From the IMG/VR virus record IMGVR_UViG_3300033074_001674, positions 1-64,000 of that record: a DNA stretch of 64,000 nt, one strand, 5' to 3'. The notes under the pieces were generated by a model. The model worked only from the letters and a program-made list of their open reading frames with translations. It searched no databases and was not told the origin of the DNA. The translations under genes were made by a program, and so were the position numbers. This document shows, one piece after another, positions 1 to 64,000 of the stretch. The stretch is from a virus. Taxonomy: Duplodnaviria > Caudoviricetes. Each line of letters starts with the position of its first letter. Within the stretch, counting starts at the first letter, position 1.

Positions 1-216
1 GCTTGGTATGCTGCTAGGGCTGCTAGGGATGTTGCCTGGTCTGCTAGGGCTGCTGCCTGGTCTGCTAGGGCTGCTGCTAGGGCTGCTGAGGCTACTGCTT
101 GGGTTGCTGCCGATGCTGACGATGCTGCCAGGTCTGCTGTCTATGCTGCCGGCCCCATTGAGTACGAATGGCAAATCCAAGAACTAACTAAGGCGATTCT
201 ATGTTCGACCACATAA
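1..216 (+). CDS. 3' part of Ala/Trp/Arg-repeat phage protein (truncated by window edge)
   Basis: Frame 1 reads AWYAARAARDVAWSARAAAWSARAAARAAE...EWQIQELTKAILCSTT*; repeated (tct)gctagggctgct units. Confidence 0.75.
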   Translation, partial: AWYAARAARDVAWSARAAAWSARAAARAAEATAWVAADADDAARSAVYAAGPIEYEWQIQELTKAILCSTT

Positions 217-509
217 CATATTTTAAGGAGATGGGTAGACATAGCAATATTCCTGAGTGCTGTATCGAATTCTTCTGCTACAAATGGAATATTGATGGAT
301 GGTCAGAAGAAGCAATAAACAAAAGGTGGAGCAAAGTATACTCAATAGGCCCATACAAATATATGCCATGCGACAACTGCCTTGAAATAGGCAGAATAGC
401 AGAACTGCACATTTGTAATGAAAAGTGCGCAGAATACATAATCCTGTTAGGAAAGGCTACAAGAAAACCAAAAAAACAAATAATGTACTGTTTGTCGAAT
501 CTTTTTTAG
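201..509 (+). CDS. hypothetical Cys-containing protein
   Basis: 102 aa ORF, IPECCIEFF and PCDNC motifs, overlaps upstream stop. Confidence 0.7.
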   Translation: MFDHITYFKEMGRHSNIPECCIEFFCYKWNIDGWSEEAINKRWSKVYSIGPYKYMPCDNCLEIGRIAELHICNEKCAEYIILLGKATRKPKKQIMYCLSNLF

Positions 510-589
510 CCAGAGTGGCGGAATGGCATACGCAGGGCACTTAAAATGCTTGGCCGAAAGGCATAGGGGTTCGACTCCCCTCTCTGGCA
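509..589 (+). tRNA. tRNA-Leu (TAA)
   Basis: GCCAGAG/CTCTGGC acceptor, anticodon loop CTTAAAA, long variable arm GCC-GAAA-GGC, T-loop TTCGACT; no encoded CCA. Confidence 0.95.
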
Positions 590-591
590 AT

Positions 592-662
592 TGGTGGCAG
601 TTCAACTCAAAACTCTTTTAATAACCCCAATCCCACAGGCAAGCGTGGTTGGGCTGCCACCA
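592..662 (+). ncRNA. candidate structured RNA, long terminal stem
   Basis: TGGTGGCAGTTCAAC (592-606) pairs with GTTGGGCTGCCACCA (648-662); intergenic, directly after tRNA-Leu. Confidence 0.5.
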
Positions 663-703
663 TCTAAACACGTTGCATAATGCAACCCAACAAGGAGTGT
701 AAA

Positions 704-982
704 ATGTCGATTCAGAAGAGCTTTGACATCGGAATCAGCGGCCCTGAGAAGAAGAAGGGATGGTTCTCGTGGCGCCATCCGAACAACGTCGCCCATGAGG
801 CGGCTAAGGCCCGCAGGATGGCTCACCTGGAGGCATGGCAGAAGTCCTTTCTGACCATCGCCCTTGCCAGGGCTGAGCGGACTCCCAAACAGCAGTTGGC
901 CCTGCTAGACAAGAGGCTCGGCCGAGGTCAGGGCGCCGTAAAGGAGCGTGCCAGGCTCCTAAAGCAGATTGGGCAAGGCTAA
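704..982 (+). CDS. hypothetical basic protein
   Basis: AGGAG RBS before ATG 704; C-terminal RTPKQQLALLDKRLG..GAVKERARL. Confidence 0.75.
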   Translation: MSIQKSFDIGISGPEKKKGWFSWRHPNNVAHEAAKARRMAHLEAWQKSFLTIALARAERTPKQQLALLDKRLGRGQGAVKERARLLKQIGQG

Positions 983-1167
983 TGGGTTGGGAATTCCACA
1001 ATCACGTAGTGATTGGCACTTGCTCAAATTGCGGAGGGCCCGTAGTGGTGCCCAACGCATATCTGAGCCTAATTCAGCCAGCCCCGAAGTGCATGAACTG
1101 CGGGGCCAAGGCATCGGAGTCGTATGGCCCAATCATTCAGATGGGGCCACCGGAAAGACCAGTCTAA
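982..1167 (+). CDS. zinc-ribbon protein
   Basis: CSNCGG...CMNCG; TAATG coupling. Confidence 0.75.
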   Translation: MGWEFHNHVVIGTCSNCGGPVVVPNAYLSLIQPAPKCMNCGAKASESYGPIIQMGPPERPV

Positions 1168-1180
1168 CCAAGGAGATATA

Positions 1181-1345
1181 ATGGCCAAGCAAGGCGGTGG
1201 TGGCGAAGGGCAAGTCAAGATTGCTTGCAACTGTGCAAGTCCTTACCAAGACGAGCGTTATGGTAAGGGAATCCGAATCCACACGAACGGTGCGGGCAAG
1301 AAGAAGACCTGCAGCGTTTGTGGCAAGCAGACCCAAGTGGTCTAG
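1181..1345 (+). CDS. small Cys/His metal-binding protein
   Basis: AAGGAG RBS; CNC...YQDERYGKG.R.H...CSVCG. Confidence 0.7.
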   Translation: MAKQGGGGEGQVKIACNCASPYQDERYGKGIRIHTNGAGKKKTCSVCGKQTQVV

Positions 1346-1353
1346 GAGAAAAA

Positions 1354-1608
1354 ATGAACATCAGTCGTGGTGAACGTCGCAAGTTGCGCATGAGTCTGGG
1401 CTCAAGGACCAACAGGCGCAGGGGCGTCAAGACCAAGGTCATCAAGCAAGTCAGTCCTGGCAAGCCATGTCCGAAGTCTCGCTATCCCAACTCGGCATCC
1501 GCCAACAATATGCCGCGTCCGGCCAAGCGCCTTCGCAGCCTCATTCACCGCTACCTGGCAGGCGAGGTGGATGTGAACGGCCAGCGCCCCAAGGGGGATG
1601 CCTCGTAG
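1354..1608 (+). CDS. hypothetical Arg/Lys-rich protein
   Basis: AGGAG RBS before ATG 1354. Confidence 0.6.
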   Translation: MNISRGERRKLRMSLGSRTNRRRGVKTKVIKQVSPGKPCPKSRYPNSASANNMPRPAKRLRSLIHRYLAGEVDVNGQRPKGDAS

Positions 1609-1667
1609 GAAAACAAGCTCTACTACTTCTGCTGCATAACTGTCCACTGTCGTGAGATAGAGGGCAG

Positions 1668-1774
1668 GGCCGCATGGTCTAAGTAAGACGGTTTGGAGAG
1701 GAGGTAAATCTTCCAGGCAAAGAATTTATTTTGCCAGCTCCAAACAGATAGTGGTGCGAATCCACTTGCGGCCA
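1668..1774 (+). ncRNA. tRNA-like RNA with branched insert replacing the anticodon loop
   Basis: GGCCGCA/TGCGGCC acceptor, GTCT/AGAC D-stem, GTTTGGAG/CTCCAAAC stem enclosing two hairpins, AGTGG-TGCGAAT-CCACT T arm. Confidence 0.8.
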
Positions 1775-1782
1775 ATCTCGTT

Positions 1783-1976
1783 ATTCCAGTCCTGTCTTAA
1801 ATGATAAAGGAAAACAGCGGAGGGTTCGCGAGATGCCCATCTAGAGGCTGCTGTTGGAATGGGCTGTTGTTTCAGGTCATGCTCCTTGCGAGTATGACAA
1901 ATGCTGGGTTAAGTTCGGTTTTGCCGGACACCATTGCGTATACAGCACTGGCCATCATGATGAGGGTGGTCCTACA
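1783..1976 (+). ncRNA. candidate structured RNA(s) between two tRNA-like elements
   Basis: Helices AACAGCGG/CTGCTGTT, GTCATGCTC/GAGTATGAC, GTTCGG/CCGGAC, TGCTG/CAGCA, GGCCATC/GGTGGTC; overlapping ORFs look spurious. Confidence 0.5.
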
Positions 1977-1977
1977 T

Positions 1978-2046
1978 TCTCCCGAAGCCAAATAGTGAGG
2001 CGCCACAGTGATGTGGATATTCCAGGTGCAAATCCTAGCGGGAGCC
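1978..2046 (+). ncRNA. tRNA-His-like RNA with 4-nt anticodon loop (or tRNA pseudogene)
   Basis: CTCCCG/CGGGAG acceptor, GCC/GGC D-stem, CCACA-GTGA-TGTGG, T arm CCAGG-TGCAAAT-CCTAG, discriminator C. Confidence 0.7.
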
Positions 2047-2080
2047 AAGCTCAATTGCCGCTAGGGCCAAAGAGGCTAAT

Positions 2081-2332
2081 ATGACATGGGATGGAATTTA
2101 TTCCTATCAAGAGATAGTCTCTCTGCTTAAAAAGGCAAATGCAACGGCAAATAATGGCAGAGGCGTCAAGAGTATCAAATCATATATCACTCTCATAGAG
2201 AACCGCCTTTTTGCTCAGGCTCAAGCCCTTCTAAATACAGAATGGGATAAAATAAGGAACTATCCATCCATTGTAGAAGTTCTTAGGCAGACTGGCGTAA
2301 TAGGTAAAGATGAAAGGTTTTGGCCGAATTGA
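2081..2332 (+). CDS. hypothetical protein
   Basis: 83 aa ORF with GAGG RBS. Confidence 0.7.
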   Translation: MTWDGIYSYQEIVSLLKKANATANNGRGVKSIKSYITLIENRLFAQAQALLNTEWDKIRNYPSIVEVLRQTGVIGKDERFWPN

Positions 2333-2485
2333 GACAAGACCATAATCAAATCCTTCTTGAGGCTGAGGAAGAAATACAAAGCGCTTTTAATAAAGTACTG
2401 GACATCTTTGAAAGTGATGTGGTAAATGTTCCTGAAACACCCTTACAAAGTGTTCTACTTCGCATTTGATAGATAGGGAAACAAC

Positions 2486-2734
2486 ATGAGTATCTCAATT
2501 AAAAACATGACGCCAGAAAAGCCTGTCAAGAAATTTAAAGATATAAAAGCAGGTACAGCATTTCAGAAGTACTATAAAATTGACGATGTTGTAAACTGGT
2601 TTTATATCAAGACAAATGATGAAATGTATCATAATGCGATACGAATAGGAGAGGATGGCGCTTTACTTGCACAATTCGGAGAGAATACACACGTAATAGA
2701 ACTAGAAGTAGATATTAAGACAAAGGAAATTTAG
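2486..2734 (+). CDS. hypothetical small beta-barrel-like protein, paralog of 3165..3404
   Basis: Shared F.xI..GT.F...IKT...NAI pattern. Confidence 0.7.
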   Translation: MSISIKNMTPEKPVKKFKDIKAGTAFQKYYKIDDVVNWFYIKTNDEMYHNAIRIGEDGALLAQFGENTHVIELEVDIKTKEI

Positions 2735-2742
2735 CAATTCAA

Positions 2743-2838
2743 GTGGCAAATACGGACTTTGACAAAATCCGTAACTACCCTGAAGTAGCGAAGCTCATTT
2801 TGGGGTATGGGTGGGTAAAGTGTCGCAGATATGATTGA
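2743..2838 (+). pseudogene. fragment paralogous to C-terminus of 2081..2332
   Basis: NTDFDKIRNYPEV vs NTEWDKIRNYPSI; in-frame stop at 2716-2718 just upstream. Confidence 0.55.
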
Positions 2839-2850
2839 AGGAAGGTCCTT

Positions 2851-3045
2851 TTGAGGCTCCTTTCAATAGATGCCGTTGCAAAAATGGCAGCTTTTGTACG
2901 CAAAAGGAACTTGTCACACGCAGATGCATACAATTCCTATATGGACATCGCTGCGCTAACTAGCGAGTTCCAGTATAGGGATAACAGCATTGAGCTCGTA
3001 CTGGCCTTTGTGAAATCAGACGAAATGCCAGAAAGGCTCTACTGA
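2851..3045 (+). CDS. hypothetical protein
   Basis: 64 aa ORF, TTG start after GAAGG. Confidence 0.5.
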   Translation: MRLLSIDAVAKMAAFVRKRNLSHADAYNSYMDIAALTSEFQYRDNSIELVLAFVKSDEMPERLY

Positions 3046-3061
3046 AATGGTAATACAGTAA

Positions 3062-3132
3062 GGGGTGGTAGTTCAAAGGGAGAATACTGGCTTTGCAAGC
3101 CGGGGATACGGGTTCGAGTCCCGTCTACTCCA
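3062..3132 (+). tRNA. tRNA-Ala (TGC)
   Basis: Cloverleaf, G3:U70, loop TTTGCAA, T-loop TTCGAGT. Confidence 0.95.
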
Positions 3133-3164
3133 AATGACCTGCGGTCAGAGATAAGAATAGGCAC

Positions 3165-3404
3165 ATGAAATACATTCTCAAGGATTTCTGCACAATTGAA
3201 ATTGGAACACACTTTCGCCTGTCAAATCTCCTCCGTCTAATTAAGACGGTTCCGTTCACAACGGATTTGGGCAAGAAGTGTAATGCAATCGTCCTTGAGG
3301 ATGGGGTTGTAGTAAGAGGAGATGAACAAGCGCATTACAATGCAGGCCAAGGCTATGTTTGCGAACCCTGGGAGGTTTGCGAAGTAAAGGTGCTAAATGT
3401 GTAA
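3165..3404 (+). CDS. hypothetical protein, paralog of 2486..2734
   Basis: FCTIEIGTHF...IKT...CNAI. Confidence 0.7.
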   Translation: MKYILKDFCTIEIGTHFRLSNLLRLIKTVPFTTDLGKKCNAIVLEDGVVVRGDEQAHYNAGQGYVCEPWEVCEVKVLNV

Positions 3405-3822
3405 CTTAAAAGAGGGGGATAGAATTGTTTGCAACCGCCATTCGCCCCATAATGGAAAGCATGGGACTATTATCGGGAAGCAATCCCCATGCTGCTATAG
3501 AATCACTGGGGAGTGCTGCTCAGTCTTTGATGTCAAATTAGACGACGGCCAGAGAGTTTACGTATACTCATACAAGCTTGGCTTTGAGGGTTCAACCCAA
3601 CAGGCCCCGGCTGCTCCTGACTTTTCTCCATTAAAAGTTGGAGATATGCTTAAGCTGCTGCACACCAACAAATCTAGAGTGGAGTGCACTTGCAAATCTC
3701 TCCTGTATGGCTGTATATGCGGTGCAGGTCGAGCCGAAATGACAGCTACCAATCCTACGATTGACCCTATGGTTGACTTCTTCAAATCTTCCACTAAGGA
3801 ATGGAAGTCGAAGCATGGATAA
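3397..3822 (+). CDS. SH3/KOW-like protein with Cys module
   Basis: LKEGDRIV...HNGKHGTII; CTCKSLLYGCICG. Confidence 0.7.
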   Translation: MCNLKEGDRIVCNRHSPHNGKHGTIIGKQSPCCYRITGECCSVFDVKLDDGQRVYVYSYKLGFEGSTQQAPAAPDFSPLKVGDMLKLLHTNKSRVECTCKSLLYGCICGAGRAEMTATNPTIDPMVDFFKSSTKEWKSKHG

Positions 3823-3864
3823 AAACTTGGTCATTAGTTGAGTTATAGTTAATAAAAAACATAA

Positions 3865-3938
3865 GCTCCGGTAGCTCAACAGGATAGAGCAGCGGTTTTC
3901 TAAACCGCAGGTTACAGGTTCGAGTCCTGTCCGGGGCA
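3865..3938 (+). tRNA. tRNA-Arg (TCT)
   Basis: GCTCCGG/CCGGGGC acceptor, loop TTTCTAA, T-loop TTCGAGT. Confidence 0.95.
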
Positions 3939-3952
3939 TTTAGGAATGCCTA

Positions 3953-4282
3953 ATGATATTGCCTTTTAGTGAGACTGTTGAGCCTGAGTTTGGCAAGGGT
4001 CCTGGCGGGTTTCATGATATCAAAGTAACAATTACATATAGGACTAATGAATATTGGGCAAAGGAAATTGAAAAGAACTTCCTGGATGCAAAAAGGATGA
4101 TTAGATGTCCTTCTTGCAACATACTCTGGAATCAGGTTTTGGGCGATAAAAATCGTCGCCATAGCAAAACTTGCATGTATCCAGAGATGCTTAAAAAATC
4201 TTGGGAAGATGCTATTGAGCATCACAAGAGACAAATTAAGTACTTTGAAAAAGAAATCGCTCTAATTGAAAAGAGTTTTTAG
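3953..4282 (+). CDS. hypothetical protein (CxxC...H...C)
   Basis: 109 aa ORF with AGGA RBS. Confidence 0.7.
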   Translation: MILPFSETVEPEFGKGPGGFHDIKVTITYRTNEYWAKEIEKNFLDAKRMIRCPSCNILWNQVLGDKNRRHSKTCMYPEMLKKSWEDAIEHHKRQIKYFEKEIALIEKSF

Positions 4283-4287
4283 TCAAA

Positions 4288-4545
4288 ATGAAAACTATTT
4301 TGTTAGCACTGGCTGTTCTGTGTGGATGTCTCCCTAATGAGCCTGACTCAAAACCACAGTTAAAACCAGAATCCAACATTTGGGAAAAAGTCCAACATCC
4401 AGATTCTTGGATATCTGTTTACAGAACTCAAACACCGGATGGCTGGCTTGTACTTGTTGAGTACAATAGCCATGGTACAAGTGCGGCGATTGTTAGTGAC
4501 CAAAATCATACGTGGCTTGCGCACAATCCTGAGAAAAACCAATAG
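4288..4545 (+). CDS. putative lipoprotein
   Basis: MKTILLALAVLCGC lipobox-like signal. Confidence 0.7.
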   Translation: MKTILLALAVLCGCLPNEPDSKPQLKPESNIWEKVQHPDSWISVYRTQTPDGWLVLVEYNSHGTSAAIVSDQNHTWLAHNPEKNQ

Positions 4546-4753
4546 ATTAAGGCCAAATAGGTATTATAATGAAGCCGGTAGGCAATCTATCATACTTCTT
4601 TTTCAAGGGATATGACTATCCAGGTCGTCCGTTTATGGGAATACCATCTCGTTCTTCTATAGCTAGAAGGGTTATAGAAGATTATTGTAATTGGCGAGTC
4701 AAAATGATGATGGCCTTTGACATTCGAGACAAGCCTCTTTAAGGAACCAACAA

Positions 4754-4945
4754 ATGTTCGGTCTAATGATTGGCGGCAGGTCCGTCGCAATCTTCCGTAA
4801 TTCTAATTGCGGAAAGAATGTTTGGACGATGGAATCCGCGAATAATAATGGCAAAGACCTTAATTGGCATCACCACTCATGGTTAATCTTTGCCATTATG
4901 CACTTGATGTTATTCCTGGTTAGCGGGAGAAGGATTTCGCAATGA
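4754..4945 (+). CDS. hypothetical protein
   Basis: AAGGA RBS; ATGA overlap with next gene. Confidence 0.55.
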   Translation: MFGLMIGGRSVAIFRNSNCGKNVWTMESANNNGKDLNWHHHSWLIFAIMHLMLFLVSGRRISQ

Positions 4946-5304
4946 TGCTTTGGCTCGATGATGAGCGACCTGCCCCTAATGGATGGCGCCAGGCGTTCAA
5001 TTATGCCGAATTCGAGGCAATCGTGCTTGCTAATCCAAAACAAATCACCCACGTGAGTCTGGACCATGACCTTGGTAGCAAGATTCATACCGGATACGAT
5101 GCAGCTTGTCTACTGGAGAAGTTGGCGCATCAAGAGAAATTAAGGGCTGACATCCAGGTAGCGGTGCACTCCGCTAATCCGGTAGGCTGCAAAAGGATGG
5201 CCGCTGCGATAAGGGCAGCCAGAATTAGCACTATTTACAACAATAAGGACCCATACTGTGTGTGGTGGAGTCCAGACGTTGGCGTGCAATCCCAACATTG
5301 GTAA
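4942..5304 (+). CDS. cyclic-phosphate-processing receiver-domain protein
   Basis: LWLDDER, SLDHDLG, TGYD and VHSANPVG motifs. Confidence 0.85.
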   Translation: MMLWLDDERPAPNGWRQAFNYAEFEAIVLANPKQITHVSLDHDLGSKIHTGYDAACLLEKLAHQEKLRADIQVAVHSANPVGCKRMAAAIRAARISTIYNNKDPYCVWWSPDVGVQSQHW

Positions 5305-5315
5305 ATGAGGTAAAA

Positions 5316-5678
5316 ATGATGTCAATGGCTAAATGTTATGTGACAGGCCTGGCTCCTACCGAGAAGTACTATTTCGGGTCAGAAGATAGATTGGTTGTTG
5401 CGCTAACGCAAGAGGCGTTCGGCCGGTTCATCTTGGCTGCATCAAAAGATGATGAGCACTGCGCCAATATGGCAAGAGTGCAGGATGCGGCAGAACGGTT
5501 AAAAAAGTTGGCGGCCAAAAAGACAGTAATCAACGATGAATTGATAGACCAGGCTATCGAGCTGCATCCGTTGCTAGATGAGCTAAATGCGGCCTTGACA
5601 GATAAGATGATTAGCGGAGTTCGCATCTTGAGGCAATTGAGGGCCTCTTATAAGGCCAACGGGAATAAGTTCGAGTAA
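5316..5678 (+). CDS. hypothetical protein
   Basis: GAGG RBS before ATG 5316. Confidence 0.7.
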   Translation: MMSMAKCYVTGLAPTEKYYFGSEDRLVVALTQEAFGRFILAASKDDEHCANMARVQDAAERLKKLAAKKTVINDELIDQAIELHPLLDELNAALTDKMISGVRILRQLRASYKANGNKFE

Positions 5679-5685
5679 GGAGAGA

Positions 5686-5913
5686 ATGATGTATTATCCT
5701 CAACCAGATTCCAGCAGAACTTTCAGGTCTGTGGCGGAAATCTCCCAAAGAATAGGGATTACGCCAGAGCAAAATGGGTGGTACCAAAAAGGAAATTACA
5801 CCCACCTTATTTACAAGGAGGGTGCGGATTTCGTTGTCAAAACCTTCTCAGTGGATATCCGCAACGTGCTAGGCACGATTGCAAAATATCCACTATTCAA
5901 CGTCACCAGTTAG
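5686..5913 (+). CDS. hypothetical protein
   Basis: AAGGAG RBS. Confidence 0.7.
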   Translation: MMYYPQPDSSRTFRSVAEISQRIGITPEQNGWYQKGNYTHLIYKEGADFVVKTFSVDIRNVLGTIAKYPLFNVTS

Positions 5914-5947
5914 ACCATTGTGGTCTAACGCAACAAAAGGAACGAAA

Positions 5948-6214
5948 ATGATTGCTTTGAAGAATGGTCCTTACACCTCTGGGCCTTACCCATTCCCGCC
6001 TGGGAAGGCTCATCTTGAGGACCACAACGATTGCTGGATGTGTAGCGGATTCAACGTGAGAGCCGGAAAGAAGCTCCTCAACAGGAAGAGGAGCGGCATC
6101 AAGTGCAAGAACTGTTCGAAGCACGTCCATTCTCGATACAGTGCAGACGACGATGTTTGCGTTGCCTGTCGGGATGGGAATTACATCTATATGACCGTGC
6201 GGGAGAGCGATTAA
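5948..6214 (+). CDS. Cys-rich zinc-binding protein
   Basis: CWMC, CKNC, CVAC. Confidence 0.7.
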   Translation: MIALKNGPYTSGPYPFPPGKAHLEDHNDCWMCSGFNVRAGKKLLNRKRSGIKCKNCSKHVHSRYSADDDVCVACRDGNYIYMTVRESD

Positions 6215-6510
6215 TGGTTGTCGCTGCTAATACTCGCCCTCTTCAATTCAGGAACGAGGCGCAGGCTGCATCCTATCTAATTGGCAGGATGACAGACATG
6301 ATTATCAGCGGCGGTTTTGTCCACGCCGATGGTCATGATTTCGAGAAGAATGGTGCGGAGGTGCTCCTCGAACGTCTAAACGATTACGAGGAGGTCGTCA
6401 CTCAGATTCGGCTCGACCTGCGCAAGGATAACAATGTGTGGCTGGTCGATGAGATGAGCCGCAACGTGGATGTTGTCGATGCAATTTCCTCATTCAAGGA
6501 GCAATCGTGA
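6214..6510 (+). CDS. hypothetical protein
   Basis: TAATG coupling at 6214. Confidence 0.7.
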   Translation: MVVAANTRPLQFRNEAQAASYLIGRMTDMIISGGFVHADGHDFEKNGAEVLLERLNDYEEVVTQIRLDLRKDNNVWLVDEMSRNVDVVDAISSFKEQS

Positions 6511-6687
6511 AAAACCACAAGTGTGTCTATCCAGAGCAGCCGAAGTTTGTTGGGCTCAGTCTATGGCTCATCTATATGGTGGGCATGGCAGCGGCAGTAG
6601 GATGCCTAGACGTTCACAAGCATCCGAACCATAAGGTCGTTGCTCCAATCTCAAGCGCTGCAGTCGTCAGTTCTTAGGTCACAACTA

Positions 6688-6715
6688 GCCCGGGGAGAGT
6701 AAAATCTCCCCGGGC
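6688..6715 (+). terminator. perfect 11-bp hairpin (terminator-like or processing site; no U tract)
   Basis: GCCCGGGGAGA-GTAAAA-TCTCCCCGGGC, intergenic. Confidence 0.45.
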
Positions 6716-7021
6716 AGAGGGATATATGAAGTATCTCAACAAAGATATTGTGATGCCGCTATGCGTCACGATTTCCATGCTCACAATAGCGTGGCTAACT
6801 CCTAATTCGTTATTTGGGCAGGCATGCACAATCGGTGCAGGCTTAAACTTTGTTGCAGTACTGATTTCAGTAGCGGCTTATGCAACAGCAGAAGATTAGT
6901 TGCAAACACATATTTGGCAAGTGGTTTGTTAAAATAGTCCAAACACCATGGGTATGGGCAAGAACGTGCGATATATGCACATTTGAGGAAGAATCGTTCT
7001 ACGGACCTAAAGGATTTAATA

Positions 7022-7717
7022 ATGAAACTGGCGCTAGCATCTGATATTCATGGGTTGTGGAGAAAAATTGATTGGCCAAAAGCAGATGTTCTGTGTTTGG
7101 CAGGAGATATCCTTCATAACTATGAATACGGCAGGGGATGCAGCGTAGAGTGTGCAAGACAAGTAATAGAAATTGAAGACCTTATTAAATTTCTAAAAGA
7201 TAAGTACGCACACTTAGTGCTAGTGGCTGGCAACCATGATTGGGCATGGTACAGGCATCATTCGCATGAACAGGCTGTAAACGCCTGCAATATGGAAGGA
7301 GTACATTATCTTCAGGATAGCTCTGTAGTAATAGATGGTGTCAAGTTTTATGGCAGTCCATGGCAACCCTACTTCTATGATTGGGCGTTTAATCTTCCCA
7401 ATCCAAAAGTAAGTCCAGCTATGGCTTATGCCGCCGCACAAGCGATGTGTAACAATATAGATTTTGACACGAACATTCTAATCACACATGGCCCACCCCA
7501 CGGCGTGTTAGACCTAACCCATGGAGGGGAACATGTTGGTTGTCCAAGATTGGCTGAACGGGTACTTAAAAACGATAACTACTTAAAGCTACATGTATTT
7601 GGCCACATACATTTCAGTGCTGGCATTGAGAAGATTGATGGCAAAACATTTGTGAATGCGGCAATTCTTGGAGAGGATTATCTGCCTGCAAAAAATCCAA
7701 CTGTAGTAGATATTTAA
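7022..7717 (+). CDS. calcineurin-like metallophosphoesterase
   Basis: SDIH, AGD, GNHD, THGPP, FGHIH. Confidence 0.92.
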   Translation: MKLALASDIHGLWRKIDWPKADVLCLAGDILHNYEYGRGCSVECARQVIEIEDLIKFLKDKYAHLVLVAGNHDWAWYRHHSHEQAVNACNMEGVHYLQDSSVVIDGVKFYGSPWQPYFYDWAFNLPNPKVSPAMAYAAAQAMCNNIDFDTNILITHGPPHGVLDLTHGGEHVGCPRLAERVLKNDNYLKLHVFGHIHFSAGIEKIDGKTFVNAAILGEDYLPAKNPTVVDI

Positions 7718-7810
7718 TTCGAGCACAATTAGTTGTGCAAATGGAGTGTCAAATCTCCACGAATTATAGTCCGCGCATGAGGCGACCCAGCGATACCAGG
7801 GGTTGCAGAT

Positions 7811-7997
7811 TCCTCCGCGTGTTAGACAGATAGCAAAAGGCACAATCACTATATCTTATAGATTTTGGATATAATACAAAAGATTAGGACTCAATGGCGC
7901 ATAGAGTCGCCCGAAAGGGAAACAAAGCGCCTGAGCGCCACCTCTCAGAGTGCAGGTGGTCTTATGCTATTAGCAGGTGCAACTCCTGTCGGAGGAA
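7811..7997 (+). ncRNA. tRNA/tmRNA-like RNA with ~130-nt internal domain
   Basis: TCCTCCG/CGGAGGA acceptor, ATAGCA-A-AAGGC/GTCTT-A-TGCTAT long helix, T arm GCAGG-TGCAACT-CCTGT. Confidence 0.72.
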
Positions 7998-8000
7998 ATT

Positions 8001-8732
8001 ATGAGGTATGTCAGGCCATTTGGTGTTGAAATTGAGCTTAATGGCACAGGCAACAAGTACAACAACGATAGTAGAGAAGTTAGAATCCTTGATAGGTATG
8101 GAAATTACAGACTGTTTGATATGCCGCCTGGCTGGAACTTTACTCAGGACGGTTCATGTGGATTAGAGTTTATTAGTCCACCCACCAGCGATGACAGCGT
8201 AATCGAAAATTTCGTATGCCGCTTGAGTAATTTCTTAGAGTTTTACAGTGTAAACAAAAACTTTAAGAAAACGGGGCTCCACATTCATGTTGGGGCAACG
8301 GATTTCTCAGAGACAGATGCACTTAATACAGCCAGATTCTGCCGCTACTTTGATAGGGCGATTTTCGCACTAGTTAGCCCCAACAGAATTGCCAATCAGT
8401 TTTGCCGCATGATTGGGTGGAACGACCAGCGTATTGCGGCGAACATAGTAAAAGGAGGCACCCGCTACAAGGGATGCAATGCTGCCGCTTATTACAAGCA
8501 CGGCACAATCGAATACAGATACCCAAGAGGAACGCTTAGAAAAGACAGAATCTCTGCATATATCGAAGTGTTCGTGAAGATTACCGAATTTGGAAAGGCG
8601 TTTACTGGCAAGGATGCTCTAAAGTGTAAGCCAAACTTGCAAGAAAAAATCAAGCTGCTTACAGAGTTGCTTGAACTCTCCTCCAGGACAGTTAGCGCTC
8701 TAAATGCACCTTACAAAGAAGGCGAAGAATGA
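8001..8732 (+). CDS. putative amidoligase (Amidoligase_2 type)
   Basis: FGVEIE, DGS, EFISPP, GLHIHVG, TIEYR. Confidence 0.88.
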   Translation: MRYVRPFGVEIELNGTGNKYNNDSREVRILDRYGNYRLFDMPPGWNFTQDGSCGLEFISPPTSDDSVIENFVCRLSNFLEFYSVNKNFKKTGLHIHVGATDFSETDALNTARFCRYFDRAIFALVSPNRIANQFCRMIGWNDQRIAANIVKGGTRYKGCNAAAYYKHGTIEYRYPRGTLRKDRISAYIEVFVKITEFGKAFTGKDALKCKPNLQEKIKLLTELLELSSRTVSALNAPYKEGEE

Positions 8733-9094
8733 ACATTAAAGAGCTAGACGTAGAAGTACTAAAATTAGGCACTGCGATGTTTAGACTGGAAGCGCAAATT
8801 CTTATATCATTGGATAAGGAAATAAAAGCTATACAAGATGATATGGAGAGAAAAAGCGACCTTTTTCGCGGACAATATTATGACAGGCTTGGGTTTCACA
8901 AAGGCGCAGAGGCAGCTTGCAGATATATAAGGGGGCGCTTAATGCATCCAGTAATGCGCGCAATATATCAAAATGCAGCAGAAATGGAGGAAGAATGTGC
9001 AAGGAGAATTGGAGAGCTAGAGCGGAGCGAATCCAGTCAAGACGATATAACGATTGGATTAGAGCGAGAAACTCTACAATCTCAGGAATCATAA
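8729..9094 (+). CDS. hypothetical helical protein
   Basis: ATGA coupling. Confidence 0.7.
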   Translation: MNIKELDVEVLKLGTAMFRLEAQILISLDKEIKAIQDDMERKSDLFRGQYYDRLGFHKGAEAACRYIRGRLMHPVMRAIYQNAAEMEEECARRIGELERSESSQDDITIGLERETLQSQES

Positions 9095-9148
9095 CTGTAT
9101 CCGCAGTATTCGCAGTAATGCTAGTCCTACTATTCCTATAGGTGAAAC

Positions 9149-9355
9149 ATGTCTCAATCCCGCCAAGAATTTGAAGCTGTTAAACAGGCTAAGTTCGCGA
9201 TGCTTTGGCGAACTCTAGCTATTCTCCCTTGGTGGGAGGATAAAAAAGAGACAGCCAGAGCAATCTTTAACCTTGGTTGGGATTCAGCGACAGAAGAGAC
9301 ATTTGAGCAAGTTCGCATGCATGCATATGGAGAGTGGCAGGATTTAACGGAATAA
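9149..9355 (+). CDS. hypothetical protein
   Basis: AGGTG RBS. Confidence 0.65.
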   Translation: MSQSRQEFEAVKQAKFAMLWRTLAILPWWEDKKETARAIFNLGWDSATEETFEQVRMHAYGEWQDLTE

Positions 9356-9356
9356 C

Positions 9357-9429
9357 GGCCCCATCGTCTAGTAGTCCAGGATTCTTGGCTTTCATCCAAG
9401 CGACGCGGGTGCAAATCCCGCTGGGGTCA
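9357..9429 (+). tRNA. tRNA-Glu (TTC)
   Basis: GGCCCCA/TGGGGTC acceptor, loop CTTTCAT, T-loop TGCAAAT. Confidence 0.93.
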
Positions 9430-9442
9430 ATACGAGGCACAA

Positions 9443-9784
9443 ATGAAAACTTCGTGGTTTTTGCGGATGCTGCATATTAGTGGGAAGTTTATTAAAGTCC
9501 CGCTAGACAAACGCGAACTTAATATTGTCTCAAGGGTCATTAAAGAGTGCTCAGAATGGGGCCACTCCCCATTTAACATGAAAGATTTTTGCAATTTAAT
9601 TGGAGGTGGCCTAACAAATAATAGTAGGAGCAGCAACAAAACTCTGTTCTTACAACTGGAAGATTTCTCATCTATCGAGTTGGTGGCAGCAAGCGCTAAA
9701 GGAGAAGAAACCGATTTGCCAATCGAGACAGATGTAAATAATCCCCTTAGCAGCGATGACCACTACGATAACCCGCTCAACTGA
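9443..9784 (+). CDS. hypothetical protein
   Basis: GAGG RBS, 113 aa. Confidence 0.65.
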   Translation: MKTSWFLRMLHISGKFIKVPLDKRELNIVSRVIKECSEWGHSPFNMKDFCNLIGGGLTNNSRSSNKTLFLQLEDFSSIELVAASAKGEETDLPIETDVNNPLSSDDHYDNPLN

Positions 9785-9795
9785 AAGGTTTAACA

Positions 9796-10200
9796 ATGCC
9801 ACATTTCGAGTTTGCCAACTATCAAGGGGTACCGCTGTTTATTTACGGGACGCTTAAGAGCGGCCATCGGAATAGACGGGTAATTTCTCCCTATATCGAT
9901 AGGTGTGCTAAGGCGACGGCGCTTGATTGCTCGCTAGCCAGCGAGGATGAGGGCCTTCCCATTATGTTTAGAAGCGCTGGAGCCAAAGTGATTGGCGAAC
10001 TGGTCTATCTAAATCCAGATGTGGCTCTAAATGCAGCCGCCAACCTAGATAGATTTGAAGGATGCCCCTATATGTACAATAGGGAACTGGTGGATGTGGA
10101 AGTTGATGGAGAAGTGGTTAAGGCTTGGGCATATACATATGGAAGGCCAATCCCTGCCGGCTTTAAACCGAATCCCATCTCAGAATGGCGAGGCGCGTAA
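9796..10200 (+). CDS. gamma-glutamylcyclotransferase (GGCT/AIG2-like)
   Basis: LFIYGTLK, V.GELV, LDRFEG, Y.R...V, AWAY. Confidence 0.92.
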   Translation: MPHFEFANYQGVPLFIYGTLKSGHRNRRVISPYIDRCAKATALDCSLASEDEGLPIMFRSAGAKVIGELVYLNPDVALNAAANLDRFEGCPYMYNRELVDVEVDGEVVKAWAYTYGRPIPAGFKPNPISEWRGA

Positions 10201-10628
10201 TGGATATTGATTTACCAGATGTAGACCTAGACATAGATGGAGGATGTGGATTAGGAATAATTGCATTTGTAGTGCCAGTAGCACTAATCGTAGTTCTAGT
10301 AGAGCATTGGCACTTTGCATTCGCTGCAATATTCCTTATTATCTCTATATTGGCAGCAACTACAAAGGTCAAAGACGCTCATCAATCTGCTAAAACGATT
10401 ATGTTGTGGTTGGCTAATATAGCCTTTGTGGGCATGTTAATTTGGGGAGTCTCTTACGAGCTTGACTCCTATAAAATGCGCAGAATCCAACAGGCAGAGG
10501 ATGCTGCACGGCAAGCCGAGATTCAGGCAGCCAAAGAGGATGAACAAAAAAGAATCGGCGCCATCGGCCGGCTTAAAAAGTGGGCGCTAGGCGACAAGGA
10601 TTACGGTAAGCCAGAAAAAGACCAATGA
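10200..10628 (+). CDS. membrane protein (3 TM)
   Basis: Three hydrophobic segments, TAATG coupling. Confidence 0.75.
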   Translation: MDIDLPDVDLDIDGGCGLGIIAFVVPVALIVVLVEHWHFAFAAIFLIISILAATTKVKDAHQSAKTIMLWLANIAFVGMLIWGVSYELDSYKMRRIQQAEDAARQAEIQAAKEDEQKRIGAIGRLKKWALGDKDYGKPEKDQ

Positions 10629-10781
10629 AACCGGCAACTCTACGTCCTCCATCTATTGGAGATAAAGATGGTTGGAGGACAATAGTAGCTCCATGCGGCT
10701 ATTATAGAGATGGTAAGCTATTAGCAGGACATAAACAATTCCAAAACAATTGTCCTATTTGTTCAGTAATTAAAGTTAAAT

Positions 10782-11051
10782 ATGAGCAAAACAGGTAAAT
10801 TTATAATCAAATTTATAAGACGGAATATCCCAGTAGAGCATCTGATATGGGGCCCAACATACAAAGCGCCGCTAAATAAAATCACCTGGAAAAGATTTAT
10901 CGAACTAGTAATAGAAGACCTAGAATTAAGAGATAAATACAAAGATTGTTTAGAAGAGTTGAAAAAAATTAATCTTAACAATTTAAACCATCTTATATTG
11001 AATAATGGTGGCTTGTTCGGGAATGATGTACGGGTTGATAGGATAGGTTAA
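10782..11051 (+). CDS. small protein, tandem paralog of 11052..11324
   Basis: GPTY...F..LV..DL..RD.YK shared. Confidence 0.75.
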   Translation: MSKTGKFIIKFIRRNIPVEHLIWGPTYKAPLNKITWKRFIELVIEDLELRDKYKDCLEELKKINLNNLNHLILNNGGLFGNDVRVDRIG

Positions 11052-11324
11052 ATGTCATCCTGCACTTATAGAATAGATTATGTCTACGAAAATGGCTCTA
11101 TATTAGAAGGGCCAACATACAGGACACCATCCGATTCTGGAATGACTTGCGTTAAATTTCTACAGTTGGTTCTGGATGATTTAAGAACACGGGATGAATA
11201 TAAGGGTTTTGCGGAGATTTTGATGTCTCAGGCTATTTTCCCGAAGCACCCTTCGATGAGACTTAATTTCTCATGCTATTACAATGATTTTATCAGAATT
11301 CAACACTTAAGTTGTAGGAGTTAG
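11052..11324 (+). CDS. small protein, tandem paralog of 10782..11051
   Basis: EGPTYR...FLQLVLDDLRTRDEYK. Confidence 0.75.
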   Translation: MSSCTYRIDYVYENGSILEGPTYRTPSDSGMTCVKFLQLVLDDLRTRDEYKGFAEILMSQAIFPKHPSMRLNFSCYYNDFIRIQHLSCRS

Positions 11325-11386
11325 TTCAAACCAAACGCCCCGGACCTGCACCTATACAACCCGGAATAATTCACAGGAGATAAATC

Positions 11387-11575
11387 ATGTGGTATGTATG
11401 TTTCTTTGCCGCTGGCTACATGATTACAAAAGAACCTCTAGATAGAGATTCCTGTGACGAGATTTGTGGACCGTTCGAGAACTACGATATTGTCGAAGAA
11501 TTCATAGATAGTAGAAAACGGCGTAAAATTTTGGGCTCTTTCCAAGAGCAATGGGAAATGAGGCAGTTTAACTAA
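11387..11575 (+). CDS. hypothetical protein
   Basis: AGGAG RBS. Confidence 0.65.
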   Translation: MWYVCFFAAGYMITKEPLDRDSCDEICGPFENYDIVEEFIDSRKRRKILGSFQEQWEMRQFN

Positions 11576-12129
11576 TGGATATTTGGTTTACATCAGACAC
11601 ACATTATGGTCACACAAACATTTTGGCCTACCAGAATAGGCCGTTTACAACGATACATGAGCATGATGAGGCACTGATATCCTATCATAACGAACTGGTT
11701 AAAGATAGGGATATAGTCTATCACCTTGGAGATTTCTGTTTAGGGAATCCACAACATGCCAGCAGAGTATATAAGGCATTAAACGGCATACAATATCACC
11801 TAATTAAAGGCAACCATGATAGGGTAAAAAACTACGGCGGCCTGTTTACATCAATAAAAGATGTCTTAATGTTAAAGCTTGGCCCCGTAAGAGGTGCCGG
11901 AGCCAGACAAGCCAATTGGATATGGCTATCTCACTACGCATATGCTAGGTGGCCACACGCTAATGATGGTGCGATGCATTTATTTGGGCACTCCCATGGT
12001 GGATTCCAAGGGCTAGGCCGTTCGATGGATGTAGGTGTGGATACTAACAACTATCGACCTTATCATATAGATGAAATAAGGTTATTGCTAAAGAATGTAA
12101 TCCCTGTCGAACATCACGGAGAAGATTAA
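11575..12129 (+). CDS. calcineurin-like phosphoesterase (phage type)
   Basis: SDTHYGH, HLGD, GNHD, SHY, GHSH, DVGVD. Confidence 0.92.
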   Translation: MDIWFTSDTHYGHTNILAYQNRPFTTIHEHDEALISYHNELVKDRDIVYHLGDFCLGNPQHASRVYKALNGIQYHLIKGNHDRVKNYGGLFTSIKDVLMLKLGPVRGAGARQANWIWLSHYAYARWPHANDGAMHLFGHSHGGFQGLGRSMDVGVDTNNYRPYHIDEIRLLLKNVIPVEHHGED

Positions 12130-12130
12130 T

Positions 12131-12418
12131 ATGATTGGCCGTCCTCGTGAATTTTGGCGCTACGGGCTCACACCTGACCGAGTATACTATTTCAGAAAGG
12201 CGTTTGGCCTTTCTCAAAAGAAGTTCGCCGCTATTTTAGGGGTTTCCAATCAAACAATCGTCAATTGGGAGAGCGGCTACAATGCGCCAGACAAGCGATG
12301 TGCCAATCGTTTAAATGTTCTAATCAACACAAACGCTTCTCCCGAAATCACAAGAGACGTGCTTAATAGAGCTCTAGAGATTGCAGAAGAAGAGTTCGGA
12401 GTAATTAGGAGAATATAA
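12131..12418 (+). CDS. XRE-family HTH regulator
   Basis: LSQKKFAAILGVSNQTIVNWESG...P. Confidence 0.9.
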   Translation: MIGRPREFWRYGLTPDRVYYFRKAFGLSQKKFAAILGVSNQTIVNWESGYNAPDKRCANRLNVLINTNASPEITRDVLNRALEIAEEEFGVIRRI

Positions 12419-12759
12419 TGGCATACATTAACGACCACGCTATCAACTCTTGTGGAATCGCCTCAATAGAAGAGATTGACGCTCCGCTTAGTGTATTAAG
12501 GGGAATATACTCAGAATTGACTGACGATATTTACGTCACTCCAGTGCCTGCATTCTATGTCTTTAGTGATGTAATCGGGACTAAAAATAAACAAAGTGCT
12601 GGACAAAAACTAGCCAAGTTCATCAAGAAAAACTTACCAAACTCTAATATTACACGTTCTTGTGTCAGAAAAAATCCAAACAGCGGAAATCGTATAGCTA
12701 TTTGGACATGGGCGCCGCCGCGCAATCTGGTATCAATTCTTAAAAGAACTCTTAAATAA
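12418..12759 (+). CDS. hypothetical phage protein
   Basis: SCGI...NPNSGNRIAIWTW. Confidence 0.75.
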   Translation: MAYINDHAINSCGIASIEEIDAPLSVLRGIYSELTDDIYVTPVPAFYVFSDVIGTKNKQSAGQKLAKFIKKNLPNSNITRSCVRKNPNSGNRIAIWTWAPPRNLVSILKRTLK

Positions 12760-12770
12760 GAGGGGATAAT

Positions 12771-13406
12771 ATGCCGCACATCCTTTTCAAGCCGTCATCA
12801 ATTGATGCCGTAGCCGTGTCTGGCGGACCTGATTCGATGTGCGCAATGCATTTCTTAACTCAGGGAGGCAAATATCCAAAGACAATTCTGCATTTTTTCC
12901 ATGGCACTGAGTTTGGCTCGCTTGCTAGAAAATTAGTCAGAGATTATTGTGAGGAGCTAGGTCTTCCGCTGATTGAAGGAGAAATCGCAGGAGATAAGCC
13001 ATCAGATGAATCTCTTGAAGAGTTTTGGCGCAATCAAAGGATTGCCTTCTTTCAAGCTTGGTCAAAATCCAATAGCGAGAAAACTCAAGATATCACTTTA
13101 ATTGCTAGTGGACATAACCTGGATGATGCAGTAGAGACGTGGCTATTCTCGTGCATGCATGGCCGTCCTGACAAAATCCCAGAAGCAGGGGCGGCGTTGG
13201 TTAGACCCTTCCTCTTATGGAGAAAAGAAGAGATGGGCGAGTACTGTAGAAAACACAACGTGCCATACATAATCGACCCATCAAACGAGGATAGGCGCTT
13301 TATGCGCAGCATTATCAGACACGATATAATGCCGCTAGCCCTACAAGTTAATCCGGGCATCTATACAGTTGTAAAGAAAATGTATGAGCGAAAAATCTAC
13401 ATTTAA
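12771..13406 (+). CDS. tilS: tRNA(Ile)-lysidine synthetase-like PP-loop ATPase (N-terminal domain only)
   Basis: VAVSGGPDS, GHNLDD.VET, RPFL, DPSN, R..IRH. Confidence 0.88.
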   Translation: MPHILFKPSSIDAVAVSGGPDSMCAMHFLTQGGKYPKTILHFFHGTEFGSLARKLVRDYCEELGLPLIEGEIAGDKPSDESLEEFWRNQRIAFFQAWSKSNSEKTQDITLIASGHNLDDAVETWLFSCMHGRPDKIPEAGAALVRPFLLWRKEEMGEYCRKHNVPYIIDPSNEDRRFMRSIIRHDIMPLALQVNPGIYTVVKKMYERKIYI

Positions 13407-13710
13407 TACCTATCTTGAATTAAGGATTATTTCAGCAAACCCAAATGACAATGATAGGATACTTATTAAATGTGGGCACGAAACAACATGGCACAGTGCA
13501 TTTAATTGGCTGGTAGATAATCTGCCTACAACACTTAAGGAAAAAAGTCCACTACTTAAGGATGTGATTACTAATAGGTTTAAAATAGGACTAAATAAAA
13601 CTAATCGAATTTCAGACAGTATTTCTGGGAGGAATGAGGAGAGCTATCAATTTACTCTAGGAGTGTGCGCAGACGGCACAAAAGTTCTATGTAAGGTATG
13701 TAAAGAATGA
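13384..13710 (+). CDS. beta-beta-alpha paralog family member
   Basis: ILIKCGHETTWHSAF..LVDNL. Confidence 0.7.
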   Translation: MSEKSTFNTYLELRIISANPNDNDRILIKCGHETTWHSAFNWLVDNLPTTLKEKSPLLKDVITNRFKIGLNKTNRISDSISGRNEESYQFTLGVCADGTKVLCKVCKE

Positions 13711-14003
13711 CATCTTTATTTGTCAAGATAAATCTTTTAGGCAACAAAGATGAATTTCTAATATTCGAGATTGGCAAAGATACTACGTGGAAAAAGTTTA
13801 TTACATATCTAATATCTTCTATGGAAGAAATATGCAATAAACACAACAAATCTCCAAAATTTAAGCAATGGATAAATGGGCAAAATTTTAGAAATTGGTC
13901 GGTCGAAAAAATATCGACAACATTTGTAGATGGCGTAAAATATTTTAACGATTTTAATAATGGTATTTCTGTAGATATCTTAATTTATAATACTTATGAA
14001 TAA
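13707..14003 (+). CDS. divergent beta-beta-alpha paralog family member
   Basis: LIFEIGKDTTWKKFI. Confidence 0.65.
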   Translation: MTSLFVKINLLGNKDEFLIFEIGKDTTWKKFITYLISSMEEICNKHNKSPKFKQWINGQNFRNWSVEKISTTFVDGVKYFNDFNNGISVDILIYNTYE

Positions 14004-14265
14004 ACAAAAATTATTAGCAAGGATTTCTCAAGGATGGCCTACATGTGAGGCATGCAACGCGCCAATACTCTTCTCTAGATTAGAGGCTTTGACAGATACG
14101 AATACATGCGCAAAACACTCTAAAGAGGGCAAATATGTTGGTGTGCCGCTATTCTCACACAAAACGGCACCAACAGTCGCGATGGTCAAGGAAGACAAGT
14201 CTGCGCCTGACGGTAAGGGCGAATCTGTCAGAATGCTCCTAAGGGGCTACAGGAGAGGAAGATGA
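13996..14265 (+). CDS. DksA/TraR-like zinc-finger protein
   Basis: CEACNAPI...RLEAL..TNTCAKHS. Confidence 0.75.
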   Translation: MNKQKLLARISQGWPTCEACNAPILFSRLEALTDTNTCAKHSKEGKYVGVPLFSHKTAPTVAMVKEDKSAPDGKGESVRMLLRGYRRGR

Positions 14266-14386
14266 GCTGCGTTTACCCTGACGACATTTGTTTCTGTGTC
14301 GATTGCGAAAGTTATATGGCGCTTGCGACACTTATAGAGCAGGAATACAACGAGAGGCAGCCAATCCACCACAAAATAACGCTCAA

Positions 14387-14914
14387 ATGATTATAAACAT
14401 TATTAAAGTAAATAGGGATGAAGGCTATTCAGAAACTATTGAATGCTCCATCATAGCTCCGGATGAGCCAGGGATATGGGCCATAGTCAAAAAATCATAT
14501 AATGACTATGTCAAACATTCAGATAAGCAATCGAAATTGCGTCTCGAAGCAATGGCGAAGGCAGAGGAACAATTCATTAAGGATAATCCGAAGCCGGCCA
14601 TGCCCATTAGGCCGATACTAAATAAATTAGTAATGTTGGGAATAAACGCACCTAAAGATTCTCAAGAGTATAAGGATGCCGTAGAGGAAAAGCGCATATA
14701 TGATGACGCCATTAAGCAATTTAAAGAGGCCCGCAATATTGTGGTCTTAAAAAGAAATGAGTGGCACAAAAACTTAGATGTTGCAAGATGGGCAGCGAGC
14801 GACAGTATAGATTTAAAGATACAAGAGAATAGAACACTGGCCAATTTTCTGCCAGCAGAATGCAAAGTTTTGAATACCAACGATATCTTCATTGAAAATG
14901 AAAATCTCGACTAA
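14387..14914 (+). CDS. hypothetical helical protein
   Basis: Long ORF; ATG 14387 coupled to a small upstream ORF. Confidence 0.65.
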   Translation: MIINIIKVNRDEGYSETIECSIIAPDEPGIWAIVKKSYNDYVKHSDKQSKLRLEAMAKAEEQFIKDNPKPAMPIRPILNKLVMLGINAPKDSQEYKDAVEEKRIYDDAIKQFKEARNIVVLKRNEWHKNLDVARWAASDSIDLKIQENRTLANFLPAECKVLNTNDIFIENENLD

Positions 14915-15197
14915 GTTGCTTTGGCAAATAAATAAAAACAAAAGATGGCCAGCCTCCCTAATTAGAATTTATAATAGGGGGGATAAAACTCACGATGTTG
15001 AAGTTATAGATTATTGGAGAGGACAATTTTCAATTGGAAGGACAGAAACGCACCTACTAATTGATAGGTCGCTAGAAGTAATCGATGGAAATCATAGGCT
15101 AATAGCCGCATATTTGGAGGGAGTTAAATACTTACATGTTCAAAGAGTCAGAAATTTCAGAGAGAACTCTCTCTCAAATGAGAGGTTGCGACGATAA
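14892..15197 (+). CDS. ParB/Srx-like domain protein
   Basis: VIDGNHRL.AA...G. Confidence 0.75.
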   Translation: MKMKISTKLLWQINKNKRWPASLIRIYNRGDKTHDVEVIDYWRGQFSIGRTETHLLIDRSLEVIDGNHRLIAAYLEGVKYLHVQRVRNFRENSLSNERLRR

Positions 15198-15816
15198 TAG
15201 TCTGCCTTGTATCGCCATCGTTGGAGATAATGACGAACAGATTGGCCCTTGGTTCAAGTGTAAGGACTACATACAAGATGTAGTTAGGGCCAATCATGTT
15301 GAACAATCTTTCTCTATTTATGGCTTCAAGTACAATGTCAAAAACGACCCTCCACTTAAAAACAAGTTCCGCTTAGCGTACAGATGGCGAGAAATAAAAG
15401 ACGATGTATTCGCAGAACGTTGCGCGAATATGGTCGAAACAATCAAAGACATAGAGAAACAAATTAAAATCGAAAAGCACTCAGAATTTTCTGAGCCATT
15501 TAAGATTGGCGGACATAACGCCGTGCTAATCGATGCTAATATCGAATGGAGTAAGGCGATTCCTCTAATCAGCTTCCTATCGCTAGTGGGCAGACTTTCA
15601 ATGCTAAATGAAGGTCAAACACTTAAATCTCTTTTAGAGATGAAAAAAGCCGATGGGATGATGGAGGATATTTATTACTTAACATCCAGCAGAGTTTTTG
15701 TGGACCAGCTAGTTAAGAATGGAATAAGCAATTTCCCAAATGAAAATTGGGCCGCAAAAACAACACATGCTTGCCACAATTACGGCATTGTTGGATGGTC
15801 TAAACAAAACAGTTAA
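15178..15816 (+). CDS. hypothetical protein, paralog of 18210..18947
   Basis: CKDYIQDV and W....PLISFLSLVGRL. Confidence 0.75.
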   Translation: MRGCDDNSLPCIAIVGDNDEQIGPWFKCKDYIQDVVRANHVEQSFSIYGFKYNVKNDPPLKNKFRLAYRWREIKDDVFAERCANMVETIKDIEKQIKIEKHSEFSEPFKIGGHNAVLIDANIEWSKAIPLISFLSLVGRLSMLNEGQTLKSLLEMKKADGMMEDIYYLTSSRVFVDQLVKNGISNFPNENWAAKTTHACHNYGIVGWSKQNS

Positions 15817-15840
15817 ACCAAAAGGTCCCTGGCTTGCCCT

Positions 15841-16218
15841 ATGATTGTCTTACCCACGCGCTCGATAAGGCGCGGAATTAAATATGCGCATAAAGCCGCA
15901 CTGGCCAGTATGGCTCAACATTATCGTGTTGGTGCCGCAATATTTAAGGGGCCGCGACTAATTTCAATTGGTTGGAATAGTGAAAAAACTCATCCAAGCT
16001 CATGCACGAGGTATAGCGCACATCACGCAGAATTCTCTGCTCTGGTAGGTAATTACAAATACGACCTCGTTGGCGCGTCTATTTTTGTCGTTAGGATAAC
16101 GCCATCTGGCAAAATAGGAATGGCAAAGCCCTGTGATGCTTGTCAGGATTTTATTTACGCCGCTGGCATAACAAAGGTATTTTACACAAACTTCAATGGA
16201 AATATAGAGAAATTATGA
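15841..16218 (+). CDS. cytidine/deoxycytidylate-type zinc deaminase
   Basis: VGAAI, HAE, KPCDAC, GITKVFYT. Confidence 0.9.
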   Translation: MIVLPTRSIRRGIKYAHKAALASMAQHYRVGAAIFKGPRLISIGWNSEKTHPSSCTRYSAHHAEFSALVGNYKYDLVGASIFVVRITPSGKIGMAKPCDACQDFIYAAGITKVFYTNFNGNIEKL

Positions 16219-16391
16219 AGTACATGCTGGATAGAAAAGAAATAAAGGAATTTGGAGCGAAATGGCTCAAGGATAATTATCCAGATTCCTGGGCCGCAGG
16301 AGCTGTCTTAATAGAAGATAGCCCACTTCATGTATTTGCAGCGATGTTAGTAGACGAGAAGTTTATCGGAAGAATTGAGAGATTAAACTAA
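16215..16391 (+). CDS. hypothetical protein
   Basis: Coupled at both ends. Confidence 0.55.
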   Translation: MKYMLDRKEIKEFGAKWLKDNYPDSWAAGAVLIEDSPLHVFAAMLVDEKFIGRIERLN

Positions 16392-16747
16392 TGAAGCCAC
16401 CATTTAGGGTAATTCTATTCCTAGATAAACAATCTACTTTTGTAGATTTCCTTAGCGATAAGCATGATTTTAGGAATATAACTACATATATTGCTAACGC
16501 AATTTCTCAACACACACAAATACTGTTTGGTAATCACATAGAAGGTTACGCTCATTCGTTTGGTCCAGGGGAAGTTAAGGGCTTTAGCTGCGTCCAACTG
16601 TACAGACCAAAGACACACGAACAGAAACAAATATCGATTAAAGAAAAGATTGAGCTATTAGAGCTTAATAGAATCCGGATGATTAATCAATTACTGGAAT
16701 CAAAGCTTAAAGAGCAACAGACTAACGATTTCTGGAAAGAACAATGA
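16391..16747 (+). CDS. hypothetical protein
   Basis: 118 aa coupled ORF. Confidence 0.7.
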   Translation: MKPPFRVILFLDKQSTFVDFLSDKHDFRNITTYIANAISQHTQILFGNHIEGYAHSFGPGEVKGFSCVQLYRPKTHEQKQISIKEKIELLELNRIRMINQLLESKLKEQQTNDFWKEQ

Positions 16748-17094
16748 GAGGCTATCTAAGTGTAATAACCACGGAAGGTCACCCTCCTATTCTGGCAGCC
16801 GAAACAGTAGATTTTGAGGAAGGCACCAAAATAAGGGATGTGTTAACCAAAGCAACAAGTCTTTTGTATGCTGCATATGAAGATGACTACAAAAAGTTCT
16901 TTGAAAAGAAATCCGACCTAGATTCTAGCAAGGCTATTGCCGCAAGGATGTGTAGCGCAATTGTAAACTGTGACCCGACGATATTCCCGAGAGAAGTGGA
17001 CGGCAGGTCAACAGCAGATAGTGCGACCGTTCCAGCTAGATGGTTAATGAAAGATGAAAATGGCATAACATACACAGTTATCTGGGAGAGATAA
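16744..17094 (+). CDS. hypothetical protein, possible distant paralog family member
   Basis: VDFEEGTKIRDVLTKATSLL; C-terminal strand. Confidence 0.65.
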   Translation: MRGYLSVITTEGHPPILAAETVDFEEGTKIRDVLTKATSLLYAAYEDDYKKFFEKKSDLDSSKAIAARMCSAIVNCDPTIFPREVDGRSTADSATVPARWLMKDENGITYTVIWER

Positions 17095-17261
17095 ATGGCC
17101 ATATATGAAGAAGAGGATTTCGATAAGATATCCGACAAAGATAACATGTCAATCGAAGAAAAAGTTTTTAGACTCAAAAAGCTAAGGGCGCAAGAGCGCA
17201 AGAAGGCCGATTTAGCATGGCTTAAAGAAGCCTACGAATCAGAATTAGGAGGCGAAGGCTA

Positions 17262-17528
17262 ATGCTTAGAATATGGCAAATAGGCAGACTGTCCTTCCCC
17301 TATCAAGGATACAAGGCTGGGACAGAAGTTCTAGCCATAGAAGAAACAATTGATGGCATCATGGCGGAAGTTGGTCCTTGGGATGGCCAAGGGAAACCGG
17401 CGGCGCTAATTGATGTTCCAATGCAATTTTTAACACCGCAGGTCTTAGATGTGCCTCGCAAATGCGACGCACAGCGAGACAAGACCTTGCGCTGTAACCG
17501 TTTGACGGGTGGCATCCGTCTACGGTAA
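17262..17528 (+). CDS. SH3-like small protein whose 3' part overlaps RNA hairpins
   Basis: GGAGG RBS; YKAGTEV...AEV...IDVPMQFL. Confidence 0.6.
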   Translation: MLRIWQIGRLSFPYQGYKAGTEVLAIEETIDGIMAEVGPWDGQGKPAALIDVPMQFLTPQVLDVPRKCDAQRDKTLRCNRLTGGIRLR

Positions 17529-17538
17529 TTATGCCTGA

Positions 17539-17637
17539 TGAGACATCGACTAAGCTAAGTCATATCCTGGTAGTTGCTGGCTTTTGAAACCAATAAAGTA
17601 CTTGGATAAAATGCAAGTGCAAATCTTGCTGTCTCAC
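17539..17637 (+). ncRNA. tRNA-like RNA with elongated anticodon arm (tip reads TTG)
   Basis: TGAGACA/TGTCTCA, GACT/AGTC, TATCC/GGATA extended by an irregular helix, GCAAG-TGCAAAT-CTTGC. Confidence 0.8.
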
Positions 17638-17664
17638 ACATGGGGGAGTCTGTCCCTCAACAAA

Positions 17665-17827
17665 GATAGGCGTCGTCTTAAAAGGAAAGATACCAAGAAC
17701 AGGGGATGTGTAAGCCTCAAGGAGTTGTCAAAGTTGCCTAGTTAGTGTACACAAGACTTAATCAGTGTGCGGTATCGAAGCAAGCTCCGTTCTTCAGGGG
17801 ATGCCGGTTCAAGTCCGGCCGCCTATC
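17665..17827 (+). ncRNA. tRNA-like RNA with ~90-nt multibranch insert in the anticodon arm
   Basis: GATAGGCG/CGCCTATC, GTCT/AGAT D-stem, AAGAAC/GTTCTT, GCCGG-TTCAAGT-CCGGC. Confidence 0.82.
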
Positions 17828-17862
17828 ATTGGTAATTTGCTATAATCCAACGAAAGGGAAAT

Positions 17863-18207
17863 ATGAATCGACCGTATATAATCCAATCTGTAAATGGCCG
17901 CTTTACACTTGGATTCACAGTTGAAAAGGGCGGCGTCGTAAAATTGTCGGGCGCATTTTGCACAGACAGAGATTTGTTCAAGAAGCGCACTGGATATAAA
18001 ATTGTGTGTGGCAGGCTGGCTCTAAATCCACATGTAATTCTAGATAACAGATATAATGGAGATAATCCATTCAAGGAGTTATTGGTCCCGCTGGAATCAT
18101 GGATAAGAACAAAGAGATTCAAGAATTCGCGCAGATGTTCATCTGCAATTCTTGTTAAGGCTGCGGCTGTTCTTGATAATGCTATTCTTGCTAGTGAAAA
18201 GGGCTAA
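17863..18207 (+). CDS. conserved-type phage hypothetical protein
   Basis: AFC..RDLF.K..G..I..GRL pattern. Confidence 0.75.
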   Translation: MNRPYIIQSVNGRFTLGFTVEKGGVVKLSGAFCTDRDLFKKRTGYKIVCGRLALNPHVILDNRYNGDNPFKELLVPLESWIRTKRFKNSRRCSSAILVKAAAVLDNAILASEKG

Positions 18208-18209
18208 CA

Positions 18210-18947
18210 ATGTTAAAGTTTGAAAAAGTAGCAGCTACTGCTGGTTATCCTGGGCAGCTCGCCGTATTAGCAGAAGATGGCACTATCGCATTTGGCCCAG
18301 CAGAGTGCAAGGGCTATATAGTGGATGTGTTTGGCAGGATACATGGCCCTCCATTACAGAAAACTATAAATTCAGCTTTCAAAGGCAAGATTAGCGACGG
18401 TTGCCTGGCTTTGGCCTACTGGTGCGGAGTTAAAACCAGAGATAGCAACGCAGAAAAGTTCTGTGTTATCATCAATGAGCTAGAGGAACACTTCAATATT
18501 GAAGACAGGTCCGAGGTAATTTGTCCAGACATCCCAGAAGGGAAAAAGATGCCTGCCGCACCATTTGTGGCGATGGCGCCTTTATGGTGGCGCAAGTGGC
18601 CTGTCATGGTAAATTTTTACTGTCTAATGATGCGACTTTCGCCATTCATGAGACATAATGAAAGCTTCGATTCGTTCAGAGATAGAATAGTGAAGAGGGG
18701 CAATGGGCACGATGACAATCTAATGTATCTTACAGATATTTCCAAAAGTGGGAATCTAGACCTAATCCTCTCTAAGAGCGCAAATTTCTTCAAGAGAAGA
18801 GGATATACAGACTATCTGTTGCACGAACATGATAGGGGCGTTGTTGACTATGATGACGATGAAGATAAAGGCTGGCCCTTAATCAAGGCCGCCATCGCTA
18901 AAAAGCGCGGTATGTCTGCTGAACAATTGGCAAATCACACAGAATAA
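18210..18947 (+). CDS. hypothetical protein, paralog of 15178..15816
   Basis: CKGYIVDV and WWRKWPVMVNFYCLMMRL. Confidence 0.78.
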   Translation: MLKFEKVAATAGYPGQLAVLAEDGTIAFGPAECKGYIVDVFGRIHGPPLQKTINSAFKGKISDGCLALAYWCGVKTRDSNAEKFCVIINELEEHFNIEDRSEVICPDIPEGKKMPAAPFVAMAPLWWRKWPVMVNFYCLMMRLSPFMRHNESFDSFRDRIVKRGNGHDDNLMYLTDISKSGNLDLILSKSANFFKRRGYTDYLLHEHDRGVVDYDDDEDKGWPLIKAAIAKKRGMSAEQLANHTE

Positions 18948-18959
18948 AGGAAATCTAAA

Positions 18960-19826
18960 ATGGCAAAAATTAAGTTCACTATTGGCTGTGACCCTGAGAT
19001 TATGCTGGCTGGCCCAAACGGGCTTGTATCCGCAATTCCCTTCTATAAGGGAACTAAGGATAAGCCAGAAAAGGTAGATGGTGGAATTGTTTCCCACGAT
19101 AATGTTAACGTTGAGTTTGGGAGTAACCCGGCATCGTCTAAAGAGGAATGGATTAGAAACACCAAGGCTGTAATTGGAAAGGTCATAGAAATGGCTCCGG
19201 CCAATCACAGTCTTGTCGTTCAAGCATCTGCGGAGTTCCCAGATGAACAACTGCAGGATGAGGAAGCAAGAAAGTTTGGTTGCGACCCAGACTTTGATGC
19301 TTATGCTGTCGCGATTAACAATGCACCAGATATAAGAAAGTCTCCAAACTTGAGGTCTTGCGGTGGACATATCCACGTAGGCTCTCAGTTCTTAACTGAG
19401 GACCTAATGGACGTAATAGGATTCACAAAGGCCATGGATATTTTCCTTGGCATTCCAGCAGTCCTATTGGATAAGGACCCAAGCTCGGCGCATCGCCGCA
19501 ACCTGTATGGCAAGGCAGGCTGTCACAGACCTAAGCCATATGGCGTAGAGTACAGGACTCTGTCCAACTTCTGGGTGAGCAGGCCAAGATTAACCTCGTT
19601 AATGTATGACCTCACAGAAGCAGCTCTAGATGCTTACACGGATAAGCACACGCACGGTATTGATGAGAATGGAATCAAAAATGCCATCAATAATGGCGAC
19701 AAGGCACTAGCAGCAAATATCTTAACTGGCTTTATTAGGAAGTTGGTTAAGCCAGATGTATACAAGGAAATAATGGCCTGCAAGAAACTTGTTCACAAAG
19801 CCGACCTTAAGGAATGGTGCGAATAA
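18960..19826 (+). CDS. phiEco32-like COOH-NH2 ligase type 2
   Basis: IGCDPE, DNV.VEF, FGCDPD, RSCGGHIHVG, RR.LYG.AG..RPKPYGVEYRTLSNFW. Confidence 0.93.
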   Translation: MAKIKFTIGCDPEIMLAGPNGLVSAIPFYKGTKDKPEKVDGGIVSHDNVNVEFGSNPASSKEEWIRNTKAVIGKVIEMAPANHSLVVQASAEFPDEQLQDEEARKFGCDPDFDAYAVAINNAPDIRKSPNLRSCGGHIHVGSQFLTEDLMDVIGFTKAMDIFLGIPAVLLDKDPSSAHRRNLYGKAGCHRPKPYGVEYRTLSNFWVSRPRLTSLMYDLTEAALDAYTDKHTHGIDENGIKNAINNGDKALAANILTGFIRKLVKPDVYKEIMACKKLVHKADLKEWCE

Positions 19827-20317
19827 TGAGTTATAGACGGCCATACTGTGGAGTTGGGGTTACACTTGCAATCCCAGCAACATGGGAACTAATCACTAAT
19901 CCTGATGTTCAGGATTCGCTCTTGACCTTGACTGAATCTGTTAAGGTCTCAGAGCTAGTCATTATGTTCAATAAGCTATCTAATAAGAGGGCAGACGATT
20001 CAGCGCAAAAAGACGAACTATATAACAATATGCCCAAATGGATGCGCAAACATATTGTTTGGCCTGTTGGGCAGGAAAGATATAGTGACGTTTTATTTAT
20101 GTGGCGAATATTCAACGCTTTAGAAGTTGATGATTTCTGGGCGTCTAGGGAGAGCGATATAAAGAATGCCAATTCGGCAATCTTTGTTAACAGGTCTCCA
20201 CTTAAGACAATAGCAAAGAGAATCATGACCCTTGATAGTGTTGAAGTTGAAAAGAACAAATACTGGCCTAGAAAACAATATATGCCACTTGAATCAGCGT
20301 TAAAGAAGGTGCTATAA
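19826..20317 (+). CDS. hypothetical protein
   Basis: Coupled between ligase and GATase. Confidence 0.75.
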   Translation: MSYRRPYCGVGVTLAIPATWELITNPDVQDSLLTLTESVKVSELVIMFNKLSNKRADDSAQKDELYNNMPKWMRKHIVWPVGQERYSDVLFMWRIFNALEVDDFWASRESDIKNANSAIFVNRSPLKTIAKRIMTLDSVEVEKNKYWPRKQYMPLESALKKVL

Positions 20318-21354
20318 TGTGTGGTATTTTTGGAGCAGTTTCATTAGACCCTCTCCGCTCTCTTGAGTTTAGGGCATTCATAACCAAACTTGCGGAGGCG
20401 TCAGAGTTGCGAGGCGTAGACGCCGGGGGATTTTGTGGCGTAGCCGACGGACGAATCCTCGCAGATAAGGACAAGGATAGAATAAGTAAATTACTACGTG
20501 TCTCTGTTAACTGGAGACAGCTAGTGTTTAGCGATAACTATTCTCTAATTGGCCACACAAGAGCATCAACCAGCGGGGCACCTTGGGTCATCGAAAATAA
20601 CCACCCATTTCATAGCGATAAATATGCATTAGTTCATAATGGGGTTATTTCCTATCACGAGTGGCTTGCAGAAAAAATTAAGGCAAAACTCAAAACGAAA
20701 TGTGACAGCGAAGTTCTACTGCACTATGTTCAGTCAACTGTAATCCTAAAGAACGGCATTAAAAAGGTTTACAGAGAAATAGCAGATAACGGCTCATATG
20801 CTGTTGCTATCCTGAATAAGGAGAACGGCGAGATAGTATTGTTCAGGTCAATGTCGTCGCCGGCATATATCGGCTATGTCCCTAGATGGAACGCGGTTGT
20901 ATTTGCATCTACCAGCGAAATTATAGGTAGAGCAATCCGAGAATCAATGGCAATCTCGGAAAAGAATGCGCTCTATAAGGATATAATGGAGAATTTTTAC
21001 CAAATTGATGATGGGGCGATGGTTACAATTAAGCCAAATCTAGAGATTAAGACTCAAAAGATTTGGGCATCAAACGTAGATGACCTGTATAAGAAGAATG
21101 CTGACAGGCGAGCAATTTTCAATGCGATTATTGCAAGCGGTGTAACAAGTTCAACAATCCTAAAAACGGCGTACAAGGTCAGGAAGCCTCTATTTTACGC
21201 TGACCTTGGGGACGATGATAAACTTGTTTACAACAGGATTAACGATATGAATGTGGCTGAGAAGTTGCGGTTTTGGTCCGACACAAAGCTTGAGGATGTA
21301 TTAGCGATGCCTCAAGGAGAGTATAAAGCATACATGGAGTTCACTAGTGTCTGA
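20317..21354 (+). CDS. class II (Ntn) glutamine amidotransferase
   Basis: MCGIFG, RG.D, GHTR.ST, NNHPF, HNG, CDSE. Confidence 0.92.
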   Translation: MCGIFGAVSLDPLRSLEFRAFITKLAEASELRGVDAGGFCGVADGRILADKDKDRISKLLRVSVNWRQLVFSDNYSLIGHTRASTSGAPWVIENNHPFHSDKYALVHNGVISYHEWLAEKIKAKLKTKCDSEVLLHYVQSTVILKNGIKKVYREIADNGSYAVAILNKENGEIVLFRSMSSPAYIGYVPRWNAVVFASTSEIIGRAIRESMAISEKNALYKDIMENFYQIDDGAMVTIKPNLEIKTQKIWASNVDDLYKKNADRRAIFNAIIASGVTSSTILKTAYKVRKPLFYADLGDDDKLVYNRINDMNVAEKLRFWSDTKLEDVLAMPQGEYKAYMEFTSV

Positions 21355-21544
21355 TGATTTTACGCGCAAGAAGCGCAAAGAAAAGCTAGATAAGAAGAAA
21401 GATAAGAGAGGTCGTCGCAATTTCGACGATGGCCAATCTGAATCTTTTAGAGATAGAGGCTCGAAACAAAAGCCACGCAAGCGGGACTGGTCGGTAGATG
21501 GCTTTATGGATGACGAGTACGGCTACCAAGAGATAAGGGATTAA
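21347..21544 (+). CDS. small highly charged protein
   Basis: GGAG RBS, GTG start, K/R then D/E rich. Confidence 0.7.
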   Translation: MSDDFTRKKRKEKLDKKKDKRGRRNFDDGQSESFRDRGSKQKPRKRDWSVDGFMDDEYGYQEIRD

Positions 21545-21545
21545 T

Positions 21546-22313
21546 ATGTCATTAAGAATTCATGCTGGGAGAGGCTCTACGGCACAATCCCTACTGTTGA
21601 AAATTGTGCGCTCAATTGAAGATGGAGCTTATGAGGATATAGTAATTTATGAATATCCAAAAGATGACTTGTTAGACCAAAACGAGAGAACGGTAGCATC
21701 TACTCACTACATAGTCAATCCTGGGTATATCAAAACACTTGCATCAAAGGTTAAAACAAACAACCTTGATTGGTCTGGCTTGAATATCCGTCAGCTTTGC
21801 ATAGAAATAGAGAATGGTATCAAAATACCGAACTTGCCAATACCGGTTAAGGATGGAGCGCTTGATTTCTCTAAGTTTGAATGCGAAGTAATTAACTTGG
21901 ACGATTTAAAGAATCGTTCAGAAAAGTTGCGCAAGTCGCTAATCCGGAGAAATGCAGAGCTTGTTCGCAGGACAAACGCCAAAATTCCAATTAACACTGT
22001 TAGTATAGGAATTAGCGCACGCCTAGAAGTTCTTAAGGCCGCCATTTATGTTTATCAAGCAAAACAAGACGCGATTAAGACGTCACTATTGCAGGCACTT
22101 TATTCAGCAATAGCTGTTCGCGAAAGAGAGGTTCTCCTATATAGGACTAGGCCAAACGTTAAATTCAAAATATCTCATGACGAACATGTTATAAATACAA
22201 TAGATGAGATAATTAGATGTTTTGGCGGCTATCATCCATTCCAAGAAATTGCTACTGGCAGCCACTCAAGTTTCAAGCTGGAGAATTATCAAAATGATTT
22301 CAACGACGAATAG
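21546..22313 (+). CDS. hypothetical protein
   Basis: 255 aa ORF. Confidence 0.8.
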   Translation: MSLRIHAGRGSTAQSLLLKIVRSIEDGAYEDIVIYEYPKDDLLDQNERTVASTHYIVNPGYIKTLASKVKTNNLDWSGLNIRQLCIEIENGIKIPNLPIPVKDGALDFSKFECEVINLDDLKNRSEKLRKSLIRRNAELVRRTNAKIPINTVSIGISARLEVLKAAIYVYQAKQDAIKTSLLQALYSAIAVREREVLLYRTRPNVKFKISHDEHVINTIDEIIRCFGGYHPFQEIATGSHSSFKLENYQNDFNDE

Positions 22314-22596
22314 TAAAGAATATTTCAACGAAATAGTAAGACATAGGCTAGATGTTTATGCTCAAGCCACGAAGGCGGCGATAGAGCTAATTAAGCCAAT
22401 GGTAGCTGTAACAAATAAAACAAGTACCAGCGCAACTTACCTGACAGATTCGGAATGTAAGGCGTTATTTTTCTTTGTCGGAAAAATTATCGACAGAGTT
22501 TTTGATGGCCTACAGAATGAAATCGTGCCAGAAGTTTTGCAAGGGTCAATAGTGGAGCTAAATATAGATGACACTGAAATCGACGTTACAACGTAA
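22294..22596 (+). CDS. hypothetical protein
   Basis: GGAG RBS before ATG 22294. Confidence 0.7.
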   Translation: MISTTNSKEYFNEIVRHRLDVYAQATKAAIELIKPMVAVTNKTSTSATYLTDSECKALFFFVGKIIDRVFDGLQNEIVPEVLQGSIVELNIDDTEIDVTT

Positions 22597-23020
22597 CGAG
22601 AATGAGTTAAGAAGGCATATAGATAAACTTAGAAGATTTTCCGCGATTATAAAAGAAGGAAAATCTAATATAAACTATCAAGATAAGTATAAACTCACAA
22701 TACCAAACATGTTGCAGCATGAGGTTAAATTGCCGCTCATGCACATTGTGCTTAGAATGTACGCCATGTTTAGATTGGGAATAGAAGAAGGTATTAAATG
22801 TGCGGGATACTCGGATTCACTGGAAGATACAGTGATAAAATCCCTACTTTCATTAGTAGAGGATTGCTCGAATCAGAAACAAGAGGAAGAGACGCAACAG
22901 GATTCTTCGCCAGAAACGAGCACGGAACTATCGATGACAAACGACCAATCCCCGCCAAAAAATTCATCAGAAGAGCCAAAGTCGAAGGTCGTCTTAGAAA
23001 ATTTGAGCCTAGTGGAGTAA
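22568..23020 (+). CDS. hypothetical protein overlapping the next gene by 223 nt
   Basis: Fills gap 22596-22798; S/T/E-rich tail in alternative frame. Confidence 0.55.
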   Translation: MTLKSTLQRNENELRRHIDKLRRFSAIIKEGKSNINYQDKYKLTIPNMLQHEVKLPLMHIVLRMYAMFRLGIEEGIKCAGYSDSLEDTVIKSLLSLVEDCSNQKQEEETQQDSSPETSTELSMTNDQSPPKNSSEEPKSKVVLENLSLVE

Positions 23021-23718
23021 TAGCTCACTGTAGAGCAACAACTCCTGGGTCTGGCAATGCCAAATTTAATAGAAATAATCATCCATTTATAGGAAAACAT
23101 GTAGCTATTGTCCATAATGGATGCATCCCAGGATATAAGGAGGTGCCATCATTCGCCAACTTGGATTACAAGACAGAGACAGACTCAGAAGCTATTCTTA
23201 GATGGATAGAAAAAGAAGTAGACTCCGGCAAAACAATAGCTCAGGCTATATATACATTTAGTGCCGTTGTTCCTGAAAAAACCGCATATGCTGTCGCATG
23301 TATGTCTCTAAAAGATGGCACGCTTTATCTTTTCAGGAATAATGAACGTCCGATGCAATTATTGCAGTTAATGGATGATTCGTGGTTATTCGCATCTACG
23401 GATGCAATTATAAATGCATCAGTAAAAGCGGCCGGCATTGGTTGGAAACAATCGTTTTATTTGCCAGATTTTACATTAAGAGTAATACAGCCAAACAATG
23501 AAAGTTTCGCGGAGCCACTATATAGGCCAGCTCCTAAACAGAATTTCGTAGTCACAAGAGAAAAATCTGGACCAGAAGAAAATATACCATCTCTTGATGA
23601 GCTGAAGGATAAATATCCAATAAGTGAAATACTTGATTTTAATAATCTCGTGTTAGAGAATCAATATCCAACAAAAGAGGAAATCAAATGTGTGTTAAAA
23701 CTTCTGACCTATCTATAG
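22798..23718 (+). CDS. class II (Ntn) glutamine amidotransferase
   Basis: MCGILG, RGRDATG, HCRATT, NNHPF, HNG, TDSE. Confidence 0.92.
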   Translation: MCGILGFTGRYSDKIPTFISRGLLESETRGRDATGFFARNEHGTIDDKRPIPAKKFIRRAKVEGRLRKFEPSGVIAHCRATTPGSGNAKFNRNNHPFIGKHVAIVHNGCIPGYKEVPSFANLDYKTETDSEAILRWIEKEVDSGKTIAQAIYTFSAVVPEKTAYAVACMSLKDGTLYLFRNNERPMQLLQLMDDSWLFASTDAIINASVKAAGIGWKQSFYLPDFTLRVIQPNNESFAEPLYRPAPKQNFVVTREKSGPEENIPSLDELKDKYPISEILDFNNLVLENQYPTKEEIKCVLKLLTYL

Positions 23719-24119
23719 CAGGAGCAAAACTGCTGCTTAGATTAAAGAATAGATTTCCTAAAGAAATAAAAGATATATTCTTTGTCGAGACAGAAGCTAA
23801 TCCGGATGTGCCGACATATGCAATTCAAGTTTTCGAAGCAAATAGCTTCTTAGCACCAAAAACAAATAAAGATGCGTTTAATGCATGGAACAATTCAATT
23901 TATTCATCTAACGGGATATTGAACTCTGCAAGAGTGAGCAGAATTCTTCTCGAACTTCTCTCTATTGAGAGAGGTCTTGTTGATAGAGTTCAGTTCTTAA
24001 TATTCCACAACAACAATATATACAGTCTTAACAAAATAGCTACAGAACATAAGTTTGTCGCGGTGAAAGTCAATAAAATAGCGAGGATTACAAATGGCGG
24101 CAGCAAAATCACCAAGTAA
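23688..24119 (+). CDS. hypothetical protein
   Basis: GAGG RBS, 143 aa. Confidence 0.7.
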   Translation: MCVKTSDLSIAGAKLLLRLKNRFPKEIKDIFFVETEANPDVPTYAIQVFEANSFLAPKTNKDAFNAWNNSIYSSNGILNSARVSRILLELLSIERGLVDRVQFLIFHNNNIYSLNKIATEHKFVAVKVNKIARITNGGSKITK

Positions 24120-25326
24120 GTTCGGAATAGAGTTAGAGTTCTCCAGACCACTTATGAACATTCTCTACCATGAGAGAGACAAGAATCATAGGTGGCAAAA
24201 GTTCTCTAGAGAGATTAATTCCCTGATAAAGACAGGGGATATAAGTCCTGGGTGGCAATTAAATATTGACACATCTTGTGGAGGGGAGATAGTCACGCCT
24301 CCATTTTCAGATGTGGCGACTGGCTTTGCTGAAATCGCAAAAGTTTGCGAGGCAGCAAACAATATGGCCAGGGTAGCCTCACTGCCAGTGGCAGACGCCG
24401 AGTGTGGGCTGCACATCCATTTTGATGCAGCAAACATTAGGCCTCGTCACGTTGGCAACATATTCGCGCTGCTACATAAATATGAGCCAATAATCTACTC
24501 GATTTATACAAATCGCAATCCTCGTTATTGTTCGCCTATCTCTGTGAATATGAATGTTATGCCACGAGCCCGCACATGGACTCAAGTCAGAGATTCATGG
24601 TATAGGCCGGAAAACAACGTAAAAGACCCAGGCCATGCATACTCTGTAAATTTTATCAACAGCGAAGATGCTGGAGATAAGTACGATGGGACGAGATATC
24701 ATGGATTTAATATCCACTGCTATTGGCGTCAACGGACAATTGAATTCAGATATGGAAGAGGCACTTTTGATATAGATAAAATCTATGCGTTCTATGAGCT
24801 TTGTCTGGCAATTGTCAACAAGGCAATTAGAATGAGAACGCCAGAAGTTGTGCCGAACAACAATTTAAAGTTCTCACAACTATTGAATTTGGTTGTCCAC
24901 AACTACAAGTTCAGGACTTCATTCATTAGAATGTGTAATGACCTAAAGCTTAGCAAAATAACCAAGATAACACTATGGGAAATGGCAAAGAGAAATAATG
25001 CTACAAAGATAACAGAAAAAGACCCAACAAAAAAGAAGATATTTATTTGCAATTCCAACAGGAGCAAATTCCTCATATCTACCTTTGATGGGATTTTCGA
25101 CTTAGACGGCAACATGGTTAAAAGCGCGAAGATTGCAACCTCTATAAAGAATCTAATATCTGCTAAAATAAAGAAGCACAAGGACGGAGAAGATGTTAAA
25201 ATTGAACTGATTATGCCAGAGAACGTGTTTGTCGAAACAAACATAGCTGTTCCACAACAGATTATAGATAAGTATAAGAATGCGCCTGTCAGAGAAGGCG
25301 ATGATTGGGTCGAGTTCATTAAGTAG
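24094..25326 (+). CDS. putative amidoligase (Amidoligase_2 type)
   Basis: FGIELE, DTS, EIVTPP, CGLHIH, RY...N, TIEFR. Confidence 0.9.
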   Translation: MAAAKSPSKFGIELEFSRPLMNILYHERDKNHRWQKFSREINSLIKTGDISPGWQLNIDTSCGGEIVTPPFSDVATGFAEIAKVCEAANNMARVASLPVADAECGLHIHFDAANIRPRHVGNIFALLHKYEPIIYSIYTNRNPRYCSPISVNMNVMPRARTWTQVRDSWYRPENNVKDPGHAYSVNFINSEDAGDKYDGTRYHGFNIHCYWRQRTIEFRYGRGTFDIDKIYAFYELCLAIVNKAIRMRTPEVVPNNNLKFSQLLNLVVHNYKFRTSFIRMCNDLKLSKITKITLWEMAKRNNATKITEKDPTKKKIFICNSNRSKFLISTFDGIFDLDGNMVKSAKIATSIKNLISAKIKKHKDGEDVKIELIMPENVFVETNIAVPQQIIDKYKNAPVREGDDWVEFIK

Positions 25327-25334
25327 AGGTTAAA

Positions 25335-26429
25335 ATGTGTGGAATATTTGGATATACTGCTTTTGGCAAAATAGAAAAGCCAGAAGCTCTTCATAGATTA
25401 ATTACACATCTGGCGCTATCTTCTCAAGACAGGGGCACAGACGCGACAGGATTTTCATCCTACAGTTTCAATAAGGAAATTGTAAGAGATAAAATGCCGT
25501 ATAGCGCCGAGCATTTTATTAAGTTGAGCTATAAGTTCGCGTCACTAGAAAGGAATATGCCCAGAACTTTTATAGGACATACAAGAAGAGTTGATAATGC
25601 TCATAGCCCAGCAATCAATAACAACAATCATCCATTTTGTGGAGAGGTATTCGACCTAATACATAATGGTGTGCTATATGATTGGCGAAATAAGGCTAAA
25701 ACATTAGGCCTAGATGTCAGGTCCGGGACAGATAGTGAAGTATATCTAAGATTTCTAGAAAAGAAATTAATTAATCGCGACCAAACTGGCTATGATTCAT
25801 CTTATAATTCACTAGCTGCTGCATTTGGAGATTTCGGTAAGGACCTATCAAATGGGAAATATGCAATTGCCGCGATAGACAAGAGGAATGGCAATTTAAT
25901 CCTGGCAAGGAATGTTAATCCAGTACATTATTTTTCCACTAATTTCTTCGGTGCAAGGGTATTCGTATTCGCTTCAACGTTTGAGATATTAAAGAACGCT
26001 ATTTCTCAAATGGGCGCTGTTTTTACAATGGCGGATGCTGGGACCATAGAGATAATTAAACCTTACGCACTATACACAATAGTCTTTACAGCAGAGCTAT
26101 CCACAGATAACAGATATACAAACATCCTATATAGAGAGTATGCCAGGGGTTACGAAACCACCACGTCAGATACTCCAGCAACATCTTATGGTTCAAACTA
26201 CTACTCATATTACGATATAAACACAGAGATGTTCAAGAGTAATCAAACAGTCTATGCCACACTAGATGGATTCATAAAGATGGAGCTAAAGGAGCTAGAG
26301 GATATCTCGTGGGGAATTACTAAGCTATTTGGAGATTTCGAAATTATAAATGAAGACGATGAGTGGAATAATATCTTCATTAAGTGCGCCGCGAATACAG
26401 CAAATGAAGGGCAAGGATGTGGATATTAA
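25335..26429 (+). CDS. class II (Ntn) glutamine amidotransferase
   Basis: MCGIFG, RGTDATG, GHTR, NNHPF, HNG, TDSE. Confidence 0.92.
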   Translation: MCGIFGYTAFGKIEKPEALHRLITHLALSSQDRGTDATGFSSYSFNKEIVRDKMPYSAEHFIKLSYKFASLERNMPRTFIGHTRRVDNAHSPAINNNNHPFCGEVFDLIHNGVLYDWRNKAKTLGLDVRSGTDSEVYLRFLEKKLINRDQTGYDSSYNSLAAAFGDFGKDLSNGKYAIAAIDKRNGNLILARNVNPVHYFSTNFFGARVFVFASTFEILKNAISQMGAVFTMADAGTIEIIKPYALYTIVFTAELSTDNRYTNILYREYARGYETTTSDTPATSYGSNYYSYYDINTEMFKSNQTVYATLDGFIKMELKELEDISWGITKLFGDFEIINEDDEWNNIFIKCAANTANEGQGCGY

Positions 26430-26688
26430 ACTAGGAACTGTGTTATTTTTTAACAATAAACACGGATGGGGCCTTATAGATTATAATGGACAGCCGATAT
26501 TTATTCATCACTCTGCCATAAATAGTAAAAAAAGATACAAGAGCTTAAAAAAGGATGCGATTGTACAGTTCGAAATCGAATCCAGTCAATCTAAATTCCC
26601 AAAGGCAGTAAATGTAAATGAAATCAATGCGAAACATCCTATCGATAGACATGCCGCTAACAGAACAGAGATTCAAAGTAATAGTTAA
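26404..26688 (+). CDS. cold-shock domain protein
   Basis: GTVLFFN.KHGWGLI, IFIHHSAI, YKSL, V.FEI, KAVNV. Confidence 0.9.
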   Translation: MKGKDVDIKLGTVLFFNNKHGWGLIDYNGQPIFIHHSAINSKKRYKSLKKDAIVQFEIESSQSKFPKAVNVNEINAKHPIDRHAANRTEIQSNS

Positions 26689-27406
26689 TGGACAAGAAAT
26701 CAAAATTATCTATAACTCAAATGAGTTTACGCTCTCAAAAAGTATCCTGAGCTATCTAGGAAAACTCTATGGGACAGATTCAGCAAGAGATATAGCGGAC
26801 CAGCTTAGGGCATCTAGTAGTTTAGATATTTGTTTTTTAACAATTGGACAACAAATATTTTTAGAGGCCGTGATTCCTACAGAGCATGTAAAATTCTGTC
26901 CGTCAGAGATTAGAAATTTCTATACCAAAATACCAGAAATGCCAGAAAAGATAGATGAATACTACGGCTTCGGGGCATCAGTGCATTATTTCAAAAATAT
27001 ACTAATTGTAATCGGCAACAATATCGCTGGGGCGTTTGCTAAAACAGGCTCTATTCCCATACAAATAAGTGACTTAGATAGTCTAAGTCCAATTTCACCA
27101 AAGAAGTTTAGGGCATTAAATAAAGATGCAGCGGAAGCAAGAAAAAAATTACGCAAAATGGAGATTAGAACGAGTGACGCCCTAAGTATTTTAGAGTGGG
27201 CACTTAGACATTATAGGATAAACCCATTTAAAATCGATATTGTTGGTGATACAATAAGATTACATAAACTATTCCACATGTTAAGAGGGACCAAGTCCAG
27301 GATTAAGGCGCCATTTAACTCAAAAGATGGGCCAATTAACAATATATATTCATTAGGATTGTTGTCCAGAAAAATTTTGGAGAAATCAAATGTCGTACTA
27401 CAATAA
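26618..27406 (+). CDS. hypothetical protein
   Basis: 262 aa ORF. Confidence 0.75.
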   Translation: MKSMRNILSIDMPLTEQRFKVIVNGQEIKIIYNSNEFTLSKSILSYLGKLYGTDSARDIADQLRASSSLDICFLTIGQQIFLEAVIPTEHVKFCPSEIRNFYTKIPEMPEKIDEYYGFGASVHYFKNILIVIGNNIAGAFAKTGSIPIQISDLDSLSPISPKKFRALNKDAAEARKKLRKMEIRTSDALSILEWALRHYRINPFKIDIVGDTIRLHKLFHMLRGTKSRIKAPFNSKDGPINNIYSLGLLSRKILEKSNVVLQ

Positions 27407-28079
27407 TTGGGCAGGTCTAATTGACGACGATATGATTGTTGATGTGGAAATATCTAAGGATAGAAAAAAGACAGTTTCCGCAGACATAGTTACAAACACC
27501 ACAAATTCAATTGTATTTGATGTAAGCCATAAGACGCCAGAATATTATTCATCTGGAGGATTTAAGTGGCAAAAGGTTGGAAGAAGAATTTTAGTCCCCA
27601 CAAAAGATTCCATTAAAATAAGCGATGCGTCTAAAGACATAGAGGAAAATTACCTAAAACTACTTACTGGAACGCCAGTAGAGCTTAAGGCGATAATACA
27701 TTGTGCGTATAAAAAATTCGTGGCGCAAATACCCTCTGATGGTTCATCATTCGATGATGCAATAGTTCTAAAGAACGTTTTGATTCCAGCAGAGATTAAA
27801 GTAACAATTGGCAAACACAACAATATTTGCCCAATGAAAATGTTAGAGGAATGCACAAGAACAATCATAGATATAAGAAAGTCGAACTTAATTAATTCCG
27901 CGGAAAGGCCAGCATTCCCAATAGTTGAGTATATAGGGATTTGGATTAATTACGACGTTAACCTCGGTCTCTATATGGTAAAACCCCAAATTAGAATGAG
28001 TCCAACAATTATGACCATAAATAGGTACAATAGCTTGGGCGAATTAACTATGTCTAGACACGAAGGAATTACAATTTGA
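27390..28079 (+). CDS. hypothetical protein
   Basis: 229 aa ORF, GGAG RBS. Confidence 0.75.
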   Translation: MSYYNNWAGLIDDDMIVDVEISKDRKKTVSADIVTNTTNSIVFDVSHKTPEYYSSGGFKWQKVGRRILVPTKDSIKISDASKDIEENYLKLLTGTPVELKAIIHCAYKKFVAQIPSDGSSFDDAIVLKNVLIPAEIKVTIGKHNNICPMKMLEECTRTIIDIRKSNLINSAERPAFPIVEYIGIWINYDVNLGLYMVKPQIRMSPTIMTINRYNSLGELTMSRHEGITI

Positions 28080-29008
28080 AATTCGAAGATTTCATAGGCA
28101 ATACACAAGCGGTAGGACTACTTAAATTGTTGTGCGCAGATACAAAAGAGCACAACATGCCATTTCCACACATAGGGGTATTTGGTCCTGCCGGCCACGG
28201 AAAGACTACAATTACCAATATTGTGGCGGCTGAACTAAAAAGAAAGTTCGTTTATATAAATAGTACGGCAGTAAGGAGAGCCGGCCTAATTCGCGGGCTA
28301 ATTACACATCCAGAGAATATGGCAAATGGAGCCATTATATTTATGGATGAAGCCCACCAGTTGCCCAAGCAAATACAAGACAGCTTACTATCCGCTCTTG
28401 AAAAGCCAGCGAAACTAGTAACCTCATTCAAGGACCAGGTATTGTCAGATAATCTGCCTGACCATATAACTTTTGCATTTGCGACCACAGATAAATCTAA
28501 AATGAACAATACTCTACTTTCCAGATTAGAAGAAATAGAGCTAGGAGAGTATACTACTGCAGAGAAGCAACTTATAGCCATAGGAGAATTTGCAAGGCAA
28601 AAAATAGATAATGCCAACCTAGATATGGACGCTGCAGTTGAAATAGGGAGAATATCTAGGTCCGGGCGCCATGTAATTAAGCTTGTGGATAGGGTCGTGA
28701 GACTGGCTCGTGTAATGAAAGTGCAAAAAATAAATGCGGACCTAGTTAAAATGGTCTGTGAAGCCAACGGGGTAGATGGGAATGGCCTCACAAAGGTAGA
28801 TAGAAGGCTCCTGCGATACTTAAATGAGACTGGCCACTGCGGGATAGAAAACCTTGAAGTCTACTTAAATATGCCAAGAGGACAAATAACAAATACAATA
28901 GAACCATGGCTTGTTAGACATAAATTAATTGTAAGGCAAGCATCTGGTCGTGTGATTACTGAAAAGGGCAGGCTTGCACTAAACGGACAAAGGATAGATT
29001 ACGAATGA
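28076..29008 (+). CDS. ruvB: Holliday junction branch-migration AAA+ ATPase RuvB-like
   Basis: FEDFIG, GPAGHGKTT, FMDEAH, FATT, L.SR, GL...DR..L, IEPWL, GRVIT.KG. Confidence 0.88.
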   Translation: MKFEDFIGNTQAVGLLKLLCADTKEHNMPFPHIGVFGPAGHGKTTITNIVAAELKRKFVYINSTAVRRAGLIRGLITHPENMANGAIIFMDEAHQLPKQIQDSLLSALEKPAKLVTSFKDQVLSDNLPDHITFAFATTDKSKMNNTLLSRLEEIELGEYTTAEKQLIAIGEFARQKIDNANLDMDAAVEIGRISRSGRHVIKLVDRVVRLARVMKVQKINADLVKMVCEANGVDGNGLTKVDRRLLRYLNETGHCGIENLEVYLNMPRGQITNTIEPWLVRHKLIVRQASGRVITEKGRLALNGQRIDYE

Positions 29009-29652
29009 GCGATATTATTACAGAGTTTGGAGAAGTGATTAATAATCAAGCTAAATCTATTGGAAGAAAATTCCTTCCTCTAATCAAGTCCCGCGTTGAT
29101 ATGGATGACCTAATTAATGAGGCCGCGCTGGTCGCTTTAGAAATACACAAAAAGTATGACCCCTCGCGGGACCCAGACAAATCCCGCTATATGGGAATAC
29201 AAATAAGGTATGGATTATTGCGATATGTCGCCAGCAACATGTATGACCTCAGCGCACCGTATAGTGCAATGTATACGGCCGACAAAGAGAATAATGAAGA
29301 TTTTCTGCACAATAATAGGGCAGTCAGAATAGTTCCCCCTAATAGAGGAGTAGAAGATGTCCCATACTCAAACAAAATTTCCGCAGATAGTATTGTATTC
29401 GCTAGCGGCTCCCAGCCTCATATAGATAAGTTGGAAAAGGATGAAGATATAGAAATACTGCGACAGGAAATTGCAAAATTAAATAAAGATGAAAGAACGG
29501 TAATTGCTGAGCGATATTTGTCAGAAAGCAAGCGCACAAAAGAAGATGTAGCGCAACAGATTAATGTGAACCAAATAACTGTTGGGATAATTGAAGACAG
29601 GGCAAAAAATAAATTGCGCACAAGAATCAAGGCACGACATGACAAACAGTGA
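29005..29652 (+). CDS. phage sigma-70-family RNA polymerase sigma factor
   Basis: Region 2 DDLINEA...KYDPSR; region 4 L...ERTVI..RY...T..DVA......V..IE.RA..KLR. Confidence 0.85.
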   Translation: MSDIITEFGEVINNQAKSIGRKFLPLIKSRVDMDDLINEAALVALEIHKKYDPSRDPDKSRYMGIQIRYGLLRYVASNMYDLSAPYSAMYTADKENNEDFLHNNRAVRIVPPNRGVEDVPYSNKISADSIVFASGSQPHIDKLEKDEDIEILRQEIAKLNKDERTVIAERYLSESKRTKEDVAQQINVNQITVGIIEDRAKNKLRTRIKARHDKQ

Positions 29653-29935
29653 TGTGATTCATAGTTTAGAGAACATTTTTATTGACACAAGTGTGCTTTT
29701 TTCAATTTCCGAGAGATGTCTAAAAACCGCACAGCTAACATTAGACTGGCTATATAAACAATCTGACATTGATTTTACAGAAAAAGAAAGAGATATTTTA
29801 CTCCGGGTTGTCGCAGCGCTAAATATTGATTTAGCAGAGATGCGCAGAGACGTAGAAAGCATACGTTTCTATAACAACTATTTAGACCGGAGTATTAGAA
29901 ATGGCGAAACCAAATCAAAGACAACACAACTCTAG
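29639..29935 (+). CDS. hypothetical protein
   Basis: Overlapping coupled ORF. Confidence 0.65.
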   Translation: MTNSDVIHSLENIFIDTSVLFSISERCLKTAQLTLDWLYKQSDIDFTEKERDILLRVVAALNIDLAEMRRDVESIRFYNNYLDRSIRNGETKSKTTQL

Positions 29936-30305
29936 AACTAGAGGAAATAACTCAAGAAGAAAACCAACAATATGGGGAGAGATAACAAGAACAATTGGCA
30001 AGGGCGCGAATAAGCGGGAAATTAAAGAGCAAGTAAAGATTCCGCACGATAAGTTGTGGGACCCAGATTTGCTTGACCAAGAGAATCTTCCATTCCCATA
30101 TGACCTTCTTAAACTAGATTGGATGGAAGAGCTAATACATTATTCCGTAGATAACAAGAGAAAGCTCTCTAAAACATACAACGAACAAACTGGCGTATAT
30201 ACTTACGCGGTGTGTGATAAGTACGGAAAGCCTGTTATTTCCGTTTCAACAACGCGAAACATAATGTATAATCCACGCGCTAAGCGTTTTAGAGGCAAGA
30301 AATGA
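29901..30305 (+). CDS. hypothetical basic protein
   Basis: GGAG RBS, 134 aa. Confidence 0.75.
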   Translation: MAKPNQRQHNSRTRGNNSRRKPTIWGEITRTIGKGANKREIKEQVKIPHDKLWDPDLLDQENLPFPYDLLKLDWMEELIHYSVDNKRKLSKTYNEQTGVYTYAVCDKYGKPVISVSTTRNIMYNPRAKRFRGKK

Positions 30306-30691
30306 ACTGGCAAGAACTTCTGTGGCAGGTATTGGCTTTTCTTCTACCGATATTGTCTACTGTATTGAGCCTTGTAATTGCAGCACTTCTTAAGAAGTGG
30401 CTGGACAAACTCAATATAGAGCGCTCGGCCAAGATAGATGACATGATTGACAAGTATGTAAAGATTGGCGTTGATTACGTTGACAAGCTTGTTGCCACAA
30501 AAGCAAAGCTAAATCAGTCTGCACCTGCGTCACAAGATAAGTTGAATATGGCAGTTTCAACTGTAATGGCAGAACTTGAACAAAGTGGGATTAAGGGAGT
30601 CGCCGAATCCCTAGTCGTGGCCAGAATCGAGGCCGCGCTCGGAGCCCGCGACTCGAGTAAGGAGTTAGATAAAAGTACACAAGGAGTTTAA
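30302..30691 (+). CDS. putative holin (LL-H-like)
   Basis: Single N-terminal TM, then K...A...L...GI...IEAA. Confidence 0.7.
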   Translation: MNWQELLWQVLAFLLPILSTVLSLVIAALLKKWLDKLNIERSAKIDDMIDKYVKIGVDYVDKLVATKAKLNQSAPASQDKLNMAVSTVMAELEQSGIKGVAESLVVARIEAALGARDSSKELDKSTQGV

Positions 30692-30734
30692 CGAAGCACT
30701 AAAAAATATAAACGTCAGGAAACTGACAGAGGTC

Positions 30735-30998
30735 GTGATTCTACTAGCCAAGAGCAAATTTGACCTCAATAAAAAGCTCGACAATGACATGTTCAATCAT
30801 GTTGTTTATATCTGTAATCAAATATTGCAGATGGCTAAGAGAGATGGTATTTCGTGGGAAATGGCCGAAAAGGCAGGAAAAATGCTTTGGAGGCTATATT
30901 TGGTTATTGGAGCTTATAATGGAAAGCGTCAAGATGTGACATTGAGTCGCATACTTTCCATAGTTGGTGAATTTCATTCTACATTCACAGGAGTGTAA
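30735..30998 (+). CDS. hypothetical protein
   Basis: GAGG RBS, GTG start. Confidence 0.65.
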   Translation: MILLAKSKFDLNKKLDNDMFNHVVYICNQILQMAKRDGISWEMAEKAGKMLWRLYLVIGAYNGKRQDVTLSRILSIVGEFHSTFTGV

Positions 30999-30999
30999 A

Positions 31000-31596
31000 A
31001 TGGGTGTTACTGTTCTAGATTTGCGTCGTGATGGTCCTGCTTTTGTCGCTGGTCTCCAGATTGGAGACAGCATCTATCAGCTAGGTGTGCAGGCGGTTAA
31101 CACGCCTGCCGATTTGGCCAAGGCTCTTTCGATGGTTTCGGCCGAGGGCACTACCCCCGTCCGATACTACCGGGCCGGCATTGCGCGAAGCGGGATGCTG
31201 TATGGAGTTGGGAGAACTGCTAACGGTAAGACCAAGCGACTCGGGATTGTGACCGACCCCAAGTTGGTCGGGTCATTCTTCAAGAGAGGCGTTGCGCCTA
31301 AGGCACAGCCTGCTGCGGCAGGAGATGGCCTTGGTGTCCCGGTTCTTCGCGTCGATTTGGGCTCTCCTCTAGCTACCCTTGTTCGGGCTGGCGACGTGCT
31401 ACTGTCGATTAACGGCAGAGCGCTGAGCAAGTCCGAGGATGTGGCTGCTGCGGTCAAGGCCACTGCCGCTGAGGCGCTTTCGAGCGTTGCTTTCCGGCGT
31501 CAGGGCGTCCGTCGAACTGGCAGTGCCAGATTCGGGCGGAGAGCTGACGGCACTGTCAAGCGGCTTGGAATCGTGACTCGACCTGAAGCGCTTTAG
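31000..31596 (+). CDS. stand-alone tandem PDZ-domain protein
   Basis: GPAFVAGLQIGDSI and GSPL...RAGDVLLSING; each repeat ends KRLGIVT; AGGAG RBS. Confidence 0.85.
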   Translation: MGVTVLDLRRDGPAFVAGLQIGDSIYQLGVQAVNTPADLAKALSMVSAEGTTPVRYYRAGIARSGMLYGVGRTANGKTKRLGIVTDPKLVGSFFKRGVAPKAQPAAAGDGLGVPVLRVDLGSPLATLVRAGDVLLSINGRALSKSEDVAAAVKATAAEALSSVAFRRQGVRRTGSARFGRRADGTVKRLGIVTRPEAL

Positions 31597-31624
31597 ATGG
31601 CGGGCTCTGCGGAGCCACCACTTA

Positions 31625-31757
31625 TGCCTTGGTAGTTAGGATTGTGAACAGATTAATCTGTTCTTTAGCAAACAACGTGGCCCCGTGTTGTATCCTAAAA
31701 CGGGGCGCCTCTCCAAGCTAAATGGAGTGGCGGGCCGACCCCAGAGACAGGGCGGCA
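31625..31757 (+). ncRNA. candidate structured RNA with pseudoknot
   Basis: TTAGGAT/ATCCTAA, GAACAGA/TCTGTTC, CCCCGT/ACGGGG, CGCC/GGCG, CTCCA/TGGAG, TGCC/GGCA. Confidence 0.6.
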
Positions 31758-31783
31758 CACTCTTTAAAATAGGTGTCGCAATC

Positions 31784-31868
31784 GCACAGGTAGCTCAATG
31801 TAGAGTGTTTGGGTTAATTCTTAATATGAAACCTTTTCGGGTTGCTGGTTCAAGTCCAGCCCTGTGCA
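31784..31868 (+). ncRNA. tRNA-like RNA with aberrant anticodon/variable region
   Basis: GCACAGG/CCTGTGC, GCTC/GAGT D-stem, GCTGG-TTCAAGT-CCAGC; no canonical anticodon arm. Confidence 0.78.
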
Positions 31869-31881
31869 TAAGACAATTTAT

Positions 31882-31964
31882 TCCCAGGTATTCCGTAATT
31901 GGTAGCGGGCCGGACTGTTAATCCGGGGCGAACAGCACTGTAGGTTCGAGTCCTACCCTGGGAG
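31882..31964 (+). tRNA. tRNA-Asn (GTT), atypical
   Basis: TCCCAGG/CCTGGGA, CCGGA-CTGTTAA-TCCGG, T-loop TTCGAGT; long variable region. Confidence 0.88.
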
Positions 31965-31967
31965 ATT

Positions 31968-32252
31968 ATGCATTACGAAATCAAATTATCTAATGAGAAT
32001 GATTTTTGCTTAGTGGCGTGCGGTCCAAACGCTAGGCTTTTAAGCGTACTATCACTGGCACATGCTAGTCTATCCGATGATAGAAGCATCAAATCTTCTA
32101 TCTATAAAAGAATAAATTATAATGGTGGATTAAATAGCATGACAATATGTGAAATGCGCGAAATGGTCAGACCAAAAATTAAGCTGCCAACTACCAGAGA
32201 AATCCTTATAATGGAAATTTCAGAAGTAGCCGATGTACCATCTAATATTTAA
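31968..32252 (+). CDS. beta-beta-alpha paralog family member
   Basis: CLVACGPNARLLSVL..A...L. Confidence 0.78.
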   Translation: MHYEIKLSNENDFCLVACGPNARLLSVLSLAHASLSDDRSIKSSIYKRINYNGGLNSMTICEMREMVRPKIKLPTTREILIMEISEVADVPSNI

Positions 32253-32526
32253 ATTAGAGCCAGGCGAAGAATCTTGTGCGCTAGCACTAGCCAATCCAAG
32301 AAAAGTGACTTTAAAATCTGTGCTAAATGAGGCCATAGAAGGTCTAAAGGCTTTTGGCGACAGAGAAGCTCTATTAAATAGTATAACTGAGACACAAAAA
32401 TTATTTGATGCATGGAGATATCTATCTATCAATGAAATTATATACAGATTTGGGAGTAGTGACAAAATTGGTTTTAAATTGGAAAATGCTACTACATTAA
32501 GAATTATATTAAAATGTATAAAATAA
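32233..32526 (+). CDS. beta-beta-alpha paralog family member
   Basis: CALAL...KVTLKSVLNEAIEGL...GDREALL. Confidence 0.78.
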   Translation: MYHLIFKLEPGEESCALALANPRKVTLKSVLNEAIEGLKAFGDREALLNSITETQKLFDAWRYLSINEIIYRFGSSDKIGFKLENATTLRIILKCIK

Positions 32527-32774
32527 CACTAGAATGTAGATGTGACAAAAAGTGCGGCACATGCACACTTTATTGTGGCCCAAATGCCAAACTGAAAGAT
32601 GTACTACAGGTTGCCGCAAATAACCTTGAGGCAGATATTAAACGCGAACATCTAACATTTAGAATCAAAGATAGGATACTGTTCGGAGGGCATTGGAACA
32701 AAAGTACAATAAGTAGCCTTGTTGCAGACATGCTTCCCGTTAATGGAATTTATATTTATAGGGAGAAACTATAA
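32514..32774 (+). CDS. beta-beta-alpha paralog family member
   Basis: CTLYCGPNAKLKDVLQVAANNL. Confidence 0.78.
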   Translation: MYKITLECRCDKKCGTCTLYCGPNAKLKDVLQVAANNLEADIKREHLTFRIKDRILFGGHWNKSTISSLVADMLPVNGIYIYREKL

Positions 32775-33262
32775 TGCCGCTTTTTATTAAGTGCTCTCTT
32801 TGTGAGCAGTTTCATCAAAAACACAATGAGCCGCTTAGAAGGTGCGGCAAATTGGTATTTATTCCTGCCTACGGATGGATTGAATGGAGCGCGGATGCTG
32901 CGGTCAATATTAATTTTGGGAGAGCCATGAATACAAGAGCACTTTGTAGATATTGTAGAAGGTATCACACGGCATTTGAGGATTGTGTGCCGGGATATCA
33001 AGTAGCTGGCGTGCCTAAAACAATAGGAAATAAAGAAACAGAAAAATTATTGCCTGTGCGCACAGATAAAGATTCCAGCAATACGACCACGACCGGCGCG
33101 GAAAATCCAATTAGAGTAGAGCGGGTATATATCGGTGGCGCTAAGCAAGAGCAGCCTGAGCCCACTCCGATTAAACAAATAGAGCCACGCCAAACAACGA
33201 AGGATGTTGTTAAGGAAATATTAAAGAGGATTGAGGCGGCCAAATGTCTAGAAGCAACTTAG
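32774..33262 (+). CDS. zinc-finger protein
   Basis: CSLC...H...C and CRYC...H...C. Confidence 0.75.
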   Translation: MPLFIKCSLCEQFHQKHNEPLRRCGKLVFIPAYGWIEWSADAAVNINFGRAMNTRALCRYCRRYHTAFEDCVPGYQVAGVPKTIGNKETEKLLPVRTDKDSSNTTTTGAENPIRVERVYIGGAKQEQPEPTPIKQIEPRQTTKDVVKEILKRIEAAKCLEAT

Positions 33263-33441
33263 ACATCTATAGAGAATCCAAAGATAGAATGAGGAGAGCT
33301 AAAAATCTATTCATGACCACGCACGAATGGAAGATAGCTAGGGGATTGGCAGAGCCTAAAGACCATTCTTGGATTTGGAAGATATTACTATGCGCCGCCG
33401 CATTTATATTGGCGGCGAACATGTGGAGATTATCACCTTAA
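33244..33441 (+). CDS. small membrane protein
   Basis: C-terminal hydrophobic segment. Confidence 0.65.
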   Translation: MSRSNLDIYRESKDRMRRAKNLFMTTHEWKIARGLAEPKDHSWIWKILLCAAAFILAANMWRLSP

Positions 33442-33657
33442 ATGAGCCACTTAAAAGTACTATTATGGTTAGCAGATAGTGAGTGCGAGCTCGCTTGTGG
33501 AGAAAATACGAGGGTTAGAGATGTTTTAAGAACTGCGGCTAATAATACGTCAGGAGATATTAGAGCTGCGCTTTATGATGTTGCTGAGGTTTTGCCGAAC
33601 ATGTTCATTAAAGAATGGATTGATGTTTCAAAGGACATGATTCTTATGGCGATGTAG
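33442..33657 (+). CDS. beta-beta-alpha paralog family member (short, possibly frameshifted)
   Basis: CELACGENTRVRDVLRTAANN. Confidence 0.72.
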   Translation: MSHLKVLLWLADSECELACGENTRVRDVLRTAANNTSGDIRAALYDVAEVLPNMFIKEWIDVSKDMILMAM

Positions 33658-33878
33658 AGTTTTCCGTAATCGTAACTACTCAGAATCCGGATGACGGCTC
33701 ATTTGAAATTGAAATGGGAAAATACAAAAAGAAACTAAAAGAATGGAACGATTGGAACAAAGAACACGCAGAGGAAATAGCTGCGCTTAAAAAAGAACGG
33801 GCTGCGAAGAAAAAAGAAAATAAAGCACTAATACGTGAACTTCAAAAAGAAATAGAGAAATTAAAACGAGAACAATGA
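33624..33878 (+). pseudogene. start-less coding frame (frameshift continuation or gene remnant)
   Basis: GHDSYGDVEFSVIVTTQ...KYKKKLKEW...IEKLKREQ*; first ATG only at 33714. Confidence 0.5.
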
Positions 33879-34330
33879 CACGACTATTATTATTGTTGTT
33901 CATGCTAATCGTCCCCGGCTGCTCCTGGATTCAGCCATCATTTATTAGCGAAAACAGTTATAGTGTAGCATCAGTAGATTCAGGAGAGAATCTCGGTGGA
34001 CATTTTGATGAAGATGACAATTGGGTTCCTGATAATCCAGATATATCTCTGACATATAAAATACCCGATATATCTAGCGGCATTATATTCGATGCAAGCG
34101 ATTTCAAAGTCACTCCAACTCTCCAGGTGGAGTTATTTGAATTTGACACACATATCCCATACGTTAATAGGCTCGTGGTAGATTTTGGCGTAGGGTATCA
34201 ACGGACATTTATTTATGTTGGCAAACTGTGGACTTCAATATTTGAGATAACAACTGGTGGTTTCGTTGGATGGGACTGGGAAGAAAAAGACCTGTCCTAT
34301 GGCATAGGGGCAACAATAATAAGGTTCTAA
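33875..34330 (+). CDS. putative lipoprotein with beta-barrel-like C-terminus
   Basis: Signal ...IVPGC; amphipathic strands; ends YGIGATIIRF. Confidence 0.7.
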   Translation: MTRLLLLLFMLIVPGCSWIQPSFISENSYSVASVDSGENLGGHFDEDDNWVPDNPDISLTYKIPDISSGIIFDASDFKVTPTLQVELFEFDTHIPYVNRLVVDFGVGYQRTFIYVGKLWTSIFEITTGGFVGWDWEEKDLSYGIGATIIRF

Positions 34331-34331
34331 T

Positions 34332-35201
34332 ATGAGCTATATCCTTAACAAAAATGGTCTTCAAAAAGCAAAGACTGCAAATGGCTTAAATGGCGCTCAT
34401 GCCGACGCATATCGCATCAAATATGATTTTCTTGGCGATGATATGGTAAAGTTGGAATCTTTTGAAAACCAAGCTTGTTTTTCGCAAATGCCATCACAAA
34501 TATTAAAGCACAGAGATAAAGTCAAATATATTAGGCTTTATCATAGAATGCCATTGCCAACGCCAAATTGGCCAGACATGGAACAGGATGTTATATGGTG
34601 GCTCAGCAAGGCCCTTGAGGAAGGAGGACTAATCCTATCAACAAAAGACACAACTGGATGGGATATATATACGGATGGACTCACAATCCCATTAAGCCAT
34701 CCGCTTGCCACAATAGATAAAGTGTATATCGCCGGCACAATACTGCGGATGCCAAATGAATTTAGCGCCATGGTAAGGACCACTATACATTTAGTCAAAA
34801 ATTGCTCGGTCCCGTTCTGGCCTGCTTTTTATTACACGCATGGACAATTTAATGTGGGGACTGGCCATTCATTCTTAAGCTTGGGCACATCTCCTTACTA
34901 TAAAGGCTATAGATTATCTTTGGATGGAGTAAAAGAATTCCATTCATACATGAAGGATAGAAAAGTAAAGATGTCCCGCATAGAAGATATGATTAATAAA
35001 GCAGCGCCTAAACAATACAATGCATGGGACTGGCATGGCACTGCCAATATTGTCACGCCAACAACCAAAAGTGCGGCAGTTAGCGATGCCATCAAAACAA
35101 TTTACCCGCCAATACGAGACTATTTGAACGAAATTGACCCAGGCAAGTTAGACTCTATCTATAAAGAAATTCAATCTCTAGACCATACAAAAGAGGCGTA
35201 A
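34332..35201 (+). CDS. hypothetical protein
   Basis: 289 aa ORF directly upstream of the C26 peptidase. Confidence 0.8.
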   Translation: MSYILNKNGLQKAKTANGLNGAHADAYRIKYDFLGDDMVKLESFENQACFSQMPSQILKHRDKVKYIRLYHRMPLPTPNWPDMEQDVIWWLSKALEEGGLILSTKDTTGWDIYTDGLTIPLSHPLATIDKVYIAGTILRMPNEFSAMVRTTIHLVKNCSVPFWPAFYYTHGQFNVGTGHSFLSLGTSPYYKGYRLSLDGVKEFHSYMKDRKVKMSRIEDMINKAAPKQYNAWDWHGTANIVTPTTKSAAVSDAIKTIYPPIRDYLNEIDPGKLDSIYKEIQSLDHTKEA

Positions 35202-35888
35202 ATGTACTGTTTAGTTGTAGGTGGTGCAATGGGATATTTTATTCCAGCCAACCATTTGGGATTAATCCCGACTGATGACCTATCTATTCTTAACACGCCA
35301 GAAAAAGTGAAGTTAGCCATTTTTACAGGCGGTGAGGATGTTGACCCATCTCTGTACGGCCACGTCATGGATAGAACAACAGGCTCTAATATAAGAAGAG
35401 ACAAGTATGAAGTTGGTGCATTCCACGCATTAAAGGAATTTAATATACCAAAGGTGGGAATATGTAGGGGCGCACAGTTTTTGTGCGTGATGGCTGGCGG
35501 GTCATTAATCCAAGATGTAACAGGTCATGGGTCGAACCATTACCTTGTATTTAGGGATAAAGATGGCGCGATGAAAAAGTCGCCAGAGAAGGTTACATCC
35601 ACACATCACCAAATGCAATATCCATGGGATTTGCCGGAGGATAATTTTAAGGTTTTGGCCGGCTCTCCTAGCCCAATCTCTAATCATTATGTGTGGAATA
35701 ATCGCAAGTATTATTCAAATCAATTGGAGATTCCTCAGCAGTTCTGGGTAGAACCGGATGTTGTGCATTATCCGAAAATTAATGCGCTGGGCATACAATA
35801 TCATCCAGAGTGGATGCCCGAGAATTCGTGGGGGATGATATACGCAAGAGGCTTAATAAGTAGTCTTGTGAATGGCGATGACATATAG
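35202..35888 (+). CDS. class I glutamine amidotransferase-like, peptidase C26 family
   Basis: FTGGEDVDP.LYG, RD..E, GICRGAQ, STHHQ, QYHPE. Confidence 0.92.
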   Translation: MYCLVVGGAMGYFIPANHLGLIPTDDLSILNTPEKVKLAIFTGGEDVDPSLYGHVMDRTTGSNIRRDKYEVGAFHALKEFNIPKVGICRGAQFLCVMAGGSLIQDVTGHGSNHYLVFRDKDGAMKKSPEKVTSTHHQMQYPWDLPEDNFKVLAGSPSPISNHYVWNNRKYYSNQLEIPQQFWVEPDVVHYPKINALGIQYHPEWMPENSWGMIYARGLISSLVNGDDI

Positions 35889-36171
35889 AGTTAATATAAC
35901 CTATGCGATGCAATCATGCGAGTTGCTTTGTGGAGAAAATGCAAAACTACTAAAAATATTTAGTGTTGCATATCGAAACTTAACATCCATAGCTATGGAT
36001 AGAAATAGGAGCTCCCTAGCAAGCAAAATTTATACTCTAATATTAGCGTTTGAAAGGTCAGCTGAAACTATTTCTTATATAGATAAGGAATGGACAAAAA
36101 AATACGACATGGTGATTCTTAGAGAAGGATACCTGGGACAAGGAGTTTACTTGACATGGGAATACGCATGA
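35872..36171 (+). CDS. beta-beta-alpha paralog family member
   Basis: CELLCGENAKLLKIFSVAYRNL. Confidence 0.78.
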   Translation: MAMTYRVNITYAMQSCELLCGENAKLLKIFSVAYRNLTSIAMDRNRSSLASKIYTLILAFERSAETISYIDKEWTKKYDMVILREGYLGQGVYLTWEYA

Positions 36172-36653
36172 AATATGCTCCTATTAATATTGTGAGAGTT
36201 AATAGAGATAGTACGCTAGGAAAACTGGCTTTAAATGTGATGGACTCTCATAATAATGGTAGAATAACGCAAGAATCACTAGACATGTTCCGCGAAGATT
36301 ATTCTCTCCTGGAAGACTTTCAATATCACACAGTGATTATGGCCGCAATCTTTAAGGGTGAGGTCATAGGAATATCTGCTGGAGTTGTTGATGGGTTCGA
36401 AATGCTTAATGGCATTACAGTGGTACATCAAAAATACAGGAGATTAGGTGTTGGTTTCAAGCTTATGATGGCAAAAGCTAAAGAAATAAGTAACTATTTC
36501 CCAAATGTAAAAATCGCGACAAAGGTCGCAGCCAACAATATCCCATCGATGAGGTCACTAATTAAGGCTAACTTTAAGGCGACAGAAATCACAACACACA
36601 GAAAAAACAACGGGTCGCTGGTAGACTGTTTTACATTTACGTGGCCCAAATGA
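36156..36653 (+). CDS. GNAT acetyltransferase
   Basis: VVHQKYRRLGVG, V...N.PS...L.K..F. Confidence 0.85.
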   Translation: MGIRMKYAPINIVRVNRDSTLGKLALNVMDSHNNGRITQESLDMFREDYSLLEDFQYHTVIMAAIFKGEVIGISAGVVDGFEMLNGITVVHQKYRRLGVGFKLMMAKAKEISNYFPNVKIATKVAANNIPSMRSLIKANFKATEITTHRKNNGSLVDCFTFTWPK

Positions 36654-36967
36654 TTTGTAGACTATATGTAGATGGCTCTAACACACAGAAGTGTTACTTG
36701 CGTATCAGAGATGATAAAATCGAATATGTGACATACAATGATATTTTAAAGGTCGCTTACGACAATTTAAGATGCGACCCACTAAGGTGGAATTTTGCTT
36801 GCGCAATAAATGATGAGATTGGTAAAAGATGGACAAAAGGAATACCTTTTAAGTTTGGATATAAAACGGCGCCTATCGCACTTTTCGACGCGTACATTAA
36901 CCCAGATTCCCCACATATGAATAGAATAGTATTGGCTCAATATAATGGTGAAATTAATCATCGCTAA
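36641..36967 (+). CDS. beta-beta-alpha paralog family member
   Basis: CYL.I.DD....VTYNDILKVAYDNL. Confidence 0.72.
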   Translation: MAQMICRLYVDGSNTQKCYLRIRDDKIEYVTYNDILKVAYDNLRCDPLRWNFACAINDEIGKRWTKGIPFKFGYKTAPIALFDAYINPDSPHMNRIVLAQYNGEINHR

Positions 36968-37220
36968 TGAGGAGTGTGAACTTGCGCTTAAAGATGACGC
37001 GCTAAACAAAATAACATATCTAATGATATTAGATGAGGCAGAGAGAGGATTAATACATACAGGAGATAGACAGAGCTTATTGAAAGCGATTAAATATTGC
37101 AAATCAAGGCCTTGGGCAAATGACAGAACGCTTATGGCAATAAAAGAAACGGAAGATTTAGTTCTTTATGGTGGATATGTGTTGACGTTACAACGAGGGC
37201 CGGAAATAGTATCGAACTGA
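36945..37220 (+). CDS. beta-beta-alpha paralog family member
   Basis: CELAL.DD...KITYLMILDEAERGL...GDRQSLL. Confidence 0.75.
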   Translation: MVKLIIANEECELALKDDALNKITYLMILDEAERGLIHTGDRQSLLKAIKYCKSRPWANDRTLMAIKETEDLVLYGGYVLTLQRGPEIVSN

Positions 37221-37567
37221 TAAGTAAGAGCAAAACTAGCAGGCCGTGGTTGAGCGCTGGCCACGTTAAAAAGCGTTCAAACTTAAAGTGCCAAGACCAC
37301 TTCAAAGTCTTATCGGGGTGGACGGACTCGTGCCGCTCGCCTCAGCGCTCTAAGCGCCGCTGCCTAATTAGCGTTATTTATTAGGGTGGCTCCTCAGCGC
37401 ACAATCTGAGGAGTTACAGCACATCGAGTCGAGAAGCTGTGACTATTTAGACTTGCGTTGCGCATTAAGAGGTAAATGCGATATTTCGTCAACTAGAAAA
37501 GTTGTCTAAGCCTGTAGAAAGTTTGCAATTTTTATCAGTGACCCGGGGGCAGTACCCGGCCGGTCCA
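37197..37567 (+). ncRNA. ssrA: tmRNA (one-piece); tag AKTTSKSYRGGRTRAARLSALSAAA at 37290-37367
   Basis: GGGCCGG/CCGGTCC-A with G3:U70, ACTGATAA/TTATCAGT helix, PK1 (CGTGGTT/GGCCACG, GAGCGCT/AGCGTTC), GCC resume codon, tag ends AAA*. Confidence 0.93.
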
Positions 37568-37588
37568 TTTAATTATTGGAAGAATATT

Positions 37589-37867
37589 ATGGAATTCCTA
37601 GAGTTTAAATTGTGGACTAGCACCATACCACAAGAGACGTGCATAATTAGGTGTGGGCACAAAGCATCTTTCGATAAAGTGATTTTAACCGCGCTTGAGA
37701 ATACCCCTCACGAAAAACTAAAAAAAGAATTAAAGATTGTGTGCGAAAATTATTGCAACAGAGGATATTCAGTTAAAGGATATTGGGATGTGTCACAAAG
37801 ACAGGGGAGAGAATACCGAAGCATACTAAGGGAAATAGAGATACTGTGCAGAATAGTTAGGGATTAA
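37589..37867 (+). CDS. beta-beta-alpha paralog family member
   Basis: CIIRCGHKASFDKVILTALEN; ATG 37589 lies after the tmRNA. Confidence 0.75.
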   Translation: MEFLEFKLWTSTIPQETCIIRCGHKASFDKVILTALENTPHEKLKKELKIVCENYCNRGYSVKGYWDVSQRQGREYRSILREIEILCRIVRD

Positions 37868-37868
37868 C

Positions 37869-38162
37869 GTGGGTAAATATTTTAAAATTACTCTTAGTTG
37901 TAGGGACCTAAATGAAGAATGCTTAATTCATGCAGGGCCTAATGCCACTATGGCAAAAGCCGTGAATTCTACTTTAGATTTTATAAAAGATAAATGTCCT
38001 CGTCTTGCAATTATCCTTAAATCATATAAGTTACAAGGCAAGAGATTTTATAATCATAAATTATGCGATGCCTATGGTATAGTGTGTAGATACGGCCCAT
38101 ATGAATCACATTTTGACTATAACCAACCACAAGTTAGCTACACTATAGAAATGCGAAGCTAA
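37869..38162 (+). CDS. beta-beta-alpha paralog family member
   Basis: CLIHAGPNATMAKAV. Confidence 0.75.
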   Translation: MGKYFKITLSCRDLNEECLIHAGPNATMAKAVNSTLDFIKDKCPRLAIILKSYKLQGKRFYNHKLCDAYGIVCRYGPYESHFDYNQPQVSYTIEMRS

Positions 38163-38258
38163 CTTAATTACATTACAATTACTAGCGCCCGCGCAGCGGC
38201 AACGAAATAACATTAGAGCACAATGACGTGCGGTCTGCAAGCTAAAAGGAGCTGCGCT

Positions 38259-38624
38259 ATGAATAGAGGAGATATTTTTGAGTTTAACGGCGATAGATTT
38301 GTTGCTCGCGACACTAGCGGGACCACAGTTGTGGCGTCAAAGCTAGGTCTCGACAAGAATGGAGTTGAGCATCCACGAGTTGGAAAGCCTCGCACATTCA
38401 AGAATCTTGACGCGAAGGTTGTTGGTTTTATGAAGTTAGTTGATAGGAGAAAGCCCGGCACTGGACACACTTCATTTGTGGAGTCACCAACAGATGAGGA
38501 TGAAGCATCTGGCGAATCTCCTGAGGAGGCACCTGCAGAGGATTCATGGGAAGAGATACAGCGCAAGAAGAAGGTTGTAGAAAATCTTATGAAGCTGACA
38601 GGCGATGGGCCAAGCGAGTGGTAG
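38259..38624 (+). CDS. hypothetical protein with acidic tail
   Basis: AGGAG RBS before ATG 38259. Confidence 0.75.
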   Translation: MNRGDIFEFNGDRFVARDTSGTTVVASKLGLDKNGVEHPRVGKPRTFKNLDAKVVGFMKLVDRRKPGTGHTSFVESPTDEDEASGESPEEAPAEDSWEEIQRKKKVVENLMKLTGDGPSEW

Positions 38625-38686
38625 TGTAGGGCTGCATGGGACGGGTCCGGCATACCCTTATCAGGTGTCGGGAATAATGGAGATTT

Positions 38687-39007
38687 ATGAATTATTTTGT
38701 TGTAAAAATCTCAGATATAAACGGAGATTCCTGCGAGATTAAATGCGGACCATCTGCCACTTTGCGAAGCATACTTAAAAACGCTGCTGACAATCTAGAT
38801 GCGGACAGGAGTTTAAGTAAGGCGATTATAAGCGTGTGTGGATGCGATTTTGATTCCTGGAACCGACAAATTCGTAATATTGGAAAACATTTCATTATGG
38901 CTAGCGGCGACAATTTAATTATGTTCAAAATAACAGAGATGGTAGAATTTACATCAATGAAGTGGGATAATCATTTTAACATGACATGGAGCAGTGTTCG
39001 TCAATGA
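38687..39007 (+). CDS. beta-beta-alpha paralog family member
   Basis: CEIKCGPSATLRSILKNAADNL. Confidence 0.78.
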   Translation: MNYFVVKISDINGDSCEIKCGPSATLRSILKNAADNLDADRSLSKAIISVCGCDFDSWNRQIRNIGKHFIMASGDNLIMFKITEMVEFTSMKWDNHFNMTWSSVRQ

Positions 39008-39672
39008 AAAAACTACTCCTAATATTAATGTTTGTGATTTCTGGCTGCTCAACAACTAGAAAAACAGACGCGCTAGTAAGCAAGTTTTTATTACCAGTCA
39101 ATGTTGTTGCTGCATATTTTTCCAGCGTAGCTATACATGAGGCTGGCCATGCATGTGGCGGATGTTTGACAGGAGCATACAAATCAGACATTGATGTTGT
39201 TCCAGTCAAAAAGCAAGGCAAGTGGCACCTTGGCTATACTACTAATTATTACAGGCCAGGCACATTATCAAGGTCTGATGAATATATAACGAATTCGTTT
39301 GGGCCCGCTGCCCAGTATCTAGGACACCTTGGATGTAGAGCACTTCTTGAAACAGATAGTGTGCCAAGATTACTCCAACCATTTCTAGGCTGGTTAGACT
39401 TGTTTAATGTGATAGGATATTACTCTCACGTTTTTCAAGGTCTAATTAGAATAGACGAACAATCAGACCTTGTTAAATTAGACCCGTGGGTCTCGTGGGT
39501 AATGCTCGGAGGAGGTCTAGCAATAGATATTCTTGATATAATCTTCATTGATGATGACTTTTCAAAGCGCTTTAAGGTTCTGTTCGGCGAGGATTTTTAT
39601 GAGGCAAAAGAGGACAGACAAATAAGTCTTATCACTACGCCAGGCTTCTTCGGAATAAGATTGGAGTGGTAA
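39004..39672 (+). CDS. lipoprotein/membrane HExxH metallopeptidase-like (M50-like)
   Basis: Lipobox ISGC; HEAGH; GP...; ends FFGIRLEW. Confidence 0.72.
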   Translation: MKKLLLILMFVISGCSTTRKTDALVSKFLLPVNVVAAYFSSVAIHEAGHACGGCLTGAYKSDIDVVPVKKQGKWHLGYTTNYYRPGTLSRSDEYITNSFGPAAQYLGHLGCRALLETDSVPRLLQPFLGWLDLFNVIGYYSHVFQGLIRIDEQSDLVKLDPWVSWVMLGGGLAIDILDIIFIDDDFSKRFKVLFGEDFYEAKEDRQISLITTPGFFGIRLEW

Positions 39673-40074
39673 ATGAATTTGAATCATATAGTTCAAATTG
39701 AGGTTGGAGATAGTGGCGGGGATGGACATGGCAAACATGAAACATTCACATATAGCTGCACTCACGATTCATTTGAAGTAAAACAGGCCTTTAAAAAAGG
39801 GACTGATATATTAGGCTTTGATATTACCAAATATTGTGATGCTTATGAAGATAATAGTATACCGCAAGATGTGTACGAAAAGCTAGTAGAGCTTAATGCT
39901 GTTCCAGAATGGCTAATTAGCGATGTTGATGAATTTGAAGAAGAGCCATACGTGGACGCTGAGACATACGCTAACATTTACATGCTTACGGCACAAAAGG
40001 GGCTGCCAGAACTTCGTTATACTATGAGAAGAAACCCGGCAATCAAGGCCGGAGGATACGGATTATTTAGTTAA
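39673..40074 (+). CDS. hypothetical phage protein
   Basis: GD.GGDGHGK...C..YED...GGYGLF. Confidence 0.78.
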   Translation: MNLNHIVQIEVGDSGGDGHGKHETFTYSCTHDSFEVKQAFKKGTDILGFDITKYCDAYEDNSIPQDVYEKLVELNAVPEWLISDVDEFEEEPYVDAETYANIYMLTAQKGLPELRYTMRRNPAIKAGGYGLFS

Positions 40075-40196
40075 AATAGAAACACTTGAGACAGAAACAA
40101 TACTAAGAACTTATATGGTTGCATCAGAAAAGCCGCTACATGTAGAAGAATTGAAAATCTTGGCCGTCAAAGAAATAGAAGTGCAGAGCAAGCAAA

Positions 40197-40433
40197 ATGA
40201 GAGAGCTTAAAAAAATTGCAACGTTCGGCCTTTCATTAAATTTATATTTTATACAAGATGGCGAATATTTATATCCAGAAATTCATGTTGAAGGCCATGC
40301 AGGTACTGGTGGAAAATTTGATGGTCAGTGCATGTCAAAAGAAGATATAAAAGATTTAGGTTTGGCATTAGTTGAGTTTGCCGCATCATTGCCAGATGAT
40401 AAGTATCAATCATTTCAGAAAACAAACAGGTGA
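40197..40433 (+). CDS. hypothetical protein
   Basis: 78 aa coupled ORF. Confidence 0.65.
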   Translation: MRELKKIATFGLSLNLYFIQDGEYLYPEIHVEGHAGTGGKFDGQCMSKEDIKDLGLALVEFAASLPDDKYQSFQKTNR

Positions 40434-40678
40434 AAATCACAATGAATGTCTACACAATGACCACAGAAGATATGACTAGAAATGCAAATCAAATTAAAGA
40501 GATTGTGATTTGCTCCCTAGAAAGAGAAGGATTGCTAAATAGACCATCAAAAGAAATATGTGATAATTACATTATTTCACTTGGCAAACCTAGCATTTTT
40601 GGCAATGCAATGAAACTTGTGCTTGGCGGTAAAGATGATTCTCCGCGTTTTATATTTTCAAAGGTAGTCAATAAATGA
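40430..40678 (+). CDS. hypothetical protein
   Basis: 82 aa coupled ORF. Confidence 0.65.
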   Translation: MKITMNVYTMTTEDMTRNANQIKEIVICSLEREGLLNRPSKEICDNYIISLGKPSIFGNAMKLVLGGKDDSPRFIFSKVVNK

Positions 40679-41013
40679 GGGATATCCTAATATCTTTAAT
40701 CCTGTTGATAACAATTGCTACTACAGGATGTCCTCCAACCAGTTTAAATGTGCATGGCACGATTACGAGAATGACCAGAGTGATAAATATTCCAGATGGT
40801 AGTCAATCTGTATTGGTTGAGGTGACATGTAATCAGAATAAGTTTATTGGGAGATTCGACGGCGGAGCGGCTGCTGCAATAAATAGCAGTGGCATTAACA
40901 TAGGAGACGCGGTAATCTTTAGCGCGATAGATAGTAATATTACCAATATGGAGACTGTCTTGTCGGATGACAAATTAATTGTTGTGGAGGGACAAGATTG
41001 GTTCAAAGATTAA
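40675..41013 (+). CDS. putative lipoprotein, OB-fold-like
   Basis: Signal ...ATTGC; GD.V.F pattern. Confidence 0.65.
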   Translation: MRDILISLILLITIATTGCPPTSLNVHGTITRMTRVINIPDGSQSVLVEVTCNQNKFIGRFDGGAAAAINSSGINIGDAVIFSAIDSNITNMETVLSDDKLIVVEGQDWFKD

Positions 41014-41165
41014 TAAGAAGATTAAAAGAAAAATTATGTCTATTTTTTGGATTGCCTGCGCCACCAGGCAAAATGTCCGGAGGACTATGTGTAGAGCCAT
41101 ATTGTAAATGGCCGTATCATAGTCACGAGTTGTTCAGCAGCAAAAATAAGAATTAGGCAAATATC

Positions 41166-41528
41166 ATGAAAAAATTTCTATTTTTCGTCGCACTAATTTT
41201 AATCGCAGGATGCACTGTTGATAGACAGCATGAATTGCCATGGTACAATGACCGATATTGGTACATCAGAGTATTCGTGCCAGATGGTGGACACATCGAG
41301 GCGGATGTGGCATGTCCTTGTTCTGGAAGTAGAATGGTTGGTTCAGCATACATAGGGATGTATAAAAATAAAAGCATTCGCATCGAGCATTTCAATACTA
41401 GAACAGACATTACTATTTCAGAAATCAGTAAACAAGATGCCCTAAGAATTGTTGAGACTTTTTATCCATACAAAAAAGATATTTATATATACGATTTACA
41501 TCCAATGTTTAATACTGGAAGAAGATAG
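41166..41528 (+). CDS. putative lipoprotein
   Basis: MKKFLFFVALILIAGC lipobox. Confidence 0.75.
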   Translation: MKKFLFFVALILIAGCTVDRQHELPWYNDRYWYIRVFVPDGGHIEADVACPCSGSRMVGSAYIGMYKNKSIRIEHFNTRTDITISEISKQDALRIVETFYPYKKDIYIYDLHPMFNTGRR

Positions 41529-41531
41529 TAA

Positions 41532-42143
41532 ATGAAATCATATACATTTATTATTGATACAAATCAATACGCAGGAAATTTTGAAAGACAAATGTGCGCG
41601 TATATGACAGGCATGATTGGAGATTGTGGGGTTGGAGAAGAATATGCTGAAATGTATAAAAATTGTGGCCTTTCGCCAATGAAAGAACTGTTGACATATA
41701 AATCAGACGAACATGGCACTTATAGGCCCTGCGGGATATTTCCAACTCCTGGGTGGATAAATAATGGATATTCTCACTACAGAATAGATAATTTAGATGA
41801 GGAGAAAGCATTAGCCGAATACAATGAAAATGTAGAAAAAGAAGCAAAGAAAATTGAATCCCAAATATATCAAGGAGAAGATGCCGAGTACAGCAAGAAA
41901 CAAGCTGACCAATATAGGAAGAACTATAAAAGAGATAAATTACAGAAATGGCCAGCATACAATAGCGTGGGAATATATATGGTCGCAAGACCTACAGACA
42001 AAGAAATTGCTCTATTAAAGGAGCGGGCACACGCTTTTACATTGCTAAAAAGCAAACATCCATGGGAAGATTTTTCTAGCATTTCAATAGAAGGCTTTAG
42101 ATTACTTGTCGAAACTACATCAAGCCATTTAGAGGCAATATAA
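41532..42143 (+). CDS. hypothetical phage protein
   Basis: FIIDTNQYAGNFERQMCAY.TG..G.CGVG. Confidence 0.8.
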   Translation: MKSYTFIIDTNQYAGNFERQMCAYMTGMIGDCGVGEEYAEMYKNCGLSPMKELLTYKSDEHGTYRPCGIFPTPGWINNGYSHYRIDNLDEEKALAEYNENVEKEAKKIESQIYQGEDAEYSKKQADQYRKNYKRDKLQKWPAYNSVGIYMVARPTDKEIALLKERAHAFTLLKSKHPWEDFSSISIEGFRLLVETTSSHLEAI

Positions 42144-42754
42144 TGAAATTGCCGCTAATTGACCAATTTAAGGCGCGCTGGAAGGATTGTAGCGGCTGTC
42201 GTCTTTCCAGAACACGCACTCAGGTTGTTTTCGGAGAAGGCAATCTAAATTCCCCTATTATGCTAGTTGGTGAAGCGCCAGGAGAACAAGAAGATAGAGA
42301 AGGCAAACCATTCTTTTCAGATGCTCCGGCCGGCTCTTATCTGAATAAGATATTAGCCGCACCTGGCGTGGAGATTAAACGAGATGACGTTTATATTACA
42401 AACACATGCCTGTGTCGTCCCTATGAAGGGGCAAAGAACAGGGCGCCACTAGTAGACGAAATCCAAGCATGTCAGGCTAGATTCTTTGAGGAAATTGAAA
42501 TTGTTCAGCCACAAATTTTGGTTTTGTGCGGCAACACGCCTCTGTTTATGGCGACCGGCAAGAAGGGCATTAGCAAATTGCATGGTAAATTGCCATTCGA
42601 GTTTAATACTCCCAACTGGACAGTATTTAATGTATTCGCTACATTCCATCCAGCGGCATTTATTTACGGCTCTCCGGCACAAATTGAATTTAAGAAGTCT
42701 TTAGCATATCAGGATTGGCAAGAAATAGCCCAAGTGTATCATAAGTTGGCGTAA
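42143..42754 (+). CDS. uracil-DNA glycosylase family 4
   Basis: CxxCxL, VFGEG, GEAPG..ED..GKPF, YITN...CRP, NRAP...EI.AC, FHPA. Confidence 0.93.
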   Translation: MKLPLIDQFKARWKDCSGCRLSRTRTQVVFGEGNLNSPIMLVGEAPGEQEDREGKPFFSDAPAGSYLNKILAAPGVEIKRDDVYITNTCLCRPYEGAKNRAPLVDEIQACQARFFEEIEIVQPQILVLCGNTPLFMATGKKGISKLHGKLPFEFNTPNWTVFNVFATFHPAAFIYGSPAQIEFKKSLAYQDWQEIAQVYHKLA

Positions 42755-42781
42755 GTTATTAAACGCCTAGATAGCAGGAAA

Positions 42782-43462
42782 ATGGGTCGCGACAGACATC
42801 AAAGGCCGCGTCAGAATATTAAGCGTGATATTGTAGTAACCCCAAAAACAGAAGGACAAAGAGAATACTTAGAAGCAATTGAAGAAGATGATTTAATCAT
42901 ATGCAGCGGCCCAGCAGGTACGGGCAAAACGATAGTTGCTATAGGCGCTGCTCTTTTATTAATGAGGAATAATCCACACAAGTACAAGAAGCTTATATTG
43001 GCGCGCCCGTATGTCGTTTTAGATGGAGAAGATATGGGCTTCTTGCCAGGAGATGCCAACGATAAGCTTCGGCCATTTATGATGCCACTTGTTGACAGTA
43101 TGAGTAAATTTGTAGACCAGGGCACAATCCAAACTATGTTCGGACATGGGGTTGTAGAATTCTTGCCAGTTGCCCATATGAGAGGCCGCACGTTTTCTGA
43201 CTGTATAGTCATTTTCGACGAAGCTCAGAACTCAAAAATCTCCCATATGAAAATGTTTCTCACTAGATTGGGAGATAATTGCAAAGCCATTATAGAGGGA
43301 GATGTTAAGCAAAGCGACCTAATTGGCCAAGATGCAGAAGATAATGGTCTTGCCTGGGCCCTATCTCGCCTTGATGGATTAGACGGCGTGAGTATTGTAC
43401 AAATGTTGGACGAAGATATAGTCAGGTCTTCAATAGTAAGAAGAATAATAAGTAGGCTATAA
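42782..43462 (+). CDS. phoH: PhoH family ATPase
   Basis: GPAGTGKT, GFLPG, MRGRTF, DEAQN, LTRLG, GD..QSD, DIVRS. Confidence 0.95.
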   Translation: MGRDRHQRPRQNIKRDIVVTPKTEGQREYLEAIEEDDLIICSGPAGTGKTIVAIGAALLLMRNNPHKYKKLILARPYVVLDGEDMGFLPGDANDKLRPFMMPLVDSMSKFVDQGTIQTMFGHGVVEFLPVAHMRGRTFSDCIVIFDEAQNSKISHMKMFLTRLGDNCKAIIEGDVKQSDLIGQDAEDNGLAWALSRLDGLDGVSIVQMLDEDIVRSSIVRRIISRL

Positions 43463-43887
43463 TGGACAAATATGACACTTGTGTACTGTGCGGACACGTA
43501 AGATGCTGTCACCCAAGATATACTACAGATAAAAATTGTCTTGTGCCACAATGCAAGTGTACTCATGGAGTATACTCGCTTTTGGAATATTTCTGGGACA
43601 TTTATATGCCAGTGCATACAAAACCGCTAACAAAACTAATGCATTTTGCAGGATTAATGTCCACATTACTATATGTAATATTGATTTCTATATATGCTCC
43701 ATTATTCTTATTGCTAGCTACACCATTTGTTGTTTATCCATTTGCTTGGTCGGCTCATTTCTTTGTAGAGAAAAACAAGCCATTAGCGTTTAAAAATCCA
43801 CTATATGCCAAAGCATGCGATATAATGATGTGCGCAGGCATACTAACCGGCTTTATTAAGCTAGATTGTAAAGGACGTGGACGATAA
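43462..43887 (+). CDS. DUF962/Mpo1-like membrane protein with N-terminal Cys/His finger
   Basis: H.....KLMHFAG...YPFAWSAHFFVEKNKP.AF..P; N-terminal CVLCGH...H...C...C.C. Confidence 0.8.
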   Translation: MDKYDTCVLCGHVRCCHPRYTTDKNCLVPQCKCTHGVYSLLEYFWDIYMPVHTKPLTKLMHFAGLMSTLLYVILISIYAPLFLLLATPFVVYPFAWSAHFFVEKNKPLAFKNPLYAKACDIMMCAGILTGFIKLDCKGRGR

Positions 43888-44098
43888 CATATATCACATC
43901 AATATAACGACTTATCAGGAATATCAAAGATTCCGTGAGTGGTTATTAAATAGAAATTTCGCAGAGAAGGCGTCTATCTACTTAAACGGTATAACTGTTG
44001 AATTTGCAGACCAATTACAACGCCTAATGTTTATAGCTGGGATGCAAGAGGGATTCCGAATCTCTCGCGAGGAAGGATTCTTCGAAGATGCCACTTAA
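43877..44098 (+). CDS. hypothetical protein
   Basis: 73 aa coupled ORF. Confidence 0.6.
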   Translation: MDDNIYHINITTYQEYQRFREWLLNRNFAEKASIYLNGITVEFADQLQRLMFIAGMQEGFRISREEGFFEDAT

Positions 44099-44477
44099 AG
44101 GATGGAATCTAAACCTTAAACCAAAAGAAGTCAAGAAAAGGGCGCCGGCATTTTACGGCGTTCTCAAGCCAAAAGCAGATGAACAAACCAATTGGGACAA
44201 TTCAGCAGATAGATGGATAGGCAAGATAGTTTCTGCTAGCCAAGTTTATCCAGACCAAGATTGGCAAGATTGGATGGTTATTTCTCTGTGGGGAGAGCCA
44301 TCAAATTCAGACACAGAGCTATCTGTGATGGATACCTCATTCGTTCACAAGGATTATCTGGTGGAAATTCCACCATGCATATGTGATTCTAAACATTTAG
44401 CTAGTTATGGCTGTACGTGTGGCTGTATGGCTGCCGAAAAAATGTTTCATAAGCTAATAAAACTTGCACAAAAGTAA
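44088..44477 (+). CDS. hypothetical protein with Cys module shared with 3397..3822
   Basis: CICDSKHLASYGCTCG. Confidence 0.72.
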   Translation: MPLKGWNLNLKPKEVKKRAPAFYGVLKPKADEQTNWDNSADRWIGKIVSASQVYPDQDWQDWMVISLWGEPSNSDTELSVMDTSFVHKDYLVEIPPCICDSKHLASYGCTCGCMAAEKMFHKLIKLAQK

Positions 44478-44636
44478 AATACCGATGAACGTAATTATCG
44501 TAATTAACAAAAACACTCTATTAGTAGAGGAGGTTGTCGGTATATTCTTTACAGATTCTAGCGCAAAAGATTGGGCTAAAGACCATTACGATGGCAAGGA
44601 TAATTTATCATATAGCATAGAAAGAATACAACAGCC

Positions 44637-45179
44637 ATGACATGTAAGTCGATTTTAACCAATTTAGGAATGATGTATGCGGTTGGCATTGATGAGGATG
44701 ACCTAATTAAAATAGAGAATGTAAAAGAGGCCGGATGTTTAGTTAGAAGCACGTCAGCATACATGGACCCAGGTGGAATGCTTTATTTAAAATCTCCAAT
44801 AATGACGTTCCAGGTACATGGAGTTAATTTCGAGGTGCGGGCCGACAAGGCAGAGGGGATGCTTAGACTGCTAGATATGGCGCTAGATTTCGGCCCATAC
44901 AAAGCGTTCCCGTGTCATATTGGCTGGATGGTTGTGCCTCCGCACATGATTGATGGAATTAGGGAAGGACTGAAGAAAATCTCCTCAAGCGACGAAGCTT
45001 TGCATGCCCAATTAGACATTGAAGAAATTTTGTCAAATTGCCCATCAATTGTAAGAATGATTCCTACGGAAATAAATATAGAGAATGAAAAGAATTGTCC
45101 AGAATGTGGTGGAGAAATGTTCTCCGCATTAGAATTGATTTGTAATAAATGCTTTGAAAAGCGACAGGGCTCGTCTTAA
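44637..45179 (+). CDS. hypothetical protein, C-terminal zinc ribbon
   Basis: CPECGG...CNKC. Confidence 0.75.
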   Translation: MTCKSILTNLGMMYAVGIDEDDLIKIENVKEAGCLVRSTSAYMDPGGMLYLKSPIMTFQVHGVNFEVRADKAEGMLRLLDMALDFGPYKAFPCHIGWMVVPPHMIDGIREGLKKISSSDEALHAQLDIEEILSNCPSIVRMIPTEINIENEKNCPECGGEMFSALELICNKCFEKRQGSS

Positions 45180-45376
45180 TGGCCTCAAATGCTATTAGAA
45201 TAATAGAGTTAACACAACGTTTAGCAAAAGCCTCTAATGAGGCGGATGAACTTTATATAGCATGGCTTAGCAAGCTAACACAAGTGAAGGAGCATGCAGA
45301 AGAACTTAAATCTTTAATAGATAAGCAATTACGCCTGCCTAATATAACGCTGGAAGGGCTGGAAATAGATGGCTGA
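45179..45376 (+). CDS. small coiled-coil protein
   Basis: TAATG coupling. Confidence 0.65.
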   Translation: MASNAIRIIELTQRLAKASNEADELYIAWLSKLTQVKEHAEELKSLIDKQLRLPNITLEGLEIDG

Positions 45377-45701
45377 TACAATTGACCCATCAGATGAAAT
45401 ACCTGAAAATCAAAAAATTGAACTTATTAAAGCAATTGAAAGAATAGAAGCAATTCTAGATAGATTAGAGCAATGTCCCGCTATTGATGCTAGAGCTAAA
45501 GATATATTAGAAATAGCCCTATCTCTAATGGTTCAGCAAGTAACAGAGAATATAGCGTGGAAACCTCTCGATATTAATTCTCTTACAGAATTAGAAGATG
45601 ATGAGGATGAGGATGTTGATGAAGATATGGATGCGCCTTCTGCAAAAGAACTAAATGACTGGCTAAAGGAGTCGTGGCCAAATGGCGAAAATGACAATTG
45701 A
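45369..45701 (+). CDS. acidic hypothetical protein
   Basis: 110 aa ORF. Confidence 0.7.
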   Translation: MADTIDPSDEIPENQKIELIKAIERIEAILDRLEQCPAIDARAKDILEIALSLMVQQVTENIAWKPLDINSLTELEDDEDEDVDEDMDAPSAKELNDWLKESWPNGENDN

Positions 45702-45814
45702 GATTAACGATGGTGGGGATGTTGATGTAAATGTAGATGGTAAATTTGACCAAATAGCAATTCTAGGTGTTCTTAGACTTATAGAGCATCGCATTTTAAC
45801 TACAGGAGACGCAG

Positions 45815-46042
45815 ATGTCAGCAGCGCCGGACAAAATAGCAATAGCTAGAATGGCCGTATTGAACGTATTGAAGGCCAGAACAAAAATGAAGCCAGAGAG
45901 AATGGCCGAGCTAGCTGACGAGATATTGGGCTCAATCTCTCATTTGATTTCCTTAAATGAATCAAGCGGCAAAAAGCTTGGTGCAGTTGTTATGACGGAA
46001 TCCGCCGCTATAGATAGTCGCATTAAGCCAAGGCAAATCTAA
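45815..46042 (+). CDS. hypothetical protein
   Basis: AGGAG RBS. Confidence 0.7.
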   Translation: MSAAPDKIAIARMAVLNVLKARTKMKPERMAELADEILGSISHLISLNESSGKKLGAVVMTESAAIDSRIKPRQI

Positions 46043-46275
46043 TGGTTAGAACAGAACAAATGGACGCAGGCCTTGCCAATTTCGCAGAAATGATAAGCGC
46101 GAAGGAAAAGGCTGCCACCAGAGCCATAGAAATGGGGCACGCAGAAATAGAGTTGTGCAAAGAGCTTCATATTAAGCTGTCCAATATAATTGCGGGCAGA
46201 TTTGGCATCGACCCATCTAAACAGAAGTTCTCTATATCTTACAAGGACAAACTGATTCAAATTGAGGATATCTAA
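46042..46275 (+). CDS. hypothetical protein
   Basis: TAATG coupling. Confidence 0.7.
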   Translation: MVRTEQMDAGLANFAEMISAKEKAATRAIEMGHAEIELCKELHIKLSNIIAGRFGIDPSKQKFSISYKDKLIQIEDI

Positions 46276-46276
46276 A

Positions 46277-46606
46277 ATGGATAGTTTGATTGAGAAAATT
46301 AATATGTTCCAAAAGAATTGGGGACACAAGAACGACGGCTACTATTTGGCCAAATTAGTAGAGGAGGTCGGAGAGGTAGCAGAAGCATTTATAGCGGATA
46401 TGTACGACAGTAAGTCTAAGCAAAAGAAAATAGAGGGTGCTGGCCAAACTGTAAGAGAGCGCCAAATAGAGGAGTCTGGAGATGTATTGCGAATGCTAAT
46501 CACGATGAACTTAAGAAGAGGAATCTCCTGGGATGAGATAATCGCTGCCTGTGAATCTAAGCTAGACAAATCGATTATTAAGAAACAGTCCGAGAAGCAA
46601 TCTTAG
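46277..46606 (+). CDS. MazG-like nucleotide pyrophosphohydrolase
   Basis: KLVEEVGEVAEA...EESGDVL. Confidence 0.85.
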   Translation: MDSLIEKINMFQKNWGHKNDGYYLAKLVEEVGEVAEAFIADMYDSKSKQKKIEGAGQTVRERQIEESGDVLRMLITMNLRRGISWDEIIAACESKLDKSIIKKQSEKQS

Positions 46607-47180
46607 AATACTCCGAATGAGTTATTGGAGCATAGACCTCCTCAAAAGTTAGAGGTCTTCTTTTTGTGTTTAACAGGACATATGTCCCCCACGTCCTTGT
46701 TAGGAACGCATATTTAATGTAGCCAATATATGAGTGGGCAATGTTCCAGTAAAACGCCCCGGCGCACGGATAGATTCTTAGTATTTTTGTGACATCCCAA
46801 CCTCTAACATACGCATCATATTCTAGTGAGAGAATTGCATTTAATGCATCTTCTAATGTTTTGGCTGGGAATTTTTTGCCTTCCAGCCACTCTTGAAATA
46901 CTGTCCATCCATCTATTATAGAGTCTATCTTGGCCATAAACCCTTCCTTCCACTGCAGGAAGTGGCCAAATTCATGTAGAAGAACGACAGATATTTCTCT
47001 CTGGTGCCAACCATCCAGCGCTATACTAATTAGCCCACCCATCTGGGTGGGGTGGAACGTACCAGCGGCTTGGCCGTTATCAATCAAGTGTTTGTTATAA
47101 CACCTTACACGGCAGCCAGATTGTTTTATGTGGGCAATTATTACTTGATTAGTCTTGCCTAGAAAGCTTCTGCCACTCAT
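46578..47180 (-). CDS. HExxH metallopeptidase-like protein
   Basis: LLHEFGHFLQ...LEYDA. Confidence 0.75.
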   Translation of the reverse strand: MSGRSFLGKTNQVIIAHIKQSGCRVRCYNKHLIDNGQAAGTFHPTQMGGLISIALDGWHQREISVVLLHEFGHFLQWKEGFMAKIDSIIDGWTVFQEWLEGKKFPAKTLEDALNAILSLEYDAYVRGWDVTKILRIYPCAGAFYWNIAHSYIGYIKYAFLTRTWGTYVLLNTKRRPLTFEEVYAPITHSEYSKIASRTVS

Positions 47181-47610
47181 TTACTAATTGCGCTCTCCTT
47201 GTATTCCATAAGGCCCATTCTTTATTGCTATGGTCAGATGCCGCATTAGAAAGAAAATGACAGAATTCATGATATGTGGACCACATTGTCATATCGTGAC
47301 TAGCCACATAAACTGTTCCATCTATATGGACACACCCATATAAGTTAGCTCCAGAACAGTCATATACATAATCATTTATCACGACAATTTCATTTGTAGG
47401 AACTTCTTTAGAATGGTCTCTTTCCCACGAATCTATATAGAACGGAATAGCACTATTAATTGCAGCTATTTCGGCGCATGAGAACGACGATTCTGCACGA
47501 ATCACAACGCCCTTATAAGAGCCTACTGTGCTTAAATAATCTCCATGCGCATATTCGCAACCGCAAAGAGATACTAGAAGAATTAATAAACTATTGATTA
47601 CCAAACGCAT
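47149..47610 (-). CDS. putative lipoprotein, zincin-like HExxH
   Basis: Signal ...SLCGC; HEFCH...DH. Confidence 0.7.
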   Translation of the reverse strand: MRLVINSLLILLVSLCGCEYAHGDYLSTVGSYKGVVIRAESSFSCAEIAAINSAIPFYIDSWERDHSKEVPTNEIVVINDYVYDCSGANLYGCVHIDGTVYVASHDMTMWSTYHEFCHFLSNAASDHSNKEWALWNTRRAQLVNEWQKLSRQD

Positions 47611-48001
47611 TAGGAGCCCTTGTAGTCATTGCTGCCTGCGAATATGACCTTGCTTGCAACTTGCTAACCGGCGTTCTCCTATCCACTTCAATATAGTGGG
47701 CTGTGACAGTAAAACTGCCGGCATTGCCTAATGCGGCACCAACTCCGCTGCCTATTGGGGTTGACATATAGCCAGCGGCAGGCGTGTCCCAAATAAATGT
47801 TCCAGAACCGCCAATCCACATATCTGGAGTTATATTCTCGTCGCCCCTGAATATCTTAATTGAATTTGTATCTGCGTCGTTGTTTGTCGCAAAAAGACCA
47901 ACAAGTCTAAGTTGAAAACCAGATTGCGCGGGGACCACATCAGCAAGAGAAGTGGTTGTAACCGTTGCAGTTGTTGATTTTACGCCGCGCATACTAAACA
48001 T
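47591..48001 (-). CDS. putative virion structural protein
   Basis: Beta-rich, G/T/S-rich; AGGAG RBS; in tail cluster. Confidence 0.65.
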   Translation of the reverse strand: MFSMRGVKSTTATVTTTSLADVVPAQSGFQLRLVGLFATNNDADTNSIKIFRGDENITPDMWIGGSGTFIWDTPAAGYMSTPIGSGVGAALGNAGSFTVTAHYIEVDRRTPVSKLQARSYSQAAMTTRAPNAFGNQ

Positions 48002-48018
48002 ATATTGCTCCTACTAGG

Positions 48019-48027
48019 TAGATACAC
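48019..48027 (-). promoter_or_regulatory. candidate late promoter GTGTATCTA
   Basis: GTGTAT core recurs in intergenic gaps upstream of structural genes. Confidence 0.4.
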
Positions 48028-48486
48028 TTAGTCGGAAATCCTAATTAAAGATATGCCAGTAAGACATTGGTCAGTTCCTAGAATGTCTGGCAGTGACGAA
48101 TCATTCTGTTGAACATAAAGTTCAACGTACTGTCCATCCCAAATTGGCATAACAGGAGATATAACTGATAATTGTGCCTGAATAGTGTTATTAGGAGTCA
48201 ACTTTCCGCAAGTTGGCCTAATTTCATCAGAAGGACCTTTTCTAATTTGAACTAAAAATCCATTATTAATTACAGACAAAGTTGCATGTGCCTGAACAAT
48301 GTATTTCCCTCCAAAACCAGGAGGAATGGTCAATCTGGATTGACTAATATCTGGGTTAAAAAATCCCCAGGGGTCATCTATAACATCTGTGCCGCTAAAT
48401 GAAACAGCTACTGCATTTGCGTTAGCTGAACCTTGATTCTCCCTTTTTAAAAGCGTTGCAGCAATCCGCTTGTTCCTAATAATCAT
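48028..48486 (-). CDS. C1q/TNF-like beta-sandwich virion protein
   Basis: F.....D..GFF.....RLTIP...GKY.V...GQYVELYV.Q. Confidence 0.72.
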   Translation of the reverse strand: MIIRNKRIAATLLKRENQGSANANAVAVSFSGTDVIDDPWGFFNPDISQSRLTIPPGFGGKYIVQAHATLSVINNGFLVQIRKGPSDEIRPTCGKLTPNNTIQAQLSVISPVMPIWDGQYVELYVQQNDSSLPDILGTDQCLTGISLIRISD

Positions 48487-48956
48487 TAATCGTCCATCCT
48501 GAATATCCCCAAAAATGTTGTTTCTTCATTAAGTTGCTTGGGAATTCCGCCATTTTGATAGACTGTCAAAACAGCATAATCTCCGCCGCTCATTGGAACA
48601 TTTGGTAATGTGGCTATGACAGCATCCTCCATTCCTGTTATTTCGTGTGCAGTCATCATCTCATTGTGTTGAGATTGATATATAATAGTGCCTGAATTGT
48701 TGCAAACTCTAACGACTGAATGCATAACTCCTGCAAGCCCGTTTTGCATACCTATACCTCCACAAATATAGAAATCTCCAACAATTCCCGTAGGAACTGT
48801 AAGCCTTTCTGGATTTGCAGAAGAGTTCCAGAATTGATTGGTATCAAACACAGCATCATCCCAAATAATATCGTAAACATCGTTATGTGAGACACTAACA
48901 GATGTCGCTCTTCTTGCTAATGCGCCTACTCCACTTCTAAACACATGAGTAATCAC
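48486..48956 (-). CDS. C1q/TNF-like beta-sandwich virion protein
   Basis: WD...FDTN.FW.....RLTVP...G.FY...GDY..L.VYQ. Confidence 0.72.
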   Translation of the reverse strand: MITHVFRSGVGALARRATSVSVSHNDVYDIIWDDAVFDTNQFWNSSANPERLTVPTGIVGDFYICGGIGMQNGLAGVMHSVVRVCNNSGTIIYQSQHNEMMTAHEITGMEDAVIATLPNVPMSGGDYAVLTVYQNGGIPKQLNEETTFLGIFRMDD

Positions 48957-49459
48957 TGAGCTATTTTCCTAACTAAAAAGTGCGTGATTGGCAATGTTGT
49001 ACTGAAAAAATTGGCCCCTCCGGGATAATTTCCTTCTCCAATACATCCGGTTGCGCCAGTCGTGCTGTGCCAAATTGTTGGATAAACTGTATCTCCGGGA
49101 GATAATTTGACTAACGCAAAAACATTCGCGGCCCAAGGGCCGGAGTTGTCGCTGCTAATTCTCATGCAATCAGAGCTTAATATTCTGTAATAATTACCTG
49201 CTGAGTTTGCATGCACCAATTTAACTTCCATTTTATCATCAGATGTAAAAGGCGCACCAAACCCCAACTGTGTGCAAAAATTTATTAGATAGTATCCTTC
49301 TCCATCATCTGGGATTAAACATCCAGTTACAGATGCAGAGTATAGCCCGCCATCATCTCTAATTAGGTCCCTTGACGTATTCCAATGTACAAGCCCAGAT
49401 TGATTAGCGGCAAAGCTTTGCCATTCGTGTTTTTGCATATAAAGACAATGTTTAGCCAT
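48953..49459 (-). CDS. C1q/TNF-like beta-sandwich virion protein
   Basis: W......DDGGLY....IP...EGYYLI...L.PGDTV. Confidence 0.7.
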   Translation of the reverse strand: MAKHCLYMQKHEWQSFAANQSGLVHWNTSRDLIRDDGGLYSASVTGCLIPDDGEGYYLINFCTQLGFGAPFTSDDKMEVKLVHANSAGNYYRILSSDCMRISSDNSGPWAANVFALVKLSPGDTVYPTIWHSTTGATGCIGEGNYPGGANFFSTTLPITHFLVRKIAQ

Positions 49460-51137
49460 CGCTTAATGCCTCATATGAAGCAACAATTTGCGTAGGGCTA
49501 TAATTCATTAGACTAAACATATATGTAACACCAGACCCGAGTGTGGCTGGCCTACTGCCCAACCATTTGATTGACGAATCAAAGGTGACGCCAACGGTGC
49601 CAACCGCTGTAACGAATAGCTGCTTCTCGCTTGATAGGTAGCTTAAGTTATAAGGAGTAAACAATCCAGTTGTCGAAACTGAGAAAGTTTGCACCTTCGC
49701 ACCTTGCATATCTATGCGTAGGTCGCCAGAAATTGAGCCAGAAGAGGCTATCTGGCAAGCAGTATTGCTAAGCAGTAGCTGTGCTGGAGATTTTGTCTCT
49801 GGGTTAAACAAAGCAAGCTTTGTGTACGAGCCAGAAGGCAAAATACCGATACTAGCTACTGAGAAAGCCGCTGGATGGGTCGCAGAATCTGCAGACCAAC
49901 AAATGCCGGCATCTCCATTTAATTTTATTGATTCATAATTAATGTTGTTTGTAATTGAGAAATCATTGCTGTAATATGTGATTCCTCCAGCCTTGGCCAG
50001 GACGCTAGCAGCCCTAACAACTGAAGTATTAACATCTCGTATATATATATCTCTGCAAGAAATATCTGCTCCTCCATTAATACCGCTAACTGCAAGGGCA
50101 TTTCCATTTCCAGATGGGCCAATTATTAATTCTGGACCAAGACGAATTAGGCTAGGACCTATACCTCCGCCATCTCTAAGAATAAGAGCGCCATTAAGGT
50201 CTGAAGCCAACATAGTTCCACTAGCAGTTTCGGCTCCAATAACCAATCCTGTAGGATAAATTGTAGAAGACGAGCCGCCGCCACCTGTTATATTATGCGT
50301 TCCAAGAACTGTTAGGTCTCCAACAGTCAGACTAGCTGGACCACTTGTTGATGGATTTGTTAGGGCCAGCGAGCCAACCCCAGAGCGGACAATCGCAGAA
50401 TCCAAGTCTGTCGGCGCAAAACTAGACATATCCTCGACAGATGACCACATTAGGCTCAATCCGGAGCCAAACAGCAGCCCTCCTCTACCTGCTTCCTCTC
50501 CCCAATATCTATTGGGAGTAAGGACATATCTATATGTAGAATCAATTAGCGCGACATTTCTAGATGAGCTGCCAATACTCACTTCCCCTGAGGTAACTGC
50601 CATAGCGAGCTGATTATTAATTGAAATATCAACTTCATTTCCATCAAATGGCGCCCTAATATATCTTACTTTGATGCTGCTATCTGATGCTGACGCGCTT
50701 CCATGACCAACAATTATCAATGAGCCATTCTCATCAGAGCGCAACTCTACTCCGCTAAGCACTGGAGACGTTGGGCCAAGCAAAATTCCAGTAGAGGATA
50801 CAGACGTAGATGCTCCGCCAGTAATATTGTGGCTACCAAGAACAGTTAGGTCACCGACAGTTAGGTTGGCTGGACCACTTGTAATTGGATTAGTTAATGC
50901 TAGAGAGCTAACGCCAGACCGACCAATAATGATATCTGGCAATCCACCTGGATTACTATTGGAGGAGAAGCGAATAAAGGCCCCAGAAGCCATAGCTAAA
51001 ACATCGCCGTCATCAACCAGAATGCCAGATGCAGAGCCAGTCCTGTCTCCAGCGCCCAAAGTTGATTGCAACGTATCAATTACGTTGCCGCCTCCGCCGC
51101 CTGCGCTTGGTGATACTGGTCCAACTATACTACTCAT
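49452..51137 (-). CDS. tail fibre-like protein
   Basis: 561 aa, G/S-rich, internal repeat, C-terminal F...IKW.G..P domain. Confidence 0.75.
   Translation of the reverse strand: MSSIVGPVSPSAGGGGGNVIDTLQSTLGAGDRTGSASGILVDDGDVLAMASGAFIRFSSNSNPGGLPDIIIGRSGVSSLALTNPITSGPANLTVGDLTVLGSHNITGGASTSVSSTGILLGPTSPVLSGVELRSDENGSLIIVGHGSASASDSSIKVRYIRAPFDGNEVDISINNQLAMAVTSGEVSIGSSSRNVALIDSTYRYVLTPNRYWGEEAGRGGLLFGSGLSLMWSSVEDMSSFAPTDLDSAIVRSGVGSLALTNPSTSGPASLTVGDLTVLGTHNITGGGGSSSTIYPTGLVIGAETASGTMLASDLNGALILRDGGGIGPSLIRLGPELIIGPSGNGNALAVSGINGGADISCRDIYIRDVNTSVVRAASVLAKAGGITYYSNDFSITNNINYESIKLNGDAGICWSADSATHPAAFSVASIGILPSGSYTKLALFNPETKSPAQLLLSNTACQIASSGSISGDLRIDMQGAKVQTFSVSTTGLFTPYNLSYLSSEKQLFVTAVGTVGVTFDSSIKWLGSRPATLGSGVTYMFSLMNYSPTQIVASYEALSDG
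50281..50922 (-). repeat. 36-aa internal repeat, 2 copies (~50814-50922 and ~50281-50388)
   Basis: RSGVSSLALTNPITSGPANLTVGDLTVLGSHNITGG vs RSGVGSLALTNPSTSGPASLTVGDLTVLGTHNITGG. Confidence 0.9.
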
Positions 51138-51160
51138 TCGCGCCCCTTATCTATAGGGAT

Positions 51161-51168
51161 TAATACAC
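51161..51168 (-). promoter_or_regulatory. candidate late promoter GTGTATTA
   Basis: 24 nt upstream of fibre gene start; identical 8-mer at 53182-53189. Confidence 0.5.
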
Positions 51169-51201
51169 GCGCAATGGACCGTGACACTAATATGACTGGA
51201 A

Positions 51202-51564
51202 TTACGCTGTTCCGACACCGCTCGGGGTAACGTCGGTATCTGTCGTGCCATCGGTGGCTCCAACAGCCTCTCCAGCGACGCTATAAATTGTCCATGCGTC
51301 TGGATGGAATAGCTTGCGCTCTGTAGAAGTCAAATTAGCTCCAAGAGAGCCAGTTGCAACCATATGGGAAGCTGAAACGTGACGGCCCTCATTGCGAACA
51401 ACATTAAGCTCTAGCTGTCCCCATTCGTTATCCGTCACGGTAAATTTCGCACGTTCTACGCTATTGTCTGCTGTTTGCTGGGATAGAGAAAGGCCACTTG
51501 TAAAAGTGTTTCCTCCGTGCCTGCCAAATGTTAGTCCAAAAACTGGATATGTGTAGCTACTCAT
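51202..51564 (-). CDS. putative virion protein
   Basis: T/S/G-rich, coupled in structural cluster. Confidence 0.65.
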   Translation of the reverse strand: MSSYTYPVFGLTFGRHGGNTFTSGLSLSQQTADNSVERAKFTVTDNEWGQLELNVVRNEGRHVSASHMVATGSLGANLTSTERKLFHPDAWTIYSVAGEAVGATDGTTDTDVTPSGVGTA

Positions 51565-51941
51565 TAGCTGCCGAATATCCTTTCAATGACTGTGTCATCT
51601 AGGCTTTCTGTCACTTTGACAGTCGGCTGCTGAGAAACTACAGATAAATCTAATTTATCGTTTGATACAGTTGGGGCGGGGATAGTTTCCCCTGGCACAA
51701 CAAACACGCGCTCGATAAGTGAGCCATCCTCAGAGCTAGTTAATTTGGTTGAATTACTGCCCTTGACAAGGGTGACTTCCTCCTCTTCATAGGCTGCAAT
51801 TACTGGCGCTGGACGGACATATACTGTAGTTTCAATGTCTGCTTGGGTCCCAGCCTCGTTTACAGTAATCGCCTGTCCTAAATTTCTATAGGAGTGGTTA
51901 ATTGGAGTAATTTTGCTGCCATCAGAATTGCGGCTACCCAT
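51564..51941 (-). CDS. putative virion protein
   Basis: V/T/E-rich, TAATG coupling. Confidence 0.65.
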   Translation of the reverse strand: MGSRNSDGSKITPINHSYRNLGQAITVNEAGTQADIETTVYVRPAPVIAAYEEEEVTLVKGSNSTKLTSSEDGSLIERVFVVPGETIPAPTVSNDKLDLSVVSQQPTVKVTESLDDTVIERIFGS

Positions 51942-52447
51942 TACTCGCTATTGGCCTTTCTCTCGACAACTTCATCAGTCACAGACTGACCCTCTACAAC
52001 CTTATTGCCTGTATGGCGTATGGCCAATTGTGGCACGTTCGGAACTAGATAGTCAGGGACCACAGCATCGGTCTGATTATCGCCGAGGTCCACAATCACA
52101 GCCCGAGAAGCGGCGGCATTATCAGCATCGCTTGGCACGCGGTCCACTATATTGGTGCGGGCCATCATTGTGACGCCCCAAACCAAATTCTCATGATATT
52201 CTACAGTATTGTCATCCTTGACAATCGAGCCAGACCCTATGGCGCGGTCATCCTCTCGAACAACCTTGCCGCCAACAGTGTCATTTGTGGCGTATGTTTC
52301 TGTAATTAAAACAGGCCGCTTCCTAAATGTTATGGAAGTCTTTGGTACTACAGGTGTTAATGTTCCAGATAAAGAACCCATTAGGCAGGCCATCCTTTCG
52401 CCACCAGGTAAAGAACTGGTATTATTCCAGAACCTATAATTACCCAC
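51941..52447 (-). CDS. putative virion protein
   Basis: V/T/D-rich; start uncertain. Confidence 0.6.
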   Translation of the reverse strand: MGNYRFWNNTSSLPGGERMACLMGSLSGTLTPVVPKTSITFRKRPVLITETYATNDTVGGKVVREDDRAIGSGSIVKDDNTVEYHENLVWGVTMMARTNIVDRVPSDADNAAASRAVIVDLGDNQTDAVVPDYLVPNVPQLAIRHTGNKVVEGQSVTDEVVERKANSE

Positions 52448-52674
52448 TGGACGCGTATTGATGTTATAAGTTCAGACAACTTAGATGTTATCTTAGATTC
52501 GGACTCGGCAACCCTCTTGTCCGCTCCACCAATTTTAGACACCATATCTTTCATAAGGTGAGTCTGTGCAGCCATTTCTAAGCGGACGCCCTGTAATTGA
52601 TGCGTGTTTTCCCTAAGAGCGTCTATATGCGCTTGGGCTAGAAGCTCTTGGGTATTGCTAGTTGCTGGAGGCAT
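52381..52674 (-). CDS. coiled-coil protein with C-terminal TM
   Basis: Heptad-like region then WVIIGSGIIPVLYLV. Confidence 0.7.
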   Translation of the reverse strand: MPPATSNTQELLAQAHIDALRENTHQLQGVRLEMAAQTHLMKDMVSKIGGADKRVAESESKITSKLSELITSIRVQWVIIGSGIIPVLYLVAKGWPA

Positions 52675-52678
52675 TTAA

Positions 52679-53122
52679 CTAGCTCTTGCGATATCTCAGG
52701 CCAACCCGTGCATTAACTTCATAATCAGTAACGCCAGGGCTTAGCGCAGAGCTTACCGAATAATGAACCTGTAGAACATCTCCACTAGCAAGTGCAACCT
52801 CGCTATTATCTTCGGTATGCCAGAACTTGCTAGCTACAGCGGGCACGGCACTGTTAAGTACGCCGCTATGGACTAGCGCACCATTCTGGTGAAGTGCAAC
52901 GGAGAGCGTTCCGGCAGTTAGCGCAGGGCTAACATTTACCACCATAAAATCCAGGAGCCCATTTTCAGGAGTCACGAATCTATTGGTGCCAGCAGCAGTC
53001 GCGGCAGTAGAGTGCCCAACTACGCCAGAAAGTGAGCCGACGCCTACACTCAGGACATCATAGCCTCTAACGGCTGGCTTGCCAAGTAGTTCTTTATTAC
53101 GACGCTTATACTCTTTGCCCAT
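52679..53122 (-). CDS. putative virion structural/decoration protein
   Basis: GGAGG RBS before ATG 53122; beta-sandwich pattern (L..GD.L.V). Confidence 0.7.
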   Translation of the reverse strand: MGKEYKRRNKELLGKPAVRGYDVLSVGVGSLSGVVGHSTAATAAGTNRFVTPENGLLDFMVVNVSPALTAGTLSVALHQNGALVHSGVLNSAVPAVASKFWHTEDNSEVALASGDVLQVHYSVSSALSPGVTDYEVNARVGLRYRKS

Positions 53123-53181
53123 TGATTCCTCCAGCAACGATTTCTGCAAAAGCAGAACTGCAATGTTTTACGCTGCTAGAA

Positions 53182-53189
53182 TAATACAC
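53182..53189 (-). promoter_or_regulatory. candidate late promoter GTGTATTA
   Basis: Intergenic, at the head of the structural cluster. Confidence 0.5.
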
Positions 53190-53205
53190 CAGAGGAGTCA
53201 ATTAG

Positions 53206-53634
53206 CTACCAGCCAAGCATCACCTTAAACGCACGTTCAAGGGCCAACTTTAGCAAAACCGCTTCATCCCACGATATAGGGAGAGAAACGGCTACGGGCT
53301 GACCACCACCCTCCTGGGCCGAGGCTCTAAGATAATATCCATTATCTTGCGCAGCAACCTTTACAATTTTATTACCTTTCTCATTCTTATGGAAAAGCTC
53401 TAGAGCAGGGCCGCCAGCTAGCAGCAAAAGGAACTTGCCAATATCTGCCTGGCCTAATTTTACAATTATCTTAGAATCCCAATCATAAGGGCGAACATCA
53501 TCTTTAGGCCTAATCTGATTGGCTAATTCTAGGAAAACACAGTCCTTTTTAGACCCGAGCTGAAATTGTGCGGCTGAGCCGGTGCCCTTTGAATTGGCCT
53601 TATAAATACAAAATGCTTCATGATACTTCGCCAT
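53206..53634 (-). CDS. Whirly-like ssDNA-binding protein
   Basis: F.IYK, VFLELA, YDW..K..V.L...DIG, LFH, VSLPIS..E..LL resemble the Whirly domain pattern. Confidence 0.68.
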   Translation of the reverse strand: MAKYHEAFCIYKANSKGTGSAAQFQLGSKKDCVFLELANQIRPKDDVRPYDWDSKIIVKLGQADIGKFLLLLAGGPALELFHKNEKGNKIVKVAAQDNGYYLRASAQEGGGQPVAVSLPISWDEAVLLKLALERAFKVMLGW

Positions 53635-53816
53635 TACTTAAACTTCGCTTTCACACAAGGACAAATTACTTTCTTTCCATATGCAAAGATTCCATCACTA
53701 ATTGATGGTTGCCAATAGAAAGTTCCAGTGCCATTGCACTGTTTGCAGTTCTTTTTAGGCTTAGCTACCGCCTTTTTGGATTCTTGTAGCTTTTCCTGAC
53801 CTTTAAAAATCTTCAC
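53634..53816 (-). CDS. small zinc-finger protein
   Basis: CKQCNGTG...CPC. Confidence 0.7.
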   Translation of the reverse strand: MKIFKGQEKLQESKKAVAKPKKNCKQCNGTGTFYWQPSISDGIFAYGKKVICPCVKAKFK

Positions 53817-54406
53817 TACTTCTTCCCCTTGGCCGCAGCCCCGGCCTTCTTGTTTAGATGTGTAATAAGTGCGATTCCGTCATCCATTGACAGTGACTTA
53901 ATTGGCACTTCCTTACCTATTACATCTCTAATTAGGTCTGCCTCAGAAATGCCAAGCTTTTCACGCAAATGACATATTAGCATTTCCTGGTGTGCTCCGA
54001 TTTTAGATACAGGGGCACTCACAAAATCCTCCAGGGCCGCACCCTTTTCTTCAACAGAGCACAGGCTTATATTAAATGCCGCTCTTAATGCGCGAGCCTT
54101 TGCTCTACTCTCTGCTATAGCAGTTAAAAACTTGCCGAAATCTCCCTTGCAAGATTCAATTGTGGCGTCTGCGCTGCCCTCATATGTGCCATCCTCGAAA
54201 TGATATGTATAAGTGCACATTACTCCATAAAAGTTGTTTCCAGCAGACATTGGGACAGGCCTGGACGCAGTCCCTTTTAATCCTCTATCTCTGGCAAGCT
54301 TCTCTAGTCCACGCAGGTAAATAAACTTTTTATCACCCTCGACCTTAATATCTTCCTCTGCAACATCCTGAATATAATCATATGTTGGGTCAAATTTCTT
54401 GGACAT
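53816..54406 (-). CDS. Rad52/Sak-like single-strand annealing protein (putative)
   Basis: GL..LA, G.ADA, AIAESRAKARALR.A.NI...EE; C-terminal helical domain. Confidence 0.65.
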   Translation of the reverse strand: MSKKFDPTYDYIQDVAEEDIKVEGDKKFIYLRGLEKLARDRGLKGTASRPVPMSAGNNFYGVMCTYTYHFEDGTYEGSADATIESCKGDFGKFLTAIAESRAKARALRAAFNISLCSVEEKGAALEDFVSAPVSKIGAHQEMLICHLREKLGISEADLIRDVIGKEVPIKSLSMDDGIALITHLNKKAGAAAKGKK

Positions 54407-55013
54407 TCTTAACTCCTATTAAATCCCTTATATCTCCGTAATAACACATCTGATTTTCCGGTCGATTTAACGACTCATCATTGCCTAATGCATACCAGCC
54501 AGGCCATTGTTGGCGCGCAAACATTTCTAATTTCTTAACTGGAGAACCTTCCTCTTCGACTATTCTCTCTATATATTTATAGAGTTCGTCAGGTTTTCTA
54601 GAATGACCTCTGACCAACGCATCGAATTCCTGCTCCACATTTTGTGCATATCTCTTAGGGTTGCCAATTTTCCCCGCCAACACCGGCTCAACTGAGCCCT
54701 GCGAGCAGCATCGACCATAAGATTTGGCCTTTTTGCCATTCTTTGTTCTCTTAGTCCAGTAAAATGCCACAGTCTTATATGTGAAACCCCATGCCTCCAT
54801 CAGTTCTATGGCATTCTTAATTTCGGCATTGGCGGCCCACATAAATAGCCAGCAATTCTTGTTGCAAATAGATTTAACATCTAGCCTTTTCATATCAGAT
54901 AGTTTTAGTGTTGGATATTGATATTGAACGGCTAATGAATATTTGCCGAAGTATGCTGCCTCGAACCCCCAAGGAGGGTCGGCAAGCAATACATCAAATT
55001 TCTCTTTAATCAT
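54390..55013 (-). CDS. MT-A70 family N6-adenine methyltransferase
   Basis: ADPPW, YPT, LFMW, WGF.YKT, W.K, HSRKP, LEMFAR, GW..LGN. Confidence 0.93.
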   Translation of the reverse strand: MIKEKFDVLLADPPWGFEAAYFGKYSLAVQYQYPTLKLSDMKRLDVKSICNKNCWLFMWAANAEIKNAIELMEAWGFTYKTVAFYWTKRTKNGKKAKSYGRCCSQGSVEPVLAGKIGNPKRYAQNVEQEFDALVRGHSRKPDELYKYIERIVEEEGSPVKKLEMFARQQWPGWYALGNDESLNRPENQMCYYGDIRDLIGVKNVQEI

Positions 55014-55432
55014 TAACGCCGCCTCTTAAAGAATAGAACTAAGTTATCTTCTTCATGTTCCAGTTGAGATGTGTATATTTTCCCTCTAAATCTTACTGAG
55101 GCGCCATCATTTGTAACATCTTCCAATTTAAATACATACATATCCAAATTGGAGACTTGCTCAAAAGTCGCTGTTTCGAAATCTATAATCGCGCCACTAT
55201 TCTTATCTATTAGATAAAGCTTATCTGACCAGATTATCTTATCATTAAGGATTATGCTTTCACGATTTTTGTCATCATTTGACTGTACAAAACCAGTTGC
55301 CTTTAAATTATCATACCACTGTTTTGGCTCTTCTTCTTGGCCATAGGCCGCCATACAAAACATTGATATGGCTAAAAGACTAGAATAAAAAAATCTCATA
55401 TTAATCATCCCCATGTAATTTCCCACGCTCAT
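55013..55432 (-). CDS. hypothetical secreted protein
   Basis: Signal-like MRFFYSSLLAISMFCMAAYG (true start probably internal). Confidence 0.65.
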   Translation of the reverse strand: MSVGNYMGMINMRFFYSSLLAISMFCMAAYGQEEEPKQWYDNLKATGFVQSNDDKNRESIILNDKIIWSDKLYLIDKNSGAIIDFETATFEQVSNLDMYVFKLEDVTNDGASVRFRGKIYTSQLEHEEDNLVLFFKRRR

Positions 55433-55973
55433 AAAATGATGTTAAATAAGCGTCCTGCATATCTGATGCATGAACTATAAGGGCCTCAGGCGTAGCGGGC
55501 TCTACTGGAGAATGCCATTCGAGCCTGCCATGATGGGCTAAAATACAATGTCCAAAGTTAAGCTTTTGCTCATCGCTTATATCATAATTTTCTATATATG
55601 ACATAAGTAGATGATAACCAATAGGAATATGATGATGTAGCATATTAGCACGATTCTTAACAAATTTGTCCCCATTTGGCTCATAACACAGCATTTTGCC
55701 TACATCATGCAACAATGCAGCAGCAACAGTAACATTCATATCCACATTAGGATAAAGTAAACAAGTTTGTCCAGCCAATCTGGCGGTGAGCACACTGTGG
55801 TCGAACAGTCCGCCCTTATATGAGTGATGCTTATTGCATGAGGCAGGCCATGTTGTAAACTTTTCGTAATGCTCGTTCAAGAAATCTATTGCAAAATCAG
55901 CCCACTTATTCGAGAGCCACATCTTGGCCCATTGTTCGAATTCTTCTGGTTTAATTATATTCGGATTCTTCAA
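55401..55973 (-). CDS. HD-domain hydrolase (YhaM-like)
   Basis: PA...HH...GGL..HS, LLHDVGK, HCILAHHG..EW.SP, EA..VH..D..D. Confidence 0.9.
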   Translation of the reverse strand: MKNPNIIKPEEFEQWAKMWLSNKWADFAIDFLNEHYEKFTTWPASCNKHHSYKGGLFDHSVLTARLAGQTCLLYPNVDMNVTVAAALLHDVGKMLCYEPNGDKFVKNRANMLHHHIPIGYHLLMSYIENYDISDEQKLNFGHCILAHHGRLEWHSPVEPATPEALIVHASDMQDAYLTSFYERGKLHGDD

Positions 55974-56157
55974 CTTCGGCTATCCTTTCAATGGTCCCTG
56001 CAAGCCCCTTGCCTATTTTCTCGCAGAATTTGCCAAATTCATTAACAGTCATAACTATATCGCCATCTATAGATAGTTCGCTCTTTTTAATGCCTTTAAA
56101 CACTTCGCGCCTAAAAACTCTTAATAGAGTGCCCAAATTAATACGCACTTTTGTCAC
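55951..56157 (-). CDS. hypothetical protein
   Basis: Coupled ORF. Confidence 0.6.
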   Translation of the reverse strand: MTKVRINLGTLLRVFRREVFKGIKKSELSIDGDIVMTVNEFGKFCEKIGKGLAGTIERIAEVEESEYN

Positions 56158-56945
56158 TTTGCCTCTACAATATGTAACGTGTTATGCGGCCCATTCTTTA
56201 AAATCATCAGTATAGCATCAACTGTTCTAGTACAAAAAGCCCTAGAATATCCACTGCTCATATCCCTACATCTAATTACAGTCCATCCTGCGCTAATTAA
56301 AAGGTCATCTTTCCGCGCATCCTTTTCTTGAACAACGGCCAATCTTTCCTCTCCATAAATAGGAAGGAAGTGCGTTGCTCCATCCCACTCTATTGCCATT
56401 TTGTGGTCTGGCAGCGCGATGTCAATTTCAAATTGACCACCTGGAGTATATTCTTTGGAGCGCTGAACCACATTGAATCCTTGCTCTTCAAGTAAAGCGG
56501 CCACGGCATTTTCACTTTTGCTGCCCTTACCAGATGAGTTTGCGCTAGCGAGATGCATTCGCTTAATTATTTCATTACGTTCCTTTTCAGAAAGTCCATC
56601 CCATTGGTCTTTGGCGAGTTTGGCCAATTTCTTCCGCAAGTTCTCTGCGCGCTTATTCTTCTTATCTGAATCTGCATGCCAGAAGTGGTGCAGGCCCAAA
56701 GAAATTTTCTCCTTTTCCTCCTCGGTCCTAGACCTCCCCTCCATTGGGTGGCCATTCCTATTCAGGTTAATCTTTTGCGCATCGCTCTTTGAGCGGGGCT
56801 GGATTCCCTGTCGTATTAGTTCTCTTCTTATGGTATTAGGGAATACCCCGTGTTCATCCGCGATATCTGATGTGGAACGCTTTTTAACTACGAATTCCCG
56901 ATAAAGATACTCAGGGTCTTTCCAGGCTCCAAAACTTTTCTTCAT
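56154..56945 (-). CDS. Vsr/DUF559-like (PD-(D/E)xK) homing-type endonuclease with N-terminal HTH
   Basis: SK.E, EIDI, AIEWDG..H, D..KD..L...GW.VIR; NUMOD-like HPM.GR.RTEE.K.KIS. Confidence 0.82.
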   Translation of the reverse strand: MKKSFGAWKDPEYLYREFVVKKRSTSDIADEHGVFPNTIRRELIRQGIQPRSKSDAQKINLNRNGHPMEGRSRTEEEKEKISLGLHHFWHADSDKKNKRAENLRKKLAKLAKDQWDGLSEKERNEIIKRMHLASANSSGKGSKSENAVAALLEEQGFNVVQRSKEYTPGGQFEIDIALPDHKMAIEWDGATHFLPIYGEERLAVVQEKDARKDDLLISAGWTVIRCRDMSSGYSRAFCTRTVDAILMILKNGPHNTLHIVEAK

Positions 56946-57238
56946 TGCGTGTCATCCTCACTATCTAGCCAATCAAAATCGTCATAATCGTCATAATCGT
57001 CATCTGGGGGCCGAGGCATGGCTAGTAAGCCATCTATTATTTCATCCGTTATCTCAACCGGCTCTGCTCTTGGTACAAGACCGATAAATATCGCAGATTC
57101 TACATCTTCCCTACGAAATACATCATCATATCCAACTATCACAATTGGATAGGATTTGACGGCCTCTTCGTAGAAGCCAACTGTCCATCCGTGTCGCCCT
57201 AACATTTTAAGCCAATAAAAGCCGCTTCTTTCAAACAT
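56942..57238 (-). CDS. hypothetical protein with acidic tail
   Basis: Coupled ORF. Confidence 0.65.
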   Translation of the reverse strand: MFERSGFYWLKMLGRHGWTVGFYEEAVKSYPIVIVGYDDVFRREDVESAIFIGLVPRAEPVEITDEIIDGLLAMPRPPDDDYDDYDDFDWLDSEDDTQ

Positions 57239-57572
57239 TTAACATCTTCCTAATATCTGTTGTTGGAAAACATTCTTCTGCTTCGGCCAAAAATGTATCT
57301 ATGTCTACATTATATTTTTCTAGACAATGCTTAAGACCTAATTTAATATCACCAAGGAAAATAGCATCAACCGGCCGATGGAAGCGCGACTTTTTAGTTA
57401 TTGCCTTTGGCTGCTCAGGCTCTTTAGGCGCCTCTTTTAGAAAGACATCCTCGATTATCATTGAGATTTGGTCTGGTTGAAATGCATTTCTCTTTGTAAT
57501 AAAATAAAATGAGCGGCCATCTTTTTCCACAACATCGCATCTATACTTTATTGTCCCCACGCAATTCCTCAA
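57231..57572 (-). CDS. hypothetical protein
   Basis: Coupled ORF. Confidence 0.65.
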   Translation of the reverse strand: MRNCVGTIKYRCDVVEKDGRSFYFITKRNAFQPDQISMIIEDVFLKEAPKEPEQPKAITKKSRFHRPVDAIFLGDIKLGLKHCLEKYNVDIDTFLAEAEECFPTTDIRKMLNV

Positions 57573-57798
57573 TTTTCTTTTGTTGGACCTTTTTTGTCAT
57601 TCCGCTTTTTCGGATTTCACTAATTTTATCAGCAAGTTCAATTGATTTTCTATATGATGCCAAATGAACTAATTCTTTTCTAATATCTTCCAAAGATAGA
57701 CCGAGCTGTTTAGCGAATGCCTTTGGCGGCGCGCCTCTATCTACCAGCTCCACGAAGATTTTTTGTTGACTCAGACTGAGCTTTCCGCACTCTCTCAT
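57541..57798 (-). CDS. HTH-like protein
   Basis: LS..Q..IF...RG......AKQLGLS...I. Confidence 0.65.
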   Translation of the reverse strand: MRECGKLSLSQQKIFVELVDRGAPPKAFAKQLGLSLEDIRKELVHLASYRKSIELADKISEIRKSGMTKKVQQKKIEELRGDNKV

Positions 57799-57964
57799 TT
57801 CGCCTCACCTCATAAACTGAACTCTCCATAAAACAGTGCCCCTCTGGGCACACAAAATCTTCTGTTATTTTCCCCGTAGTATAGTTAAGTGCTCGCTCCT
57901 TAACATATACAAAACCAACTCCACACTCTGGACAACTTTTATTGTCATCTCTTACATAATACAT
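57737..57964 (-). CDS. zinc-ribbon protein
   Basis: CPECG...CPEGH. Confidence 0.65.
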   Translation of the reverse strand: MYYVRDDNKSCPECGVGFVYVKERALNYTTGKITEDFVCPEGHCFMESSVYEVRRNERVRKAQSESTKNLRGAGR

Positions 57965-58140
57965 AATTCACCTAAATGTTAAATGAAAAGGTCCCCGCCA
58001 GCTCCTGGATTAGCCGAAAAATAACCATATGAAATAATAAGCCATTACACCCAACAATAATATTGAGCAGACAATTCCAGCCTCTGCAGACGATAGTGGA
58101 GCGTCAAATGCTTCCCCATCTTCATTTTCATATAAAGCCA

Positions 58141-59103
58141 TTATGACAATCTCTTTAATTCCGCTTCCATCATATCTTCAACAAGACCTTTAAACGAATA
58201 GAGTGGCAACCAGCCTAATATTTTCCTGGCCTTTGATGAGTCTCCAAGCAATAAATCTACCTCAGCAGGCCTAATTAAGGCCGGGTCTTGAACCACGTGG
58301 TCTTTCCAATTCAATCCTACATGACCAAAGGCTAGCTCTAGAAACTCTCTAATAGAATGTGTCTCATCACTAGATAGGATGAAATCATCTGGCTCTGCGT
58401 GTTCAATAATTAACTGCATACCCCTCACAAAATCCTTGGCATGGCTCCAATCTCTTTTAGAATCAAGATTGCCAAGGGAGACCGTCCCCCCTCCAGCTTT
58501 TGCTATTTGGGCCGCCGCACTGCATATTTTGCGGGTAACGAACTCAATTCCACGTCTAGGACCTTCGTGGTTAAAACCAATCATATTACATGCAAACATC
58601 CCATATGACTCTCTATATACTCTAGTCATCCAATAGCCTGCCAATTTAGCAACTCCATATGGAGACCTTGGATAGAAGGGAGTATTTTCCGTCTGCGGAG
58701 TTTCTTGGACTCTGCCGAACATTTCGCTGGAAGAACATTGCAAGAACCGACATTCTGGCCTGGCCAATCTAAGGGCTTCTAGACAATTTGTAACGCCTAA
58801 ATCTGTGGCTAGTTGGGTATGTACTGGTTGAGACCAACTTAATCCAACATAAGATTGTGCTGCGCAGTTGTAAAAATAGTCAGGCTTATACTTCTCTATT
58901 AATCGAATTATAGAGCCAGAATCGGTAATATCTCCATAGTCCAATACAAAATTATGATTGTCCTTAAGGTGCTCTACGCGCCAGTCTCCTCCGCCAGAGC
59001 GGCGACGCGACATTCCTATTACACGTTCTCCCTGCATTAGTAGACTGTCAGCCAAATATGAGCCGGTCTGACCAGTCACGCCAGTAATTAGGCTAGTTGC
59101 CAT
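58141..59103 (-). CDS. gmd: GDP-mannose 4,6-dehydratase
   Basis: LITGVTGQTGSYLA, AAQSYV..S, SSSEMFG, PFYPRSPYGVAK, FNHE.PRRG..FVTRK, GNLD.KRDW, RPAEVDLLLGD. Confidence 0.95.
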   Translation of the reverse strand: MATSLITGVTGQTGSYLADSLLMQGERVIGMSRRRSGGGDWRVEHLKDNHNFVLDYGDITDSGSIIRLIEKYKPDYFYNCAAQSYVGLSWSQPVHTQLATDLGVTNCLEALRLARPECRFLQCSSSEMFGRVQETPQTENTPFYPRSPYGVAKLAGYWMTRVYRESYGMFACNMIGFNHEGPRRGIEFVTRKICSAAAQIAKAGGGTVSLGNLDSKRDWSHAKDFVRGMQLIIEHAEPDDFILSSDETHSIREFLELAFGHVGLNWKDHVVQDPALIRPAEVDLLLGDSSKARKILGWLPLYSFKGLVEDMMEAELKRLS

Positions 59104-59326
59104 AAGACTTAACCTCTTCTCCACCAAATCCGGTCAATTTATTGATTTCGGATTTTAATGCTGCTCGTTCCTTGCACAACGCGATATCTTTAGATATCAC
59201 GGCAGCCATCTCTTCTTTTGTATATTTAAGAGGGTCGGCAGCCATATCTGCCTTTTTATCGCATATTGCAAAAAGCTTACAATTACAGATTGATAATCTA
59301 TCTATCAAGTCGCCCAAATTAACCAT
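59093..59326 (-). CDS. small helical protein often linked to sugar-modification genes
   Basis: LGDLIDRLSI...R..LK.EIN pattern. Confidence 0.65.
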   Translation of the reverse strand: MVNLGDLIDRLSICNCKLFAICDKKADMAADPLKYTKEEMAAVISKDIALCKERAALKSEINKLTGFGGEEVKSYGN

Positions 59327-59768
59327 TGTAATGCAATCCTAAACTATTTATATTGATTAGTTGAACATCTTTGTATTCATGTATAGAAGCATATTCCAGC
59401 CCCAACTTAATTGCTTCTTCTATTGTTGGAACCATAAATGATGCCTTATCGTTTCTTCTATCCTTTTTAATCGGATGTGTTCCAGAAAACTCAACTCTAT
59501 ATGCACTTGAGATAAGAGTCTCATTTGGAACTAACACCATACTTCTTCTATTTACAAAATCTGCCTTAAAGTTGATTTCATTTTTGCCTTTTGAATAACT
59601 CTCTGCTTTCTTTATGGCGCTAACTATATCTGGTGCGACACAAATAATTTGCTTATGATAATAGAATGGATGATGTTTCTTGGTGTGTTCTGACCATTCC
59701 CATGCCCTATATGAAATATAGTAGGTTTGCTTTTCAGTAAAATCTTTTAAATTCATTGCAATTTCCAC
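59319..59768 (-). CDS. hypothetical protein (two similar small domains)
   Basis: APDIVSAIKKA / VPTIEEAIKLG. Confidence 0.65.
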   Translation of the reverse strand: MEIAMNLKDFTEKQTYYISYRAWEWSEHTKKHHPFYYHKQIICVAPDIVSAIKKAESYSKGKNEINFKADFVNRRSMVLVPNETLISSAYRVEFSGTHPIKKDRRNDKASFMVPTIEEAIKLGLEYASIHEYKDVQLININSLGLHYNG

Positions 59769-60076
59769 TTTAATTCATTTGCTCTACGAGCTAGATTTTC
59801 TAATGTATTCCAAGACACTTCGTATTTTCTAATAATTTCAGGAACTTCTTCTTTGTCTCCCAAACAACCAACAACATGTAATATATCTCTAATCTCATCC
59901 ATCTCTTCTTTTTCTAATTGATATTTCATTTCTTCCTATTCCTTTTCTTTGTGCGGCCTAACTCTAGTTCTTCCTTGATAATTCTAATGTCGCGAGCTCG
60001 GCGTCTTTTTGCGTTTACTTTCTTTCCGCCTTTATGGGCATGCTTGCCCCACTCGCCTTCTAGATAGCAATTGTCT

Positions 60077-60442
60077 TTATTGCCTATTTGGGCCATACTT
60101 TAAACTATCCAAATAATTTCTACATTTTGTTAAGAGTACATTCGCTCCATAAGAAGATATTTCTGCAGGCATATTTATATTTCTAAATTCAGCAAGACAT
60201 TTCTTGCTCCATAAATTGAAAAGATTCCTTTTGAGTTTGATTTCTTTTCTGTTAGTTGCATCCCATTTTTTAAATATAGCTATAGTTTCACATACAGAAC
60301 TATGCGCAGAACTAAATTTATGTGCCCAATGTTGATTGTTGTGCTTTTTAAGTAAATTAATAAGGACTATCTCTGCTTTACTATGTCCAATAGTTGGAAT
60401 GCGTAGTTTGGCTCTAGTAGATGAATGTCTAGCTTTGCCCAT
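60077..60442 (-). CDS. hypothetical basic protein
   Basis: 121 aa ORF. Confidence 0.6.
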   Translation of the reverse strand: MGKARHSSTRAKLRIPTIGHSKAEIVLINLLKKHNNQHWAHKFSSAHSSVCETIAIFKKWDATNRKEIKLKRNLFNLWSKKCLAEFRNINMPAEISSYGANVLLTKCRNYLDSLKYGPNRQ

Positions 60443-60614
60443 TAGTTAAAAACTCTTCCCTAAATTTTCTAGCAACTGACTGTGGCCCACACTTAAAATG
60501 CTCATCGCATAAGTAGCCTACAATCCACCTGCCATCATCAGATAGTAGATTATATGAACCTATTTTAAGGCAAACGGCGCATGGGCCCATTCGTTCATTA
60601 TTATAGCAGACCAT
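60429..60614 (-). CDS. small Cys/His protein
   Basis: CAVC...LCDEH. Confidence 0.6.
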   Translation of the reverse strand: MVCYNNERMGPCAVCLKIGSYNLLSDDGRWIVGYLCDEHFKCGPQSVARKFREEFLTNGQS

Positions 60615-60862
60615 TAAACTTCTCCATCCTTAAACTCGACATCTACATCAGTTGGACCAATTATATTGCACCACGTTCCTACGTAATCTGACTGCCCGCC
60701 ATAGTATAATTCATAAGCTGACCCTGGTCCTGCATCCCATTTATGAACTATAAATCCACATTCATTACAATAAATAATCGCATCTGTCTTATTAGTAAAG
60801 AGGGCTAACTTGCCAAATTCTATAGCGTCCCAACAGCCAATAAGAACTGTCCAAATTTTCAT
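60614..60862 (-). CDS. small protein, distant paralog of 61584..61766
   Basis: MKIW.V.IG.WD...F..K.DA..Y...GP..V. Confidence 0.65.
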   Translation of the reverse strand: MKIWTVLIGCWDAIEFGKLALFTNKTDAIIYCNECGFIVHKWDAGPGSAYELYYGGQSDYVGTWCNIIGPTDVDVEFKDGEV

Positions 60863-61045
60863 TATTCCACCTCAAATGGCCCTTCAACATCGCTCCATAA
60901 AGAATGTTCATAGCGCTTAGGGTCTTTATCTCTTATTTCTTTTTCCTTGGCAGCAACATAATATTGTGCTTCTTTTTCGTTCTTCCAAACACGCATTTCA
61001 AACACATCTTCCCACTCGCCAATTTTGACTAATATAAACCTTCAT
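60862..61045 (-). pseudogene. frameshifted paralog of 61584..61766
   Basis: MKVYISQ then +1 nt, continuing IGEWEDVFEMRVW...SLWSDVEGPFEVE*. Confidence 0.75.
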
Positions 61046-61587
61046 GATACCGTCCTAAAAGTAATTGATATGCGACGCCCTCTCTTGATGGGCTTGCCAC
61101 TTTCTTCATCATATTGAACACGCTTTATTTCGTGCATCCAATTCCACCTAGCATCATCTGTTAAAACAAGCAAGGAGCGCGGTTCGAGCCCAACTGAATA
61201 TCTATCTCTGCCATTGGACAATTCCATAGTAGTGTAAGAATTCAAGGACACGCTGGCTACGGTTGGGCCGAACAATTTATTATCGACATGTGCAGAAATT
61301 CCTTGTCCCGGCACATATTCATTTATGATTGCCTGGTCTGGTATTCGATGAAAATAACCTTCCTGCCATAACAGTTTTGCAATTGGATATAGCCATAGAG
61401 GAATTTCTTGTACGCTGTGAGAATATAAATTTTTGCCCTTAACATTATATGGATAGCCATACTGTTGGCGTCTTCTTCTTAATTCATTATCCCATGGCAT
61501 AGAATCTATTTTGGCCAGCAATTCAGATTCTTCCACTTTTAGTAACCACTCTGGATAATAAAATAGACCTTCTGGAATTTTACTCAT
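61042..61587 (-). CDS. AlkB-family 2OG-Fe(II) dioxygenase
   Basis: RRRQQYGY.Y, INEY.PGQGISAHVD, SL, W.HEI, RISITFR. Confidence 0.92.
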   Translation of the reverse strand: MSKIPEGLFYYPEWLLKVEESELLAKIDSMPWDNELRRRRQQYGYPYNVKGKNLYSHSVQEIPLWLYPIAKLLWQEGYFHRIPDQAIINEYVPGQGISAHVDNKLFGPTVASVSLNSYTTMELSNGRDRYSVGLEPRSLLVLTDDARWNWMHEIKRVQYDEESGKPIKRGRRISITFRTVS

Positions 61588-61766
61588 TCTACCTCAAATG
61601 GCCCTTCTACATCACACCACAAAGAATATTTATAGTTCTCGGGATTTTTTTGTTTCATATCTGAAACTTTATTATTAGCATATTTCCATGCATCATTTTC
61701 TTTTTCAAAAACACGCATTTCTAATACATCATCCCATTCGCCGATTTGAGCTATATAAACTTTCAT
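61584..61766 (-). CDS. small hypothetical protein
   Basis: 60 aa; near-duplicate on the other side of the AlkB gene. Confidence 0.75.
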   Translation of the reverse strand: MKVYIAQIGEWDDVLEMRVFEKENDAWKYANNKVSDMKQKNPENYKYSLWCDVEGPFEVE

Positions 61767-61923
61767 GTAGCACTATACTTAATATTAGATGGTGGTGGAT
61801 TTAATTTTACATAGTCCCAACAAGACTTGCACCAATTATAGCCATTAGTATAATATGTTGAAGGTATACTGTAACACATTTCAAGCCAACCGCAATGATT
61901 ACATCTTGCGTATTTATCAAAAC

Positions 61924-62979
61924 TTATTCTGACCGCATCCATTTTACAACTTCCTTAATAGATTCAGAGAGGGGTATTTCAGCCTGGAATCCTAATAGCT
62001 CAGCAGCCTTGCTTACATCTGGAATACGACGTTGCACGTCAAATTGGAATGGTTTATCGCTCACATGACGAAATGGCTTATCTCCATTGATTTCCTTCCA
62101 AACCATTTCTGCCAATTCTAGCACAGATGTAGGCAGCGGTGTGCTAATATTAAAATCCTCATTAAAACCCTTCTCGGATTCCATTGCTATTACAATACCG
62201 CGCGCAATATCCTTGCCGTTCGTGTAACACCGTACCTGAGAACCATCTCCTAATATATGGAGTGGGTCTTGACCCTTCAAGCATTTATTAACGAGGTCTG
62301 GAAGCACATGACTCATCTGTAGTTTGACGTTGCCACTCATTACCTCGGCCTCCCCCAGAGCCTCATTCTCATATGCACCCACGGCGTTGAAGGGACGAAC
62401 TATTGTATAAGGAACTTCAAACTCCTCCCATGCAGCTCTCGCCCATACCTCAGCAAATGCCTTTTGTGCTCCATAGCAAGATAAAGGAGGAGGCAATACA
62501 TTAATCGCACCTTCGTATGTAGGCCATGTGTTTAATTCTGCATCAAATGTATCCGAATTAAAATCTCTCATATTTACATAGTACTGGTCGGCACCTTCGT
62601 ATACCATAGATGAAGAAATTACTACAATTCTTTTTAATCTTCCTCCACCTCTCACCAAATCAATAGCAGTATCAAATGTATTAGCTAAAATCTTTTCATT
62701 GTTTCTAACAATCTTATATGGATACTTTGAGAAATATGAAATTCCTCCTATCGCCGCAGCTCCGGCGATAATATAATCTACATCTATAAGTGGTAATCTA
62801 TTTTCTGTAAGGTCTAATTCAATTAGTTTAAAATTATCTCTAGAATCTTGTGGTCGAATAACTCTTCCATATTTTGAATAATTGTCTATAGAATATACTA
62901 TATATCCTTTGTCTAGTAGATAATTAGCTAAATAAGAACCAATAAATCCCTGTCCACCTGTTAATATTACACTTTTCAT
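61924..62979 (-). CDS. NAD-dependent nucleotide-sugar epimerase/dehydratase
   Basis: TGGQGFIGS, SSS.VY, YGAQK, RPFN..G, GDG.Q.R, RRIPD..KA. Confidence 0.93.
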   Translation of the reverse strand: MKSVILTGGQGFIGSYLANYLLDKGYIVYSIDNYSKYGRVIRPQDSRDNFKLIELDLTENRLPLIDVDYIIAGAAAIGGISYFSKYPYKIVRNNEKILANTFDTAIDLVRGGGRLKRIVVISSSMVYEGADQYYVNMRDFNSDTFDAELNTWPTYEGAINVLPPPLSCYGAQKAFAEVWARAAWEEFEVPYTIVRPFNAVGAYENEALGEAEVMSGNVKLQMSHVLPDLVNKCLKGQDPLHILGDGSQVRCYTNGKDIARGIVIAMESEKGFNEDFNISTPLPTSVLELAEMVWKEINGDKPFRHVSDKPFQFDVQRRIPDVSKAAELLGFQAEIPLSESIKEVVKWMRSE

Positions 62980-63779
62980 TTTATGTGCTTCCAAGTCCTA
63001 TTTGTCAAAATGTAACCAATTACACTTCTAGATACATTAAATTTAGATGCCAAATCTTTATTGCGCCAGCCATCCCTATAAAGTTTTTTAATTTCAGAAA
63101 CTTCCGAATCTTTCAGAGTCGCGCATTTATGTTTTTCACCAGCATTTTTGCCTTTACAAGCAGCAGATAGTTTTGCTCGTTCTTCTAAAGTTTTAGCTCT
63201 ACCAGAATTTGCCTTGCTTATTAATTGTTTTGTTTTTTCTGAATGTTTCTTTCCATAGAAATGATTTAATTCGCCAGAAAATTTTTCTCCTTGACCAAAC
63301 GCTGGATTTTGTTCTCCATATAGCCCAGGGCCACGACTTGGCTCGATTTGTATATTAAAACCAAAATTTGAATTAGTAGATTTATATAAGGAGAAAAACT
63401 GATTCTCAAACTCGTATAGCTTCTCTTCTTTATCAACTATATCAATAATTTCAAACAAAAATTTATCTTGACCGTAAATATTAAAAGTATTTTGCAAATG
63501 TTTATTTTCATGTCTATTTTTAAGTAATTTATTCTTATGGTCAGATAACCTTTTCTTTACATCGCTAGAACTTCCTATATATACTTTATTATTTCCCAGA
63601 CAAGTTATTTTATAAATACCACAAATGGAAATTCTTATTTGTCTAATATATTTAGCTGTTATATTTAATACGTAACTAATTTGCAATGGAGATGCTAATC
63701 TGCATGCAATCTTAATAACTCTTTTTAAAGATGGAGTAATTTTAGCTCCACTTTTAATTCTATTATTCCTATTGCCCAT
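62976..63779 (-). mobile_element. GIY-YIG homing endonuclease with NUMOD3-like repeats and C-terminal HTH
   Basis: GIYKI...KVYIGSS....R...H, N..LQ, E, FN; NHFYGKKHSEKTK..IS. Confidence 0.92.
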
Positions 63780-63834
63780 TACACAAATATGACATAAGGA
63801 AGCCTTGACTTCCAGTTACTAAGGCTTTTTTCAT
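63769..63834 (-). pseudogene. orphaned original 5' end of the epimerase gene
   Basis: MKKALVTGSQGFLMSYLCNGQ* resembles MKSVILTGGQGFIGSYLAN at 62979; coupled to upstream stop by TAATG. Confidence 0.8.
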
Positions 63835-64000
63835 TACCAAGTCCATCCTCTATCTAGGTCAGATTTGGTTATTTCATATACAGAATCGAATGGGTCATCT
63901 TCCTGCTCGGCTTTGTGGTCTCTAAGTGCAAATTGCCTTGCCTTCTTATATGTTGAGAAATATGCTTCGGCAGCAGTATAGTTATTGTAAACTTTCCAAA
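63834..64000 (-). CDS. 3' part of small hypothetical protein (truncated by window edge)
   Basis: ...WKVYNNYTAAEAYFSTYKKARQFA...DRGWTW*. Confidence 0.65.
   Translation of the reverse strand, partial: WKVYNNYTAAEAYFSTYKKARQFALRDHKAEQEDDPFDSVYEITKSDLDRGWTW

What the first reader, a model, noticed from the sequence alone, without database searches (positions are those of the whole stretch)
1668..1774. tRNA-like RNA whose anticodon loop is replaced by a two-hairpin junction
Seen: an 8-bp stem GTTTGGAG/CTCCAAAC encloses GGAGG-TAAAT-CTTCC and GGCAAAG-AATTTA-TTTTGCC hairpins. The rest is a normal cloverleaf with a 4-nt variable loop, and no anticodon can be assigned. A GNRA-capped hairpin (1640-1666) precedes it.
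Basis: seen in the sequence. Interest (0 to 1): 0.7.

Follow-up and report, generated by a model that had tools for sequence, protein, structure and literature searches.

The report
Non-decoding tRNA look-alike in phage
This 107-base stretch of a large uncultured phage is a real, conserved gene for an RNA with the frame of a tRNA (closest to the phage's own glutamate tRNA) but a long closed stem and a fast-changing cap where the codon-reading loop should be; this puts it with the tRNA-like stable RNAs of phages T5 and T4, whose function is still unknown.

Summary
Window 1668-1774 (+) folds exactly as described (z = -6.4), and the GNRA hairpin 1640-1667 abuts it.

I found the same element in three related phage lineages from metagenome assemblies. 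Its tRNA core is better conserved (83-89% identity) than the neighbouring protein gene (73-76%). Double-sided compensating changes keep the acceptor stem (1 pair), the long 'anticodon' stem (3 pairs) and both flanking hairpins.

The two-hairpin junction itself is not conserved. Relatives carry an 11-nt loop or an unrelated 40-nt insert on the same 8-9 bp stem.

ARAGORN in intron mode reads the element as tRNA-Gly(GCC) with a 32-nt intron. I reject this: the anticodon-like loop is absent in the relatives, and I found no RtcB, Rnl2-type RNA ligase or tRNA-splicing endonuclease in the phage record. Rfam's tRNA model does not match it.

It is one of at least six odd tRNA-shaped RNAs on the same strand in this phage's tRNA island, and it most resembles the phage's tRNA-Glu.

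Closest known: T5 RNA1 and RNA2 and T4 RNAC, which have tRNA frames with remodelled middles and no known function. Earlier stages of this scan noted many similar RNAs in other phages.

Verdict: a new member of a known, functionally unexplained kind. Expression, processing and function are untested.

The parts
1640..1667 (+). 5' flanking hairpin. It has a 6-bp outer stem, an A/A internal mismatch and a 5-bp inner stem capped by the GNRA tetraloop GUGA. It ends flush against base 1 of the acceptor stem.
   Evidence: RNAalifold consensus on 5 sequences. The inner 20 nt are identical in all relatives. Outer-stem pair G:C changes to A:U and U.G to U:A. Fold of the upstream 45 nt gives -14.7 kcal/mol.
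1668..1774 (+). The tRNA-shaped RNA gene (107 nt), including discriminator A1774. No CCA is encoded.
   Evidence: The MFE fold equals the cloverleaf, z = -6.4. Covariance model R1 finds it at 126 bits here and at 84-129 bits in four relatives. No Rfam family matches at E <= 10.
1668..1674 (+). Acceptor stem, 5' strand. It pairs with 1767-1773.
   Evidence: 7 of 7 Watson-Crick pairs. Pair 3:70 is C:G here and U:A in L021 and L023.
1677..1689 (+). D arm: 4-bp stem GUCU/AGAC with the 5-nt loop AAGUA, which has no G18-G19.
   Evidence: Invariant in all five sequences. The 'UC-GUCU' start is shared with the phage tRNA-Glu at 9357.
1691..1698 (+). Lengthened 'anticodon' stem, 5' strand. It pairs with 1738-1745 (8 bp).
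   Evidence: In the structural register, relatives keep 8-9 bp. Pair 4 goes U:A to C:G, pair 6 G:C to A:U, pair 7 A:U to G:C, and pair 1 is G:C, G.U or A:U. In the model-fitted alignment, 96.6% of cells are paired, against 32-46% when partners are slid by 1-3 columns.
1699..1737 (+). Variable cap of the long stem. In this genome it is a three-way junction with hairpin 1 (1700-1714, G-rich AGGAGGU on its 5' side) and hairpin 2 (1716-1735).
   Evidence: Present here and in L020 and L022, where hairpin 2 keeps 7 bp through G.U to U:A and A:U to G.U changes. Replaced by 11 nt in L021 and by an unrelated 40 nt in L023. A purine-rich motif (AGGAGGU, GUGGGGAU or GCAGGGAU) is the only part kept.
1746..1749 (+). 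4-nt variable loop AGAU (GAU in the more distant relatives).
   Evidence: A 4-nt variable loop is also found in the phage tRNA-Glu.
1750..1766 (+). T arm: 5-bp stem and the 7-nt loop UGCGAAU, with G at position 55 instead of U.
   Evidence: The stem is invariant. The loop is UGCGAAU here and UGCAAGU in relatives. UGC T loops are also found in five other elements of this genome, none of which has GG in its D loop.
1784..1812 (+). 3' flanking hairpin UUCC...UGUC-UUAAAU-GAUA...GGAA, 10 nt after the discriminator.
   Evidence: RNAalifold consensus. The inner-stem pair U:A changes to C:G in L021 and L023, and the loop UUAAAU is invariant. It is not followed by a U run.
1354..1608 (+). Upstream gene for an 84-aa, very basic, arginine-rich protein with no family match. 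It was the handle used to find the relatives, and it lies directly upstream of the element in every contig found.
   Evidence: It was called as a gene in the JGI record.

Best explanation
Window 1668-1774 is a functional gene for a non-decoding tRNA look-alike. It probably descends from a duplicate of the phage's tRNA-Glu.

It keeps the parts of a tRNA that are read by tRNA-processing enzymes and by proteins that bind the tRNA body: a 7-bp acceptor stem, discriminator A, a T arm, a D arm, U8, and a reduced elbow. The codon-reading end is replaced by a closed helix at least 3 bp longer than an anticodon stem, topped by a cap that is free to change.

Proposed mechanism:
1. It is transcribed on the + strand with the small genes and tRNAs of the phage's tRNA island.
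2. It is cut out by the host's tRNA end-processing enzymes and given CCA by the host enzyme, as the phage's ordinary tRNAs must be.
3. It accumulates as a stable L-shaped RNA of about 107 nt.
4. It cannot pair with a codon, so it acts off the ribosome's decoding site, as a tRNA mimic that occupies a host or phage protein which recognises the acceptor/T/D body and not the anticodon.

Shown here: the fold, its conservation through compensating changes, the lack of a conserved 7-nt anticodon loop, and the non-conservation of the cap. Inferred only: transcription, processing, stability and the binding partner.
For: 1. Fold: the cloverleaf is the MFE structure, z = -6.4.

2. Orthologues: the element is present in seven contigs from independent samples, forming three lineages.

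3. Conservation pattern:
- The core is 83-89% identical between lineages, against 73-76% for the adjacent ORF.
- The strands of the long stem are only 50-62% identical, yet stay fully paired.

4. Compensating changes:
- Acceptor pair 3:70 goes C:G to U:A.
- Long-stem pairs 4, 6 and 7 change on both sides, and pair 1 is GC, GU or AU.
- Covariation score is 0.183 against 0.110 +/- 0.021 for shuffles (0 of 500 reach it), and pairing falls to 32-46% when partners are slid.
- Both flanking hairpins also co-vary.

5. It does not decode:
- The cap is 45, 11 or 40 nt in the three lineages.
- No conserved 7-nt loop with U33 is present.
- Rfam's tRNA model fails at E <= 10 in the window and at E <= 1 on the 80-nt form in L021.
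- Standard ARAGORN is silent.

6. tRNA-Glu ancestry: the acceptor matches the phage tRNA-Glu(UUC) at 9357-9429 in 6 of 7 positions, and the two share the UC-GUCU D-arm start, a 4-nt variable loop and a UGC T loop.

7. Genomic setting: same strand and same island as 9 ordinary tRNAs and at least 5 other remodelled tRNA-shaped RNAs.

8. CCA: none of the phage's tRNAs encodes CCA, and I found no CCA-adding enzyme in the phage record, so host processing is needed for all of them.

9. Precedent: T5 RNA1 and RNA2, annotated as 'tRNA-like stable RNA with unknown functions', fold as tRNA frames with enlarged anticodon arms. T4 RNAC carries a tRNA T arm and is a detected stable RNA (PMC9697503).
Against: - No RNA data: no listed sequencing run is on record as RNA, so expression, ends and CCA are unproven.
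- The 5' hairpin ends flush at position -1. A paired -1 base is expected to be a poor RNase P substrate, so the element may stay embedded in a longer RNA.
- Only three independent lineages are available, so the covariation statistics are thin.
- All relatives were found through the upstream gene, so the linkage to that gene is biased by the method.
- No binding partner is identified.
- The rapid turnover of the cap and of neighbouring tRNA-like elements (1813-2326 is deleted in L020) fits weak selection on parts of the island.
Confidence: 0.6

Rival explanations
1. It is a cis-acting processing signal and not a trans-acting RNA. The tRNA frame recruits RNase P and 3' end-processing enzymes to cut the polycistronic transcript. 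This would leave the upstream mRNA (gene 1354-1608) ending in the protective GNRA hairpin 1640-1667 and release the downstream structured RNAs. The excised tRNA-like piece would be a by-product.
For: - The hairpin lies exactly flush with the predicted RNase P site, and it is the most conserved 20 nt of the whole spacer.
- The element always follows the same small gene.
- No terminator-like site is found between the gene and the element.
- The cap is free to vary.
- From established knowledge: RNase P cleavage at a tRNA-like structure makes the 3' end of MALAT1, and tRNAs punctuate mitochondrial and some bacterial operon transcripts.
Against: - RNase P and RNase Z need only the acceptor/T minihelix and elbow. 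Selection for the D arm and for an 8-9 bp 'anticodon' stem (3 double-sided changes) is not explained.
- Of 16 tRNA and tRNA-like genes in the genome, only this one has a hairpin flush with its 5' end.
- A paired -1 base should hinder RNase P, not help it.
Confidence: 0.2
2. It is a decaying tRNA pseudogene: a tRNA-Glu-like copy whose anticodon loop was hit by insertions. It would be kept only by recency, with no function.
For: - Phage tRNA islands turn over quickly. Here 1813-2326, including another tRNA-like element, is missing in L020.
- The cap changes by blocks of about 29-34 nt between close relatives.
- Several other elements in the genome look degenerate.
Against: - The core is more conserved than the adjacent coding gene.
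- At least four stem pairs in the element, plus pairs in both flanking hairpins, changed on both sides while keeping pairing, and all 24 pairs hold in all three lineages in the structural register.
- Tertiary-interaction bases (U8, the D-loop A and G, the T-loop U54, C56 and A58) are invariant.
Confidence: 0.12
3. It is a tRNA-Gly(GCC) gene with a 32-nt intron at position 31/32, as ARAGORN's intron mode reports. Removing 1699-1730 would leave the loop UUGCCAG on the stem.
For: - ARAGORN -i at its default threshold calls it here and in L020.
- The residual loop UUGCCAG matches, from memory, 6 of 7 bases of the E. coli tRNA-Gly(GCC) anticodon loop.
- The GCC triplet is paired with the 5' strand of hairpin 2, as intron-anticodon pairing is in eukaryotic pre-tRNAs.
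Against: - The loop is absent in L021 (loop GUGGGGAUAAU) and in L023. ARAGORN -i does not call the element in L021, L022, L023 or L024.
- The spliced product would have an 8-bp anticodon stem.
- The proposed cut sites lie at a junction base and inside a helix, so there is no bulge-helix-bulge motif.
- 32 nt is far too short for a group I or II intron.
- The phage carries a tmRNA and a DnaE-type polymerase, which points to a bacterial host. From established knowledge, bacteria lack a tRNA-splicing endonuclease.
- I found no RtcB, RNA ligase (PF09414) or tRNA intron endonuclease in the phage record.
- The acceptor has A73 and G2:C71/C3:G70, not, from memory, the bacterial glycine identity set.
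Confidence: 0.03
4. It is an off-ribosome aminoacyl carrier: a tRNA body that is charged but kept away from decoding, and that donates its amino acid to a phage peptide-modifying enzyme.
For: - The UGC T loop and the D loop without GG are the marks of the staphylococcal 'non-proteogenic' tRNA-Gly species, which feed cell-wall synthesis and bind EF-Tu and ribosomes poorly (PMC7826273).
- The window is rich in amidoligase, COOH-NH2 ligase and glutamine amidotransferase genes.
- The acceptor stem and discriminator are conserved.
Against: - Those ligases use ATP, not aminoacyl-tRNA.
- I found no FemAB-type transferase or GluRS in the phage record. The LanB-type search was uninformative because its control did not ring.
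- GluRS needs the UUC anticodon, which is absent.
- The same UGC T loop occurs in the phage's ordinary decoding tRNA-Glu and tRNA-Met, so it is not specific to the non-decoders.
Confidence: 0.05

Closest known systems
Bacteriophage T5 RNA1 (144 nt) and RNA2 (125 nt), annotated in GenBank AY543070 as 'tRNA-like stable RNA with unknown functions'
   Same: - They are encoded in a phage tRNA island interspersed with small ORFs and homing endonucleases, on the same strand as the tRNAs.
- Both fold with an acceptor stem, D arm and canonical T arm, but with the anticodon arm turned into a long stem carrying extra hairpins.
- Their function is unknown.
   Different: - I found no sequence similarity: blastn of 1400-2100 against phage records gave no match.
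- The T5 RNAs have UUC T loops, GG-containing D loops and a long variable arm (Leu- or Ser-like frames).
- This element has a Glu-like frame with a UGC T loop, a 5-nt D loop and a 4-nt variable loop.
- The T5 RNAs were seen as stable RNAs experimentally. This one has no expression data.
Bacteriophage T4 RNAC (species 1, 139 nt) and RNAD (species 2, 119 nt)
   Same: They are small stable RNAs encoded next to the T4 tRNA genes. RNAC ends in a canonical T arm (CCGGG-UUCGAAU-CCCGG) plus an acceptor-like stem, with long hairpins in the middle. Their roles are unknown (PMC3014915, PMC9697503).
   Different: RNAC has no recognisable D arm and only an imperfect acceptor stem. RNAD showed no tRNA-like fold in my hands (z = -0.8). 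They share no sequence with this element.
The phage's own tRNA-Glu(UUC), window 9357-9429 (Rfam RF00005, 56 bits)
   Same: - The acceptor is GGCCCCA against GGCCGCA here.
- Both start the D arm with UC-GUCU.
- Both have a 4-nt variable loop.
- The T loop is UGCAAAU against UGCGAAU here.
- Both have discriminator A and no encoded CCA.
   Different: tRNA-Glu has a 5-bp anticodon stem and a 7-nt loop with UUC. The element has an 8-9 bp stem and a variable cap, and it does not score with the tRNA model.
Staphylococcal non-proteogenic tRNA-Gly (NP1-NP3)
   Same: The T loop has UGC or UGU instead of UUC. These are tRNAs specialised for a role off the ribosome (PMC7826273).
   Different: Those tRNAs keep a normal anticodon arm and are charged by GlyRS. 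Here there is no anticodon, charging is untested, and the UGC T loop is also found in this phage's decoding tRNAs.
tRNA-like domain of tmRNA
   Same: It has an acceptor stem and T arm with a reduced D region, and a long helix in the place of the anticodon arm. The phage also encodes a full tmRNA at 37197-37570.
   Different: This element has no G3:U70, no mRNA-like part and a true 4-bp D stem. The Rfam tmRNA model does not match it.

Membership tests
tRNA (Rfam RF00005), decoding tRNA | Scores with the tRNA covariance model at or above its gathering score (29 bits) | tested here: not met
   No hit at 1668-1774 even at E <= 10. The 80-nt orthologue in L021 gave no hit at E <= 1. The six ordinary tRNAs of the window score 40-69 bits.
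tRNA (Rfam RF00005), decoding tRNA | A 5-bp anticodon stem closed by a 7-nt loop with U33 and an anticodon, conserved among orthologues | tested here: not met
tRNA (Rfam RF00005), decoding tRNA | 7-bp acceptor stem, 4-bp D stem, 5-bp T stem with a 7-nt loop, U8 and a discriminator base | tested here: met
   All are present and conserved. Deviations are G55 in the T loop and no G18-G19 in the D loop.
Intron-containing tRNA (protein-spliced, bulge-helix-bulge type) | A bulge-helix-bulge motif at the exon-intron borders, a splicing endonuclease and ligase available, and a mature tRNA of normal geometry | tested here: not met
   The borders proposed by ARAGORN lie at a junction base and inside hairpin 2. 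No PF01974, PF01139 or PF09414 match was found in the phage record. The product would have an 8-bp stem, and the loop is not conserved.
Self-splicing (group I or II) intron in a tRNA gene | An intron of about 200 nt or more with a matching ribozyme core | tested here: not met
   The insert is 32-45 nt. No Rfam intron family matches in 1-4500 at E <= 10.
Phage tRNA-like stable RNAs (T5 RNA1 and RNA2, T4 RNAC): a descriptive class, not a homology family | Encoded within the phage tRNA gene island on the tRNA strand | tested here: met
   tRNA-Leu is at 509, tRNA-Ala at 3062 and tRNA-Arg at 3865, all on the + strand. The island continues across the record's ends.
Phage tRNA-like stable RNAs (T5 RNA1 and RNA2, T4 RNAC): a descriptive class, not a homology family | tRNA acceptor and T arms with a remodelled or enlarged middle and no usable anticodon | tested here: met
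   for this element. for the T4 and T5 RNAs folded with the same tool.
Phage tRNA-like stable RNAs (T5 RNA1 and RNA2, T4 RNAC): a descriptive class, not a homology family | Accumulates as a discrete stable RNA in infected cells | not testable with these tools
   No listed sequencing run is on record as RNA. The host is unknown.
Phage tRNA-like stable RNAs (T5 RNA1 and RNA2, T4 RNAC): a descriptive class, not a homology family | Sequence homology to the T4 or T5 RNAs | tested here: not met
   blastn of 1400-2100 against 50,697 phage records gave no match. Model R1 finds only this lineage.
tmRNA (RF00023) tRNA-like domain | A G3:U70 alanine identity pair, and a tag reading frame or a partner piece | tested here: not met
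   Pair 3:70 is C:G or U:A. There is no tmRNA model hit at this place.

The most novel reading that the evidence does not exclude
The tRNA frame is a natural 'tRNA scaffold'. It would give host-enzyme processing and nuclease resistance to a small, fast-evolving effector module displayed at the tip of a rigid 8-9 bp arm. The only part of the cap kept in all lineages is a purine-rich, Shine-Dalgarno-like motif right after the stem (AGGAGGU, GUGGGGAU or GCAGGGAU). A similar AGGGGAU sits at the same place in the paralogous element at 17666-17827. On this reading, the phage's six or more remodelled tRNAs would be a toolkit of scaffolded small RNAs or aptamers, for example ribosome-, anti-SD- or protein-directed. 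They might work with the arginine-rich 84-aa protein encoded just upstream and the invariant GNRA hairpin.
Probability: 0.1. Interest if true: 0.75.

Novelty: new member of a known kind. Interest (0 to 1): 0.4.

Why it matters
Phage tRNA islands are usually read only as sets of decoding tRNAs. This element shows, with compensating mutations, that a phage keeps under selection an RNA that has the tRNA body but cannot decode.

It adds a well-defined example, with natural variants, to a class known since the T4 and T5 era whose function has never been found. The natural variants (short loop, two hairpins, or an unrelated insert on the same stem) already indicate which parts matter, namely the frame and the long stem. 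That makes a deletion or swap experiment easy to design.

If the class acts as tRNA mimics against host tRNA-directed defences, or as natural scaffolds for small RNAs, it would matter for phage-host conflict and for RNA engineering.

Tried and rejected
**Searches for homologues that found nothing**
- blastn of 1400-2100 against GenBank phages.
- Exact or degenerate DNA patterns for the T arm plus acceptor, the 5' hairpin, and the D arm plus T loop in IMG/VR: 0 hits each.
- Neighbouring proteins 3397-3822 and 4942-5304 in IMG/VR: no relatives.
- Terminase relatives are at most 37% identical, and model R1 found nothing in five of their records except one ordinary 71-nt tRNA-sized hit.
- The best DnaE matches in GenBank phages are at most 36% identical.

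**Probable chance matches**
- The 20-nt hairpin core hit five JGI or ENA contigs in unrelated contexts (L026-L030). About 1-2 chance hits are expected for a 20-mer in a collection of that size, by my rough estimate. No tRNA-like element follows in any of them and Rfam finds nothing there, so I treat them as chance.

**Sequencing runs**
- No RNA holder is listed.
- Contigs of four DNA runs were laid. They showed that relatives cover the element, but the table of substitutions was cut before the element. I fetched the relatives through the protein index instead.

**Other tests that led nowhere**
- The intron reading from ARAGORN -i is rejected; see the rival explanations.
- Low-threshold ARAGORN -i calls elsewhere in the genome (47424, 66344, 150084-158941) are mostly poor cloverleaves inside coding sequence. 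I did not use them.
- Family searches in the phage record for CCA-adding enzyme, RtcB, RNA ligase, tRNA endonuclease, FemAB, LanB and GluRS were all empty. The LanB search is uninformative because its control did not ring. T4 Rnl1 (PF09511) was not searched.
- Pfam and PHROGs give nothing for the flanking small proteins.
- A flush 5' hairpin as a general feature of the phage's tRNA genes: only this element has one.
- The MAFFT and model-fitted alignments put the more distant relatives' long stem one column out of register. I counted those pairs by hand in the structural register.

Full report
**What is there**

The window is the first 64 kb of a 165,893-bp IMG/VR phage record with 41.8% G+C. 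The phage encodes nine ordinary tRNAs, a tmRNA at 37197-37570, a DnaE-type polymerase, a terminase, and many amidoligase and amidotransferase genes. The tmRNA and the polymerase type point to a bacterial host.

A JGI contig of the same length joins the record's last base to its first. The tRNA genes at 150-166 kb and at 0.5-10 kb therefore form one island.

The unconstrained minimum-free-energy fold of the 107 nt is that cloverleaf: a 7-bp acceptor stem, a 4-bp D stem, an 8-bp stem closing a three-way junction with two hairpins, a 4-nt variable loop and a 5-bp T stem. Its energy is -45.5 kcal/mol, against -26.4 +/- 3.0 for shuffles (z = -6.4).

A 28-nt hairpin with a GUGA tetraloop occupies 1640-1667 and ends flush against the first acceptor base.

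The cloverleaf is not quite normal. The D loop is only AAGUA, with no GG, and the T loop reads UGCGAAU, so position 55 is G and not U. Standard ARAGORN and Rfam, even at E <= 10, do not call the element.

**Relatives**

I found nothing similar in GenBank phages or in IMG/VR, either by DNA or through neighbouring proteins. The nearest terminases and polymerases are at most 37% identical.

Public runs did hold related DNA. I reached it through the small gene just upstream (1354-1608, an 84-aa arginine-rich protein). Its clusters led to contigs L020 and L022 (about 95% identical to the window), L021, and L023, L024, L031 and L032. The last five have an upstream ORF 73-76% identical to the window's at the DNA level.

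All of these contigs carry the element in the same place. That gives three lineages.

**What is conserved and what is not**

| Part | Between-lineage identity or behaviour |
|---|---|
| tRNA core | 83-89% identical |
| 5' hairpin | 89% identical, inner 20 nt identical |
| Adjacent ORF | 73-76% identical |
| Strands of the long stem | 50-62% identical, yet fully paired |
| Cap of the long stem | not alignable |

In the structural register, the long stem changes as follows:
- Pair 4 goes U:A to C:G.
- Pair 6 goes G:C to A:U.
- Pair 7 goes A:U to G:C.
- Pair 1 is G:C, G.U or A:U.
- The more distant lineages add a ninth pair.

Acceptor pair 3:70 changes from C:G to U:A. Both flanking hairpins (1640-1667 and 1784-1812) also change on both sides while keeping pairing.

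On a model-fitted alignment, 96.6% of cells pair, against 32-46% when partners are slid by 1-3 columns. The covariation score exceeds all 500 shuffles. With only three lineages these figures are indicative and not conclusive.

The cap of the long stem differs in each lineage:
- This genome and its near relatives have a 45-nt junction with two hairpins. Hairpin 2 keeps 7 bp through changes in L020 and L022.
- L021 has a bare 11-nt loop, or a 7-nt loop on an 11-bp stem.
- L023 has an unrelated 40-nt insert.

Only a purine-rich motif right after the stem's 5' strand persists. The two-hairpin junction is therefore a local state. The conserved object is a tRNA frame with a lengthened, closed arm.

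**Is it a tRNA with an intron?**

ARAGORN in intron mode calls tRNA-Gly(GCC) with a 32-nt intron at 31/32, which leaves the loop UUGCCAG. I reject this reading for these reasons:
- The loop is absent in L021 and L023. ARAGORN calls the element only in the window and L020, not in L022, which differs at position 9.
- The spliced product would keep an 8-bp anticodon stem.
- The cut sites do not form a bulge-helix-bulge motif.
- The insert is far too small to be self-splicing.
- I found no tRNA endonuclease, RtcB or Rnl2-type ligase in the phage record. From established knowledge, bacteria have no tRNA-splicing endonuclease.

**Origin and family within the genome**

A scan for a perfect 7-bp acceptor stem joined to a T arm finds all ordinary tRNAs. 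It also finds other remodelled elements on the + strand:
- 7811-7997 (187 nt).
- 17539-17637 (99 nt, with an arm of about 15 bp ending in a Gln-like loop).
- 17666-17827 (162 nt).
- 158782-158844 and 164047-164108 (about 62 nt each).

The slightly imperfect 1978-2047 is perfect in L022.

The present element is closest to the phage's tRNA-Glu(UUC) at 9357. The two share:
- the acceptor stem in 6 of 7 positions,
- the UC-GUCU start of the D arm,
- a 4-nt variable loop,
- a UGC T loop,
- discriminator A.

All six elements with a UGC T loop lack GG in the D loop, and seven of eight with UUC have it. This fits the loss of the G18-psi55 contact as a shared trait of a sub-lineage of this phage's tRNAs, which includes the decoding tRNA-Glu and tRNA-Met.

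No phage tRNA encodes CCA, and I found no CCA-adding enzyme in the phage record. Host end-processing must therefore serve them all.

**How it most likely works**

The parts kept are those read by RNase P, the 3' processing enzymes, the CCA enzyme and proteins that bind the tRNA body. The part lost is the one needed for decoding.

I therefore read it as a non-decoding tRNA mimic that is made and stabilised like a tRNA and that acts by occupying a protein which recognises the tRNA body (confidence 0.6 for this overall reading). The partner is unknown. Transcription, processing and binding are inferred, not shown.

The main rival, at 0.2, is a purely cis role as a processing signal that leaves the upstream mRNA ending in the flush GNRA hairpin. 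That role does not explain selection on the D arm and the long stem, and a paired -1 base should hinder RNase P.

The remaining rivals are a neutral pseudogene (0.12), an aminoacyl carrier (0.05) and an intron-bearing tRNA-Gly (0.03). The UGC T loop is the mark of staphylococcal non-proteogenic tRNA-Gly (PMC7826273). However, it is also present in this phage's decoders, and I found no FemAB-type transferase or GluRS in the phage record (the LanB search was uninformative).

**Comparison with what is known**

GenBank AY543070 annotates T5 RNA1 and RNA2 as 'tRNA-like stable RNA with unknown functions', inside a tRNA island that also holds small ORFs and HNH endonucleases. Folded with the same tool, both are tRNA frames whose anticodon arm has become a long stem with extra hairpins.

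T4 RNAC, next to the T4 tRNAs, ends in a canonical T arm. Its role and that of RNAD are stated to be unknown (PMC3014915, PMC9697503).

The present element has the same design and setting but shares no sequence with them. It has a different (Glu-like, G55) frame, and there are no expression data for it.

Earlier notes of this scan describe many similar 'tRNA frames with swapped middles' in other phages and pointed me to T4 and T5. I checked those two comparisons myself.

**Verdict**

It is a new member of a known but functionally unexplained kind, of moderate interest.

Noticed in passing
window 1354-1608 (+) with 1640-1667: The gene directly upstream encodes an 84-aa, very basic protein whose N-terminus (SRGERRKLR...RTNRRRG) resembles, from memory, the arginine-rich RNA-binding peptides of lambdoid N proteins. 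The 20-nt core of the GNRA hairpin that follows it is the most invariant stretch of the spacer in all relatives. They may be a protein-RNA pair.
   Followed up: partly
window 1978-2047 (+); L022:3000-3068: This is a second tRNA-shaped RNA, with a 5-bp 'anticodon' stem sealed by a GUGA tetraloop and a UGC T loop. The T-stem and acceptor mismatches seen in the window are perfect pairs in relative L022. The whole block 1813-2326, including this element, is absent from relative L020.
   Followed up: partly
window 7811-7997, 17539-17637, 17666-17827 (+); genome 158782-158844 and 164047-164108 (+): Five more RNAs have a perfect 7-bp acceptor stem plus T arm but enlarged (99-187 nt) or shrunken (62-63 nt) middles. 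The element at 17539 shares the AAG(C)UA D loop, the 4-nt variable loop and the UGC T loop with the element studied. The element at 17666 carries AGGGGAU right after its long stem, like the relatives' caps.
   Followed up: partly
whole genome, tRNA and tRNA-like genes: T-loop UGC (G55) goes with D loops that lack GG in 6 of 6 cases, including the decoding tRNA-Glu (9357) and tRNA-Met (162918). T-loop UUC goes with GG in 7 of 8 cases. This looks like a lineage of phage tRNAs with a reduced elbow contact.
   Followed up: partly
L023:2517-2650 (+): In a related phage, a tRNA with canonical D and T loops passes the Rfam tRNA model (41.7 bits) but has a 66-nt insert in place of the anticodon loop. 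The window has no counterpart.
   Followed up: no
L021, L023, L024, L031 and L032, between the 84-aa gene and the 5' hairpin: The more distant relatives carry an extra ~190-nt hairpin-rich non-coding block there that is absent from the window. It is another sign of rapid gain and loss of structured RNA modules.
   Followed up: no
window 1905-1990 (+); L023 about 860-960: A stretch with GGTTTTGCCGGACACC ... CTGGCCATCATGATGAGGGTGGTCC is conserved between the window and the distant lineage. It contains an AUGAUGA, box-C-like or kink-turn-like motif.
   Followed up: no
genome 93221-97819 (-): The DnaE-type DNA polymerase is in two ORFs (627 aa and 535 aa) separated by about 1.1 kb. This suggests an intervening mobile element; several HNH and GIY-YIG endonuclease genes are present in the window.
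   Followed up: no
record ends (genome 165893 / 1): A JGI contig of identical length joins the record's last base to its first, so the IMG/VR record is a rotated or circularly permuted form. The label 'linear, 74% complete' may understate it.
   Followed up: yes
L026-L030: The 20-mer CCACTGTCGTGAGATAGAGG occurs exactly in five unrelated metagenome contigs. Three of these are one family, and L029 has a second CTGTCGTGAGATA copy nearby. It is probably chance, but this was not examined further.
   Followed up: partly

Follow-up and report, generated by a model that had tools for sequence, protein, structure and literature searches.

Ten small paralogs in a 7-kb segment of a large uncultivated phage form a rapidly changing, lineage-restricted protein family

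The genomes of large phages are rich in small genes without an assigned function, and the segment analyzed here raises the question of whether a cluster of such genes constitutes one protein family and, if so, what its members might do. The window, a stretch of 64,000 nucleotides, is part of a phage record of 165,893 bp that is about 74% complete and contains 821 ORFs of 45 amino acids or more. An earlier note made from the DNA letters had described ten short ORFs in the window as paralogs inserted singly or in pairs between conserved genes and RNA genes. All ten were found where they had been placed, on the plus strand within 7 kb (31968-39007), and they are arranged as one triplet, three singles and two pairs with conserved genes, tRNA genes and a tmRNA gene in between (Table 1). 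The surrounding plus-strand block is non-structural, and its tRNA-like pair and tmRNA genes are conserved in relatives.

Table 1. Family members, candidate remote members and neighboring genes in the window. E values are from leave-one-out HMM searches; dN/dS values are from comparisons with orthologs.
Feature	Coordinates	Strand	Length and type	Position	E	dN/dS
Probable remote member	13384..13710	+	108 aa, ILIKCGHETTW type
Possible remote member	13707..14003	+	98 aa
COOH-NH2 ligase	18960-19826	+		same plus-strand block
Class-II GATase	20317-21354	+		same plus-strand block
Class-II GATase	22798-23718	+		same plus-strand block
Amidoligase_2	24094-25326	+		same plus-strand block
Class-II GATase	25335-26429	+		same plus-strand block
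tRNA-like pair	31784-31965
Member a	31968..32252	+	94 aa, CGPNA type	opens triplet, directly 3' of the two tRNA-like genes	1.7e-10	0.89 (L001)
Member b	32233..32526	+	97 aa, long-loop subtype (C-A-L-A-L-ANPRKVT)	overlaps end of a	2.9e-7	0.57 (L001)
Member c	32514..32774	+	86 aa, CGPNA type with Cys-rich hairpin		2.8e-11
Member d	33442..33657	+	71 aa (shortest copy), CGEN type		1.7e-7
Peptidase_C26-type GATase	35202-35888	+		same plus-strand block
Member e	35872..36171	+	99 aa, CGEN type	between Peptidase_C26-type GATase and GNAT-like gene	1.3e-9	0.72-0.76
GNAT-like gene	36156-36653	+		same plus-strand block
Member f	36650..36967	+	105 aa from ATG at 36650, long-loop subtype		1.5e-3	0.56-0.58
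Member g	36945..37220	+	91 aa, long-loop subtype	directly 5' of tmRNA gene	3.5e-5	0.59-0.67
tmRNA gene	37197-37570
Member h	37589..37867	+	92 aa, CGHKA type	directly 3' of tmRNA gene	4.9e-5	0.66
Member i	37869..38162	+	97 aa, GTG start, AGPNA type		0.067 (rank 11)
Member j	38687..39007	+	106 aa, CGPSA type		9e-12

Ten homologous genes with few conserved residues

We searched every one of the 821 ORFs in the genome with a family HMM trained on seven core members. Its next-best matches were b (E 1e-3), the ORF at 13384 (1.3e-3), f (listed from 36641; 4.6e-3), g (0.13) and the ORF at 13707 (0.9), which are exactly the other candidates put forward in the earlier note. When HMMs were built with each member left out in turn and searched against the same ORFs, 9 of the 10 left-out members ranked right behind the nine training members and ahead of every non-member (E from 9e-12 to 1.5e-3). 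These searches bear out the proposal of a single paralog family: the ten ORFs are homologous to one another. The exception in these searches was member i, by sequence the weakest of the ten, which has pairwise matches to a, c and j with E values of about 1e-3 to 6e-3 in a small database. The nearest paralog of b is g (43% over 47 aa). For f, the ATG at 36650 is more likely to be the start than the GTG at 36641 assigned previously, because its orthologs open with MIC(K/R)LYV, while the ATG of h is correct because a longer ORF beginning with TTG at 37502 overlaps the tmRNA gene.

Across 20 aligned sequences, paralogs as well as orthologs, a single Cys never varies and a helix Ala almost never does; no other residue is conserved in alignments of 20-24 sequences. 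The alignment agrees with the motif originally proposed, a shared Cys accompanied by a CG turn or a longer loop. The turn CG(P/E/H)x(A/T) is present in a, c, d, e, h and j, reads AG in member i, and gives way to a longer loop in b, f and g. The Cys, a hydrophobic residue and a second Cys alternate at positions i, i+2 and i+4 of the chain; other members have Leu, Ile or Ala where this second Cys would be. Because of this alternation and the replaceable second Cys, the pattern suggests that the invariant Cys and Ala pack in the protein core and do not form an active site. The members appear to be small soluble alpha/beta proteins that are heterogeneous in pI (4.7 to 9.1) and have no shared basic character.

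Five further ORFs had been listed as weaker members, and they fared unequally. The ORF at 13384 was the top non-member match in 9 of the 10 leave-one-out searches and the second in the tenth (E 0.003-0.68). In hhalign it aligned with the family profile over its full length and in register (88 columns, P 2e-4), and on this sequence evidence it is probably a remote member. The neighboring ORF at 13707, tied in mainly via 13384 (P 1.8e-3; P 0.025 against the family), is a marginal candidate. Contig L006 carries two relatives of the TTW subtype represented by these two ORFs, and the one of these two that lay outside the training set matched the HMM with an E value of 1.7e-5. On the other hand, the ORFs at 10782 and 11052 (P 0.24) and at 16744 (P 0.87) aligned with the family profile only at the level of seven control small-protein alignments (P 0.23-0.98) and are unsupported.

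None of the ten members matches a family in the Pfam, PHROGs, NCBIfam or PADLOC profiles; the best E values (0.06-0.3) are spread over unrelated families, none of them shared by more than two members. No match was found among PDB sequences either. A profile search of 1.84 billion representatives / 5.8 billion clusters returned only this phage lineage and a more distant contig, L005. The proteins form a previously undescribed, lineage-restricted family.

Amino-acid change and copy turnover

Measured against near relatives, the family has a median dN/dS of 0.59 and 11 neighboring genes one of 0.07 (Mann-Whitney p 2e-4). The median dN is 0.155 as against 0.019, and dS does not differ between the two groups (p 0.76), such that the family proteins change at about eight times the rate of those of neighboring genes, at similar dS. 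The pooled family dN/dS of 0.56 is nevertheless below 1 (p 1e-6). The ORFs are therefore coding, and they are real genes under weak purifying selection. The ratio is 0.45 for the first 45 residues and 0.64 for the remainder, with no region of the family genes above 1. The nonsynonymous rates of the two parts differ (p 9e-7), the N-terminal part changing at half the pace of the remainder.

Individual members differ widely. The orthologs of a are 73% identical in L001 and 99% identical in L004, while the L001 allele of c is just 48% identical (dS 1.43) between flanking genes that are 85-90% identical. For d, identity with the L001 allele is 31%, and in L004 the C-terminus of the ortholog is longer and of another sequence. 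The L001 versions of c and d count as replacements. In L002, the ortholog of j is 70% identical with changes mostly after residue 45, and that of member i is an identical protein in the codon alignment (0 nonsynonymous and 1 synonymous change). Copies are also gained, lost, replaced or moved among related phages, and their number and position vary. For example, a 2.4-kb stretch of L005 holds four members, and two of these lie between orthologs of a 228-aa and a 133-aa gene, a site where the window has none. In the gene table of another relative, SRR13425446, the GATase gene is directly followed by the GNAT-like gene, and no small gene separates the two. The idea of a diversified array is thereby confirmed, and both the dN/dS contrast and the turnover of copies between relatives strengthen it.

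Divergence of this kind need not reflect a current function. Individual dN/dS values of 0.3-0.9 are as compatible with relaxed constraint as with diversifying selection, and the copies could be duplicates with little or no present role, dispensable and drifting to loss, in which case they would be an ordinary lineage-specific expansion. We consider this unlikely. In its favor, dN/dS reaches 0.89 in one pair, no site class emerged above 1, the family is limited to a tiny lineage and its C-termini drift in length. Against it, none of the ten reading frames is broken, either here or in the near relatives (dS 0.1-0.4), indels keep the frame, and the pooled ratio is significantly below 1. Moreover, the N-terminal module is selectively conserved, and the family persists in L005, although conserved genes of that contig share just 53-60% identity with those of the window.

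Predicted fold

Member j was chosen as the representative for modeling. Its AF2 model (pLDDT 79.5, pTM 0.69) has strands at residues 2-10 and 14-20, helices at 26-36 and 42-51, and strands at 68-73, 76-86 and 98-103, in agreement with the succession previously read from the sequences: two strands, a turn, two helices, a variable middle and a terminal strand. The core order of beta-grasp folds is S1-S2-H-S3-S4-S5 (Burroughs et al. 2007, PMC1949818), and the model of j follows this order with a helical insert before S3. According to the model, the motif C-x-L-x-C-G-(P/E)-N-A...L..VL..A..NL would correspond to the second strand, the tight turn and the first helix. The AF2 model of f is weak (pLDDT 60.6) and has the same element order through the fourth strand.

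The models were compared with 48,161 solved chains using VIA-align, with a Z of 8 or more taken for confidence. The best match of j was MM3350 (2i1s; rmsd 3.6 A, 96 of 106 residues aligned) at Z 7.0, a value within the range common for unmatched models in this search. Ranks 4-50 were mostly ubiquitin-like domains with weak scores (Z 3.8-4.9), and such domains also dominated the list for the low-confidence model of f (Z 3.2-4.2). The ESM Atlas's own model of j has ubiquitin-family neighbors at TM 0.43-0.51 and a PF07929 cluster at TM 0.64. The Atlas model of b has other neighbors and no beta-grasp ones, and Foldseek searches against PDB and BFVD returned nothing with E below 1e-3. The beta-grasp idea raised earlier is thus favored by the element order and by match lists rich in ubiquitin-like domains, while the low Z scores and the empty Foldseek result count against it. 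Likewise, a fold common to all members accords with the similar models of j and, weakly, f but not with the Atlas neighbors of b. Taken together, the models make a beta-grasp-like (ubiquitin-like) fold with a two-helix insert probable, on moderate rather than decisive support.

Possible functions and relation to known systems

The fast change of the family relative to its neighbors suggests host-interaction proteins, and host-interaction or anti-defense effectors had indeed been proposed. No described anti-defense or takeover protein in PHROGs, Pfam or PADLOC is matched by any member. The reading that we tentatively prefer is that the paralogs are binding modules that have diversified to serve host takeover or counter-defense. 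In each small module the scaffold would stay constant while the C-terminal half varies, the latter recognizing a different host (or phage) partner, and an arms race would account for both the fast change and the turnover of copies. Small genes of large phages that are duplicated many times, evolve much faster than their neighbors and turn over between close relatives count as some of the strongest candidates for proteins in direct contact with the host. This undescribed family is a clean example, with ten copies in 7 kb, an eight-fold amino-acid excess, a constant N-terminal scaffold and a variable remaining part. If both the fold and the binding role are true, the phage host-interaction proteins would gain a new small scaffold, and ten natural variants would be at hand for mapping specificity.

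It is distinctly improbable that the members are instead small nucleic-acid-binding regulators, such as RNA-binding proteins working with the tRNA, tRNA-like and tmRNA neighbors or modulators of transcription. Members do flank the conserved tRNA-like pair and tmRNA gene, and some basal beta-grasp domains (IF3-N, TGS) work in RNA metabolism (PMC1949818), but the majority of copies do not adjoin an RNA gene, their pI range reveals no common basic character, the alignment is without conserved polar or basic residues, and rapid amino-acid change is unusual for readers of conserved RNAs.

The beta-grasp-like models, together with candidate ligase, amidoligase, GATase and GNAT genes in the same plus-strand block, bring to mind ubiquitin-fold acceptors or substrates for these phage enzymes, or decoys jamming host ubiquitin-like immunity. 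The earlier suggestion of substrates or decoys for conjugation enzymes nevertheless found no positive support, and we regard this whole group of explanations as very unlikely. The C-termini all differ (...VPSNI, ...KCIK, ...REKL, ...LMAM, ...WEYA) and vary in length and sequence between orthologs; as had been noticed, none ends in Gly-Gly, nor does any end in a single Gly. With the ThiF/E1 (PF00899) and JAB (PF14464) profiles, nothing came up in the 165,893-bp, ~74% complete record (E up to 1), whereas of 14 control genomes, 14 and 11, respectively, gave matches. The lack of both a Gly-Gly tail and an E1 or JAB gene argues against conjugated modifiers. Beyond the core Cys and Ala there is also no conserved surface residue to serve as an acceptor, and since SRR13425446 keeps the GATase-GNAT synteny with no member between the two genes, the linkage of the family to these enzymes is loose. 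Even less probable is that the array consists of non-conjugatable ubiquitin-fold mimics, each plugging or misleading a different E1/E2- or deubiquitinase-type host enzyme of ubiquitin-like immunity, or of proteins that the amidoligase, GATase and GNAT enzymes of the phage decorate into new protein tags; if true, this would be a phage ubiquitin-fold counter-defense repertoire without described precedent.

Small beta-beta-alpha-metal (His-Me/HNH-type) homing endonucleases, whose genes are scattered between conserved genes in T4-like phages much as these copies with their strand-strand-helix N-terminus are, are effectively refuted by the alignment, in which only Cys and Ala are conserved and there is no conserved His, Asn, Asp or metal-ligand set; nor did Pfam or PHROGs return any nuclease family, HNH included, and 71-108 aa leave no space for a DNA-binding domain.

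The family can be compared with several known systems. MM3350 / PRiA4_ORF3 (PF07929, 2i1s), a protein of unknown function, is the best structural match by both the AF2 and the Atlas routes. Its solved chain is far longer than the phage proteins (181 residues), and PF07929 was matched neither in an hmmscan of the ten members (E up to 1) nor in a six-frame search of the whole record (E up to 10). The predicted element order is common to ubiquitin, SUMO, Rad60-SLD, UBX, RA/RBD, FERM F1 and MoaD, from which the phage proteins would differ by an extra helix, placed after the main helix and ahead of the third strand, and by the lack of detectable sequence similarity (Pfam, PDB sequences). Conjugated modifiers (Ub, SUMO, ThiS/MoaD type, bacterial Ubl) combine a Gly or Gly-Gly tail with linked E1 and/or JAB genes, whereas the phage proteins have no such tail and the ~74% complete record yielded no E1, E2 or JAB partner. 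Large phages and large DNA viruses also possess multigene families of small early or accessory genes that grow and shrink, among them gene sets for host takeover and counter-defense. The family described here may be likened to these, as they too comprise many small divergent copies in a non-structural block, change fast compared with core genes, and vary in copy number and position.

A family of ten small paralogous genes

The earlier note described ten small plus-strand ORFs (starting at 31968, 32233, 32514, 33442, 35872, 36641, 36945, 37589, 37869 and 38687) as one paralogous group with a conserved Cys followed by a CG-type turn, here called the CG family. All ten are present at these positions, and their grouping into a single family was supported by both genome-wide and leave-one-out HMM tests. 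Pairwise BLAST linked the members chiefly through their first 45 residues. When an HMM of seven core members was run against all 821 genome ORFs of at least 45 aa, the five next-best matches were the three remaining members and two weaker candidates. Nine of the ten left-out members ranked right behind the nine training sequences in the leave-one-out tests (E 9e-12 to 1.5e-3), the weakest being 37869 (E 0.067). An alignment of 20 paralogs and orthologs contains one invariant Cys and one nearly invariant Ala in the first helix. Judging from the starts of its orthologs, ORF 36641 more likely begins at ATG 36650; ORF 37589 must start at that ATG, since the longer ORF overlaps the tmRNA gene.

The five weaker members proposed in the same note fared unevenly. 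They were compared with the family profile using hhalign; seven control alignments of other small proteins encoded in this region gave P 0.23-0.98. ORF 13384 aligned over its full length and in register (P 2e-4) and is a probable member by sequence, while 13707 (P 0.025) is a possible one; these two are also weakly linked to each other (P 1.8e-3). ORF 16744 (P 0.87) and the pair 10782/11052 (P 0.24) were not supported as members. The pair is linked to 13707 over 16 columns only (P 5e-3), and the two proteins are paralogs of each other only, sharing the motif GPTY(K/R)xP...(T/C)xxF..LV..DL and having orthologs in related samples (P0026 and P0028). They constitute a separate small family with no demonstrable relation to the CG family.

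No family in Pfam, PHROGs, NCBIfam or PADLOC matched the CG members, and the family profile had no match among PDB sequences (best E 0.32). Searching 5.8 billion clusters with a word index yielded, besides the proteins of the window itself, just five others, all from two sequencing runs. When 1.84 billion representatives were searched exhaustively with the profile, P0019 was the only real relative to be added. The 408-aa protein P0015, with six matching stretches, was rejected as a spurious, low-complexity tandem-repeat protein.

Predicted fold and conserved motif

For 38687, AlphaFold2 supplied with the family alignment of 20 sequences produced a usable model (pLDDT 79.5, pTM 0.69) with strands at 2-10 and 14-20, helices at 26-36 and 42-51, and strands at 68-73, 76-86 and 98-103. 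Foldseek found nothing at E < 1e-3 in PDB or BFVD. An exhaustive VIA-align search placed MM3350 (2i1s, PF07929) first (Z 7.0, rmsd 3.6 A, 96 residues), with mostly ubiquitin-like domains at ranks 4-50 (Z 3.8-4.9), all structural match scores being within the range that the search tool calls common. No function for MM3350 or PF07929 was found in the literature. The ESM Atlas's own model of 38687 was likewise nearest to a PF07929 cluster (TM 0.64), followed by the ubiquitin, Rad60-SLD, RnfH and TUG families (TM 0.43-0.51). Even the poor model of the divergent member 36650 (pLDDT 60.6) had mostly ubiquitin-like domains among its top 50 matches (Z 3.2-4.2), whereas the Atlas model of 32233 (pLDDT 0.61) had no ubiquitin-like neighbors. 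The order of elements agrees with the S1-S2-H-S3-S4-S5 scheme of the beta-grasp (Burroughs et al. 2007, PMC1949818). The beta-grasp resemblance suggested earlier is moderately supported by the match lists of two members and not by that of 32233. A beta-grasp-like fold interrupted by a helical insert is probable on these models, one that may or may not be common to all ten members.

Along strand 2, the first Cys of the C-x-L-x-C-G motif, a conserved hydrophobic residue and a second Cys occupy alternating positions (i, i+2 and i+4); long-loop members carry Leu, Ile or Ala in place of the second Cys. This pattern indicates that the alternating side chains would face the core, against the helix with the conserved Ala, and G-(P/E)-N-A may serve as a turn and helix cap. 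Because of the alternating core pattern, we infer that C-x-L-x-C-G-(P/E)-N-A is a folding nucleus rather than a catalytic, metal-binding or conjugation site. An Fe-S or zinc site was rejected given that only one Cys is invariant and the extra cysteines are lost in orthologs, as was an HNH endonuclease, whose catalytic residues are missing.

Divergence, turnover and possible roles

Two near relatives are represented by syntenic fragments, the contigs L001 to L004. Codon alignments against near relatives (Nei-Gojobori counts, Mann-Whitney tests) were used to compare nine family genes with 11 neighboring genes. Amino-acid identity over the pairs was 31-99% for the family versus mostly 94-99% for the neighbors, three of which were at 86-90%. 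Median dN was 0.155 versus 0.019 (p 4e-4) and median dN/dS 0.59 versus 0.07 (p 2e-4), with no overlap between the dN/dS ranges. Because dS was not distinguishable (medians 0.251 and 0.413, p 0.76), recombination with distant lineages does not account for the excess divergence of the family, except in the L001 alleles of 32514-32774 and 33442-33657, which have dS > 1.4 and look like replacements. The nonsynonymous rate in the first 45 residues was half that of the remainder (p 9e-7).

The only DNA repeat among the copies is a 24-nt stretch encoding CEL(A/L)CGEN in two members, so neither duplication as a DNA-level cassette nor recent gene conversion is likely; the family duplications are old. 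Sigma-70 promoters, terminators and sigma-54 sites around the genes were not commoner than in shuffles. Contig L005, which carries P0019 and comes from a more distant relative (its 228-aa and 133-aa proteins share 60% and 53% identity with those of the window), has four members on 2.4 kb, two of them at positions without a gene in the window. CG-type members are absent from L006 to L009, which carry still more distant relatives of the 228-aa gene; L006 has two relatives of the 13384/13707 subtype. Fast amino-acid change and copy turnover between relatives thus uphold the description of a diversified array. Overall, the original observation is confirmed and sharpened, and its interpretation partly supported.

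The family combines an unchanging scaffold and a variable remainder with fast amino-acid change, copy turnover and a place in the non-structural block. This combination fits diversified binding proteins that may act in host takeover or counter-defence, a reading we favor at somewhat less than an even chance. Duplicates drifting under relaxed constraint are a good deal less probable. No region has dN/dS > 1, as this explanation would allow, and positive selection and relaxed constraint are therefore not separable; against it, dN/dS pooled over nine pairs is 0.56, a value significantly lower than 1 (p 1e-6), which shows the ORFs to be coding and under constraint.

A role as nucleic-acid-binding regulators seems improbable. 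The proteins look soluble, and DNA mimicry or a uniform charge was rejected on a pI span of 4.7 to 9.1. More doubtful still is a link to conjugation, and the proposal of substrates or decoys for conjugation enzymes gained no positive support: Gly-Gly tails are absent, C-termini differ even among orthologs, no E1 or JAB gene was found in the record (~74% complete), and in the relative on the 36.6-kb SRR13425446 contig no family member separates the GATase gene from the GNAT-like gene. These findings speak against conjugated modifiers and against a close coupling to the ligase genes.

Genomic setting

The phage is represented by a single contig of 165,893 bp, classed as a linear IMG/VR virus (~74% complete by CheckV), with the window as its first 64 kb; no close relative was found among 50,697 phage records by megablast or tblastn. 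The GC-skew switch indicates plus-strand transcription over bases 1 to about 46,000, a block rich in small genes and tRNA genes and including the tmRNA.

Features of the window around and upstream of the CG family
Feature	Position	Strand	Details
Paralog pair, first gene	10782-11051	+	adjacent to second; 41% identical over 41 aa
Paralog pair, second gene	11052-11324	+
COOH-NH2 ligase, phiEco32-type	18960-19826	+
Class-II GATase	20317-21354	+
Class-II GATase	22798-23718	+
Amidoligase_2	24094-25326	+
Class-II GATase	25335-26429	+
tRNA-like gene	31784-31868	+	Rfam tRNA 43.7 bits; ARAGORN: abnormal two-base anticodon ('aa')
Peptidase_C26-type GATase	35202-35888	+
GNAT-like gene	36156-36653	+
tmRNA gene, full length	37197-37570	+	Rfam RF00023, 77.7 bits, model 1-374
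133-aa gene	38223-38624	+	GC-rich; second half acidic (Glu/Asp/Ser-rich); between family members
228-aa protein	38986-39672	+	lipoprotein-like N-terminus LILMFVISGCS; HEAGH motif; weak Peptidase_M50B match

The ligase and GATase cluster and the Peptidase_C26-type and GNAT-like genes are candidate parts of a system for ligating peptides or metabolites. The tmRNA gene, which ARAGORN did not call, sits within the array and also occurs in two related contigs (L002 3298-3671 and L003 3302-3675). The tRNA-like gene is kept in both relatives (L001 9817-9901 and L004 3988-4072); in L004, a stretch of ~530 bp with two small ORFs (of 75 and 83 aa) lies between it and tRNA-Asn, whereas the two RNA genes are adjacent in the window. 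Between 28076 and 40074, synonymous divergence from L001-L004 is mosaic within the same genome pairs (dS about 1.0 for the GNAT-like gene, about 0.6 for the RuvB-like, sigma-like and 162-aa genes, and 0.07-0.3 for adjacent genes), which fits frequent recombination among these phages. The 133-aa gene has no Pfam match and is near identical to its L002 ortholog (one nonsynonymous change, dN/dS 0.05); an antisense 146-aa ORF across it is probably spurious.

Relatives of the 228-aa protein form 24 clusters, one on 29 contigs of up to 938 kb, a range far wider than the phage lineage; as a query for related loci it returned none in IMG/VR or JGI metagenomes. One distant carrier of its gene, the 266-kb JGI contig L008 (jumbo-phage size), encodes a ThiF/E1-like protein (4757-5473) ~4.5 kb upstream of it, unlike the phage studied here. 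The CG family itself is new, but its type is familiar: small accessory proteins of phages that have multiplied within a single lineage.
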